A stretch of 64,000 bases of DNA, from assembly GCA_964270895.1 (NCBI GenBank), contig OZ185449.1; one strand, 5' to 3'. The translations under genes and the position numbers were made by a program. Positions 1-64,000 of this stretch are shown here, in pieces (within the stretch, counting starts at the first letter, position 1; the number at the start of each line of letters is the position of its first letter). The notes beneath the pieces were generated by a model. That model was not told the origin of the DNA and did no database searches. It was given only the letters and a program-made list of their open reading frames with translations. Source of the stretch: Podarcis filfolensis (taxonomy: Eukaryota).

Positions 1-1833
1 TATTTTGTACAGGCAGTGAGGTGGTTGGGCACAGTTTCTTCACTTAAGACATTCACTTGAATTCTAGCAGAAGTGTCCTCCATGTGCTATTCCTATTCCT
101 ACTGGTACAAAAGGCAGCTACTGAGAAAGGCCCGTAGTTCAAAAACAAAACTGGTAAGTTGCTCAGCCAGCAGAGAGATTCCCAACTCAAGGAGTGCAGA
201 ATTTAAGGAAGATGGCTTTGTTTCTTTTTTTCCCCTTGAGATATTTTCTGGAACAGGGCTCAACTGCTTCAGGCCTTCCCTCGAAACAGCAGTGCCGATG
301 GTTAATTTTAGATGCTGGACCTAATGGTCTTATGCAGGGGCCAATCTACTATGAAACAAATGAAGCTTAAGCTTCAGGACCCTTAATCCCAGAGGGGCTC
401 CAGAAGGGACTTTAGTGCAGCTGCACAAGTCAAAGCAATTAATTTTTCAACAATCCCAAATTTTGAGAGTCAGTAGCACAAACGCTGCAAAGGTGGAGTG
501 TCGCGGGATAGGAATTTCAATCAAAATATGAGATGCAGTAGTTGAATTATTTTTTAATTGCAGTGATGTGTCATGAAACAACCCATTGAGGAAGACAACC
601 GTGGTTACCCATACCTGGCTGCAAAGGGGCCCCCATAACAGAGCAAGCGTCAGGGCCCCAAAAATGTAGGCCCAGCACTGGTCTTATGGGAAGTCAGTGC
701 TTTTTCCCACCTGTATAGAGGAACATTGCCTTGTTTTGTTCTGGCATCCTTGGTACTAGATATGAGTACCAGCACCTCATTTTTTTTTTTAACCAAAGAA
801 ACCACAGCTGGGAACCCCTTCCTCACTTTAGATGGTCATCTTGTTCCAGTAACTTCAAAAATGTGGAAAGTCAGTCCTGCTGCCATGTCTGTCGGCCTCC
901 ATGCTCATTTTGCTGTGGGGACCATGACCTCTGCCCCAGAGTCCTGCCCTGACAGTGCCACGGCTCCTTATTCAATTACTTTCCTCACAAGGTGAGAGGC
1001 TATCAACAAAGTAGGAGTATATCCTTGGAAGGCCAAAGCAAAAAGAAAAGAAAAGAAAAAGCACAAGGCAAAAAAAATATTCAAAAACCAAAATGAAGAA
1101 AGGGCAGCTATCATGGACTAGGAGGAGCTATCATGGCAAATGAAAAACAACGCAGGATATGGGGAAGGGGGAGATATCACTGCGCACAAACTGTCGTTTG
1201 CAGATCTGGTAAGGAAGGACCCCCAGCATAATTACCTGGCTCTAGCCATGCAGCTCTCCTCCCTCGCCACAAAACTTCCTGTAGCTGCTTTCCTATCAAT
1301 ATGGCAGGTTTGAGCCATCAGCAGGCAATGGGGACAGCCCTAAAAGCTTCCAACACCTGGCACTTGTGTATTTTTGAAGGTGTTTGAAGACTGGTGGAGG
1401 TGGAGAGAGTTCTCTCCCCACATTTCTAAGGACACTCACTTGTCCTGTGGTCAGCAAAACTATGGAGTGCCAGTGTAAAAAATGCCCACTGACCAAAGTT
1501 AGCATTATAGTTCAGTTACAACAGCAAAAAGGCACAACAAGATCTGGCACCTCAAGTGCTGCAGCGGACTTTGATTCCTTCCCGCACCAAATGATTCCAT
1601 TGTGCCGTGAAAGCCAAAGGGAGTTGGACAACAAAAGACCAAAAAACTGGGATAGTGTATGTGTGGGGTGGGGGGAAAAGCAAATAAACTGCACGGGCTG
1701 GCTGACAATCAAGTAATCCCATGGGGAACTCTCCTCCTCTTGCGAGCAGAAGGTCAAGTCTGTGAGGTATATTGCGAAAAGCTCTCTCATTCCTGGATCC
1801 GCAATTCCCTAAATTCCGGAAGCCCAGGTCAAG

Positions 1834-1965
1834 CTAGGCTTGCAGCCCCAGGAAGCGGGCTGTATTCAGCACGTCATCTCTCGTCAGGTAGCAGCCGCAG
1901 AGCTGGCGGTAACCTGTGAAAGACTCCCGACCGTGCAGAACTCGCCAGTTGTCCACAAACAGGGC
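1834..1965 (-). CDS. TMLHE: TMLHE exon 8, coding part (last exon, stop TAG 1836-1834)
   Basis: Acceptor ctttctgcag|; 132 nt. Encodes ALFVDNWRVLHGRESFTGYRQLCGCYLTRDDVLNTARFLGLQA*, with the distal iron-binding His (VLHGR) and the 2OG-binding Arg. Not in the ORF track because it has no start codon. The seven exons sum to 1266 nt. Confidence 0.96.
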   Translation of the reverse strand, partial: ALFVDNWRVLHGRESFTGYRQLCGCYLTRDDVLNTARFLGLQA

Positions 1966-2272
1966 CTGCAGAAAGAACGAATGGGAAATTTGTGTCCACG
2001 CTGCAAGACTCTTCCTATACCTGTTACATCATTGGCGTCTGGTTAGGTAATCTTAGCAGGAACAGACATGTAGCTCGCCTCCCCCATTCTTTTGGAAATG
2101 GAAGACAAGTGAGGAAGCTGCTTTATACAAGGGTCAGAAGATCTGTCCACCCAACCCAGGGTTGTCTGCACAGCTTTGCATTACAACTCTCTTAGTGGGG
2201 GGTAGGAAAGCTGAAAATAATGCCAGTATATTTTGCATCTGGCAACCCATGAGCCCCTTTGGTTTCAGACAG

Positions 2273-2564
2273 TACATGGGTATGAGAGTCTAAAAAGCCT
2301 GGAACACAAGTTTTTATAGCCCTCTAGTGGCTATGGTGGCTCACTGACCACAAGTAATGTATTTACTAGATGTGTATACCTGATTCTGACCAAACTAAGC
2401 CTCCTGATGTATATTGTGCTCTAGAACGCTGAGTTTGGTCAGAATCAAGAATACACTTCCAGAGTTAATGCTAAAAACATTACTTCTGGTCTATGAGCCA
2501 CCATAGCTACTAGAGGACTGTGAAAATTTGCATCCCAGGCTTTTTAGACCTATCTACCTATGTA
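2273..2564. repeat. Long imperfect inverted repeat (fold-back element) in TMLHE intron 7
   Basis: Arms 2273-2396 and 2432-2564 are reverse complements, e.g. gtctaaaaagcctgg, ctctagtggctatggtggctca and tgattctgaccaaact. Confidence 0.85.
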
Positions 2565-2570
2565 TTATAC

Positions 2571-2640
2571 ATGACCCGGAAGCTGTACACCGGCTCCCTC
2601 GGCCAATAAAGTGTGATGAGCGCCGCAACCCCAGAGTCTA
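2571..2640 (+). mobile_element. Sauria SINE internal fragment
   Basis: atgacccggaagctgtac...gagcgccgcaaccccagagtc matches 39762-39830. Confidence 0.8.
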
Positions 2641-2789
2641 AAACCAAAGGGTGCATTGATTAACAGATGTGATTCCCCCACCTCCCAGCTCTCCTACATC
2701 ACTATCTGGGTCACAGGCAGATGGGTCTTTCCTACCACTTCAACTGGAGAGGCCATGTATTGAAGGAGCATGTGTCTGTCTGTGTACGT

Positions 2790-3215
2790 TTATGTGTCTG
2801 CTCCCAGTACGTTTCCGAGCACAATTCAAAGTGTTGGTGCTGAGCTTTAAAGCCCTAAATGGCCTCGGTCCAGTATACCTGAAGGAGCGTCTCCACCACC
2901 TCATTCAGCCTGGACACTGAGGTCCAGCACCGAGGGCCTTCTGGCGGTTCCCTCACTGCGAGAAGCCAAGTTACAGGGAACCAGGCAGAGGGCCTTCTCG
3001 GTAGTGGCACCCGCCCTGTGGAATGCCTTACCACCAGATGTCAAAGAGAAAAACAACTAGCAGACTTTTAGAAAACATCTGAAGGCAGCCCTGTATAGGG
3101 AAGTTTTTAAATATTTGATGTTTTACTGTGCTAAATGCTTTTACTTTGTTGGAAGACACCCAGAGTGGCTGGGGCAACCCAGTCAAGATGGGCAGCATAT
3201 AAATAATAAATTATC
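2790..3215 (+). mobile_element. L2 3' fragment
   Basis: WLPVRFRAQFKVLVL..KALNGLGPVYLKERL; same family as 41301-42509. Confidence 0.85.
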
Positions 3216-3868
3216 ACCATAACCATCATCAGGGGATGACTTCAGAAGGTCTCCCTCTCAGCACCCCTCAACTGATGGGGGCTGAGAGCAACCCCAATCT
3301 GAGCCACATCTTGCCTTGCTCTACACCTTATGCCACATATGATGTCAGACCTTGGACAGATGGGCGTACAGCCTCATGGGCTAAACTGGCCCGTGGGTTT
3401 GAAGTTCCCCACAATATGAACATAAAAAGCTACTTTATACAGATAATTGAGTGTCTGTTGCCCACTTCACTCTTGAGCAGATGTTAGTTTGGTGTTAAAT
3501 TAGTGCTGGGAGCCACAGTATGTTCACTTCATGTTTCCCCTGAGATACTTGAAAGAGATAACAAGGATGGTTCAGATGTAGCACACATATATTTCTGCCC
3601 TCCTGCATGGAAGAGGTTGGACACAAAGCGAAGAACAGCCCTGCTGGATCAAGCCAAAAAGGCTCCACAAGTCCAGCATCTTGCTATCACCGTGTTCAAC
3701 CAGATGCCTATGAGAAGCTTGCAGGGAAGACCAGAGCAGCCCTCTCCCCACCTGCGATTCCTAGCAAGTGGCAGAGGCTCTGGCAGTCGTGGTAGAACAC
3801 AGCCATTGTTGTCACTAAGAGACATGAATAGCCCTTTCCTCTGTGAACACGTCCAACCCTCTTTTAGT

Positions 3869-4231
3869 AGATGTAAAGGGACCCCTGACCATTAGGTCCA
3901 GTCGTGACCGACTCTGGGGTTGCTCACTCATCTCGCTCTATAGGCCAAGGGTGCCAGTGTTTGTCCGCAGACAGCTTCCGAGTCATGTGGCCAGCATGAC
4001 TAAGCCACTTCTGGCGAACCAGAGCAGCGCACGGAAACACCGTTTACCTTCCCACCAGAGCGGTACCTATTTATCTACTTGCACTTTGACGTGCTTTCAA
4101 ACTGCTAGGTTGGCAGGAACTGGGACTGAGCAACGGGAGCTCACCCTGTCGCGGGGATTCGAACCGCCAACCTTCTGATCGGCAAGTCCTAGGCTCTGTG
4201 GTTTAGACCACAGCACCACCCGCGTCCCTTT
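3869..4231 (-). mobile_element. Sauria SINE, full length
   Basis: tRNA-derived head GGGACGCGGGTGGTGCTGTGG and tail GGTCAGGGGTCCCTTTAC; 14-bp TSD AACCCTCTTTTAGT (3855-3868 and 4232-4245). Confidence 0.9.
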
Positions 4232-4387
4232 AACCCTCTTTTAGTGCCATCCAAATTGCTGGCAATCTCTACGTCTTCTGGGGGCTAATTCTGTAGTTTA
4301 GCAGTGGAAGAGCACTTTACTATGAGCTGCTAGTACCAAACGCGTCCACACAAAAGCCACATGCCGATCTGCTCGCCATGACTTTAC

Positions 4388-4526
4388 CTTGCCTGGCTTC
4401 AGCTTCACCCAGAGCTCATTCTCTGGTCTCCTTAGCTCGGCGGTGAGAGTGCGGTGTGCGCTGTACCAGCGGTGCACAGTGTCGTAAGGCACCGTGTTAA
4501 TGACGGCTCGGTCGTAGTTGTTGTAC
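4388..4526 (-). CDS. TMLHE: TMLHE exon 7
   Basis: Acceptor tattttag| and donor AAG|gtaaag; 139 nt. Encodes YNNYDRAVINTVPYDTVHRWYSAHRTLTAELRRPENELWVKLKPGK. Confidence 0.97.
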
Positions 4527-5846
4527 CTAAAATAAAACAGCAGAAGGGAACATCCACAGTGCACTACTTAAGGATTGCAATCCTCACATGGGAACCAGTA
4601 AGTCTCTCAGGATCCGCATGGGCAGAGGCATGACTGCTAGAAGTGATATCTATTTATCAGTGGGAGCAAACGCTTTGTGTATATCAGAGGAAGGGAGCCT
4701 GTTGTTAAGGCTTCAGTTTCCACCAGCCAGTAAGGCTAATGGTCATGAATGATGGGAACTGTAGTATAGGAACATCTGTGAAGCCAAAAGTTCCCTATAC
4801 CTGTGCACACATAAATTGGACTTGGGTTTTCTGCAGAAATTACGGGGAAGGACAGGAATGGTGTGCACAGCCAGTAAATTTGCCCAAATAGTGCATCTTT
4901 TAGTAGCTTCACCCCTGTGATTTTTTTAAAAAAGCAAACGTTAATTTTTGGGGGGTCATTCAGTAGGAACTTGCCAGGGGGCGGGGGCAGAAGGTAATTT
5001 TGCAGCACAACTTGATTTTCCTTCTTGACCAGCCAGATTCCGTAATAAAGTGGTAACTATTTTATCAGCACAAGATCCACAATGAAGCATCGCCTGGGCT
5101 CTGGTACAGGACTATTTGCTGGGATGGCTAGAGGAACAAACAAGGACTGTAGATATATCTAGGATCACATCCCTGTTCAGCTCTGGCTGAACTCTGCTTA
5201 AGGCCTCATCTGCACTATACATTTAAAGCAGTATTGTGTCACTTTAAAACAGTCACTGCTTCCTCCAAAGAATCCTGGGAACTGTAGTTTGGTAAGTGTG
5301 CTGAGTTGTTAGGAGAACAACTATTCCCTTCACAGAACTACAATTCCCAGTGTTTCCCAGGAAGAGGTACTGGTGGTTAAATCACTTGGGTATCTCTTCT
5401 GGTGGTGGAACATGCAATTTGACCATGTTTGCATGAACACAAACTGCTCCAACTGATGTTGTCACAACCCCAGAATCCAGCAGCACCCAGCATACCAAGT
5501 AAGAGGTTGCAGAGTCACCCCCTAAGGAGCCAGAATGGGTTCTTGACACAAAGCCTGATGCTGGAGACCAGGGGGGCTGCTAAACTGGAGTCTGGTGGGC
5601 AAGAGCCCCCTGGACCAGATTCCTCAACGCCAGATCCAGGACCCTCACAGGTGCTTTCCCTGGGCCTGAGAAGAACTGCCTGTCACAGGCCCAAGTGTAG
5701 CCCCTTTAAGGACTGTAGCTATCACAAAGGAGGTGGAGCCTAGGACCAGCGACAGAGGGTCAAATGGCCTCAGTCCACCTCTAGCTTTGTTCACTTGGAG
5801 TGCTCTGTGGTGCTGCAAAGACCAGGGCAGACACTGGCCATCTCAC

Positions 5847-6083
5847 CTGATCAAGTAGATCTCGTTGTTCCAGGGGTAGACATTCAAGACAGGCCCAACC
5901 CCAATCATGTGGTTGTGGCAGCCCCCCACATTCTCGATATATTCGTGCTTCAGTGGCACCTTGGTGAGGAGCTCAAAGTCATCCGGGGCTTGCTGGAGCA
6001 CCTGCTCTGCTGCGTAGAAGCCATCCACAAGCAATGTACGACCACCTGTCCCTTCGTGCCGGAGGCAGTGAAACACCTGGATG
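5847..6083 (-). CDS. TMLHE: TMLHE exon 6
   Basis: Acceptor ctccacag| and donor AG|gtgaga; 237 nt. Encodes IQVFHCLRHEGTGGRTLLVDGFYAAEQVLQQAPDDFELLTKVPLKHEYIENVGGCHNHMIGVGPVLNVYPWNNEIYLIR. Confidence 0.97.
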
Positions 6084-8099
6084 CTGTGGAGGGCAAGGAA
6101 GGAGCCAGTCACTTGGTGGCAATAAGTAGATTCAGATGTGGGGAGGTATCCTGTTAATGCTCCTGTATCGTTCCTTTCACAATGCATCATTACCTGTTGC
6201 ATTATGGAGCTTTGGCTTTTTGACCAATATACTGTACCAGCTAAATGTTGTGCTAAATGTCACTGGGTGTGATGTGACCCAGCTATGGACATTGTTGTAG
6301 AAAGTCACTCTTTCTGCATGTGTGCTTCCATTTCCCCATGGAACCCACAGGAAAGAAATGTAGGCTGGCATTATCACCCCAAATTTTGCCAATTACTCCC
6401 ACGATCTTCTGGGTTAATGCAGTTGCATGCTGATTTTATTCTGGAAGTAATTAACATGGAAATGAGCACCGAACTTCCACTATGCTTCACTAGATTTCTA
6501 GTAATGGCCTTTATGTCATGCGAAAGTTCAAATATAATGTGGAAATTAACAGGGAAACTGAATGTAGCCTGGAAAGTGATTCTGCTGTGGCTCTAAGAGT
6601 GGCCCTGACACGTCAGATCAACAAACTCTCTTGTGGTCCTTTGTAGTGGCCTTGTTCTAAACCAGGTGTGGGACACTAGAGCTGGCCAATAGTCAGGATT
6701 CTTATCTCTCTCCTTGTCCCCAATTCGACAGATGAGCAGAGCCGGCCACCTGCCAATCACCCCAAGCCACAATGTCAGGTTTCACATTCTTGTCTGTGTG
6801 GTTTGAAACCAAAGAGTGCAGGTGAAAAGCAAAGCCCTGTGCTCTGTTAAGCATGGAAAATGAGCTGCGTGTTTGTGCTTCAAAGCCCCATGCACAGGGC
6901 TTTTCAGGCACCACTGATCAGCTGACTGGCAGTGCCTACAGCCTCTCTTTTGACTCAGCCATGTCATATGTGGCATCAGGTGTAGAGCAGGTATGTAAGG
7001 CTTGGTGGGCCAAATGGGGAGGCCTAACAGGCATAACTAGGCCTGTGGGCCAGGGGTTCCCCACTGCTGTTTTTGACATTACTCTTGTCTTTACCACTTT
7101 GGCTCCTGGCTCATTAAAATAAGTCTAGTCCCTGGGAGGAAATGAGTAGAAAGCACAGCATCCATTTCCTGATACAGAAGGTATCTCAAGTAGAACAGCA
7201 CCTGGTTCCTCCTTGCTTTGGGCTCCTGGAACATCAGACTTCAGGTTGCTGCCAAAAGGTTACTGAATCTGCATTTCTGGATGCAAACCACTGAATGCCT
7301 CCCATATGCACCTGGTTCAGTCACCTGGATTTAGTTAGGGAATAAGGCTAAAACTTCCACTGCTGCATCTAGTTTGGAATTGGCCTAAACAATATAGGCC
7401 TGCAATGGACCTGGACCTAAGCCTTCTGTATATAAAACACAGACTATGCCAGCTACCTACAGTTTCTGTCCACTTGTCTATTTATGTAGAGAAATGTGTT
7501 TAAACCCTCTCCCTCTCTATTGCTTCTGTTAGTTATTAGAAGGGGCAAAACTAATATTGCTAGGTCTCTGAAGTTCAGCTGGCTTCTGAGAATCTACAAA
7601 GCATTTTTGTTTCCCTTTACTATCTTGAGGTCTAGAAACCTGCTTCTTGTCTTTTGATCATAACATATTACATATAGCGGTGAATATAATGGTGCAACCT
7701 CAGGCTTTTTCAACTTCTTTTCTTTTCCCCTTAGAGAGATTTTAAACTTTGCAGTCTCTGTGCTGGATACGTTCTCCCAAAATCTTGTCCAAGGTCAATG
7801 TTTTCAGGACCTGTTCAGAGCGCTATTCAAGCAGGTGCAGGCTGTTTGGAATTGCCACAGGTTAAAGGGACTTAAATTCCTCTGTACTAGAGCTTTCTGC
7901 AATGTGACTATATTAGGGTGATGGCTAGGTTTTGAAATTCACGTAACTGGGTAATAAAAACATCAAACTGCTGTCACTGGTAATAAAGGCAGGACTGCTT
8001 AGTTTCCTGTTGGTTTTCTGAAGCACTCTGAGAAGCTGGAAGAGATTATCACAGCTGGGGAGTCCCTTAATGCCCTGTGCTGTTGCATTCTTCACTGTA

Positions 8100-8718
8100 A
8101 AGGTACAGTGGTACCTCACAAGATGAATGCCTCGCAAGACGAATAACGCGCAAGACGAAAGAGTTTTCCGTTTTTTGAGTCGTTCCGCAAGACGAATTTC
8201 CCTATGGGCTTGCTTCGCAAGACGAAACGTCTTGCGAGTTTGTTTCCTTTTTCTTAAAGCCGCTAAGCCGTTAATAGCCGCTAAGCCGTTAATAGCCGTG
8301 CTTTGCAAGACGAAAAAACCGCAAGACGAAGAGACTCGCGGAACGGATTAATTTCGTCTTGCGAGGCACCACTGTAAAGGTAAAGGGACCCCTGACCATT
8401 AGGTCCAGTCGTGGCCGACTCTGGGGTTGCGGCGCTCATCTCGCTTTATTGGCCGAAGGAGCCAGCATACAGCTTCCAGGTCATGTGGCCAGCATGACTA
8501 AGCCACTTCTGGTGAACCAGAGCAGCGCACGGAAACACCGTTTACCTTCCCCGCCTATGTATCTACTTGCACTTTGAGGTGCTTTCAAACTGCTAGGTTG
8601 GCAGGAGCAGGGACCGAGCAACGGGAGCTCACCCTGTTGCGGGGATTCGAACCGCCAACCTTCTGATCGGCAATTCCTAGGCTCTGTGGTTTAACCCACA
8701 GCGCCACCTGTGTTCCTC
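8100..8718 (-). mobile_element. Sauria SINE with a MITE inserted in its tail
   Basis: Same family as the 3869 copy; 14-bp TSD CATTCTTCACTGTA (8086-8099 and 8719-8732). Confidence 0.9.
8106..8374. mobile_element. Tc1/mariner-pogo-type MITE with internal GCAAGACGAA repeats
   Basis: TIR CAGTGGTACCTC / GAGGCACCACTG; TA TSD on both sides. Confidence 0.85.
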
Positions 8719-8839
8719 CATTCTTCACTGTACTCCTTTCAAAAATAATCAGGAAGCAGGTGATGTGAAGGACCTTTAGAGAACCACTGCCACAGAGCTG
8801 ACACTATTGACCTAGATGGGAAAGTAGTGTGATCTGATA

Positions 8840-9023
8840 GGAAGCTGCCTTATACCAAGGCAGATCATTGGTTCATCTAACTCAGAACTGTCAACTCTGA
8901 CTGGCAGCAGGTCTTCTAGGGTTTCAGACAGGGTTCTCCCCCAGCCTTACCTAGAGACGTCAGGGGTTGAACCAGGGACCTTCCTTATGCAAAGCAGATT
9001 CTCTACCACTGAGCTATGGCTCT
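8840..9023 (-). mobile_element. Old tRNA-derived SINE (representative copy)
   Basis: Degenerate A/B boxes (agccatagctcagtggtagag...ggttcaacccc on the minus strand). Similar copies at about 17505-17686 (+), 18890-19050 (+), 28048-28182 (-), 58205-58335 (-), 59845-60195 (-) and 61460-61600 (-). Confidence 0.6.
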
Positions 9024-9309
9024 AACTGATGTAAAAACAGCTTCCTGGGATTCTTAATAGGCTGGCTCCTAATTGCAGGTGCAGCCACTGTTGATAAGCT
9101 CAGGGGAGCCTGCCCTACTGACAATGACTGAAGTCATAGCAGACTCAAAATGTGAATGCCCCACAAAGTCTACAGCATTTGTTGAGGTAAAATGAACCTG
9201 ACTACTCTGGCAGGGTGGGTTCCCTGAACCCTGTAAGGTGGAGTGGGAATGGGGGTAGTTACTGGAAGATTTAGCACAGATTTTTAAAAGTGTTTCACGC
9301 AGCTCAGAG

Positions 9310-9545
9310 TCAAACTATAGAACTCTCTCTCCCAGGAGGCAGTGATGGAGGGCTTTAAAAGAAGATTAGGCAAATTCATAAAGCTATCGATGGCTTCTAG
9401 CTCCACAGTCAGAGGCAGCAATACCAGCTGTTGGAAACCACAGGAGGGGAGATTTGCCCTTGTGCTCATGCTCTGCTCCCTGGCATACCACATGCATCTG
9501 GTTGGCTACTGTGAGAAAAAGGATGCTGGACTAGATGGGCCATGT
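9310..9545 (+). mobile_element. CR1-type 3' end
   Basis: caggaggcagtgatgg..ggctttaaaagaagattag..aaattcat followed by an ...atgctggactagatgggcc tail. Confidence 0.6.
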
Positions 9546-9771
9546 AAATTTGTTAAACAATTCAGGCCTCAGGATAACTTAAAATACATCTGCATTACTT
9601 ACTTAATCACCTAGACAACGCTTGGACGGAAGCCCAATGTAGGCTGTTCTAAAGACGTAACCAGGATAGAAGTATTAAACATAATAATGTGGTTAAACCT
9701 GATCATGACAAAAAGGAACAGTGCATTTGTGACTCGTGTCAGTCCCTGCCTCTTAGGCCATTGGAACATAC

Positions 9772-9891
9772 CCACAGGGTTCCTGGAAATAAGTGGTATC
9801 TGTGTGACGGTCCAAAGCCAGCTTGGTGTATGCTGTGTCTCCCCGGGAGAAGTCAGAGGTGAAGTGCCACATCCTGCCGTAGATAGTCTCC
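9772..9891 (-). CDS. TMLHE: TMLHE exon 5 (HxD iron-binding motif)
   Basis: Acceptor ttttccag| and donor GG|gtatgt; 120 nt. Encodes ETIYGRMWHFTSDFSRGDTAYTKLALDRHTDTTYFQEPCG, including the HTD of the 2-oxoglutarate/Fe(II) facial triad. Confidence 0.97.
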
Positions 9892-9898
9892 CTGGAAA

Positions 9899-9900
<2 letters not shown>

Positions 9901-9934
<34 letters not shown>
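9901..9934. repeat. (GA)n microsatellite forming the exon 5 polypyrimidine tract
   Basis: About 17 GA units immediately upstream of the exon 5 acceptor on the minus strand. Confidence 0.95.
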
Positions 9935-9936
<2 letters not shown>

Positions 9937-11737
9937 CACACGCATAAAGGCCTCTGTGTTGGCACCAACCACTAAGGCCACAGCAGGTGGGCTTGATGAC
10001 AATTCATGCAAATGAGCAGGTGAAGCAACACCTGTGCAGACCAATTCTATCTATGCTTGCTCAGACGCAATTTCCACAGACTTGGAAGCGTGCATGAAGT
10101 TAGATCTTTCGACAAAGGGGCAATATATAAATATAATAAATAAATAAATTACAAGAACAGGTGAGTTCCTCAAAATACACATCTCGGGTATCAAAGTCCA
10201 GGGAAAAGAGGAGTGTCCTCAGCATAAGGCAGAAACAATATGATGAAGGTTCCAGACACATCTCTGTGAGGAGGAATTTCTACAACTTAAAAGGCTGTCA
10301 AAGAGAATGCCCTTTCCTGGGCCACTGAACCTCTGAGTGTGATGGAACTGCCAAGAGGGTCTCCCTCTGCTTATCTAAACACCCGCAATCAGCTACTCCT
10401 ACTTCAGCTATTTCTCTCTGAACCCAGTCCTGAATTCCCTTCTGGGGTTAAGGATAGCAAGTCTGAATCTTGTCTGCACATGCCAATCTTTCAGGAGTAA
10501 CAATATTTACTAAAGCAAGAACGAATCTGGGTGGATTTGAGAAGATGAAAAGGGAATCCAGCCTTAAGAACAAGCCACGCATGGGAGGGGTTGAAAGGAA
10601 CAATCATCAGACACAGCAGCAAGAAAGACTAGAAGCTCCCAGGCCAAAGAGGCTGCTCAGGCCACTTCCAGGCTGGAGAGAAAGGGAGCCAGCAGGCAGG
10701 CAGCTGGTATAAATCCCTTCTTTCCTAATCCCCCAGGGCAATCCAGGGTCAGCCTGACAACTGCAGTTTAGATTGGAAGGGGCGGAGAAGAGAAACATTC
10801 CTTGTACTTTCCTCTGACGTCCCAAGCACTGCTTTGGTCTTTGGGTCTCCAGGGGCTGAGGCTGTTTCTCCTAACCTTTCCAGGGAAAACAGGAAGCAGT
10901 GATTGGCGTGAACACTAAAATGTTCCCAGCCTGCCAAAAGAACTTGCTCCTTGTTCTATGCTCAGCTCTGGCAGCTCTTGAACAAATGCTAAAGGAAAAG
11001 ATGGTACTCTTCCCCCCACCTTCTTTATTGTGAGCAGGAAGAAAAATAAACCCCAGTTCTGTGCAGCAACACAATAATCCTCAATAGACATCAGCATGGA
11101 GCACATTATCTAGGGCATGAGAAGAAATGCCACAACCACCAGGGCCCAGGTGCAACTGATGCAGGTAGACAAGGACTAAACAAACCTGGAGCACTCCAGA
11201 TTTTTTGGACTGCAACTCCCATCAGCCTCATCTAGCACAGGAGCTGATGGGCATTGCAGTCTAAAACACCTAGATGGCACCAGGCAGCTGAAGGCTGGAT
11301 TAAACCATATCTCAGTGGTAGAACACAGATTTTGCATTTAGAAGGTGCAAGATAATAAATAAAATGTGCTTTTTAAAAAGTACCCTTCGTTGCATATATA
11401 AAGTGCTTTGCAACTCTCGTCCTGCCTAAATTCTTTTAACACAGGGGTGGAGAAGATGCAGCACTTCATATGTCTCCGGACTAAAATAATCCATAGCCAC
11501 TGGCTGGGTCTGATGAGAGCTGGAATCCAACAACATCTGCAGGGTCAGAGGTCAATGCTTCCGAGTCTCTTTCCAGCCCTATGAGCATCAGAAGGAGATG
11601 CTGAATGGAAAGGCTGCAGACTCTGGAATGCTACACTCCTTTCTCAGCTCAGTCAGAGGAGAAGCACAGCAGTGTTGTGACCCAACGCAGGCAAGCCCCT
11701 GACATATTTCCACTTACCAAAACACCCACACAGTTAC

Positions 11738-12017
11738 CTGATCAAGCTGATCCTCTCTGCTAAGATCTCGGTGTCTTCTTTGGTTGGGGGGACGTTTTCC
11801 ACAAATGCGATCCCGTAGAGCAAGAAGTTCTGCAGGAACTCTTTCAGGCCCTCGTTGGTCTCCAGGAAGCTCTGGCAGTCCACTGAGGGCACTTGGGCTT
11901 CCTGGTAGATCTGAGCATTCCAGAGAATGCGTGGCTGCATGACCTGCTGCTTCTGCCCTTCGTAGCTGTTCTTCAGCAGCCATTCCAACCCATACCTCGT
12001 CACGTGGCCATCTGGCC
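11738..12017 (-). CDS. TMLHE: TMLHE exon 4
   Basis: Acceptor ctcccag| and donor AG|gtaact; 280 nt. Encodes WPDGHVTRYGLEWLLKNSYEGQKQQVMQPRILWNAQIYQEAQVPSVDCQSFLETNEGLKEFLQNFLLYGIAFVENVPPTKEDTEILAERISLIR. Confidence 0.97.
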
Positions 12018-14996
12018 CTGGGAGACAGACAGGATTAGTGCAAACATTTTTCGAAATGCGAAAGGCAGATCTGGGTAACTGATAAGTCTTTTATGATCAG
12101 AGAAAAAGAGAGAGAAACACAGAGAGAGTCCACAGTCTGTTTCTTCCAGCAGCCTTTTGTGCAACCCTTTGATCTTCTATGTAGCGTCAATGCAACCCAG
12201 GGCTAGGGAAAGCTGTTGTTGGGATTCCAGATGTTGTTGGACTCCAACTTCCATCAGCCTCTGACAGCACAACCAATGATCAGGGATGATGGAAGCTGGA
12301 CTCTAAACAACAGAAAAAGCCACAGGCTCCCCAGTCCTGATCAAACCTAAAGGCTCACCTTTTTCTATGTGAAGCTGAGCCAGTCCTGCATTAACTCTGC
12401 AATATTTTGCTGGGTTGCTTTTACGCCTAGATTTATGCAACTGGAATTTGGTTGCATACTGAGGTTATTTTGAGTGCACGTTGGGATTTTATGGGGCTTA
12501 ATGTTTGTTTTGCCTTTACTACTTTTAGCTGCCTTGAGCTTCTTTGCAGAATAAGGTAGAACATGAGTTTTAAAAATAAAACAAAACTGAATGAAATACT
12601 GAAAGAGTGGTTTGGTTTGATAAGGTTTAGCATATGGCTGAAATGACCAAACTTGCTGAACTTGTTGTTCTGTATATTTTTAATGAAAATATTCAAGTCC
12701 AAGTAAATAAGCAGTAACAACTTCACTTTCATCTAAAACCAGAGCCAGCCAGAGGGCAGTTGTTTCTCATGCCCTCAGTTTACAGAAGGGCTTCTTCTGA
12801 AAACAACACTTAATCAAGGGAGAAGCTTGCATGCTTCCCATAGGCATTTGGTTGGGCCCTATGAGAACAGAATGCTGGACGAGTTGGGCTTTTGGCTTAA
12901 CACAACAGGACTCTTATCAGCAGGAAAACGCATATAACAATCACAGGGTCTCTTCTAGGGCTGTTCTCTAAGAATTAAACCTCTGTATTATGCCTTACCT
13001 AAGTAAGAAATTAGTTTTTAGTTATTAGGTACTAGCTAAATATTAAATAGAAGTAGACTAGAGGATGTATTGATGCTCTGTTGAAGTTTCCAAATATCAG
13101 TTTCCTGTAACCAAGCAGCTAATAGCACATTATGTTGTTAAAAACAAGGAGGTGATTAATCTTTCTAAAAAACAGGCGCAAATCATACCTGGCACAACAG
13201 AATGCCCAAGGAGCTATAGGTTTCATGCATGGGCAGAATCATCAAAAGCAGGAAATAATGTTGGATATTTTAAGACCCTTTGCCATTTTAGGAATGAAAA
13301 TTAATAGTCACAGGAGGAGAGACAAGGAAGTATAAAGGTGGGGCTCAAATTCTGTGCTGCTATGATTTGGACTGTGTGTAGTGCTTCATCAATGGAGATT
13401 TGTTTTCTTACACTGCTTCTGAGTTTGTAAGTCTAGAAGCTTTTGCTGTGAAAGGGTGTGATTGGTTTACTTGTTTTTGTTTATTTATTTTGCTATTAAA
13501 TAAAAATCCTTCTTGGTCATTTGTCTGCAGCGATATGGTATGTGACATTTGCTGAAGCTCGAAAGCCTATGTCTTGGGAAAAATTGCTGAGTTCTCAGCA
13601 ACCTTTGACCCCAGCAGTCTCCCATGAATGATGGTTACTCATTGACTAGAAGGAGTCTTTAAATGGTTTTGGCTGTTATTTTGTACTAAGAATTGTTAGG
13701 AGACAGAATAAGAATATTGCTCAGTCAGTTCAGAAAGACAGCTCAGTGAAGTAAGCCTGAAGTCCAAATTAAGAGGAGTTCAGAAGTGTCCAGTACATAT
13801 AGTATACAGCACAGTAAAAAGCAATAAAAGCAACTGAATAAATATAGGGGTATAAAATTCAAGTCCACAGGAAAGGGTCTATTTTTAGGATCTATTTATA
13901 TCTATTTGTATTATTTAATAGCAAATTTTGATTAAACCTATTTTTGACAATTAAGCTTGCTTTTTAATCCAAGAACACATGAAACAGTATGAGGATGTGA
14001 GAATGTGTGAAGTTGCAATTGGATAGGTGTATAACAAGAATGGAAACTTGATGACTATATAAGGCAACATCTAAATGGATTCCTATGAGAAGGCAATACC
14101 AAAAATTAAGCTCAATAATTGATCAATATTTAAGATAACATCTAAATGGATTCAAAGAAGAAGAAGGTATAATAATTTTAAAGTGTGCACATAGTTAACA
14201 CTGCCTGCCTGGATGCTCTTAAGTATTTGTTTAAATGTCTTAGAGAATTTTAATGGTTTTGAGTATGGAATCAGCTGTTTGCTGAAATGATGTTGCTTAT
14301 TTAGTTTAGCTACTTCCCATGGTTAAAGTACAAAAGGTATTTACAGGACAATATTACTGAGTTTTGAAGAAGAATAACTCAGAAAAATGGAAAATGTGAT
14401 TAAGTCTCTCAAAAATATTAATTACTGTAATCCAAAATCATAGTTGCATATGATTTGACAAAACTTCTTCGTTAATTCCTGATTCCTGCCAGGAATATCC
14501 TTTCTGTTTTTGCTTCTTTGCTGATTTTGTAGACCTGCCTCAGCAAAAGGGCAACAAGAGCAACAAGGAAAACAACCATTTACGTTTTATGCTATGTCTT
14601 ATTTACTTGTTATTAGTCTTGTGGCCGTAACAGAACCATATTTGAACTTATTTTATTATGACTTACTTTTAAATCCTTAAGAATCCCTATGGACTCCTTC
14701 TGTGTTGGATTTTTTTTTATTAAAAAAAATTACTTTGTAGGAATCCTTAAGAAGCAAATTCTTGGTATCAGGATCGCTAGCGAAGTAATGAAGACGGGTG
14801 TGAACCCATCTTTTACAGGTTCCTTTTCTTCAGATGTTCAAAGAATTTCAAGTTTCCTCTTCTTTTACCACAAATAAACGGAAAAAGCCTCTTGGTTTCT
14901 TCTTTACTCAAGTTGTGCTCTTGAGAAATCCTTCTCTGCATCCTCCCCTGCTCCCCCCTCGTCTAAACCCCAGAAAACAAGGCTCCATGGACTCAC

Positions 14997-15173
14997 AGGT
15001 AAGAAAGAGTGTTGTTTCATCCACACGGACGCTCTTTGGCCTGATGCACAGATCCACACTGGCTGTGTCCAAGCTGCGCTGGTTGGTCTTGGTATTGTAG
15101 CAGGAAGCCGAGCGGCAGTGATCACGTAGCCAGACGTAGTCAAAGCGCATGAGGACATCCCCATATTTCAGCT
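14997..15173 (-). CDS. TMLHE: TMLHE exon 3
   Basis: Acceptor ttcctag| and donor T|gtgagt; 177 nt. Encodes ELKYGDVLMRFDYVWLRDHCRSASCYNTKTNQRSLDTASVDLCIRPKSVRVDETTLFLT, the GBBH-like N-terminal domain. Confidence 0.97.
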
Positions 15174-15769
15174 CTAGGAAACACACACACACCACTTGGC
15201 TAAATGCAAGAAACAATAAGGAGGATTTTCATCCAAATGAAATCCCACTCTTTGCCAGAAACTTTTAATAGCAGCTAATTTAGGTCACATGCATCCCACA
15301 CATTTAAAGCAACCCCAAAGAATCCTAGGACCTGGAGCTCCCACAGCCATGACTATTAAAGTGGCATGAATGTGCTTCAAATGTACAATATGGATGCAAC
15401 CTTCTAATAACGAACACATTCTGCAAGCGCGCATGGCAACACAGCCAAGACGGCACCAACTGACTCGCAAGAAGTCAGCTTCAAGCAAGCTTGGCGGAAT
15501 TCCGAGGTTTACAAAAGTACAAAAAACTCTGGGGGGAGGGAGACCCTAAAGAAAAAGAGGGCTCACACAGCTCAATAAAGGCTGAGTTTGCTCTACAGGC
15601 ATAGAATGCTGATTGACTAACTGCATGGAGGGAAAAACTGATTGTCCTAAGAAAGCAGCACGGCTGGCTGGCATCTTGAATGGAAGCGCTTTTGCCCAGG
15701 AAGCCACTCACATGCTCTGACATTTATCCTTCCCAGCCCTTCAAAGCCCCTCACCCCCAGGCTACTTAC

Positions 15770-15950
15770 CCAAGTGATAATCGTTTAACTGCCAGGCACA
15801 CTTCAGCGACTCTGGGGCTGTGTGATGCCAACGGGTCAGACTTGGAAGGGTTTTCCTGAAGTTGAGCAGCCATGGCACCCGGCACCTGGGACTTTTCTTC
15901 AGTAGCCGCTGGGAGCTAGAGAGCAGGTGAATCAGCTGGCGACCCCACAT
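15770..15950 (-). CDS. TMLHE: TMLHE coding exon 2 (start codon, mitochondrial targeting presequence)
   Basis: ATG at 15950, one base inside the acceptor cag|G. It encodes MWGRQLIHLLSSSQRLLKKSPRCRVPWLLNFRKTLPSLTRWHHTAPESLKCAWQLNDYHL, which is R/K/S/L-rich with no acidic residue in the first ~47 aa and resembles the human N-terminus (..HWHHTASKSLTCAWQQHEDHF). Donor G|gtaagt at 15769; 181 nt, phase 1. Confidence 0.93.
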
Positions 15951-16407
15951 CCTGGGAAAGGGAGACCAAACAGGGAGAGACCCTCACTCACATGCGCCAT
16001 TGTTAGAAAGAGTTTTGAAACCACACTGCAATCCATGCCTGACGCTCTGCATGCAAGGAGCTGTGTGTGCGACGATATAAGAAGAGAAAGACACTTTGGG
16101 TGAAACCCTGGATTACAGCTGCACCACCTGATATGCAGCTGGTCTCTTGGGGGGGGGGGGCGGAAACCTGCAGCATCCTCAGCCAAGATGCTGATCTGGG
16201 GGGGTCACTGCTGGGTTTTGTCCTTTGCATACGAACAGGTAAGCAGGGCTGTTGTGCAACAGAATTCCATGCAGCTGAAAATACATTACCTCCCTCCCAA
16301 CCAACCCTGTATGAGGTTTATCCGCATTCACCTGGAGGGGAACCTTTAGAACAATCAAGAGTTATTTGCAATGAAGAGATAAGGCCAAGGCCATGTTGTG
16401 GGTTATT

Positions 16408-17066
16408 CAAAGTCAAAGTTTATTAGATTTGTGAGGTCCATGCCTTTACACAAAATACCATAAAACATTATTAAAAGATAAACAATAAAATTATAAAAAT
16501 AAGCTAAAATTCATGCCATGCTGTCCCAGCAAGGAAACTACCCAAAAAACCTCGTCATTCCGGAAAGAAGATACAGCAACAGGTTAGGAGAGCAATGGGA
16601 GGAACCTCACCATTTCCTCCAGGAACCATACCCTAGTTTTCATAGCCTTCACCACAAAGACCGCTACCACGTAAGAAATCCGTGGATCAGCATCCACCAG
16701 TAAAAACTTTACTTGGTCCTCAGGGTTGGCTATTGATTTGGGAATAGTTTGTAACATCGCATCCCTGAAGGCCGAATAGATGGGACAATACAACATGTAA
16801 TGTGTGAGATCCTCTTTGGTTCTCATATGACAAGGACATATACGCTGCTCTACTGGGATTTTTGCATATCTGCCTGACAAATAGGCCGTAGGAATGGTTT
16901 GAAAACGGGCCATGGTGAAAGCTCTCCGAAGGGTGGGGTTGGTGATATTCGCCAAATAATTGGCGCAGGTTTTGACTGATTTCAGTCGGGGAAACCAGTG
17001 GGAGGACCCTGGGTTCTGTATTTTTGTGATATCTAACAGAGCGTCTCTCTCCAGGATCCATTCCCG
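16408..17066 (-). mobile_element. 5'-truncated non-LTR retrotransposon with C-terminal CCHC knuckle (clade unassigned)
   Basis: ORF RRAFTMARFQ...RICPCHMRTKEDLTHYMLYCPIY; 3' end AATAAA plus a GACTTT-type tail; 13-bp TSD GTTGTGGGTTATT (16395-16407 and 17067-17079). Confidence 0.85.
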
Positions 17067-18609
17067 GTTGTGGGTTATTGATCACACCCACATCTCAGGC
17101 ACTTGCTAAATCAGACCACAGTTGGGAGACTGCTGTTCTGGGTGGTAATGGGACTTGCAGTGTGTCAGCTGCTAGGTTGTGTGATGACAGCAGGAAAGAG
17201 AATTAGGCCAGTAGCTCTTGGGTCTTTTGCTGGCGATAGTCACGTAAACGGCCTGCTGCCATCAATCAGTCCTCTGCACCTGGCAATTATATGCTAGGAA
17301 CCATGGTGTGGCACAGAAGCACACGTCCTGCTAACTTGATCTGCTGGGAGACATGATTGAGTAGAGACTGGCTACAAATAAGCCCCTGCTGAAGTGGATT
17401 TAGAAACATACAGGGTTGTCAGATTATCAAGTCAGAGTACTTGCTCATATAGTTCAGTATTGCCTATTCTGACTGGCAGAGCTGTACAGGGTCTCAGGAA
17501 GAGAGGAACAGATTATAGCCCAGTGGTTAAACACATGCTTTTCATACAGAAGGTGTCAATCTCCATCATCTCCAAGTAAGGCAGGGAAAGATTCCTGCCT
17601 GAAACCCTTGAGAGCTACTGCCAGTCAGTGCAGTCAACACTGAGTTAGATGGATCAATAGTCTGGCTTGGGGTAAAGCAGCTTCCCATGTTCTCATATGT
17701 GGTGTCCCTACCTGCAAGAACACTCCCACTCTTCCCAAATCCTAGTGACAACCAAGCAGGGTTTTCTCAATGCCAGCAGCATCCTTACTTGACTAGTGGT
17801 TTAGGTCACACAACAGAGAGGTCAAGTAGGTATTCTAATCTTTATGGCGGTATTTCACAAAGTTATGCAGCTGACTTTATATCTCAGCTCAAGGCAAAAA
17901 ACAGAACTGGTATGGCAGTGATGGAAAGAAAATACAAGAGGAGGAGGGAAGGAGGGCTGCAGAAAGTTGCTCATAACTGTAGAAAAACTCCAAAAGCAGG
18001 ACCCAGAGCATTAATTCAACCATTCTCACAGCAATTATTTTGTGACCATGCTAGCATGAGATGTAAGGTTTGGCAGGGTCTAAACATTCATTTCATCCAA
18101 GGCTGGTTCAAGACATTTTGGCACTTGAGATGAACCACAAAGATCTACACTGGGAACAAGGGGGGAATGCAGCTGCAGCAACAGTGAGCAATGCATTCAT
18201 TGCAGGTTGGATCTGCTGCCCCTGTGGATTTTGCCGCTTGAGGCGGTCACCTCATCTTGCCTCATGGGTGGGCCAACCCTCCTTTCATCTACTAAGAACT
18301 TCAATCCTAGGTACATTTACTGGCCAGCTGCAATTCCCAGCATTTTAATCTTATCCGTATTATAATTTTGTTGTTATTTATTAAATTTCTATACCGCCCT
18401 TCATCTGAGGATCACGGGGCAGTTTACAATATGCATTGTTGGTACAGCACCACTAGAACAATAGAACCAGGTTAAACAGACCAAAACAACCAACTGGGTT
18501 CAATTCCCAGCATCTCTAGGTATGGCTGAGAATAATTCCCTGCCTGAAACCCTGAGATCCACACTGCCAGGAAGCTAGATGAACCAATGTATAGTAGATG
18601 AACTCAGTA

Positions 18610-18851
18610 CAGTGGTACCTCGGGTTACATACGCTTCAGGTTACATACACTTCAGGTTACAGACTCCGCTAACCCAGAAATAGTGCTTCAGGTTAAGAAC
18701 TTTGCTTCAGGATAAGAACAGAAATCGTGTTCTGGCGGCGCGGCGGCAGCAGGAGGCCCCATTAGCCAAAGTGGTGCTTCAGGTTACGAACAGTTTCAGG
18801 TTAAGTACGGGCCTCCGGAACGAATTAAGTACTTAACCCGAGGTACCACTG
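18610..18851 (+). mobile_element. Tigger/pogo-like MITE, family A (CTTCAGGTTA repeats)
   Basis: TIR CAGTGGTACCTCGGGTTA at both ends; TA TSD; it interrupts an older SINE. Confidence 0.9.
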
Positions 18852-21800
18852 TATAGTATAAGGAAGCTCCCTATGTTTGTAGTGTAACAGGCAACTCAGT
18901 GGTAGAGGCATCATTTGCATTTCACGTTCAAGCCCTGATATCCCCAGATAGGTTTCCTGCCTGAAACCCTGGAGAACAGCGGCCAGTTAGTGCAGACAAA
19001 ACCAAGCTAGATAGACCAAAGGTTCAACTGTATACGAGTCAGTTTCCTATTACAGCTTTTTAAAGAGAGTTGACAAAGAAGATACCGTGAAGCAATTCAC
19101 ATGAACAGCATAACATACACATCAGAGTTCACATTTATCATCAACAGATAAGTTAGCAAGAATGATTCTTACCTTTGCTCAAAGCTGACCCTTTGAGACT
19201 CTCACATTATCGATGAGTGGTTACCTGCTAGACTGTGGCTATGATGCTGCTCTCAAAGCATAAAGCAGGGGACATGATATACTTTTATCAGACTGATTTT
19301 TGCTGCTACAAGAAGTTGCAAACTTTCGAGTTTCAGGTGAATTGCCTGTTGGCAGCAAAGACGTATTTTTCAACCACCTGCTTTCTATTGCCGAGGTTCT
19401 GCGCCTTTTCTTGTTTTGTTTAACCAGGAGTGCTGTGAAATGCAAAAGCTTGCATTTTTTTCCAATGCCAACTTAAGCTTGTCTGATAAAAAAGTCCCTT
19501 TAATTAAAGACAGCAAGAAAAACCACTTCTGCTATGTTCTCCTAATGCATTTGCTCCCAAAACTCTTTCCAAAGGGAGAAGAAACTAATTCACACATTGA
19601 TAAAATGCAAACATAAAACACGGAGAAAAATATGATCCTTGTGTTAAATCAAGAGAGGAACAATCGACAGAGCACTCAGTACCATAAACTGCAGAATTAG
19701 CTCTTAGATCCCCACTTTTGATTCCTAGAAAGCAGCTCAAGAGAGAGAAAAACAAACCTGAAGAGTGGAATTGCTCATTTCAACATGAAGTTTCTCTAAG
19801 CATCAATGAGATATTTGAATGACTATAATTCCAAGAGCCTAACGCGCATGATTGTGTGTGCAGAAACTGAACAGAAAGTTGTTACAAACCTATGCTTGTT
19901 CCAACAAACCTGCCAACAAGACTCTCCTGCGTTGCCAAGAGCCTGGAGTTAAAAGCTGTTATCTCCTTCCCCACACACAGTCTCTGTCACCTTTCCCGTT
20001 CCAGTATCAAAGGTTGCCAGAGACAGACTGAATATATTTCACAGCTAAAGGGCTCACAGCCCTTGATCTAATCAGTCCAGGCGATTCTGTATATTCAATT
20101 CCATGCATGAGAGGCTGGTTACCAGGGGAAGATTGGGCAGAGCCCAACCATTATTTTTGCTCCTGCACTGCTTAAGTGCCCACAGTATCTTTGTAAGGGA
20201 GGAAAATGGGGAGAAAAGCAGAACTAAATGACCACACATCTGGCGACCCCTTGGCTACCCCCACCAGGTCCAGTGATTACCAGCTGGCACTGATCCCAGG
20301 TGCTCGTGGCTCACATCCAGAGATTTTGCATGCACCTTTAACCTTTACAATAATTCGGCATGTTTAAGGAGCCAAAGGCTGGCAGACACACACAGATCAA
20401 CGATGGAAATTTGCATCAGCCACCAATCATGGCAATTTACATACAATGTACAAACATATACACAACTGAGCAGATAAAATTGCCAAATTAAATTTAGAAT
20501 TAGAAATCAAGGGGAACAACATGGCTCTTACAATGACCAGTAGGTAACAGAAACAGTTCAGGGGTAAATTTCTGTTATCCTCAACATCCCTGAACACTTC
20601 CTTGTTTTTTAGGGAAAGGCTGAGCAATTACTTTGTCGTCAAGCAAAGTTTACCTCCGAGCTTCAGCTGAACATAAGCAGGATGAAATCCGCAGCTCATT
20701 CCAACCAAGTACAAACTCAGTGATGATCTGGAGCGTTTAAGGGAAGGAAGTGGTCATCTCCTTTCTGGGGACAACAGACTCTTGCTTCAAGGGGGCCAGA
20801 CTGTGCTGGGTCTGACCCAAGAGGTGAAAGGTGAGATGGAATAAAGGAGAGTGATCAAGAATTGTCAGAAAATCCAAAAACAGCAGAAAGGACCAGCCAT
20901 GCCTAGGGCATGTATTATTGGGGCAAGAGCAGAATTTGAGGAAAAGGCAGGAAGGCAGTGCAGCTGCAGCCCGTGGGAAGCTGCTGAGCAACAGAACAGC
21001 TTCCCTGTGATGATCTAAGAAGGGGGAAACAGTCCTTCAGCTACCAGTATATCCCCTCCCTGAAGTTGGTCAGAGGTCAAGGCAGCTTATTGGTGCTTTT
21101 AAAAAAAAAATTGAAAAAACAAAGCAAAGCAAAGCAAAGCAAAGGGCTAAGTGCTTTCCAAGGGGAAAAAATGAAATAAAATAAAAGGAAGGCCATGGTG
21201 ACTTCAGGTCTCCAGAGAGGCTTTTTGCTCTGTTTGCACAGAGGATGCTGTGACTACGAAAAATGGAGATACAGCATGATAGGTTCCAAGAGTTCCATGT
21301 ATAAATAAAAATGCATATACTTAAACACTTGGAATCAACTAACCTCGCACAAGCAACTTGAGGCTTCTGGAGCTTGTGTACCAAAAGATTTATATCCCCA
21401 ACCAAGACAGAAAGCTTAAAAGCTCTTTCCCACTGGTTTCCCCATCTCTCTACCAAGATGTCCTCGCAAGGCTATCTGCAGAGGCAAATTTAGGGTAGTA
21501 TGGCCAGTTCAGTTGCACTGGCTGCAGACCATCAAGGGTGCTGCAACTATGATGCAGAATGGAAGGGGGAGTATTTGTCAAATTTTGGCATCTCACATAG
21601 GATCTGCTGAAATTTGAGACCCCCAGGTCTGTCACTGAAATCCAAGTTCCTGCACACACTTGCAAGAGCATCCTAGACGTGGCACATAGAGAGGGCCTTG
21701 CTTCTCCAGCAAGGCAAAACGAAAAAAAACAAAACAAATCCTGCACAAAAAGAGATTTGAAGCTCTCAGATTTTCTTGCATTTAAAATGTGAAATTTCAA

Positions 21801-22270
21801 CTGTACATGGTTAAAATTGCACAAGTTAAATGTGCATAAGATGCGATCATATTGTATAACAACTGGGCTGCTGCAAAACTACAACAACACTGCAGTATAT
21901 ACGGTACTAGATGCATGCACCCACCTCCAACTCCAAAGACGCTTTCTAGGTCAGGGTTCCACTCAGCTCACACTTCATACCTTCCTCTGAGATACTACAG
22001 GGTAGCCCAAAAGTAGGTATACTTTTAAGAAAAATGAATGATTTTTTTTCTTTACTGATATTGTGAATGATGAGAACAAAGAAAGTGGATTCCAAAGCAG
22101 TACCTGTACACTTACTTTTGGTTCATCCTGTATCAGATGTTAAGGTAGGTGGAAGGGGAACCTTTATCCATAGAGCAAGACTGGCCCTCCTTTGAGGGCG
22201 TCTAGTGCTGGGTAGGTTCAGAAGCAAAAGCAGGCACAGCAACAGAATTGACTTCTTGTGTGGCTGGTAC

Positions 22271-22846
22271 TGTAGCCTTATGAGGCTTTGCCCTCGGGTG
22301 GGAAAAATATTGCGCCTGGGAAAGGGAAGTGGGAGTCAACAAACACTCAAGGAATAGTTTCGGAGAAAAGGCTTTTATTTCTACCATCCATGAACTGGTA
22401 GAAGGAGCAAGTGTGATAAGTCACAAAAAGCATGCACGTGTTCACAGTCATGTGCACAAGCATATATACCCCTTTCTAGTTCCCTCCCCCTTTCTCCAGA
22501 GTCCTGCCCCATGAGTTCCTCTGAGCATGAACAGAAAGCTATCTTGGGACTCTTCCCAGGAAAGGGGAATGAGAGTGGTTCAGCATGTCCAAGCATGTCC
22601 AAGAAGTTGCAACTAGAATGAGATAAGATTCAGTCTCAGGCCTGCTATGAACAGAGCCTATTCATTAGCCTTTAAAAGTAACATTTTGCCTTTTGCCACA
22701 GCATCTTGTGATAGAGCAGAGGAGAGCAGAGAAAAGCTGTTTTGGATTTTTAGAAGACAAAAGGAATTCTGGACAGTTTTGAGGCCTGGTGTGATTACTG
22801 AAGCCTGGGGTGATTTCAGACAGGATTTGGGTATCCTGTCCCTTCA
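22271..22846 (-). repeat. ERV 3' LTR (576 bp)
   Basis: By manual comparison it differs from the 5' LTR by 7 substitutions and one 10-bp duplication. TATATA 22468-22463, AATAAA 22379-22374. It is preceded by the PPT AAAACAAACAGGGGGAA (22863-22847). Confidence 0.93.
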
Positions 22847-22869
22847 TTCCCCCTGTTTGTTTTTGGACA

Positions 22870-23130
22870 GCCGCCAGGCCTGTCCCAAATGGACCACTAT
22901 CCTTTCTTGAGGCCACTGATGCTTGCCCCAAGTTTGGGAGCTGCTTCCTGCAACTGTTGATAGGTCAGCCGAGCGTCTCCTTTGATGGGGTGCAGTGGCT
23001 ACCTGCTCAGGAATCCACATGGTGGGAAGTAGGTAGGCTGGGAAGCACACTCCATACCATCCCTGTGGGTGGATATGAGAAGCTTGCCTTCCATAAGCCT
23101 GCCTGACACACGTCTGTGAGCAGAGACACT
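22870..23130 (-). pseudogene. env: ERV env remnant (SU C-terminus and degenerate furin site; TM absent)
   Basis: GRQASHIHPQGWYGVCFPAYLLPTMWIPEQVATAPHQRRR-SA fits the class I env pattern GWxGxCxxAYLLP...RxRR. The Q codon CAA (22984-22982) could be a CpG-decayed CGA. The sequence runs into the PPT soon after the cleavage site. Confidence 0.65.
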
Positions 23131-23762
23131 ACCTTCCCCTTCTGAAGGCCACACCAAGCCAGAAAGAGTTCCTGGCGTGGACTCAGGTGTAACGGTTTGG
23201 GCTGGGAACGTACATTTCAGATCATCACTGGCGCTCTTTGATTCATTGACACAAAGCCAGCCAGTAATTCGGTGAACCTAGCCTTATCCGTGCCATTCGT
23301 GCACAGGGTTATTATCAAGTTGGTGCTGTGGTTCAAGGGGGGCTGCAGTTAAGGCTCTGGGTGGAGCTCTGCCAGGTGGAAGCGGGCTGGGGCATAATTT
23401 CCCTGATTGAACAACCCAAACAAATACCCTCCTCTGCAGGGGTGTTGTAAAGCTATCCAGGGCCCCTGAAACCTTCTATAAAGTTCAGCTATGCAAAAGG
23501 AAAGGAAAGAAAATGAGAAAATGTCCTCTTTCAATCCATGCTGGATTCTTGAGCCGTGCAAAATGCCAGGGGTGATGCAGGAAGGCAGGGTGGTCATCTC
23601 ACGGGCGTCTGGGCGTCTGGTGGGCGTTGGGCGTCTTGGGTCCCTTCCAACAGTGCTGGAGCGATGTCTGGGGTGAGTCGAAGGGGCCGGTGTAGATCAG
23701 GTGTCACAGATGCTGGCGTCCTTAACAGCTGTAGATAACAGGACAGTCTCTGGCCTGTTTAC

Positions 23763-23790
23763 CTGTCAAGAGAAGAGAAAAACAGACATG
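23763..23790 (-). promoter_or_regulatory. ERV env-type splice acceptor candidate
   Basis: tctgtttttctcttctcttgacag| with a long polypyrimidine tract, upstream of the env remnant. Confidence 0.6.
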
Positions 23791-24529
23791 GCAGCGACTG
23801 CGCATTGATAGATAACATTTTGCACATAGGTATAGTTCTAGGGTATGTGGCAGGAAGACTTCACACATGGAACAGTGCAGGAGGTTAACATGGCAACCCT
23901 ATTTTGACAGTCCTTTTTTTTTCTTGGGTTAAGTTTTTTGCCAGCTGAGATTTTTAAAAGTCTTTTTCTCTGCTCTATTTTTTTCAGAGCTTTAAGCCAT
24001 GTTGCAAATTTCAGTTCATTTGCCAGTGTCTGTAGAAAGAACAATGCGCTCCTTGCTTCTGGCAGTTTCAAATTCCTCAAAGTATCAGTTCCTATGTTAT
24101 GCTGCGGCTCCTTTTTCAGAGTAAAATTGCACCTTAAAAAGAAAAATACTTTTGACAAAGTTCACAGAAAGCGTTCACTTGCTTTTTTAAGAAAGTCACT
24201 TTTCCAGGTTAGTGCTTGGGGCAAAGGGGTGGGTAACCCTTGACCTTCTGGGTTTATGTCGCTTGACTGTAAATCCAGACAGTGTGGGGTTCAGGGAAGC
24301 TGGCTGGGGAGAATGCAGCATTTTCCTCTTGGGATAGCAGCCAAGAGCTAACGTTCTGAAGCTGCTTCAAGGGGGGGGGGGGAAGCTGATGTCCCGTTAT
24401 TGCATGAATGAATGTTAGAAACAGTTAGTTCACTTGCTTTGCTGCAACAGTCTTTGAGCAAGAACAGAGATGAGAAGAAATCATTTTTGAGAAATCTTAT
24501 TGTTCCCAGCCTGTGGGGGTGGGGTGTGT

Positions 24530-25549
24530 CGGGCGAGGGGCCTGTGGGCATTCCATTTTCCAGTGACCCTCTTGCCTGCAGATGGCGCACTGGTTTCTTC
24601 CCTAGGCGTCTTCTGCCCCTCCCGTGGACACCCTCCGGGATTACATTTTTGGCTGCTGGCTGCTTGCCGGCTCTAAGTGCCATCCTCCTCTCTGGCTGTT
24701 TGAAGACAAACCCCTAATTATTTTGGCCGGGTCCTCTTCGAAAGAAGGATTCTGATTTAGGGTGCTTGGAGGTCTGTGGTCCTGGGCGTCGGATGACTCC
24801 AGGGGGTCGTACACTTGGTGGGGCGGGGCCATCAAAGTGGAGTTTTAGCTGCCTCAATTGCAACTTTTAGCTGCCTCAATTGCAACGTCAGTATTGTCCG
24901 CTGCCCTGAGGGCATTTATCTTGTGGATTTCCTCAATGGTTAGTATTGTAATCCTAGGGCTCTTTGATCCCTTGGGCTTAAATGTCTTTTTTTTAACAGT
25001 TCTGTCCCATGCGGCTCTCAAAGCCTTCTGCTCTGTTTCTTTCTGTCAATTCACATACTTGCATTGTGCTGCTTCTAGCCAGCTCTGCTTTTTAAAAGGT
25101 TCTACATACTGAAACACTCTTTTGGACTGCTTGTCCACTTCACCTTCTGAATTCTTCATTCTCCATATCACCTTCTTCCTCACTTTCCTTCCTCAGTCTC
25201 TTTGCTTTTGGGGGTTGGGTAGGGGGAACCTCATTTAGCCCTGGTGCAGTTGCTGCATAGGGTGGAGGGGGGCTAATTGTTCCTCCTTCCTCTTCTGGGT
25301 CTGGCAAGACTGCTGTTTTTTCTAACTTGTACTTGCTGCCATACTGGGCACAGTTTTTGGCTTGGGCTAATCACAGTTCTATTTTTCCTAAGCCATGGGG
25401 GACGGTCAGGAACTTCACATAAGTGTTTGGAGTCTATTTTTCTTCAGGTTTTTAAAATCCCCAATCTTCTCCCCTTGTGGCATCTTTCCAGTTTGTTCAG
25501 GAAACATCGCAGGGGGGTCGTGGGAGTTGTTTTACTGCTTTTTCTCCAT
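24530..25549 (-). pseudogene. gag: ERV gag remnant (MA, PPPY late domain, NC zinc knuckle; capsid largely missing)
   Basis: Frameshifted MA-like TTPLRCFL..NWKD..KNLKKNRLQTL from about 25525. PPPPY at 25271-25257. NQCAICRQEGHWKMECP (C-x2-C-x4-H-x4-C) at 24589-24548. MA to NC spans only ~1 kb. Confidence 0.8.
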
Positions 25550-25960
25550 GACCCTGGGACCCTGGAACACTGGGACACCCCGTCCTCCTAACGTCATTTC
25601 TCTCACTCAGTCACAGACCAGACATTGCTTTCAACATCTCATACACTCAAAACATTCACTGGAGTGTCCCCACACGCACATTCAGAAAAACCCATGCACC
25701 TCCCCCAATCCCCTTTTTTACCAAAAACCAAAACCACAACCGGCAGCGCTTCACAACTTCGACCGGGGCCCAGCAGCACCCTTTACTGCTTCTTCTGGGC
25801 ACAAAACCAACAACCAACCACAACCGGCAGCGCTTAGACTTCGACCGGGGCCCAGCAGCACCCTTTACTGCTTTTTCTGGGCGACACCAAAACCAGTGGC
25901 ACTTCTTCTACCCTGCTGGCGGAGCTGATCAAACTCTCTTTGCTCCCACCTAACCATGTG

Positions 25961-25970
25961 GAGCTTACCT
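25961..25970 (-). promoter_or_regulatory. ERV major splice donor candidate
   Basis: AG|GTAAGC about 200 nt downstream of the PBS; the intron would start at 25968. Confidence 0.6.
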
Positions 25971-26162
25971 TTTTCCTCGAGGTACCTTCTTTCTGCACGG
26001 CCGTTGCTTTTTCTTCGGTCCTTGCAGTGTGTCCACTCAGGAACGGGTGGCAATTTCTCCCACAAACTTGGCAGGATGTGCACTGGAACTGCTGACACGA
26101 ACCGAGCTGTTCACCACAGGGACGCCTTGAACCCACATCCCTTATCCTCGGGGAATCTGTTT

Positions 26163-26181
26163 TTCCCAGCCCAACACACCA
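26163..26181 (-). other. ERV primer binding site, tRNA-Gly(TCC)-like
   Basis: TGGTGTGTTGGGCTGGGAA starts 5 nt after the 5' LTR. The expected tRNA-Gly(TCC) complement is TGGTGCGTTGGCCGGGAA; the differences are two CpG-type C>T changes and one inserted G. Confidence 0.65.
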
Positions 26182-26186
26182 AGAAA

Positions 26187-26752
26187 TGTAGCCTTATGAG
26201 GCTTTGCCCTCGTATGGGAAAAATATTGCGCCTGGGAAAGGGAAGTGGGAGTCAACAAACACTCAAGGAATAGTTTCGGAGAAAAGGCTTTTATTTCTAC
26301 CATCCATGAACTGGTAGAAGGAGCAAGTGTGATAAGTCACAAAAAGCATGCACGAGTTCACAATCATGTGCACAAGCATATATACCCCTTTCTAGTTCCC
26401 TCCCCCTTTCTCCAGAGTCCTGCCCCATGAGTTCCTCTAAGCATGAACAGAAAGCTATCTTGGGACTCTTCCCAGGACAGGGGAATGAGAGTGGTTCAGC
26501 ATGTCCAAGCATGTCCAAGAAGTTGCAACTAGAATGAGATAAGATTCAGTCTCAGGCCTGCTATGAACAGAGCCTATTCATTAGCCTTTAAAAGTAACAT
26601 TTTGCCTTTTGCCACAGCATCTTGTGATAGAGCAGAGAAAAGCTGTTTTGGATTTTTAGAAGACAAAAGGAATTCTGGACAGTTTTGAGGCCTGGTGTGA
26701 TTATTGAAGCCTGGGGTGATTTCAGACAGGATTTGGGTATCCTGTCCCTTCA
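26187..26752 (-). repeat. ERV 5' LTR (566 bp)
   Basis: On the minus strand it runs TGAAGG...GCTACA, with a TATA-like TATATA near 26379-26384 and AATAAA at 26295-26290, and is followed by the PBS. Confidence 0.93.
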
Positions 26753-29342
26753 GTACGTAATCTTTAATGTAATCTTTAAACTGATCCTCAACATTTCACA
26801 GATCCTGGAGGCCACAACTTTCCTTTTTAGTGCAGCTTTTGAGCCATAAGTGGTCGCTCATTTTCCAAAGTGGTTTTCACTGCTATGGTTAAATTATTTT
26901 GGTGGCGCGCTCTCTCTCTCTCTCTCGTTTTTCAGCATTTACTGGCTGCCTTTCTGTGTTTATTAGAGTCTTCAAACTGTTTTTTAAGTTGTTAAGTTAG
27001 GCATAGGTATCAAAATGAATAAACAAGTAAAACCTATGGGTGCTTTTACTAGAGAACTGAAGAGCCAAACTCTTATTACGTTTGCAAGCATAGGTGACAC
27101 CATCCAGTTACTGCTGAATTGCTGTTCCATCATGAAGGGTTCAGATGTTTGGATGGCTGACAGCACACAACTAGTGATGTGGCTTTGCCCCCCCCCCCAA
27201 AAAAAAATCAATTGGAAAACTGCCAGGGGAACCACCTATGTAAATCAGGCTAATTTGCATGGACTGATTTGAGTGATTTACATATTTTTTTGGTTCGTAT
27301 CAGAAAATTCTCCGATGCCATCAACAAGCAGTCAAATTCACCATGTTTATTTTAATTGTATTTAGTAAGGAAAGATTTCAAAAACTACTCTGCGCCAGTC
27401 TTTTGTCGGGATGCACCAAAAGCATTTGACCTCAAATATCTGAAGGGTAAACTGAAAGCTTACTTAATGCGGTTTAAATATTACATTTTGCAGAATGTTT
27501 TACTGGAACGTTTGTGAAAATGAAATGACAATAGCAAGGGTTTCCTTTACATTGTTTAAAAACTACTAAAGTACTGAAAGCAGTTGACACACTAATAAGC
27601 TTTAGCAACCCAAAGAACTGTGTGTGATGTGCTGACTCGCAAATTTGCTAGGGATAATCACCTGAAAAACATTAATTACAGCTCTGGAGCTGCCAAGTTT
27701 GCCTAATATTATCCATTGTTACTAATAAACTTATGAAACACAATTTTCGGCAGGGGGGGAGGGAAGCACTGGAATTTTCCTGCCTCAAATCACTGACTTG
27801 CCATGATGGTTCAGGTTGATGTGAGTTGGAAGTCCAATAACATCAGCAAGACTAGAGATTCTTCACTTCTGATTACACGTATACAAAATTTAAAAACCCA
27901 GCTATGGACTGATGGCAAAAGAAAACCTTGCCAAGAAGATAAACATGTCATCATGTATTACAAGAAGTTTATTTAGTACCAGCAGTGTGTTAAATACCTC
28001 ATGGAACACAGAAGTTATCTAGCAATGCCTAGAGGATTTAGGAATATAGGAAACTGTCTTATACTCAGACCATTTGTCCATCTAGCTCAATATTCTCTAC
28101 ACTGACTGGAAGAGGGTTTCAGACAGAAAGGGCTCCCAAACTCACCTGGAAATGCCAGGGTTTGAACCTGGGACCTTCTGCCTAACTTGTGGATGTATGA
28201 TCAAGGATCGTCAAAGTGTAATCAGGATGGGGAGTCCTCTTATAGCAATGGAGGGGCAGGTAAACTATGATGAGGTGGTTCGGCCACAAGCTTTCACAAC
28301 CTGGGACCTTCCAGGTGTTTTGGACTACACCTCTCACCATTCCTGACCATGGAATGGACCATGTTTGCTGGGACCAATGGGAGTTGGATTCTAGGACATT
28401 TGGATGGCTCCAGGGTTGGGGAGGGCTGTGTACACTCTGTTCTGCTCTGCAATTAAAGCAAGCCACAGCTAAGATGATAGACGGGTACATTGATAACTTA
28501 GCAGATGGCAAGGCACCTGCAGAGCACAGAGAAGCTACATTAGGATTAGGCCAGTAAGTCTGGACTGACTCACAGTGACACTAAAAGCCATGTAACATTC
28601 AGCAGAGCTCAGATTTACTTCCAGGTGCTTCAGCAGTTCAAAAAAATTATGTGCCAGACAAACATAAAAAAAGCCAGGCAAGTCTTTGTTCCTGCCTGAC
28701 ATCCCTTCTCTGGTGGAGGCCTGAAAGCCAAAAGGCAACTTCAAACACACTTTCCAATTGCTTACAGGCAACCACCATTTTGCACGGGGGTTCCTTTCCT
28801 GACCCCCACAGGCATTGGCAGAGCAAGTGTAAGCCAGCATGATGCTTGCGTGCACAGTGTGCATCAATTGGGCATGCCTGAAATGGTTGCTGCCTGTAAT
28901 TTATTTTTAAACACTGTATATACCGCTTAATTGTAAAAAAAACCGCAAAGCCAATTGGGGTAGCCAACATGGTACCCTTCAGAAGTTGTTGAACTCCAAT
29001 TCCCATCAGTCCTACCAAGTATTACCATTAATCAGGGATGATGGGAGTTGTAGTCCAACAACACCTGGAGGGCACCACGTTGGGTACTTCTACCAAGAAG
29101 GCAACTTAATGTCCTTTCCTGTTCATAGGACATTAAGTTGCCTTCTTGCTAGAAGCCAGATATTTTTATTTCAACAGTTACTCATCTGGATCAGGGGTGC
29201 ACAACCTGTGGTATTCCAGATGTTTCTGGACTACAACTCCCATCAGCCCCAGCCAGCGTAGCCAGTGATCAGGGATGATGAGAGGTGTAGTCCAACATCT
29301 GGAGGGTCTCAGGTTGTCCACCCCTGATCTGGAAGTTCCCTA

Positions 29343-29795
29343 TGTTGGGAAACTGTGTACGTGCAGCTACTCACATAGAGTCAATTAAGGTTTGGCAGCC
29401 AGCCAGAAGGCAATCTGAAGGAGTAAGTCTGCCTGGAGATAACAGAGGCATTGAGACCGCTCCCTGATTGGTCAAGCTCTCTCAAGGGAGTGATAATTAA
29501 TGGCCTACTAACTGGTAGTTGAGAGTTTTGGAGTTCAGTAGTTCAGTGTGTCAGTCAGTGTAGGAGTTGTGAGTCGTGTATGAGAGAGCTAGCTAAAGAT
29601 CCGTGTTCTGCTCCTGTAAATAGTCCACTGTATATAATAAACACCTAACTATAAGTTCCTGGTTCCTGCTTCATCTATCCTATCTGCAGGCAAGTTGCCA
29701 ATTGCTTCCGTGGATTCTGCGTGTGCTCTGCTAGGTCTGGCTAAGGTCCTGCAACTAGTCAGAAAGTTGAGAAACACCAATAGGTTTTGCCAATA
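29343..29795 (+). mobile_element. Solo LTR (453 bp), antisense to TMLHE
   Basis: Termini TGTTGGGAAAC...GTTTTGCCAATA form an imperfect inverted repeat; 5-bp TSD CCCTA (29338-29342 and 29796-29800); internal ATTGG box; AATAAA at 29636-29641. Confidence 0.75.
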
Positions 29796-30229
29796 CCCTA
29801 TCCCTGGTATGAAGAGTGGGATAATGGCTTGGAAATCAGGGAAAACAAGGAATACATCATTCAGATGTGGCAAAGGCTACTTCAGTGATGGGAGATGCAT
29901 GCTGCACGCAAATGATTCTAGTCCAATTCCTGAGTTACCAGATTAAAAGGTGCTAGGAAGGAAGCCCACGAAAGACCTTTGTTCAAATCTTAAAGAGCCA
30001 TAACCCAACATCTGTCATGTTCTTCTCCTCATCAGAGTTGCGCCATTTGCCTTAACGCAGTAGAAAGCTAGCAGGTTGTGGTTCTTAGCACCCAGCAGTT
30101 CCTTATATGCAGATGGAAAAGAGTGGAAGGGAAAGAATAGTGTCAAATGTATTAGAGAGGAAGACATAAGAGCTGCTTGTGGAATGCTAGGCTGAAGCAA
30201 ACAGGTTTTTGCAGTAGTCAAAATGAGTA

Positions 30230-30444
30230 CAGTGGTACCTCGGGTTAAGAACTTAATTTGTTCTGGAGGTCTGTTCTTAACCTGAAACTGTTCTTAACCT
30301 GAGGCACCACTTTAGCCAATGGGGCCTCCCGCCGCGGCCACGCGATTTCTGTTCTCATCCTGAAGCAAAGCTCTTAACCCGAGGTACTATTTCTGGGTTA
30401 GCGGAGTCTGTAAACTGAAGCGTCTGTAACCTGAGGTACCACTG
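30230..30444 (-). mobile_element. MITE family A, reverse orientation
   Basis: Same TIRs, TA TSD; reverse complement of the 18610 copy. Confidence 0.88.
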
Positions 30445-31189
30445 TATTCCACTTGCACAAAATGTCCTAGTAAAATGCTGGTAGAAATGACATTTTGTTA
30501 GAGCCAAGGCACATAGCAGAAAGAGTTATACATATTTATTTCCATTGAAAATAGCCAGGAGGGGAGCATGGCTACTCCGTTAAACAAATATGGACTACAC
30601 AAGTCGTTAGCATACATGAGTGCACAGGCACCTCAGCCAATCTCTTTGTGTGGCCCCTGACAATATACCGTAAACATATAGCCCACAACCTGAACAAATG
30701 ACAAAAAAAACCCTCCTTTCTCAGTTCTGATTTGCATTGGAGACAGCAGCAGAGGAGGAACAGAGGGAGCATGATTCACCCCAAGCAGATTCATTGTGGG
30801 GAACGTATTTGATGCTAATAAAAACATGAGTACATCCATTAGATTTGCAAGGGAGAGCTTCTCCAGGCAAACCCTTCCATCTAGATATGCCCCAGGATCG
30901 ACATCTCAGCATTCATTTCGAGAATCAAGCAACAGGTTTGGTAGGATTTAATTTTTTTGTGCCAGATTCAGCTATACAAACATGCCACCAAGTTATGAAA
31001 TTTGGCTTTCATGATGTGTTTTTCTGCCTTTATTTCCCCTCATTATCTGCTATCTATTTATTTGGAAAATACTATCTCTGAACTGCTCCTATGATTATGT
31101 TTTCTTCTTTGTACTTTTGAATTTACATTAATTAAATCTCCACCCCCTGTAAAACCCATCAACAGATACCACTATTTCATATCTAAACA

Positions 31190-32280
31190 AAAAGTGGCGG
31201 GGGGAGGGGTGGCGTAGAGCGCTCAGGTCTGCCTACGGGATGCAATCCTGCCACTTACTCAGTAGTAACCCTCAATGACTGACAATAGGACTTACTTCTG
31301 AGGAAACTGAAAAAACACGCACGGCGCTCTCTACACCAGCTGCCCTTTTCTGTCTCTCCCCCCCCCCCCAATCCCTTATGAGTTGTGACTTTTTTTCGGC
31401 GTGGGAAATGCACTCTGGGCGTGTTCAGGGGCACTTTCTCCTGGGGGCTCACATGTCCTACCGGCGAGCGGTCTCAATTAAGCGCAATAAAAGGCACCCC
31501 CACGAATGCTTCCGAAGTTCTGCACCCTCCTCCCCACCCCAGCTTCCCTTTCCCCTTCACTGCTACTGCTGCGCGCACCCCCCCCCCCCAGCTTTCAGCT
31601 CAGCATCCCTTACCTTCAAAGGTATCCGCACCTCTAGAAGACCGACCCGCCCCTGCAGGAGGAGGAACCCAGCGACCATAGAGTGCGCGGAGCAGAGTGG
31701 TCTCAGGAAAATAACTCTTTTGGTAGAAGCAAAGAGGAAAGTCATAATAAAACTGTTAAGTCACGTCCGGTTGCTATTTTAACCGTTCGTGCGACCAAGG
31801 CTCAGAGACAGAACGAGGGTGGGGGGCGTTCCACCGTGTGGCATTTCTGTCCGTGCCCCGCACATGGCGGTCATCCCACGGGAGAAGGAACGCCTGGCTG
31901 TAATCCCGCCCCCTATGTAGATCGATGATTGTAGGGCTCTTTGGAGTTAGTTGGTCGCTCGGCTCAAGGGGCTGCAGTCTCTGCGTATCGGTTTCCGGTT
32001 CTTGACAGCAGCTGTTAGGCTCATCCATGTGCGGGGCAGGAGCTGCGGGAAAGGCATAGGAGTTAACGTTAAAATGTAAGGATCTGGCGAAGCCGTCGTA
32101 ATCGGAGGCACTTTTTTGTTGTTGTTGCTCCAGTGTTCCCGGGACATTTTTTCGTTTCGTGTTTGCTTCAGTGTTTGCATTCTGTTTTTGCCGAAAAGCA
32201 ATCCCAGACTGGTTGTCAATAACATAGGCCATAGAAACTCCCTTCAAAACACTACCAAACACTTTGTCACGTAAATGCAA
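31190..32280. promoter_or_regulatory. CpG-island promoter of TMLHE, possibly bidirectional
   Basis: CpG is dense here against a CpG-poor background. GC boxes (cccgcccc near 31645 and 31905), a YY1-like ATGGCGG near 31864, ETS-like ccgg sites and an NRF1-like gcgcgca are present. Confidence 0.75.
31614..31700 (-). other. TMLHE: Candidate TMLHE non-coding exon 1 (5' end approximate)
   Basis: Strong minus-strand donor TTTGAAG|gtaagg at 31613 inside the only CpG island upstream of exon 2. Splicing to exon 2 gives AAG-G-ATG, placing an A at -3 of the start codon. The TSS cannot be fixed from sequence alone. Confidence 0.55.
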
Positions 32281-32287
32281 AACTAAA

Positions 32288-32763
32288 CAACACACACAAC
32301 GTGACAGGCTGTATGTAACTATATAACTTCTTTTTAAAAATTCTTTTTAATTCTTTTTAAAATACGATTCAACATATATCAAAATACGTGGTTCTGTAGA
32401 CCGACGTATCAAAAACATATTATAAGAAATTAGAGTCCAGCAGATTGACCAGGAGATACAATCTATTTAGTTCTTACGTTAGCAATATCCACGATGTGGA
32501 ATTCTTATATCAATCTTGCAATGTTCCATGTGAAGATGCTTTTAAGAATTCTGGCATTCCTTGTATGCAGGTGTAAGACGAAAGACTTAGAACTTTTGTC
32601 TGAAACTTACATACAAGGAACACCAGAATTCTTAAAAGATTGATATAAGAATTGTATCTCCTGGTCAATGATATGATATGTTGAACTGTATTTTTAAAAG
32701 AATGAAAAAGAATTTTAAAAAAGAATTTATATAGTTACATACAGCCTGTCACGTGTGTGTTGC
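32288..32763. repeat. AT-rich fold-back element next to the promoter
   Basis: Termini ACGTGACAGGCTGTATGTAACTATATAA are inverted. Internal blocks ttgaccaggagatacaat, aattcttatatcaatc and ttttaagaattctgg..ttccttgtatg each have a reverse-complement partner in the right arm. Confidence 0.88.
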
Positions 32764-35214
32764 ATAGAAACTCCCTGGCAAGGAGGGGAAGCTCTATTTT
32801 GTGGTTCACCTCATGTGCCGAAATGTCTTGGGCTTGCCCTGGTCATAGGCCAATGCCATCATCAGGCTGCCATTCTCCTGCACAGAGCAGGTCCTCCTCT
32901 TCCTCCTTCTCCTCCTGGTTGCTGCCTGTTCACTTTCATTCTCTCAAACAAGCAAAATCCTGGGTGAGCTGAGCAGGGGTGCAGATGGAGCCCTGTGGGA
33001 ATGGGCAAGGTGGTGGTTACATAGCAGTGGTTACAGCAGCAAAGAGGCTCTGTGAACAACCTCAGCATCTACAGGAGCACTTCCATGTGAGACAATGAGC
33101 TGGCAGAAGTTGACCAGTCCTTACAGAAAAACTGGCACTCCATACACTTGTTTCCTGTTCCCCGCCTACTGCTGGTCAGCCGTCTGTTCCCCTTCTGCTC
33201 AGTGCCACTGTCCTCTGCCTCCTTGTGGGCATCTGCGCCAGCGGCAAAAGGGAGGAGGAAGGGCAGCAGCAACTGCCCCAGGGTGTGTGAAAGGAGGAGG
33301 CTCTATCACCTCCTGCCTCTAGGTGAGGTTTGGGCCCAGACCATTGAACAAGCCAGGGGAAGACGCAACAGTGTGGTGTAGTGGTTAGAGTGTGGGTCCA
33401 GGACATGAGAGGGTTCAAATCCCCTCTGGGCCAAAAAAACTCACAGGGGTAACCTTGGGCCGGGAGCTGCCTCTCAGCCTATGCCTACCTCACAGGGCTG
33501 AATGAGGAGAGGATCATGGAGCCACCTTATTTACTTCATTTATTTATTTAGTTAGTTTTATTTATACCCCGCTTCCCTGGCCAAGACCAGGCTCAGGGCG
33601 GCTAACATCAAGTACAAAAACAATTAATTAAAATACAACTTAAAAGCAGGATTAAAGTACAACTTAAAATGCAGCCTCATTTCAGTGGAAGCTCTTGAGC
33701 TCTTTGGAGATGAAGGTGGGATATGTTTTAATCTGGGAAAGCCAAGCAACACCTTTGACAACCCCAACTTTTGTGACTGCCTGCCATCCCCATCCCCCCC
33801 CCCCCCCCCCCGTTCAAGGCTCTGCCTTGGCTCTGCTGACCAGCAGCAGGAGAGAGACAGGGGCGAATAGGGCCTCCAGGGACATCTGGTTTTTTGGGGG
33901 GGGAGGGGTCTCCAGGGGAGAAAACGGGGCTCCAAGCACAGCACAGCTGACTGCCCCCCTGTGGACATCCGTGAAAAAAAGCCACAGAGTAAAAAATGAC
34001 TCAGTTGCACCACTAGGAGGGAGCAGCAGCAGCATTGGCTGCTGGCCCCCCCCCCATTTGCCCGTTTCCCACCCTTGGCCGCTGTCCCACCAGCAGGGAT
34101 GGCAGTTGTGGGGGCAGCAGGGAGGGAGAGTTGCAGGGAGGACTGGCAGCCAACACCTTCCCCCGGGCCTGGGTGATGGGAGGGTTAAGGAGCTTTCCTG
34201 CCTTTCAGCAAGGCTAGCACAGGTTTGGAGGGGACCCCATTTTGCGGGGGGTGGGGGCGTTCATAGTAAATTATCCTTTTCAGCAACTGATGTTGGTTGA
34301 ATGGTAGTCTGGTTCTGCTGTAAGAACTGCAAACCTCTGGGCAGATCAGGAGCCCTATATGCACAAGTGCTAAGGACATCCTCCACCCCTGCTTTTGCTG
34401 CAATTATTGATTATTGTTTTTGCAGTTTGCTATCTTGTAAAAATGCAATGATGTTTAAATACATCCTAACTCTCTGCATATTCGATTTTGTTTGTCAGGC
34501 TGTAATGCAAAAAAAAAAAAAGTACTAAGAGTGTTGTGCACTCAGGTAGTTCCTAATTCACGTAATGTCACAGACATTATTTGTATGGGCATTTTAATGC
34601 ACTGTAAGATAGATGTTCTACCATGTTACTGTTATTTATTGTTTGTAAGCCGCTTTGGGATCTTTTGAATTAAAAGTGTCATAGAAATAAAATCCATCCG
34701 TTCAAACCCTCTGCCTATTTATATGGTCTTCCAAGCGTGCACTGAATTACAACATGGGTGGGTGTTTCTGTTCTTATACTTGGCGTGCTATTAACATTAC
34801 TTTGCAGGAAGTTGACGCGTAAACTTGCTGAAGGAAAAAGGATTTAAATATGCTGCAAATTATCGTAGAATTATCTGTGGCATCATTGCATTGCGCCTGT
34901 AATTGTCCCTGCGGTCTGCTACTGGATGGGCAGCTACATGGAGCTGTAACGTGCTGCGAATATCTCTATTTTGTGGCAACTTTTTCTTCTTCTTCTGGCT
35001 ATTGTATACAATACAGTGGCGTTTTAAATACAGCGCTGGCAAGTCAGTCACAACTGGACCTAATGGTCAGGGGTCCCTTTACCTTTACCTTTAAAATGCA
35101 AAAATGAAATAAAATGCTTTTCTTTCTTTTTACTGGGACTGTGATGTGCTACGTAAGAAATAATGTGCTGTGCTGATGTAAGAAATAATGACTATTTAAC
35201 GGTAAAACGGTAAT

Positions 35215-35303
35215 TAGCTAAAGTGGTGCTTCAGGTTAAGAACAGTTTCAGGTTAAGAACGGACCTCCGGAACGAATTAAGTACTTAACCCGAGGTACCA
35301 CTG
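35215..35303 (+). mobile_element. MITE family A, 3' fragment
   Basis: Right TIR aacccgaggtaccactg followed by TA. Confidence 0.8.
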
Positions 35304-35474
35304 TATATAAGAAAGTTTCTCTAACTGGCAGCCTTCTCTGATTTTCCTTTCAGAAGATCTACCGGTAATTGTAGAAGACCTCGAGGAAGAGCAGGAAGAG
35401 ACTGGAGGGAGATGGCAGGAGGAAAAAACACCAAGGAAAACTTGAAGGTAATGTCGATTTCCAAGGATATGTTT

Positions 35475-36349
35475 TTTCAAAAAAATAATATTTATTAAAA
35501 TTTCAAAGAATTACAAAAATAAAGGAAAATAAAACAAAAATACAAAATACAGAAAAATACAGAAAAATAAAAACAATTAAAAACAAGTCAATTTTTCCAT
35601 ATCTTATCTTTCATTTGCTTGTTTCCTTGACCTCCTCACACCTCCCTTTTTTGTGTTCTAGTTCAATTAGTTAATTAAGCAAATCCTTTCCATCTTTGTT
35701 TTTATCTTAATAATTTATCTTAGTATATTGTAACTTTACATTCTCACCTGTTAACGATCCATTTTTACATACTCCTTTGTAACATTACTGCTAAAACCAC
35801 ATAACTTCATTCCAGCATCCTTCTAACATTCCTTAATTTTACAATATTTCTGTAGATATTCTTTAAATTTCTTCCAACCTTCTTCTACCGGCTCTTCTCC
35901 CTGGTCTCGGATTCTGCCAGTCATTTCCGCTAGTTCCATGTAATCCATCACCTTCATCTGCCATTCTTCCCGGGTGGGTAGATCTTGTGTCTTCCAATAC
36001 TTTGCAATAAGTATTCTTGCTGCCGCTGTAGCATACATAAAAAAAATTCTATCCTTCTTTAACAGCGATTAGCCGACCATGCCCAGGAGAAAAGCCTCTG
36101 GTTTCTTCAAAAATGTATATTTAAATACCTTTTTCATTTCATTATAGATCATCTCCCAGAAAGCCTTAATCCTTGGGCACGTCCACCAAAGGTGAAAGAA
36201 TGTACCTTCAGTCTCTTTATATTTCCAGCATTTATTATCAGGCAAATGATATATTTTTGCAAGCTTGACTGGTGTCATGTACCACCTGTAGATCATTTTC
36301 ATTAGATTCTCTCTTAAGGCATTACATGCCGTAAACTTCATACCTGTGG
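35475..36349 (-). mobile_element. L1 3' fragment
   Basis: ORF2 C-terminus YRWYMTP...CWKYKETEGTFFHLWWTC and AAARILIAKYWK; 15-bp TSD TCCAAGGATATGTTT (35460-35474 and 36350-36364). Confidence 0.9.
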
Positions 36350-36484
36350 TCCAAGGATATGTTTAGGGTACTGTATATAGGAAAGTCCCTAAAACAGTTA
36401 TAATTGTTAGCCTTATCTTCTTTTCCATTAGATGACATAATATTTGAAGATCTGGAGGGAGAGCAAGGCAGGAAAGCTTTTATA

Positions 36485-36714
36485 CAGTGGATGCTCGGGT
36501 TGCGAACGTGATCCGTGTGGGAAGCACATCCACAACCCGCAGCATCCTCAACCTGCAGCGCCACGTCTGCGCACACGTGGGTTGCAATTTGGCGCTTCTG
36601 TGCATGCACAAGTGCCGAAACCCGGAAGTTACCAGTTCTGGTACTTCCGGGTTTGGTGCGGTGCGCAACCCAAAATCGCACAACCCGAAGCGCCTGTAAC
36701 CCGAGGTATGACTA
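36485..36714 (+). mobile_element. MITE family B (CAGTGGATGCTCGGGTTG...CCCGAGGTATGACT)
   Basis: TA TSD; matches the 53293-53519 copy in reverse. Confidence 0.85.
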
Positions 36715-36720
36715 TACTGA

Positions 36721-36894
36721 CACCATGAACCACAGAATCTGAGCACAGAGTTTGCCATCACTCTCTACCAACGCTGGGCAGAGCTCCACCATGGAACGAA
36801 CCTCGCCATTTCCCCAGTGAGCATGTCTCTTTCTTGGGGGTGCAAGAGAGCACATTGGCCCAACTGCAGCATGCTCTGAGATACAGCACTCATG
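36721..36894 (+). pseudogene. SERPINE3-like orphan coding exon, frameshifted
   Basis: The frame from 36721 reads HHEPQNLSTEFAITLYQRWAELHHGTNLAISPVSMSLS. After a frameshift near 36834 it reads GVQESTLAQLQHALRYSTH, then a phase-1 donor G|gtaagg. Recalled human SERPINE3: [57 protein letters not shown]. In-frame TGA at 36718; no signal peptide seen. Confidence 0.72.
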
Positions 36895-37664
36895 GTAAGG
36901 CAACCTTCTGAGAAACAGCTTTTCAGTGTGCAGTGCATGCTGTCGTGAACTTCACCTTACAGTTTGGACTGTCCTGGTAGGGAAAGCATATAAAAACAAA
37001 AGCAAGTCATACAAGGGGCCTTACTTCTGAGTTAACCCCCCTTTCGTGCCATGCTCTTCACTTCAGTGGGCTTTGCATGTGCATGCTACACCTTTAAAGT
37101 ACATTCTTTCCCCCAAAGAATTCTGGGCACTGTAGTTTACTCCTCAGTCCCAGCAACACTTAACGAACTGCAGTGCCCAAAATTCTTTAAGGAAAGAATG
37201 TGCCTTAGGGGTTGAACTAGATGACCCTTAGGTCCTTTCTAACTCTACAATTCTATGATTCTGTGAATGCACATGGAACCGTGTATTGGTATATGCTAAA
37301 AGCCACACTTTGGTTCTGTTGAAATCAGTCACAGCTAGCTAAGTCCCATTGATTTATGAAAGTGTGGCTAATTTACAGCACAATCCTATGCATGTCTACT
37401 CAGAAGTAAGCCCTGTTGACTTTAGTGGGGGTTACTCCCAAATAAGTGGGTATAGAATTGTGGATTCATATCAACAGAGGATGGGCTTTTGATTTAACTG
37501 TCTCACCTGCTATAAATTATTTAATGCAAAAAAGTGACTAACAGTATAAACTTAATGATGTCTACTCAGAACTAAGTCCTTGTGAATTCCATGGGGCTTA
37601 CTCCCAAGTAAATGGACAGAGAAGTACTTTGAATGAAACAGTGGATGTATGATTTTTGTGGTTC

Positions 37665-38529
37665 ATGCTGTGGCCACAGTCATGTGATTTGATGGTGAGT
37701 TTGGGGTTGCCCAATGCAAAAATCCTGAGCATCCATGTGGATCTGTGCTTTGTAACCATGTTTTTGCGCCATTGTGGCCCCATGAAACAGTGGGTGCATT
37801 TTTAAAAAAAAAAATTGGTGCAGGCTGTAGCCATGGACATGCTATGTGCTCTGATGGTGAATCTGGGGTGACCCAGTGCAAAAATCCTGAGGATCCATGT
37901 GGATCTGTTCTTTGTAACCACGTTTTTGCGCCATTGTGGCCCCACGCAACAGTGGGTGCATTTTTTTGGTGCAGGCTGTAGCCATAGATATGCTATGTGA
38001 TCTGATGGTGAATTTGGGGTGACCCAATGTAAAAATCCTGAGGATCCATGGGCTTTTACCTCCCCCCTCCCAGGCAGCCTCCTTTATCACTAGTGTCCCT
38101 TATCTCCCTCCTGATCCCTTACCGATCAGCTGCTTTCTTTCAACACTCCTTTCCCTCTTGTTTGCCTTAGTGTCTTTTCCTTAGATGGAGCAGTTTTTTT
38201 CTCCTCCTTTTCTTCTAATTTCTCTCCTCATTGCTTTAGTCTTCCTGTCTCCTCTCCTTGCAAGTTCACTGTCTTTACCTCCCCACTCCCAGACAGCCTC
38301 CTTTATTGCTAGCCTCCCTTATCTCCCTACGGATCGCTTGCCGATCAGCGGCTTTGTTTCAACACACACTTCACTCTTTCAAAAAAAAGGGGGGGGGAAG
38401 CATGATCTGCTTTTTGCCCCTGGGCAATTCGGCTCCAGGGACCACACATGCACTCCATAAGACACACAGACATTTCCCCTTACTTTTTAGGAAGAAAAAA
38501 GTGTGTCTTATGGAGCGAAAATTACGGTA
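37665..38529. mobile_element. Mariner-type non-autonomous element fragment with internal tandem repeats
   Basis: ~150-160-bp unit x2.4 (37665-38052); ~95-bp duplication (38053-38150 and 38272-38372); terminal GTGTCTTATGGAGCGAAAATTACGG followed by TA, with an internal inverted copy CTCCATAAGACAC. Confidence 0.6.
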
Positions 38530-39059
38530 ATTACATATTAAGAATGCCAGGTAAAACAAAGAGAATAATCTCAGAATATTGCTACCACTAATATATTCAA
38601 ACCACTGTAGAATGCAGCAATAAACAGCAAACAAAACAGGAACAGAACAGTGTTTCCGGGATAAGTCAACTGTTTCAAGGATGATTCTTCATCAGCTGAT
38701 AATAAAATTGGATACATTACATTCAGTTATGAAAACAGAAATAGCAGTGGTTTGAATATATTCTCCCTACGTTGGAGCACCTACCACTACAATATTGCTG
38801 GACGTTGACTATTGAAAGGCATCCTGCCTTCGCCGCGGTGTTCCCTGACAGCAATTTATTATGCTTACTATTTCTTGTTTATGAACTTTTGCATAACCAT
38901 GCATATATTATATGTGGATGCTGCAAGGAGGAAAAGGAGGTGAAGAAAGTTGAAGAAAGACAGTGAACGAACAAGAAGGGGAGCAGAAGGCACAGTGGAG
39001 TGTAGGCTAAGCAGGAAAATGGTAGCATTGAAAGACTGAGTCAGCGTCTTTGTCTTCAC

Positions 39060-40079
39060 CAAAGAAACAGAAATAGGTCACCGGATTTGCAATCAAAGAA
39101 CTGTCTGAGAAGGTCATTAAGATAAAACACCAAGTGCGAGACTAGGGCAAAAAAAGAGAGAACACAGTGCCACCTACTGGTGGGAAAGAAAAATATAATA
39201 ATAATTTTGAATTAGTTTTGAATTAACACTTAAAGTACACCAAGGCTCCAAAACAGTCAGAAATTGTATAGAACAGTGGAGACTGCGGAGATCATATTTT
39301 GGCTTTTGTGACTGTGGCTTGTGACTTCATTTTTGTGACTTGTTTTTGTGACTGTGTGGAACCCAGTTCAGCTACTGGTTGATTGTGTGACTTCAGAAAT
39401 GGATAAAAGCCCCCCATCCAAATTGACTATCATCAGTGCACGTAAGAAAAGAAAATGTTAATTTTTTTCATCTAAAATACTGTCTTATTTATTTTATAGT
39501 ACAGTACATTGATTAAGGGACGCGGGTGGTGCTGTGGGTTAAACCACAGAGCCTAGGACTTGCCGATCAGAAGATCGGCAGTTCAAATCCCTGCAATGAC
39601 GGGGTGAGCTCCCGTTGCTCGGCCCCTGCTCCTGCCAACCTAGCAGTTCGAAAGCATGTCAAAGTGCAAGTAGATAAATAGGTACCACTTCGACGGGAAG
39701 GTAAACGGCATTTCCGTGTGCTGCTCTGGTTCGCCAGAAGCGGCTTAGTCATGCTGGCCACATGACCCGGAAGCTGTACGCCGGCTCCCTCGGCCAACAA
39801 AGCGAGATGAGCGCCGCAACCCCAGAGTCGGCCACGACTGGATCTAATGGTCAGGGGTCCCTTTACAGTACATTGATTATTGCCTTAATTTTATGGATCA
39901 ATGGTCTCGTTAGACAGTGAAATTCATGTTAAATTGTTGTTTTAGGGGGTGTTTTTCATCGTCTGGAATGGATCAATCCACTTTCCATTACTTTCAATGG
40001 GAAAGTCCGCTTCAGGTTACGAACGCTTCAGGTTAAGAACGGACTTCCAGAACCAATTAAGTACTTAACCTGAGGCACC
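39060..40079 (+). mobile_element. Tigger-like DNA transposon, 3' portion (contains a SINE)
   Basis: Ends in the family A-type terminus cttcaggttaagaacggacttcc...aacctgaggcacca. The left boundary is approximate. Confidence 0.55.
39516..39864 (+). mobile_element. Sauria SINE, full length
   Basis: Head gggacgcgggtggtgctgtggg; 15-bp TSD ACAGTACATTGATTA (39501-39515 and 39865-39879). Confidence 0.9.
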
Positions 40080-41298
40080 AGGTAAAGCTCCATTAGTAGA
40101 TATATATTGGTCACAAAACCCAACTGTTCCCCCCCCCCAATTTTTCAAAGAACATTAACTGAATTACAGCAGAATCCATTTTTTCCTCCTGCCGCGACCC
40201 GGCTCTTGCAACTGCTTCAGCAGTAAGCGAGGGGGGGGCAGTTGAGGGGGATTCAAGGCTCCAACGCATGCTCACCGACCAAAGTCACTGGTCGCCTCCA
40301 GAAGCAACAGATATACCAAAATAAGGTAATTAAAAATAAACTTTCTCTGAAGAATTGAAATCAGAACTTAATTGGGCTAAAATTAGAGGAGAAAGAGTGG
40401 AGTATTAAACAGGAAGTCATACTTCCTCTTTTGTGGCCTGGAGCTGCGAGGATCTCTTTGTGAATGAGAGAGGTTTTCTTTATTTTTTTGTAGCCTTTGA
40501 TGAATAATAACAGCTTTAGAGACTGGAGAGCCTTCCCTTCTCAATGGACAGAAATTAACTTATTGGATTGTTAGAACCTTTATTGGATTGAGAGGTGTTG
40601 ATTGGATCTTATTTAGAGCTGCATATTGTAACTTATTTTGAAGAAATTCAACCTGATAAAATTTTGATGAAATGCTGGATCTTTCCGAACAACTACCAAA
40701 GCCTGGCAGGGGTTCTGCTCAGCCGACTGAGGTGGGGAGACCCCTAAGAAGGTGGAGCACCTTGACTGCTGGAGTGGAATAAATTACATCCATTGTGTTT
40801 TTGAAAGACCAGAACAAGTACTTCAAAGTTTAAATCTTTAGAAAGTTGACCTACTGCCTGGAAATATATTACAGCTACATGGACACTGGTGGACTAACTG
40901 GACTTTTTTGGAGTTACAGATTGTTTCAAGCTTGGATATTTGGAAGTCAATCAAAACCTTAAAAGGATTACAACTGGGAATTATTGGATACTTGGACATT
41001 CAGAGTATTGCAAAATTGATTATTAATAAGGTGATAATGACCCCATTCAAAATAGAAAAAGGAACGAGGCAAGGATGTCCGCTATCACCTTTATTATTCA
41101 TTTTGGTCCTGGAAGTTCTGAATAGAAATATAAGAAAAGATAAACAGATTATGGGAATAAGAGCAGGGAAAAATGAATTTAAGTTGAAAGCATTCGCAGA
41201 TGACTTGGTAATTACAGTAGAAGAGCCAAAAAATTGTCTCCCTAAAATCTTAGGAAAAATACAAGAGTTTGGGCAAGTGGCAGGGTTTAAATTAAACA

Positions 41299-41300
<2 letters not shown>

Positions 41301-41344
<44 letters not shown>

Positions 41345-42509
41345 TATTATTTATACCCCGCCCATCTGTGTTTCCCCAGCCACTCTGGGCGGCTTCCAAT
41401 TGAGTATTAAAAACAATACAGCATTAAATATTAAAAACTTCCCTAAACAGGGCTGCCTTCAGATGTCTTTTAAAGAGAAGATAGTTGCTTATTTCCTTCA
41501 TATCTGAAGGGAGGGCGTTCCACAGGGCAGGCGCAACTACTGAGAAGGCCCTCTGTCTGGTTCTCTGTAACCTCACTTCTCACAATGAGGGAACTGCCAG
41601 AAGGCCCTTGGCGCTGGATCTCAGTGTCTGGGCTGAATGATGGGGATGGAGACGCTCCTTCAGGTATACAGGACCGAGGCTGTTTAGGGCTTTAAAGGTC
41701 AGCACCAACACTTTAAATTGTGCTTGGAAACGTACTGGGAGCCAATGCAGATCTCTCAGGACCAGTGTTATGTGGTCCCGGCAGCCACTCCCAGTCACCA
41801 GTCTAGCTGCCGCATTGTGGATTAATTGCAGTTTCCGGGTCACCTTCAAAGGTAGCCCCACGTAGAGCGCATTGCAGTAGTCCAAGTGGGAGATGACTAG
41901 AGCATGCACCACTCTGGCAAGACAGTCTGCAGGCAGGTAGGGTCTCAGCCTGTGTACCAGATGGAGCTGGTAAACAGCTGCCCTGGACACAGATTTGACC
42001 TGTGCCTCCATGGACAGCTGTGAGTCCAAAATGACTCCCAGGCTGCGCACCTGGTCCTTAAGGGCAAAGTTACCCCATTCAGGACCAGGGAGTCCCCCAT
42101 ACCCGCCTGCCCCCTGTCCCCCAAAAACAGTATTTCTGTCTTGTCAGGGTTCAACCTCAATCTATTAGCCATCATCTATCCTTCAACCACCTCCAGGCAC
42201 TCACACAGGACCTTCACCGCCTTCATTGGTTCTGATTTAAAGGAGAGGTAGATCTGGGTGTCATCTGCATACTGATGAACACCCAGCCCAAACCCTCTGA
42301 TGAGCTCTCCCCACAGCTTCATATAGATATTAAAAAGCATGGGGGAGAGGACGGAACCCTGAGGCACCCCACAAGTGAGAGCCCAGGGGTCTGAACACTC
42401 ATCCCCCACCACCACTTTCTGGACACGGCCCAGGAGGAAGGAGCGGAACCACTGTATAACAGTGCCCCCAGCTCCCAGCCCCTCAAGACGGTCAAGAAGG
42501 ATGTTATGG
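41301..42509 (-). mobile_element. L2 3' fragment inserted in L1
   Basis: VPQGSVLSPMLFNIY, YADDTQ and LDYCNALYVGLP; (TTA)n tail at 41301-41345; TSD AAACAAA (41294-41300 and 42510-42516). Confidence 0.9.
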
Positions 42510-43588
42510 AAACAAAGGAAAGACAAAAGCATTAACAAAAAATGTGACCAAAATGGAGAAAAAGGAGTTGCAGAAGATCACAAAGATAGAAATCCATAAA
42601 AAGTTAAATACCTAGGAATCTGGCTTATCAATAAAAACTTGAATTTGTATAAAGACAACTGTGAGAAAGCTTGGAATGAGATCAAGAAAGATTTGGACAC
42701 TTGGAACAGAATGAACCTTCCCTGATGGGAAGGATAGCAGCAATAAAGATGAATGCACTACCAAAGATTTTTTTTTATATTTCAGTCAATACCAATAATA
42801 AGTAATCTTGTCTGCTTCAGAAACTGGCAAAAAGATATTTCTAAGTTTGTCTGGAACGGGGAAAAGCCTAGAATAAAATATAAAATACTTATAGATATAA
42901 AAGACAGAGGAGGCTTTTCCCTCCCAGACTTTAAACTCTACTATGAAGCAGCATGCATTATGTGGATTCGGGACTGTATTAAATTAAAGAAAGATGAAAT
43001 ACTGGACTTGGAAGGACACGATAATAGATTTGGTTGGCATTCATATTTATGGTATGGGAAGGATAAAAAAACGCAAAGACTTTCATAACCATATAATAAG
43101 AAAAATGCTTATAAGAGTCTGGAACAGATATAAATATTTTTTAGAACCCAAAACCCCATGGTGGCTTTCACCAGTGGAGGCATTGCATTAAAACCACTCA
43201 ACAGGAGAGGCAGCTGGCCGACATGTAGAAAATTATTGAATGGGGGGGGGGAGGGTTGAAACTAAAAGAGTGTGAAGAATTGAAAGTCTTTTTGCAAAGT
43301 TGGCTACATCACAGACAGTTGAATGAACAGTTCAAAGAGGATAATAAGAAAGGTTTTGGTTACATATTTTCAAATTTTCAAAAAGAAATTATCGAGAGTG
43401 ATACAAAATTACTTTAAAAGATGTATAATCTCCAGCTATATGGGGAAATGTTGGATGAGATGGTAAAGTCAGCACAAATAAAGTGGGCTCAAGATTTAGG
43501 TCATTACAGTATATACAATTTGAGGATTGGAAAAGGATGTGAAGGGCGAATTTAAAATTACAGACTATATTTTATTGAAAGAGAATTA

Positions 43589-44224
43589 CAGTGGTACCCC
43601 AGATTACATACGCTTCAGGTTACATACGCTAACCCAGAAATAGTGCTTCAGGTTAAGAACTTTGCTTCAGGATGAGAACAGAAATCACACAGCAGTGGCG
43701 CAGCAGCAGCAGGAGGCCCCATTAGCTAAAGTGTAAATTTACGGTCTGCAAATAAAAACATCCTGAAGGTCCCAGGCCACAGAGAGGTTAGGCTGGCCTC
43801 AACTAGAGCCAGGGCTTTCTCGGCCGTGGCTCCAATCTGGTGGAACGCTCTGTCACAAGAGACTAGGGCCCTGCGGGACCTGACATCTTTCCGCAGGGCC
43901 TGCAAGACAGAGCTGTTCCACCAGGCCTTTGGTCAGGGTGCAGCCTGACCCCCTCCTCTGGCAATCTGCACAGAATTTTGCTTAATGGTTGCCATCAATT
44001 TGATTTTAATTTGATTTTAATTAATTTTATAATGAATGTTTTTAGAATGTTGGATTATTTTGATTGTTGTTAGCCGCCCTGAGCCCAGCTTCGGCTGGGG
44101 AGGGCGGGATATAAATAAAATTTATTATTATTTTTATTATTAAGTGGTGCTTCAGGTTAAGAACAGTTTCAGGTTAAGAACGGACCTCCAGAACGAATTA
44201 AGTACTTAACCTGAGGTACCACTG
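43589..44224 (+). mobile_element. MITE family A, split by an L2 insertion and itself inserted in L1
   Basis: Left part 43589-43733, right part 44142-44224; TA TSD. Removing it restores the L1 frame GAG AAT TAT ATG AAA ATG. Confidence 0.88.
43734..44141 (+). mobile_element. L2 3' end inserted in a MITE
   Basis: L2-type 3' end with a (TTA)-rich tail; TSD AAGTG (43729-43733 and 44142-44146). Confidence 0.8.
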
Positions 44225-44343
44225 TATATGAAAATGATGTATAGATGGTACATTACACCAGAGAAAGTTGCTAAAATGTATAAGACGGGATCAAAAACTT
44301 GTTGGAGATGTAAAGAGAAAGATGGTACATTTTATCATATGTA

Positions 44344-46130
44344 GCAAGAAGACAGAGAATAGTGTTAAAAAATAAGAGACTAGGCCAAGAATTTATTTCT
44401 TCTGTTAGGAAGAAAAAAAGAGGGATTGTTATATATGTAAACCATAAATTAGAGGCAGAACAAATTTTTAAAGACGAGGAAGGAAGAATACTGGGGATAC
44501 AGATCTTAAGAGGAGGGGAACAAATAGTAGCCGGAGGGATCTATGCACCGAACGGTGATAAATCAAAATATTTTAAAGAAGTAGAAGAAAAGCTACTAGA
44601 ACATATAAACAAGGAGATTATTCTAATGAGTCACCTCAATGGGGTCACTTCTTTAGAATTAGATAGAACAGAAAGAGTTAAGAAATCTAGGAAAGGGAGA
44701 TTGCTGCAATCATTTTTCCAAATGGTGGAAAATTTAAATCTGAGGGACACATGTAGATACAAAAATCCGAATGTCAAATAGTACACACATTACTCAGAAG
44801 CTAAATAATTAGCTGGCATGATAGACGGAATTTGGACAACAAATAACTTAATAATAAAAGTACATAAAGTTGAGATTCAACCAAAAACACTAACAGAGCA
44901 CAATGCAATAGTGTTAGAACTAAGGGATAAAGGGAGAGAGCATAGAAGATGCAAATTGAACGATAGGTTATTAAATGATGAAGACATAGTAAATAGAGCA
45001 CAAAAGGCACTGAAGGAATTCTTTGAAATAAATAAAACACAAGATACTGATATTAGGACAATATGGGACGCAAATAAAGCTTTTATGAGGGGATTTTACA
45101 AACAGCAGAATGCAAGACAGAAAAGATTATGAGAAGGTAAATCAGAGCAAATAAGAAAATAAATTTCATTAAATGAAAAATTATTACAGTGGTACCTCTG
45201 GTTGCGAACGGGATCCATTCCGGAGGCCCGTTCGCAACCTGAAAAGCCTGCAACCTGAAGTGCCGTATCTGCGCAGGTGCGCAGGTCGCGATTTGGAGCT
45301 TGTGTGCATATGTGAAGCGTGATTTAGCTCTTCTGCGCATGCATGAGTGGCAAAACCTGAAAGTAACTATTTCCGGTACTTCCGGGTTGCCGCGGGACGC
45401 AACCTGAAAGAACGTAACATGAAGCAAACGTAACATGAGGTATGACTATCTAAAAAACCAAAAAATGAGGAAGCTATACAAAAAATAAAGGTATTACAAA
45501 TCCAAATTTCATCAATGCTGAGTCATGAAATAGAAAGCAATATAAAATGGATGAAGCAAATAACATTTTAATTTGCAAATAAGCCAGGGAAAATGTTAGC
45601 ATGGCAACTAAAAAATAAGCAAAAAGACAGAATGATTGACAAAATAAATGTAAAAGGGAAGGTGTTAGATAAACCAGAAGAAATGAAGGAAAGCTTTATT
45701 AGACACTTTAAAAGTGTCTACAAGGCTGGTAGTGAAACAGAAGAAGAAATAACAAAATATTTACAATGGAAAGACATACATAAGGTATTAACTGACAAGA
45801 CTGAATATCGAAACTCTCCGGTATCTATAATGGAAATACAACAAGAGATAGCAAAATCTAAAATAGGAAAGTCCCCAGGACCAGACAGTCTCACTACAGT
45901 GCATTATAAAAAAATAGAGGACTCCCTAGTGCTACCCATGAAACTATTGATAAACAAAATTTTGGAGGAAGAGAAAATACCAAAAACATGGCAGCAAGCA
46001 CATATAGCATTGATACTAAAACAGGGTAGAAATAGAGAACTTATAAACAATTACAGACCGATCTCCCTACTTAATAATGATTATAAAATATATGCAGATA
46101 TTTTAGCCACTAGATTAAAAAAAGTATTGG
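44344..46130 (+). mobile_element. L1 ORF2 segment: APE endonuclease to start of RT, interrupted by a MITE
   Basis: GIYAPN, IDGIW and TEHNA endonuclease motifs; then KSPGPD and NYRPISLLNNDYKIYADILATRLKKVL. Confidence 0.88.
45187..45448 (+). mobile_element. MITE related to family B, inserted in L1 ORF2
   Basis: CAGTGGTACCTCTGGTTGCGAACG...GAGGTATGACT termini; left TA present, right TA degenerate. Confidence 0.8.
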
Positions 46131-46750
46131 TCATAACTTGTTTTTGAGAAACCCACACTGCCTCTTAGTAATCACTGAATCTACGCACACAGCCCAATTG
46201 TTTAATAATCTGTTTAGGACCTTTTCTGGTATCAATGTCAAGCTCACTAGTCAGCAATTACCTGGGTCTTCTTATTTCCTTTTGAAGATGGGGACAACAT
46301 TTGCCTGCTTTCAGTCTGAAGGGACCTCCCCTGTTCTCCAATAATTCTCAAGATTATTGGCAGAGGCTCTGAGATTACACCCACAAGCTCCTTTAGTACC
46401 CTTGGGTGCAGCTTATTAGACTCTGGAGTTTTGAATTCATTTAAAGTAGCTAGGTGTTCCCTTACCACCTCTTTTCCTATCTTGGGCTGCAGCTCCCTCC
46501 TTGCATCATTTATTTTGGTAACCACCAGGTTGGGCACTGCTTTTCTTTAGGGTGAAGATAGTGGCAAAGTAGGTGTTGAGCAGTTCTGCCTTCTTTCTGT
46601 CACCCAACAGCATTTCTCCCATCTTCTCCATGCAGAGGACCTACTAGCTTGTTCTTCCTCCTGCTTTGAACATAGCCAAACAACCCTTTGTCTTATTTTT
46701 AACTTTGCATGCAAGCCTGAGTTCATTCTGAGCTGCGGCCCGCCTGAATC
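46131..46750 (-). mobile_element. CR1 ORF2 fragment
   Basis: LNEFKTPESNKLHPRVLKELVGVISEPL resembles the CR1 motif KSPGPDxLHPRVLKEL. Confidence 0.8.
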
Positions 46751-47204
46751 TTTGTGCTCATGTTGGTGAGCTGGATGGGAGTTGGACCTTCACAACAACT
46801 GGAAGGCATCATGCTGTCCACATACTAGCTAGGAAGGCAGTGGCCGGGTGGTCTGTGTGCCTGCTCAGTCTGCAGTCCAAGTGTCTATTGTGAACAAGCG
46901 ACATAAAAACCCATCCCCCATTCTTAGGGTTATGTTTCAACTGCACTTGGAGCAGACAGCCCTTCAAACACAGCAATCCTTCAAAGAAAGTATTGTCTTC
47001 CAGCTGTCATTTACATGGAGGACTGTCCTCCTAGCACTGCAGTAAGACACATGGCCACTTATTTCCCTTATTTCCAGTTATGGAAAATAGAATGCATCCA
47101 TCCAAGTGGCAACCCTGGCTTAGCCTATTCCTGCCCACTAGAGGTCCTCCTAAGTCAAAGAATGAGAACAGTTCCAATATTTCCTCCTATTTGCATGGAA
47201 CTAC

Positions 47205-48068
47205 AGCAAACTGGCAAGTTCTTAAAGAAATGGGAGTGCCTGAACACCTTATCTGTCTCCTGAGAAATCTCTATGTGGGACAAGAAGCTGCAGTTAGAAC
47301 TGGATATGGAACAACTGATTGATTCAAAATTGGGAAAGGAGTACGGCAAGGCTGTATATTATTTAACTTATATGCAGAATTCATCATGCGAAAGGCTGGA
47401 CTGGAGGAATCCCAAATCGGAATTAAGATTGCCGGAAGAAATATCAACAACCTCAGATATACAGATGATACAACTTTGATGGCAGAAAGTGAGGAGGAAT
47501 TAAAGAACCTCTTAATGAGGGTGAAAGAGGAGAGCACAAAATATGGTCTGAAGCTTTTTTTTTTTTTTAAATGAAGATCATGGCCACTGGTCCCATCACC
47601 TAGAAGGGGAAGAAATGGAGGCAGTGAAAGATTTTACTTTCTCGGGCTCCATGATTACTACAGATGGTGACAGCAGTCACGAAATTAAAAGACGCCTCCT
47701 TTTTGGGAGAAAAGCGATGACAAACCTAGACAGCATCTTAAAAAGCAGAGACATCACCTTGCCAACAAAGGTCCGTATAGTTCAAGCTACGGTTTTCCCA
47801 GTAGTGATGTATGGAAGTGAGAGCTGGACCATAAAGAAGACTGATCGCCGAAGAATTGATGCTTTTGAATTATGGTGCTGGAGGAGACTCTTAAGAGCCC
47901 CATGGACTGCAAGAAGATCAAACCTATCCATTCTGAAGGAAATCAGCCCTGAGTGCTAACTGGAAGGACAGATCCTGGAGCTGAGACTCCAATACTTTGG
48001 CCGCCTCATGAGAAGAGAAGACTCCCTGGGAAAGATATAGATGTTGGGAAAGATTGAGGGCACAAGGA
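47205..48068 (+). mobile_element. RTE-BovB LINE RT/C-terminal fragment
   Basis: WQVLKEMGVPEHLICLLRNLY, GRNINNLRYTDDTTLMAESEEELK and SRDITLPTKVRIV..FPVVMYGSESWTIKK..RIDAFELWCWRRLLR. Confidence 0.9.
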
Positions 48069-48270
48069 TCTGTGCGGAAGGCACATTCGCAACCCGCAGT
48101 GTTCCAACCCGCAGAGCGGCATCTGCACACCCACGGGTTGCAATTCAGCACTTCTGTGCATGCACAAGTACCAAAACCCGGAAGTAAGCTGTTCCAGTAC
48201 TTCTGGGTTCGGCACAGTGCGCAACCCGAAAACACGCAACCTGAAGCGTCTGTAACCCGAAGTATGACTG
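48067..48270 (+). mobile_element. MITE family B, left end lost and fused to BovB
   Basis: Starts about 25 nt inside the family consensus; right end gtatgactg followed by TA is intact. Confidence 0.8.
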
Positions 48271-48276
48271 TACTTG

Positions 48277-48280
48277 CTTC

Positions 48281-48311
<31 letters not shown>
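48277..48311. repeat. (CT)n microsatellite
   Basis: Directly visible, with one interruption. Confidence 0.9.
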
Positions 48312-49219
48312 TTAATCCACACACGTTGTAGATCTATTGCATATTTCCCTACTACTCACAAAAGTTCTTCTTGAAAATGAAAACTCATTGCAGATTGATT
48401 CAGTGTTACCCCACAGTGTGTCTATTTGAAAAGAGACCTACATAGTCCCAGCAATGGGGTGTGTGAATGTATTCACACCTGCTTAAGATTGCAATCACCA
48501 CTTCCTTCTCCATTCACTTGGGGCATGTGCAGGGAGGAAAAGGCATGGATATCCTAACCAAGGGGTAGGTTTTTCAAATGCGTATCAAGTAACTACACTC
48601 ACCTTTCTGGGTGGCAAGAACCATGGCCATAGCCAGGATTTTTGTTTGGGGGGGCAGGCCTTTAGTTGTGAGGGGCAGGCCTTTTGTTCGGGGGCGGGGT
48701 GGCAGAACCTCAGTTAGCTGTGTGTTTTTGTTTATTTTTATTGATGGGGAGGCAGCTGCCCCCCTGGACACTCCCATGGCAACAGCTCAAATCAATCTTG
48801 ATTGAAAGCATCATGACTAGGTCACACATGAATGATACCTGTTCGAGAGAGAAAACAACTACATTTTTAAGGCTACAAATGTGTTAGCATGTATTAGGCC
48901 ATAGCCAAGCATCAAACAGTGACATTTGAGGCATCGCCTAAATTACAGGGGTTCAGATCATCCTGTTTTGCTGCACAAAGCGGCAACCACAGTAGCTGTA
49001 TCCGGTGAGATCTCACATGCTCTGTGAGATTACAGCAAGATATCTCTGGGAACCAGCATCACTGCCAGTGCCGTCAGTGCCGTCTTTTGCTGGTGACAAG
49101 GAGGGTAGGGTACCTGGAGGGGATGCTCCCTCTCAAAATTCTGCCACCTGAGGTGGCAACTTCACCCCACCTCATGGGCAGCCTGGCCCTGGTTCCATTA
49201 GAGCCTTGTTCTCTTAGCT

Positions 49220-49471
49220 CAGGGGTGTCAAACTCAAATTCATCGGGGGCTGCATCAGCAGTTTGGTCACCCTCAAAGGGCCGGTGGAGGTTTCCTGCGT
49301 AGAACGGCCAGTGCCGCTAGAGGGCAGACGTTCTCTGGCTTGTAGGCTGCCGCGCATGCACTGAAGAGGCGGCTTTCTTGTGTCAAAAAAAAAAAAAGCG
49401 AGAATAAAAGGTGAAGGCTGGTGGCCGGGCCACATGACGAGGTCTGGCGGGCCTTGTATTTGACACCCGTG
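49220..49471. mobile_element. hAT-type MITE
   Basis: TIR CAGGGGTGTCAAA / TTTGACACCCGTG; 8-bp TSD TCTTAGCT (49212-49219 and 49472-49479). Confidence 0.9.
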
Positions 49472-50173
49472 TCTTAGCTACTGTTTTTAGAAGGCTTCAT
49501 GAGTGTGGTTAAAATTAGGGAAAATCAGAGGTGGGACACATGGATTTCATCCCTGCCACTGCTTCTCCCACTCTCATAATTTGCACACTGATTTCATTCA
49601 TGTATAAGTGATTATTCCAGAAAACGGTTCAGTTTGATTCATTTCCAATGCCTGCCTTGGTAGACGGCACCCAACTGTAACATGTGGGGTGAGAGAAAGA
49701 GCGATGACTTGCAAACAGCTGTAAAGACCTGGTCAGACATGTTTTTTAATCATTATATATTTGGAGTGTGTTGTTTGGGGCAGAAGGGCTAGAGAAAAGT
49801 TCATGGGCTCTCATGCCGAGTGGCTCCCAGAGGAACCAAAACGAGTGAGTCACTCAGTGACTTCAGAACTGAGGCATTTTGGCATCCATGAGAATTTATC
49901 TCTGGTCCTTCCTAGGATTCCTGAAGGCCGCTCGCTTTTCTCCGTGGGGGTCACAGAGGAGACCCTTTTCAGCCAATGGCAGATGGCAGCAGTCTTGGCA
50001 TTGCTGGGAATGACTCCATGCCCCTTGATGTAATCTTTCCTCCCTGGTCTTCACTTTTCTTCAGGGATAATTTGAGAGCAAACCTCCCAGGCATTTCTCT
50101 CCCCCTGCCCCCAATTTCCATTTTAAAGGGGTGGGGGAGGAAAGGAAGCAGGAGGGAAGCCGAAAGGAAGATA

Positions 50174-50354
50174 CAGTGGTAACTCTGGTTACATACGCTT
50201 CAGGTTACATACGCTTCAGGTTACAGACTCCGCTAACCCAGCGCGGCGGCAACAGGAGGCCCCATTAGCTAAAGTGGTGCTTCAGGTTAGGAACAGTTTC
50301 AGGTTAAGAACAGACTTCCAGAACGAATAAAGTACTTAACCCGAGGTACCACTG
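50174..50354 (+). mobile_element. MITE family A, internally deleted
   Basis: Both TIRs and TA TSD present. Confidence 0.85.
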
Positions 50355-50946
50355 TATAAAAAAGCCCTCTGTCTGCTAAGGTAGGAGCAAGGAACCTTTT
50401 TCATTCAGAGGGCCACATTATCTTGTGACCACCTTCCTGGACAGGAATTGCATACCAATGGTGGGCATGGCAAAATTGGGTGCGGCCAGACACACACTGC
50501 TCTTCATCTTCCATCCAGGCAAACCGGAGGCATCACAGTCCTAGAATATTGTTGCATGCCACCCCAATCACCGACTGAGATTCCAGGGGTTCCAGGCGCT
50601 TACCCAGGGTTCGTGTTTCCTCTGGAATGAGGCACAACAGAGACTGTGGTGTCTTTAGCATATAGGGTTATTTACAAATATATGCAACCTGAGTCAATGG
50701 TGGAGGGGTTCGCAGAATTAGCACCCCAAGAAGGACTTGCTTCTTCCATAGCTGCGGCCTTGGATTCACCCACTACCATTGCAATTTCTGCTATTGCATT
50801 TAAGTCAATGTACAATTTAAAAATAAGTCAGGTTGTTTAGGTGGCCTAAGGCAGGAAATCTCACAAGCTCCTCTCCTTGGGAGTAAAAACAAAGTCAGAC
50901 TAAATTAAATAAGCAACTATTTGCCTGAAACTATATTGTGGACAAT

Positions 50947-51311
50947 GGGACGCGGGTGGCGCTGTGGGTTAAAGCCTCAGCACCTAGGACTTGCCGATCG
51001 AAAGGTCGGCGGTTCGAATCCCCGCGGCGGGGTGCGCTCCCGTCGCTCGGTCCCAGCGCCTGCCAACCTAACAGTTCGAAAGCACCCTCGGGTGCAAGTA
51101 GATAAATAGGGACCGCTTACTAGCAGGAAGGTAAACGGCGTTCCGTGTGCTGCGCTGGCTCGCCAGATGCAGCTTGTCACGCTGGCCACGTGACCCGGAA
51201 GTGTCTGTGGACAGCGCTGGCTCCCGGCCTCTAGAGTGAGATGAGCGCACAACCCTAGAGTCTGGCAAGACTGGCCCGTACGGGCAGGGGTACCTTTACC
51301 TTTACCTTTAC
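50947..51311 (+). mobile_element. Sauria SINE, second subfamily, CpG-rich (young)
   Basis: Same head but a divergent 3' half; (TACCTT)n tail; 16-bp TSD CTATATTGTGGACAAT (50931-50946 and 51312-51327). Confidence 0.9.
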
Positions 51312-53292
51312 CTATATTGTGGACAATCCATAAAAGGGGCAAGGGGAGGGGAAGGGGAGAAGGGGCAAACTCTTACATAGGACTCAGCTACATTAGTAAA
51401 GAAACAGCAATTTGAATGCACTAAAATATGCAACACCAGATGGTGCCAAAGAGCAGGAAATTTTAAAGCGTGATTTTCCACAGAGATTTCTTTCTTTTGT
51501 TAAAGCAATATAATTTCTGACTTCTTTATAGCATTCCCCCCCCCTGTGTTTAGATGCACCCATAGTATCATAGAAAGCTATCTTATACATATTGCAGTGG
51601 GTTTTTTAAATGAAAAAAGTGTTGCAACTGAGGACTCAGCTATACAGTTGCAAATAAAATGTTTTAAATGCAATATACAATGTGACACTAGATGGTGATG
51701 GTGAGCCTTTTGGAAAATTCAATGTATTTTTAAAAAACGCTTTTAAAAAAAAGATTTCCAGGGCTATTTTTATATGTGTGTAGATTCTACCTAGGACTCA
51801 TTAGTAAACTGGTGGTGTACCTGTTGAAGTAAGTAGCTCCAATTTATTATATTGAGCAGAGAATTAGGTCCAGTTCTACCTCCAAGCAGCAGAATGCAGG
51901 GGTAGAGCCTTGATGTGGGGTAGTGGACTGTGCCACTTCAGACTTCACGTTTGGGATGCCATTTTGAATACTCCCCCACATTTTAAGAACAAAAAAGTAT
52001 TTGCAAGCCAAAAACTAGTTCCTGATGGGGAGTGGGTGGGAAATCCCTGTTCTAATATTCTTTTTATAGGGATATTTTATGCCCTCAATACTCTCCCAGG
52101 GCAACACCTACTCTCAGGCCACAGCCACTCCCTCCAAGGTCTTGCTCTGTGCTAACTTTGATTGCTTTTACCTGGCTTGAATGTGCCCCCTTGAACTGTG
52201 ATAATTCCCCTCACTTGCCTGGATGGAGAAATGTGTGGGTAGAATCTCTCAACATTTGCACGGGTGGAATGTAACCTACTGTACAAAGAGAGCCACCTCT
52301 GCTGCTCCAACTACTATTGCCCCTGACCCCACCCGCCACTGTCATGCAGCCCTTGAAAGGTTTTGCACATGACACTGTGGTCCTCAGCCTGGAAAATTTC
52401 CCAATCACTGCCTTGCCATCCCATTCCTACTCTGGCCTCAGCTTGTAGCGTAGTCCCTGTGTGATTCAAAAGTCTGCTTATTCTTCCCCCAACCAAAGTT
52501 GACCCAACCAACACGGTCATCACCTTGTCAGTTTCCTCATGACAACAGGACTCACATCTTCCTCCCAAAGCCCACAGATTTTCAACTCGATTACCATGGC
52601 AACATAATCACTTATTTATTTGTGTTGATTTTTTTGGCATGTAATTAAGGTTCCCCTTAAACTTGCCCCCTCCCCTTTATTCATGGTAAGAAGGAAGCCT
52701 TGGCTCAGATGTTTATATTCATTCTGTCCTTGCTGATATTCTCTTGGTCTCACTCCAATGACCGATAAACTAGCCAGGAATGGGTATGATGAGAACAGCA
52801 GAGCCTGGGAGAGGTCAGACTTCCATCCCTCCCCCTAGCACTTCATGTCATAGCCATTCTCTGGTCCATTTTAGTCCTGGGATGTTATTTCCCTTCTCTG
52901 TTGCAGAGGGACTTTCTTTTCTTTTCTTTTTTCCGGGTGTGGGGGGATCAACAGGCCCTCCTGAGTTAGGGAGTGGGTGGAAACAGCTTTCAGCAAAGGC
53001 TGTCCATCTTGCTATGTGGAAATTCCCAGAGGAAAAAAATGACATTGAACCAAAGGCTGGGCAGACTAATCTGTTAGTGGTCTAGCAGAAGTGGGTTTAG
53101 AGGGACAAACAGCTGTGCAGGATCTGGAAATGGTGCTTTTGAGTGGGTGCTGGGTTAAATGTCCCCTGCTTGGCCCTCTCCTCTGTACAAGGGCAGTAGT
53201 GTGCTTTTTCTGCTTGGAGGCACAGCCTCAGCATACGGTGACTGTGTCAGCCCTCAAACCAGAGAACTGTTCCCTGACACACAATACCTGTA

Positions 53293-53519
53293 CAGTCATA
53301 CCTCGGGTTGCAGACACTTCAGGTTGCGTTTTTCAGGTTACAGACGCGTCGAAACCTGGAAGTACCGGAACGGGTTACTTCCAGGTTTCAGCAGTTGTGC
53401 ATGCTCAGAAACACTGAATCACAACCCGCGTGCGCAGACGCGGCGCTCCAGGTTGCAAACGCTGTGGGTTGTGAATGTGCCTCCTGCACGGATCACGTTC
53501 GCAACCCGAGTATCCACTG
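53293..53519 (-). mobile_element. MITE family B
   Basis: Both termini and TA TSD present. Confidence 0.85.
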
Positions 53520-56339
53520 TACATTTGTAAATAAGAAGAGCATTCAGAATACAGCATCAGTTCTCTCTTGCTCAAAGGACAGTAAAGCTGATTCGAAATT
53601 CCTGCCTCTTGGGAGAATCTAGAAATGTGCATTTGGCCAAATGAATATGTGGCTGATCGTTTGTGCCATCAACGACAACATCAAAGAGGCACTGGCTATT
53701 AGTAGCTCCAGGAGAAGAAAATCCATTGTGTGTGTGGAGGGGGGTGGGAGTCCTTCTGCAGCTCTCAACTCAAGCCATTAGGTTGTAAACTCTGTGCTTC
53801 CTACATGGTATAATATATGTCCGACATGGCCCATAATGGGCAGATATTTATGGAGTATTGAATATATGCCATGCAGGAATGGATAAAGGAGGAACATCAG
53901 TTGCTCGTGGAATTCGGACCAGTTTGGGATGGGCTTCTCAGTGCCTTTGATGTCTTGACTAAGGCCTAATAGGATCCCACTGGGTTCAGAGGGGAAAGGG
54001 TGGGTAGGGTGACAAGCTCTTAATTTGCACAGAACCATTTTGTGCACACCAAACACACAAACGTAAGGATGCCTCCAGGCTGTCAGCATTTGGTGGGAAG
54101 TATGTGGTTTGGAAATTTGCAAAGAAATGCACTGAAATTGTGTGGAATGAGTGAATGATTTTTAAACACTCTGAAAGCAAATCAGGATGAATTCTCACCA
54201 TTGACAAACAATCATGACGACTGCTCAATAAACAGGACATCTGGAGTTGGACCCCTTTAAAAGTATTTCTGAGTCATTTTCGTAACATAAGAATCTTATC
54301 ATATCATAATCCCATTAGCTGGAGCAGAAGGGTATTCAGTGTGGAAAGGTTTTGTTATTATCCTTCATACCTCAGACTGAGAGATGGGGTGGGTTCGGAA
54401 TCTAGATTATATTCTTAGTTCAGTGGTGCTGATTGTGTGTGGGCTCTTCTTGAGAGAAGGGACAGGACACATGAAGGAGGAGGCACAGAGTTTCAAGAAT
54501 GGCAAGATTAGCTGTAGGTTTGAGGTTTCCCTTTCCCCACAGAGTATCCTCTGCTAGACTTCTTCCTATGTTGGCAGGACCTAGGGTTTAACTGGCAGTG
54601 GTGTCAGCAGGTGGATGTCACCTAAATTTCTCACAATGCTCTCAACATAGCATCACTGTGGGGCACTGAGTGAAATTTAAATAGTCACTGCCTAGATCCA
54701 AGTGCCTAGTGCTAAGGGAAGCCATGGGGCATCATAAACAGTGCTTGGGGAAAAAAACATGTGTGGCTTGAATAAATTAAACAGGGTAAGTATATTCTAG
54801 TATGGAAACACAATTATGGGGAAAGCTTCATCCTGACCCCTGATTTACTTTTGGACCTTATACTTCAGCACACCAGTTTGGAACAATCTGAATGTTGGGA
54901 AAAATGGCAGAGGACATTGAACTAAAATGATGAACGAAAAAGTTCATTTGAATGAACTTGATCTGAAATAGTTGAATTGGACCTAGGCTTTGTTTGTGTG
55001 TTTGTTTGCACAGAATGAACTAGAACAAGAAATAGTTCCTTTTAAAAATGAATTTTCCAAGCACTGGGCATCAGCTTTGCCAGGGTGCTAAGTAATTAAT
55101 AACAGGAGTAGATAGCCCTGAATAAATAACAATCCTATGTCCTTTTAAAAAATAGTTTTGGGGTGGAGATTGGGTTGTTGTTTTTATTTTGATTATATAT
55201 TTTGTGGTTTTGTGTTCTAGTTTTGTTCTGTGAGCAGCCCTGAGACCTCCAGGTATAGGGTGGTATATAAATTCAATAAAATAAAATAAACAACAAACAT
55301 GGGTTGTGTGAACAAATAATGAAATGAAAGTGTTAATTAATAACGAAAACCAATGGCATGACAAAACAAAATTGGGAAAGGACTGCAGCTTAGAGGTGAA
55401 GCATCTGTTTTGCATGCAAAAGGCCCCAGGTTCATTCCCCAGCAGCTCATTTTCCCAATCTTAAATTCAGTTCTCCACATTTCTACACTAGTTCACACTT
55501 TTAAAAAAACCAAAAAACCCACCTGAAACTTCAACATTTTAGAGTGGATTTCTCCAAATATAAGCATTGCTTCAGACAGTGCATATTAGGTAGAACGAGA
55601 AATGCAGAGTGAAAAAATTTCTCTCATTCAAGCACGTTTTTCAATGGGATAAGATGACAAATTCAGCAAAAGCTCATTACATGTGCACATGAATCACTTG
55701 GCTCCTCTGCACGTGATGACTGGCTGCTGAGTGCATTAACTGGCTCTGTTGGTCAAGTTTACAGGCCTTCAGCACCTTCAAGCCTGAGACGCAAAAGGGG
55801 ATGGTTGCTGGCGTCATGGAATGTGGCTTGGTGATGTCACAGCATTGCCAGCTCTGCAAAGTAAAGTCGTCTCTGAGCTCTGGCCCCCTCAAATATTTTT
55901 TGTCAGCTAGGGCTTAGAAAACCACTGTGTGTTGTTCCTTCCCTGACCCAGCTGTGCCTGGTTTGCAGCAACAACAGCTCTTTGGAAATCTTGCAGCAGC
56001 GCTGCTAAAGCCGTTTGTCCCACATTGGGTCTTTCTTGCCCACACCTTTTCCAACACTGCCCTCTTCCTACCAAGTCCTTCGGATGGAAAAGATATGTTC
56101 GTCCTGAAGTCAAATTGCTGCAGATAAATATGGCCACAAGGGGGCAGATGTGCAGTGAAATACAAATCCTCAAGAAATGCTTCCAGCCTGAAGCCATTTT
56201 TTCCCCACAAGTGACTATTCATTATTCATTATTACTATTATTACTATCATCAACTTGCCATTTCCCCCATCAGAACTGGAAATATGGTTAGGAAACATAC
56301 GCACAATTTTTCTTTGGCTTTCTGTTCTGGACCACAGTT

Positions 56340-56700
56340 ATGCACGACTCGGCAGCTCCCAGATTTGAGTACTGCAATATGCTCTACATGGGGCTGTCTT
56401 TGAAGACTGTTTGGAAGGTACACTTAGTTCAAAATCTAGTTGTTATGGGGCTAATTGGGACTAGTTGATAAGAACACATCTCAACAATGCCTAAGCAACA
56501 GGTTCCTGGGCAATTCTCTGAGCACAATTTATGTGCTTTAAAACCTCAGGTGGCTTGGCAACTGCGTGCCTGAAAAAAATGCCTAATCTTATATCTACCT
56601 GCTTATGCACAAATATAAATCCACAAGAGCCTGCCTCTAGATTCGTTCTCAATTCAAACTGGGGATAAGGCTTTCTCATCTAAAGCATTCTACTCTTAGG
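56340..56700 (+). mobile_element. Old L2 fragment
   Basis: Degenerate EYCNMLYMGLSLKTVWK, similar to L2 DYCNALYVGLPLK. Confidence 0.6.
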
Positions 56701-59529
56701 GCAGGGTTGTGGTCAGCAGACTGAGGTGAGCCAAAAACAAGAAGATAGTAGTTTGGAACTGAGGACAGAGGAGTTAGGTGGTGGAGTTGAGGGACTTGCC
56801 AGAAATCAGGACTGAAGAACCACCAATGATTCAGGAATACACCACAGTCCAGGAAAACTTTGTTGCTTAAGCAACGCTCAAGCGGAACAGGAGACCTTCT
56901 TCCATTCTATGCAGTCCTGTAGCACCTAGTGGCCAACCTGAGCAGGTAGGCTCAGTCCAAGGCCAGAAGGTACTTCAATGAGAAGGTACCACCTGCCTAT
57001 GCACATGAGCATTAAGGTTCCATGACATTCAGTTTGCATGCTGATGGAGCTGATTTTGAACTGTTGAAAACAGAAGGGCTCTTTCTGTTAAGTTCCTTGC
57101 GCATGTGGATAGTAGGCAGTGATAGCTCTCAGTGCCAGCTGTTCATGCTGCCATGTGTCCTGTATATATGTCCCAATGCCACCCCGAGAAGGACTCAGAT
57201 GAATCACAGATAACCTCACTTGGGGTGAACCCTCAGCACTCTATCAACACCCTCCCAGCCTGAGGAAACAACTCTTTCACCATCCTCATACTCTGGGAAC
57301 AACCCCACTGTCATTTTCTCTATTACACAGCCACGAAGGAGCATGCAACTGCAGAATCAATGGCAGGTCCTCACAGCTATCCTGGGCATGGGCAAAGATT
57401 TCAGATGAATCTGGTTCTTTGCTGAGACAACATTATTCTACTAAGCTAACAGAGCAGACTTAGTTCTATCCATGGTTCTGATTCCTGCTCACCTGAACCT
57501 GCTGTGCAAACCCAGCAGTGAACTGACATGCCTTGACCTGACTCGTGCCTAAATTCACCCCAAACAGAATGACTTTGACCTGATTTACTACCACCTGACT
57601 CAGCCTTGCCATACCCTAATAGCAGCTCTACTTGAGTGCACCTGACTTACTTCCACCTTAATCTGCACAACTCAGCTTGCTTCTTCCCTAGCAGGCCCCA
57701 ACCCTCAACAAAACTGGATGCAGGCACAGAAAAATATGTCTGCGATCCGCCTGTGCACATACAAGTGTATGCAAGGTGGCAGAGCACCTTGCAATTGGAC
57801 CCCTTCTTATGCATAGATGCTGAGATGTACAGATGTCCTTTTCAATATACAGTCTGCATTAGGCTGGGAACTTTTTACAAACTAAGGGCTGCATCCTCCT
57901 ACAGTAGATTAGTTTCTGCACACATTTACACACCACTCTCTGTTCTCCATCAAGGCAAGCAAGTGGGTTTACTGAAGTTCAAGGACACATTCCTCCAAGC
58001 AAAAGCACTCAAGGAGGGTATGAAGAAAGGCTGGTGAGGGGTGTGGCCTGGGGAGAGTTCACCCCACAGTGAACGCATGGAAAAAAGCCCAACAGGAAGA
58101 GGGCTGGAGCTGTACAGCTGTCCCCTCCTAGTGCACAAGGTTGGTAAAGACTGTCCTAGTGCATCCTTACACAAAAGAACAAACACTTAATTGGTTTTGA
58201 AAGCATAGGAAACAGCCTTATACTAAGTATCTCTTTGGCTCAATATTGTCTAGCAATTCTCCTGGAGTTGCCAGGGGTTGAACCTAGGACCATCAGCATG
58301 CAAAACAGATGCGCTAACACCGAGCCACAGCCCTTTCCCGAGGGCCTTGCCAACTCTTGATAGTATCCTTTAACAGTGAAGGCTGAGCCATCATGCACTC
58401 TGCGGATGATTTTAGGCCCTTTCCTGCATGCACACACAAACACACCTGGATTTACACAGAACATATAACAGCAGGAAACATTAGAGGGCCTCACAATGAG
58501 GGAGATCACAGAGAACATGCAGCTGGGAAGATGCTGGCTTCAGATAACAAGCCTCAGCCTTTAATTCCTGTGGGCTCCGCCTTGCAACCATCTGTTTGCC
58601 TGCTGTAACTCTAGCCTCAAGTCTCCTTCTGCTTCCCAACCCCTCGAGCTTGCTGACTCAGGTGCTGCTAATTGAAATGGTAGAGCAGAGAGATTGGCAG
58701 GCCAACGGAAACTGGTCTGATGGGAACTAAATGTGCTGTTAAAACCCAATTAAATTAAGACATTTCCTCTGTCTAGCTCTCTTTCTCTCGACTTGGGTCC
58801 ATGTGCCTCTTAATGCTTGGAGCACTCAGCTTTTTTTCTTCTTCTAAAGGGCCCCTATTGAGGCTGCACTGCCGACTGCTGCTGCCCCCGCTTAGAAGAT
58901 GCCGGATTTACAATGGTGGTGACTCAGGGATGCTAGACACTCTGTGCAGCAGTTGCGTTTGCGTTGGCCACACAAGGATTTCCTGCAGTGCACAAATAAA
59001 TTATATGCGTCCTTCAAGCATTCTCTTGACATGACTCAGGGAACAGAGGGAATGGTTTAAATGATTGCCCCCCTTTTGCACTACTGCAAATGTTGGGGTG
59101 TCCCCAAGTCAGCTAAAGCCTCCCCTGAGTGCAGAGATGGTGCCATTTTGTCTGCAAATGTACTGGCACTCAGCCCTGAATTTCACAAATAGAGGAAACT
59201 CTTAAAATTGTTACACAATTGCTCTATATGCTTTGGACCTGAGACTCAGGTTTGAGGCATCCATTTTTAAGAGCAGCAAGTTTTAATCTCAGGAACATCA
59301 GCCAGTCTAAGCCTTTGAATCTTGGGCCTAGGGTAGGGGTGGGGAACTTTAGCCCCAAGCCCCAAATGTGGACCTTGAGGCCTCTATTTCTGCCCCTCAG
59401 AACTCTTCCCATGCAACACCCCCTATGCCAAGACCATGATGCTCACTGGGCCTGCTTTACACCTTGAGAGATTTTGCCCAGCTGAGATGTGTCATTGAAC
59501 TGTGATAATGCCTCATCTTGGCAGGATGG

Positions 59530-59531
<2 letters not shown>

Positions 59532-59570
<39 letters not shown>
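59532..59570. repeat. (GT)n microsatellite
   Basis: About 19 units, directly visible. Confidence 0.95.
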
Positions 59571-59574
<4 letters not shown>

Positions 59575-60922
59575 AACTAGCCTGCTGTACAAGGATACAA
59601 GTTGCATTTGTTGCTCTGCCTATTTCTGCCTCAGGTCCCACCCACTACTGGCAATGGAACAGATGGTCTCAGACGTTGCTGGTCTCTCCTTCACTAGAAG
59701 TTTTGAAGCAGAGGTTGAATAGTCACCTATCAGGGATGGGTTCCCCAAATTTGCAGAACGATAGATGACCCTTGTGGTCCATTCTAACTCAATAACTTCT
59801 ATAGCAGGAGACAGCAACATAAGCCTCAGTAAGTATGACTGTCATAGGAACATTGGAAGCTGCTTTATCCTGGGCCAAACCATTGGTCCATCATTGTCCA
59901 CACTGGTTGGCAGCAGCTCTCCAAGGTTTCAGGCAGGGGATCTCGACCAGCCCTATCTGCCATCAGGGAGTGAACCTGGGACCTTCTGCAGGCAAAAGCA
60001 GGTACAGAGCTTTACCCTAAATAGATAGGCCAATGGTCTGACTGTTCTAGCTTGTTCTTTACTCTCAACACAGTCTGACAACACCTTTCTGGGGGCTCAG
60101 GTCGGAAGGAGTTTTTACCAGAAATTCCGGGGTTTAGTCCTGGGATGTTCCATATGCAAAGTGGGTGCTGTTCCACTGAGATATGGCCCTTTTTGCCCTG
60201 AAGTGACTGAGCCTGGATACAAATCAAGTGCTGACGAGATGAGAGGAAAGTGAGAAGAGGTGGGAGGAGGAGCAGCTGACCAGCCTAGGTTTGCACTGTC
60301 CTAGAGTCTGCTTCCATCACCACAGCACAGCTGTATGGGGGGGGGAGACACATACAATGCCCTCTTGTGGAATGTATTATAAATATTTGATAGGCCTAAT
60401 GTAATCATATACAATCAATAAGGGCAGGAATATATCCCCCCCCCAGTCTCCCTCCTACTCGCCCCCGCCTTCTCTGGCCTTCTCTCTCCTGCTCTGCCTC
60501 ATCCTTCCTTTCCTCTCCTCCCTTTTGTTCTGCCTTTCATTAATGCATTCTCCAGTTTACATTATTTATCAACTTCCTCCCCCGCCTTTTTTTTCCTTTT
60601 GAAAAAATAAATTAAATAACATTGGTTATCTGTCGTCTCGGACACTCAGGCTAAGCAGTTTGGGGGGTGTGGCGGGGAGGGCTTTGCTGCTCTTCTCTTT
60701 GGCTTTCCTGATTCAGATAGCTTAGGTGGGGGGGGGAGCCCATTGTCCAACTCACATCCCTACAGGATTGTTCGCACGTCACTCTGATCACAGGTACAAA
60801 CTGTATCTGCACATGCGCAAGTGTTTGGGTGGAAAAGCACACACTTGTTGATTACTACAACTTCAGCCCCTGTGCTTACAGAGAGTATGCACTCATTGAA
60901 AGTTGCACGTGAACAACTGTAC

Positions 60923-61320
60923 ATAGCGGCGCCAAATTGGGTGCCCATGGCACACATGACGTGACACAATGTTATGATGGTGCAGCGCGACATGACATCA
61001 TGGTGTGCTGTCACAGCAGCATGGCAGGTGTGTGTGTGCATGCTCTAGCACTATGGTGGTGACTGGGCTGGGGCCTGCACCTCTGCTGCAGGGCCTCTGT
61101 TGGGGCCCACTGTGGCTAAAGATGTGACCATGGCCACAGTGGGGCCCAATAGAGGAGCCGAGGCAGGGGCACAGGCCCTGGCCCAGTTGCCGCTATGGCG
61201 CCAGAGCACCAGATGTAAGGGAGCGGACGGTGGCAGCAGTAGAGGGTGGAGGCTGGGCACCCACAGCAAAATGTTTGTGGATGTCCGGGCTCCCAGGAGC
61301 TCCTGGAGTTGGTGCCTCTG
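60923..61320. mobile_element. hAT-like element with internal palindrome
   Basis: Imperfect TIR TAGCGGCGCCAAAT versus the reverse complement of AGTTGGTGCCTCTG; no clear TSD. Confidence 0.4.
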
Positions 61321-64000
61321 ACTGTACAAGTGTACAGGTCAGTTGTTTGTGTGCATATAGTTACATAGGCTGTGCACTTCTTTAATGAGGGATGTGAACA
61401 CCCCTCCATTAAGCCCATAATGTTTTCAGGTTCCTTCTGCTGATTGGCAAGGACAGAGGAAGCTGTTTTACATGGGCTGCAAGCAGCTCTCCAGGATTTC
61501 AGGCAGGGGAATATCCCAAGCCCAGCTAAAAATACTGGGAGGTGAACCTATCACCATTTGCATGCAAACCACATGCCCTACCACTGAGTCATGGCTCTTC
61601 CCTTGGTGGTGGCGGCGGCAGCAAATTGGCAAAAAGAGCTGGCATGATGGTGTAGTTAGCCTGCTGGGCTTGGACTGGAGAGGCCCAGTTTCGATTCCTC
61701 GCTGAGTCATAAAGCTCACTGGATGTCCTAGGGCAGGTGGAAGCTCGGGTTCAGGGGCTGAATGTGCCTCCCCCAGACCTCTCTAGCTGACCCTCAAGAC
61801 AGCTCCCAGGTCACACCCCTTACTGATCCAACCTCTCTATCCCCATCACCCTGCTTCAGTCATACTCTCCTCAAACTTTTTGGCTGACTGGAATGAATCC
61901 TTGAACTCTATTAGTGCTGCTTGATTGCCTGGATGGAGGATAGATAGGGAGGTGTGAACATGTGCAGAAATGCAGACACAGGTCCTGCTGTCCAAACGTT
62001 CATTATATGTACATTCATTTATCCAAACCCAAGGAATTAGTACCTAAAACCTCACTATATACACTGCAGTTTCAGATATCCAAACAGCCGGACCTGCATG
62101 TGGTACTCCAAACAAATAAAATATAGTAATAAGCCTTACTTTTTGTGTTTTGTTAGTCTGTGACAGCTGTTTCACCAGAAACCTGGGGGGGGGGGAGAGA
62201 TCGGACAAATAAGAAAGGATTTTCCCCTCTTTTGTTTGCCTTTTGCAAGGTTTCAGGGGGCTTTCCTGGATTTTCTCATCACTTTGGAGTCAAGATTCTG
62301 TGGCCAGGAACACATTAGAAATTTTCCCACAGGAGTCGATGGAACTTGTTGAGTCATTATGCGAAAGCTCACCTAACAAATGACTTCCTGAGGATGTGTT
62401 GTGTTTGGGTAGCAAGACCAATGTTTGTGTGTATGGCTGCATCCACATTTGCACTTGGCCCTGCCCACCATGCGGCCCCCAAGAAGTTGCTCAGAAGGGA
62501 ATGCAGCTCTTGGCTGGGATGGAAAAAATACTCGGCTCTGCCCAATGGCCAGTCATCATATTCAGCCTAGTCTACTGCACAGAGTTATCGTGAGGGTCAA
62601 ACTTCATGCCAGGTGTGTGGGGAGAGAGATCATGTATGTTGCCCTGAGCTGCTTCAAGGAAGACTAGAGTGAAAAATCAACCCTGCTCCTGTTGCTGAGT
62701 AATTTGGCTTTTGCTGCCAAGAACCCCATTTATATGTTGTTGTGTCTCTGTGTGCAGAACTGCACACACCACCACTTGGCACTTCAATAATAACAAAGAT
62801 CCTGTGAGCATGTGCAGAGTACTTTTCATAGCCAACTGCTTCCCAAGTGGGACTAAGAGGCAAAGCTTGCAAGTAAGAGGCTGTAATTTTAGAGACATGC
62901 AGAGTTTTTATTTCATTAATGAACAGCTGGCTGAAGTGATCCTTGGATTGTTTCAGTATATATGAAACAACAACACAGTACACTTATTATTGAATCAAAC
63001 ACCCCAACACCACCACACAGCCAACCTCAGACAGCCCCCACCTCCCCACCTTTTCCCTTACAAACAGTCTAGGGGGTGGCCCTGCTTCATCCTCCTTTGC
63101 CTTAGAGTTTCTCTTTGAATAATTTTCAAGGAGGAGGTTAGGGACAGATGTAAAATTATTTGACTCTGCCTGTCATTGTTTCTGGCTCCACCTACCATTG
63201 GCCTCACTGTTTTTGACCCCACCAGTCCCAATGGTCACCAGCCATCACATTGCGCATGCATGCATACACACATGCACACACACACACACACCAGTAATAC
63301 CAATGCATGCCAATGGCAAGAGGCTTGTCTAAATAAGCGAGCCTTTGGAGCCTGTTTAAAGTGACCAAGACCTCAAATGCAGCAAACCACAACAGACTGC
63401 TCCATCTAAAATCTGGGCCCAATACAAAGCAGATCTCTGTTTGCCACCCGTGAACAATGGAGCCATCAAAAGGGTAGCTCTTCTAGTACATATAAGGCAG
63501 GGCCCCATGTACTGAAGGAGACCCTCTTGTTAGATCCTCTTGTGCTCCCAGTTTCATCTCAGTCCACACACCTCCCAGTTCAGGAATCTGGAGTCAGGAG
63601 CTCCTGGATATGATGCTGCCATCCCAGACAGCAGCGGATGGAAATGCAAAGCAAATGCAACGGCTTGCAGCTGGCACTAAATAATTCATGGGCTGATGGT
63701 ACGGTGTTCCGGTTGCCTCTGTCTTCAATCTGCAGAAGCAGCCATAATGAGTTGAATGGCTTGACATGGAGCATTTAAACAGAGAAAGAGGTTGCTCCTC
63801 CCTCTTACCCTTCCTTTTCAAGGGAGTGCTTAAGGAGCTTCAAAAAACTCACCACCATCTCCGAAGTGAGGTTATAGCCACCCAAACATGTTAATACACA
63901 GAGTAACTGGCATTAAGTGAGGCTAATGGAGAATGGGAGTGTGTGTGTGTGTGTAGGTTTGGATTGGTTTCTAGCTGAGCATTTCTGTTCTTTCCCAGGT

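What the first reader, a model, noticed from the sequence alone, without database searches (positions are those of the whole stretch)
36432..36900. Hidden SERPINE3-like exon relic beside TMLHE, missing from the ORF track
Seen: two frames joined at about 36834 give NLSTEFAITLYQRWAELHHGTNLAISPVSMSLS / GVQESTLAQLQHALRYSTH, followed by a canonical phase-1 donor G|gtaagg. Established: this matches serpin helix A to hB/hC and aligns with the recalled SERPINE3 sequence [35 protein letters not shown]..HD. Clade E serpins have a phase-1 intron at this position. Amniote SERPINE3 normally lies next to INTS6/FAM124A, not TMLHE. Inference: about 16 nt (ELLQF region) are deleted, there is a TGA at 36718, a MITE sits at the 5' edge, and I found no further serpin exons. 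Because the intron donor is kept, this is a DNA-level copy, not a retrocopy. It is either a captured or duplicated SERPINE3 fragment or the last trace of a lost clade E paralogue in the X-homologous paralogon (13q/Xq pairs such as INTS6/INTS6L and SPRY2/SPRY3 exist).
Basis: partly seen in the sequence, partly recalled or inferred. Interest (0 to 1): 0.72.

Follow-up and report, generated by a model that had tools for sequence, protein, structure and literature searches.

The report
Dead SERPINE3 exon copy near TMLHE
This lizard genome carries a broken, unused copy of the first protein-coding exon and adjoining intron of the eye-related serpin gene SERPINE3; it is an old duplicate found in several lacertid lizards, an ordinary pseudogene fragment and not the trace of an ancient lost gene.

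Summary
Two reading frames at 36721-36896 encode SERPINE3 residues 24-88. They are separated by a 16-nt deletion and end at the SERPINE3 phase-1 donor (G|gtaagg). A TGA lies at 36718 and a MITE at the 5' edge. No other serpin exon occurs in the 64 kb.

The piece is SERPINE3-derived. The only hit among 1.84 billion representative proteins is Varanus SERPINE3. The best tblastn hit is Zootoca SERPINE3 (85% identity, E 1e-19).

About 0.9 kb of exon plus intron 1 aligns to the intact SERPINE3 genes of four lacertids at 88-91% (ungapped columns). It is therefore an unprocessed DNA duplicate. This refutes the idea of a lost clade-E paralogue of the 13q/Xq paralogon.

The duplicate is old. Lacerta agilis and Zootoca vivipara carry inverted copies 2.5-10 kb downstream of their intact SERPINE3. 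The Lacerta copy has the same 16-nt deletion and the same 5' junction, which removes the ATG and signal peptide. In a tree the window copy groups with these copies, apart from the functional genes (89% support).

In the copies the exon part diverges as fast as the intron part, so it evolves neutrally.

I could not settle why this copy sits upstream of TMLHE and not beside SERPINE3. The cause is either a rearrangement or a secondary copy. Interest is low.

The parts
36721..36833 (+). Relic of SERPINE3 coding exon 1, first frame (parent residues 24-62; helix A to s6B)
   Evidence: 77.5-85% aa identity to lacertid SERPINE3. DNA homology to the parent exon starts at 36722, which is parent nt 71.
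36834..36896 (+). Relic of coding exon 1, second frame (parent residues about 67-88; hB/hC). A 16-nt deletion lies between 36833 and 36834.
   Evidence: The identical 16-nt gap is present in the Lacerta agilis inverted duplicate.
36718..36720 (+). In-frame TGA at the junction between upstream-derived and exon-derived sequence
   Evidence: AGA in the L. agilis copy.
36897..37644 (+). SERPINE3 intron 1-derived sequence, starting with the conserved phase-1 donor gtaagg
   Evidence: blastn window 36722-37629 to L003 10071-10984 (84.3% with gaps) and to L002 10071-10948. 87-91% in ungapped columns. Donor phase.
37645..38526 (.). Insertion relative to the parent intron, made largely of tandem repeats (162 nt x3, 219 nt x2)
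38527..38594 (+). Last piece of intron 1 homology, marking the 3' limit of the duplicated segment
   Evidence: matches L003 10979-11053, L002 10982-11016 and the L. agilis duplicate at 24215-24130.
36485..36714 (.). Tc1/mariner-type MITE with a TA target duplication (36483-84 and 36715-16), inserted just upstream of the exon relic
   Evidence: Copies at 53290-53521, 48067-48274 and 45185-45449. Terminal inverted repeats and TA flanks in alignment A2. Site is empty in the L. agilis copy.
36349..36482 (+). Upstream unit B. It is homologous to a segment 2-4 kb upstream of the SERPINE3 ATG in lacertids and is joined directly to the exon relic (internal deletion of the ATG and signal peptide).
   Evidence: L002 7793-7905, L003 7060-7157, L004 6371-6482, L001 5755-5834, and the L. 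agilis duplicate at 25051-24917.
35302..35473 (+). Upstream unit A, a second copy of the same exon-like unit, separated from unit B by an L1 insertion
35474..36348 (-). 5'-truncated L1 (ORF2 C-terminal end) with a 15-nt target duplication, inserted into the duplicated segment
   Evidence: ORFs. Flank continuity in L. agilis, L002 25038-25051.
1837..15228 (-). TMLHE coding exons seen (context only): 14911-15228, 9756-9971, 5846-6259, 4301-4567, 1837-2028
   Evidence: Motif scan. TauD-domain TMLHE hits at 86-93% identity.

Best explanation
The feature is an unprocessed partial pseudogene.

Origin: before the wall-lizard (Podarcis), Lacerta and Zootoca lineages split, a DNA segment of the SERPINE3 5' region was duplicated. 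The segment held an upstream piece, coding exon 1 and about 0.8-0.9 kb of intron 1.

Damage in the copy: an internal deletion removed the ATG, the signal peptide and the first 70 nt of the exon. A further 16-nt deletion broke the frame.

Fate: the copy has since drifted neutrally. In this genome it was later hit by a MITE, an L1 fragment and a tandem-repeat insertion.

Function: it has no protein-coding function. The intact donor is inherited and has not yet mutated; it is not maintained.

Shown: its SERPINE3 origin, its DNA-level nature, its age relative to the three genera and its neutral decay.

Inferred: that it is not transcribed, and how it came to lie about 12-20 kb upstream of TMLHE.
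For: SERPINE3 origin:
- Sole hit in 1.84e9 proteins is Varanus SERPINE3.
- 77.5-85% aa identity to five lacertid SERPINE3 proteins, E about 1e-18 to 1e-19.

DNA-level copy:
- Exon and intron 1 are collinear with L001-L004 over 0.5-0.94 kb, at 88-91% in ungapped columns.
- The donor is at the parent's phase-1 position.

Old and shared:
- Inverted copies lie downstream of intact SERPINE3 in L. agilis (L002 24923-24389) and Zootoca (L003 32581-31942).
- These two copies are positional orthologues of each other.
- The window copy and the L. agilis copy share the identical 16-nt deletion and the same junction of upstream unit to exon nt 71.
- The maximum-likelihood tree separates the four functional genes from {window, Lagi_dup, Zviv_dup} with 89% ultrafast bootstrap.
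- 25 sites are shared by the window and the Zootoca duplicate against the two functional genes that cover them (Lacerta, Zootoca). Six more are shared with the Lacerta duplicate against all four functional genes.

Neutral decay:
- Between genera, the functional genes are 94.8-96.9% identical in the exon against 85.9-91.4% in the intron.
- Window against functional genes is 89-91% in the exon against 87-91% in the intron.
- The L. agilis copy has lost the donor (GT to GG).

Later insertions: the MITE and L1 sites are empty in L. agilis.

All five lacertids in the database keep an intact 402-aa SERPINE3.
Against: - Outside the SERPINE3-derived segment, the window's flanks do not align to the flanks of the L. 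agilis or Zootoca copies. No SERPINE3 3' end lies within 27 kb. Positional orthology is therefore unproven.
- Tree support is moderate (89% for the main split, 54% inside the copy group). Gene conversion between gene and copy could blur it.
- The exon part of the Zootoca copy lies beyond the end of the fetched locus.
- I did not verify the species of the window. Earlier notes say Podarcis, and my tree is compatible with that.
- No read data could be obtained, so transcription is untested.
Confidence: 0.9

Rival explanations
1. The fragment reached the TMLHE-upstream site as a secondary copy of the already broken SERPINE3-adjacent duplicate. The route could be repair-templated insertion or carriage by a mobile element. 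Lacertid genomes would then hold two or more such copies, with later loss of one in some lineages. This refines the best explanation; it does not replace it.
For: - The flanks are not shared with the SERPINE3-adjacent copies.
- In P. muralis both flanks of the copy's exon-intron part are kept next to SERPINE3, but that part itself is absent.
- SERPINE3 lies on 118-125 Mb chromosomes. Xq28/GGA4p genes such as gab3 were tested as Z-linked candidates in lacertids (PMC6534595), so TMLHE may be on another chromosome. That last step is inference.
Against: - No terminal repeats or transposon ends frame 35302-38594.
- The left limit merely abuts a SINE.
- Copy number per genome was not measured.
Confidence: 0.45
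2. A chromosomal rearrangement in the wall-lizard lineage moved the single old duplicate away from SERPINE3 into the TMLHE neighbourhood. Alternatively, SERPINE3 and TMLHE are neighbours in lacertids at more than 35 kb distance.
For: - In the tree the window copy sits outside the Lacerta and Zootoca copies, as Podarcis does among the functional genes.
- The SERPINE3-adjacent exon-intron part is absent within 10 kb in two Podarcis species.
- No WD40 (WDFY2-like) gene lies within 10 kb downstream of SERPINE3 in lacertids, unlike Thamnophis and Sceloporus.
Against: - The sequences that flank the copy in L. agilis remain next to SERPINE3 in P. muralis. That looks like a clean local absence, not a breakpoint.
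- The window holds none of the sequence that lies between the copy and SERPINE3 in Lacerta or Zootoca.
Confidence: 0.4
3. The relic is the last exon of a lost, ancient clade-E serpin paralogue of the 13q/Xq paralogon.
For: Only its position beside TMLHE, an Xq28 gene.
Against: - Intron sequence aligns to lacertid SERPINE3 at 87-91%.
- The relic is nearest to lacertid SERPINE3, then other squamates, then turtles and birds.
- Copies with the same lesions lie next to SERPINE3 in two other lacertids.
Confidence: 0.01
4. The relic is this species' own SERPINE3 gene, decayed in place.
For: No other SERPINE3 sequence of this genome was available for comparison.
Against: - It shares derived lesions with a copy that coexists with an intact gene in L. 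agilis.
- It groups with the copies, not the functional genes.
- Five lacertids, including three Podarcis, keep an intact SERPINE3.
- There are no relics of exons 2-8 in the window.
Confidence: 0.03
5. The piece has been taken up as an exon of a non-coding or chimeric transcript, using its kept donor at 36896/36897.
For: The donor is intact. An AG lies at 36736-36737 just inside the relic.
Against: - The exon part diverges at the intron rate.
- The donor is lost in L. agilis.
- There are no RNA data.
Confidence: 0.05

Closest known systems
SERPINE3 of lacertid lizards (Zootoca XP_034964559.1, Podarcis muralis XP_028577895, Lacerta agilis XP_032998586.1; 402 aa, 8 coding exons)
   Same: Coding exon 1 from nt 71 to the phase-1 donor and the first 0.8-0.9 kb of intron 1 are homologous. 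Identity is 77.5-85% at the protein level and 88-91% at the DNA level.
   Different: The relic has no ATG or signal peptide and no exons 2-8. It has a 16-nt frameshift deletion and evolves neutrally. It is not next to the 3' end of a SERPINE3 gene within 27 kb.
Inverted partial SERPINE3 duplicates downstream of SERPINE3 in Lacerta agilis (L002 24130-25051) and Zootoca vivipara (L003 31942-32581+)
   Same: Same duplicated segment, same 16-nt deletion and same 5' junction (Lacerta). They form one group in the tree.
   Different: Those copies lie 2.5-10 kb from the intact gene. The window copy lies upstream of TMLHE, with unrelated flanks and with extra MITE, L1 and tandem-repeat insertions. The Lacerta copy has lost the donor GT and has AGA where the window has TGA.
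Unprocessed (duplicated) pseudogene fragments in vertebrate genomes generally
   Same: Intron retained, truncated at both ends, frameshifted, neutral divergence, later transposon insertions.
   Different: Nothing of kind. It is notable only for persisting since before the Podarcis, Lacerta and Zootoca lineages split.
SERPINE3 gene losses in poorly sighted mammals (eLife 2022, PMC9355568)
   Same: Both are inactivated SERPINE3 sequence with frameshifts and deletions.
   Different: Those are losses of the single-copy gene at its conserved locus. Here the functional gene is intact in every lacertid examined and only a spare fragment is dead.

Membership tests
Serpin superfamily (Pfam PF00079) | Significant match to the serpin profile | tested here: inconclusive
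   Frame A scores 19.7 bits (E 5.7e-4), below the 27-bit gathering score, because only 30 profile positions are present. Frame B (20 aa) gives no hit. Homology is established by the SERPINE3-specific tests in the next rows.
SERPINE3 orthogroup (sequence derived from SERPINE3) | Closest relatives are SERPINE3 and not other serpin clades | tested here: met
   The sole phmmer hit in 1.84e9 proteins is Varanus SERPINE3. tblastn identity falls in the order lacertids, other squamates, turtles and crocodiles, birds, fishes. The clade A chains that head the PDB search score only E 0.05-0.3.
SERPINE3 orthogroup (sequence derived from SERPINE3) | Exon boundary at the SERPINE3 coding exon 1 donor, phase 1 | tested here: met
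   The donor is 259 nt after the ATG in six squamate genes, and the relic aligns to it.
Functional SERPINE3 gene | Start codon, signal peptide, open frame, eight coding exons including the reactive-centre loop | tested here: not met
   The first 70 nt are absent, a TGA lies at the junction, a 16-nt frameshift is present, and exons 2-8 are absent from the window.
Unprocessed (DNA-duplicated) pseudogene fragment | Intron and upstream non-coding sequence copied with the exon | tested here: met
   About 0.8-0.9 kb of intron 1 and an upstream unit align to the parent loci.
Unprocessed (DNA-duplicated) pseudogene fragment | Neutral evolution of the former coding part | tested here: met
   Exon identity is about equal to intron identity for the copies. 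In the functional genes of different genera the exon is 3-9 points more conserved than the intron.
Processed retrocopy | Intronless, poly-A tail, target duplications | tested here: not met
   The intron is retained and the piece ends inside intron 1.
Relic of an ancient paralogue (ohnologue) | Divergence from SERPINE3 comparable to that between clade E members; no intron homology; presence at the same site in distant vertebrates | tested here: not met
   Intron homology at 87-91% to lacertid SERPINE3. The site in distant vertebrates could not be examined.
Gene fragment captured by a transposon (Pack-type element) | Fragment framed by the element's terminal repeats and target duplication; same composite at unrelated sites | tested here: inconclusive
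   No terminal inverted repeats frame 35302-38594. Genome-wide copy number is not testable with these tools.

The most novel reading that the evidence does not exclude
The fragment records a lineage-specific movement of DNA from the SERPINE3 neighbourhood on a large autosome into the TMLHE region. In lacertids that region may belong to the Z chromosome, which is homologous to chicken 4p and the human X. The relic would then mark an evolutionary breakpoint, or an inter-chromosomal templated insertion onto a sex chromosome, that could be dated from its shared lesions.
Probability: 0.2. Interest if true: 0.35.

Novelty: new member of a known kind. Interest (0 to 1): 0.15.

Why it matters
It matters little by itself. 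It shows that a plausible-looking 'hidden exon' beside TMLHE is a dead spare piece of SERPINE3, and it removes the suggestion of an unknown clade-E serpin or paralogon relic. Its practical value is for annotation: the fragment, and its relatives beside SERPINE3 in Lacerta and Zootoca, could mislead gene predictors. It is also a datable marker (shared 16-nt deletion, shared junction, lineage-specific MITE and L1 insertions) for rearrangements of the SERPINE3 and TMLHE regions in lacertid lizards.

Tried and rejected
Each piece was searched by reference only. Because of that, and because the protein search only sees proteins of 0.55-1.75 times the query length, I could not obtain a lacertid TMLHE protein to look up its chromosome. 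The TMLHE exon search returned only unnamed fragments and non-lacertid partials.
- Varanus SERPINE3 model: it is not on record as a gene position.
- PDB search: the frame A search ranks clade A serpins first, but the scores are weak. The SERPINE3-specific results overrule it.
- Hit at 47825-47905: this tblastn hit to a Varanus 'Serpin E3' model is a BovB-type retrotransposon translated inside a mispredicted protein, not a serpin exon.
- Apparent collinearity: the same spacing between the relic and 47518-48068 in the window and in L. agilis dissolved once intervening offsets were checked, and the segment is that transposon.
- Inverted repeat 36708-36737 / 37654-37683: it spans the MITE boundary and I take it for chance.
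- Earlier notes: searches for SERPINE3, WDFY2 and INTS6 found nothing. Literature searches for TMLHE in lizards found nothing relevant.
- Human sequence: I took no contig for human.

Full report
**Observation**

- In the frame that opens after TGA (36718-36720), 36721-36837 reads a 39-residue stretch.
- One base further on in frame, 36837-36896 reads a 20-residue stretch that ends in G|gtaagg.
- Pfam's Serpin profile matches the first piece at profile positions 3-32 (E 5.7e-4, 19.7 bits). That is below the gathering score only because the piece is so short.
- phmmer of the 39 residues against 1.84 billion representative proteins gave a single hit at E 2.8e-4. It is a 302-aa protein named 'Serpin family E member 3' of Varanus komodoensis.
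- I then collected 120 SERPINE3 proteins and seven lacertid cluster members and ran tblastn against the window.
- Every one of them hits the two pieces in their two frames and nothing else credible in the 64 kb. The best is Zootoca SERPINE3, aa 24-63 at 85% and aa 68-88 at 67%, E 1.3e-19.
- Identity falls from lacertids through other squamates, turtles and crocodiles, and birds to fishes. The piece is therefore SERPINE3-derived and nearest to lacertid SERPINE3.
- The window has no N.
- TMLHE exons lie on the minus strand at 1837-15228. The relic is upstream of TMLHE and divergent from it.

**What it is**

I fetched the SERPINE3 loci of Podarcis muralis (L001), Lacerta agilis (L002), Zootoca vivipara (L003) and P. 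raffonei (L004), with Thamnophis (L005) and Sceloporus (L006) as outgroups.
- Window 36722-37629 aligns collinearly to the parent gene from nt 71 of coding exon 1, through the donor, into intron 1. The matches are L003 10071-10984, L002 10071-10948, and L001 and L004 10071-10584.
- Identity in ungapped columns is 88-91%.
- A last piece of intron 1 homology follows at 38527-38594, after an 0.88-kb insertion of tandem repeats.
- The relic's donor aligns to the parent donor. That donor lies 259 nt after the ATG (phase 1) in all six squamate genes.
- The gap between the two frames is exactly 16 nt of the parent sequence.
- Upstream, 36349-36482 and 35302-35473 are homologous to a unit that lies 2-4 kb upstream of the ATG in the parent loci.
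- The copy therefore lost the ATG, the signal peptide and the first 70 nt of the exon through an internal deletion. The TGA sits at that junction.
- This is an unprocessed DNA-level partial duplicate. It is not a retrocopy or an ancient paralogue.

**Age**

- L. agilis carries an inverted copy 2.5 kb downstream of its intact SERPINE3 (L002 24923-24389, with units up to about 26.5 kb).
- Zootoca carries one about 9.4 kb downstream (L003 32581-31942, cut by the end of the locus).
- These two copies are positional orthologues of each other.
- The L. agilis copy has the identical 16-nt deletion and the identical unit-to-exon junction.
- A maximum-likelihood tree of the shared segment separates the four functional genes from {window, L. 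agilis copy, Zootoca copy} with 89% ultrafast bootstrap.
- 25 sites unite the window with the Zootoca copy against the two functional genes that cover them (Lacerta, Zootoca). Six more unite it with the Lacerta copy against all four functional genes.
- The duplication and both deletions therefore predate the split of these genera.
- Within the copies the window branches outside Lacerta and Zootoca, as Podarcis does among the functional genes. Earlier notes of this scan call the genome a Podarcis. I did not check that independently.

**Decay**

- Between genera, the functional genes are 94.8-96.9% identical in the exon but 85.9-91.4% in the intron.
- For the window against the functional genes the figures are 89-91% (exon) and 87-91% (intron). 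Against the L. agilis copy they are 86.9% and 88.8%.
- The former exon thus evolves like intron.
- The L. agilis copy has also lost the donor GT.
- After the split from the Lacerta lineage, the window copy took up three insertions:
  - a Tc1/mariner-type MITE at 36485-36714, with a TA duplication and three other copies in the window;
  - a 5'-truncated L1 at 35474-36348, with a 15-nt duplication;
  - the tandem-repeat block at 37645-38526.
- The MITE and L1 sites are empty in the L. agilis copy.

**What stays open**

- Outside the SERPINE3-derived segment, the window's flanks share only transposons with the flanks of the Lacerta and Zootoca copies. No SERPINE3 3' end lies within the 27 kb to the right.
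- In P. muralis and P. raffonei the exon-intron part of the copy is absent within 10 kb downstream of SERPINE3. In P. muralis the sequences that flank it in L. agilis are still there.
- In Thamnophis and Sceloporus a WD40 gene of about 400 aa, WDFY2-like, starts 6-7 kb downstream of SERPINE3. In lacertids none is called within 10 kb.
- SERPINE3 lies on 118-125 Mb chromosomes. The lacertid Z is homologous to chicken 4p and the human X, and the Xq28 gene gab3 was tested as a Z-linked candidate (PMC6534595). TMLHE may therefore be on another chromosome, but that is inference.
- Two readings remain: the old copy was copied again to the TMLHE region, or a rearrangement moved it. I could not test this.

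**Comparison and verdict**

SERPINE3 is a secreted serpin with eight coding exons, a conserved gene order from human to zebrafish and a role in the eye (PMC9355568). All five lacertids in the database keep it intact. The window holds only a spare, dead fragment of it. This is a new instance of a very common kind of feature. The 'duplicated fragment' reading is right. The paralogon reading is refuted. Interest is low.

Noticed in passing
L001 27931-28083 (Podarcis muralis, 8.5 kb downstream of the SERPINE3 stop): A duplicate of SERPINE3 coding exon 7 reads on for 51 codons. It matches at 100% the C-terminus (aa 360-410) of a 410-aa UniRef/Ensembl isoform (P0126). It may be an alternative exon for the reactive-loop end of the protein. 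It is not seen in P. raffonei, Lacerta or Zootoca flanks, or in the window.
   Followed up: partly
window 35302-35473 and 36349-36482; L002 24917-26561; L001 24525-25162; single copies upstream of the ATG at L002 7756-7905, L003 6998-7157, L004 6337-6482, L001 5721-5834: An exon-like unit with AG and GT at its borders and an acidic reading frame. It occurs once upstream of lacertid SERPINE3 and as arrays downstream of the gene. Its nature (untranslated exon, regulatory module or local repeat) is unknown.
   Followed up: partly
window 36485-36714, 53290-53521, 48067-48274, 45185-45449: Four copies, about 80% alike, of a roughly 230-nt Tc1/mariner-type MITE with 22-nt terminal inverted repeats and TA target duplications.
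   Followed up: partly
window 47200-48068 (minus strand relative to L003 12648-13538): A BovB/RTE-type reverse-transcriptase fragment, 90% identical to a copy inside Zootoca SERPINE3 intron 2. The same element is translated inside a mispredicted Varanus 'Serpin E3' protein (P0034 aa 170-196), which produced a false serpin hit.
   Followed up: yes
window 37653-38378: Tandem repeats (162 nt x3, 219 nt x2) form most of an 0.88-kb insertion inside the intron-derived part of the relic.
   Followed up: no
L005 33569-36689 and L006 27314-31166, compared with L001-L004: A WD40 gene of about 400 aa (WDFY2-like) follows SERPINE3 within 6-7 kb in Thamnophis and Sceloporus. None is called within 10 kb in four lacertids, where the interval holds SERPINE3 fragments and repeats.
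   Followed up: no
L004 15478-15903 (minus strand): A 141-aa CD225-family gene is called antisense inside a P. raffonei SERPINE3 intron.
   Followed up: no
window 38600-64000: No host gene was recognised to the right of the relic. The first 15 kb is mostly L1, BovB, SINE and MITE pieces, and 54-64 kb has no long open frame.
   Followed up: partly
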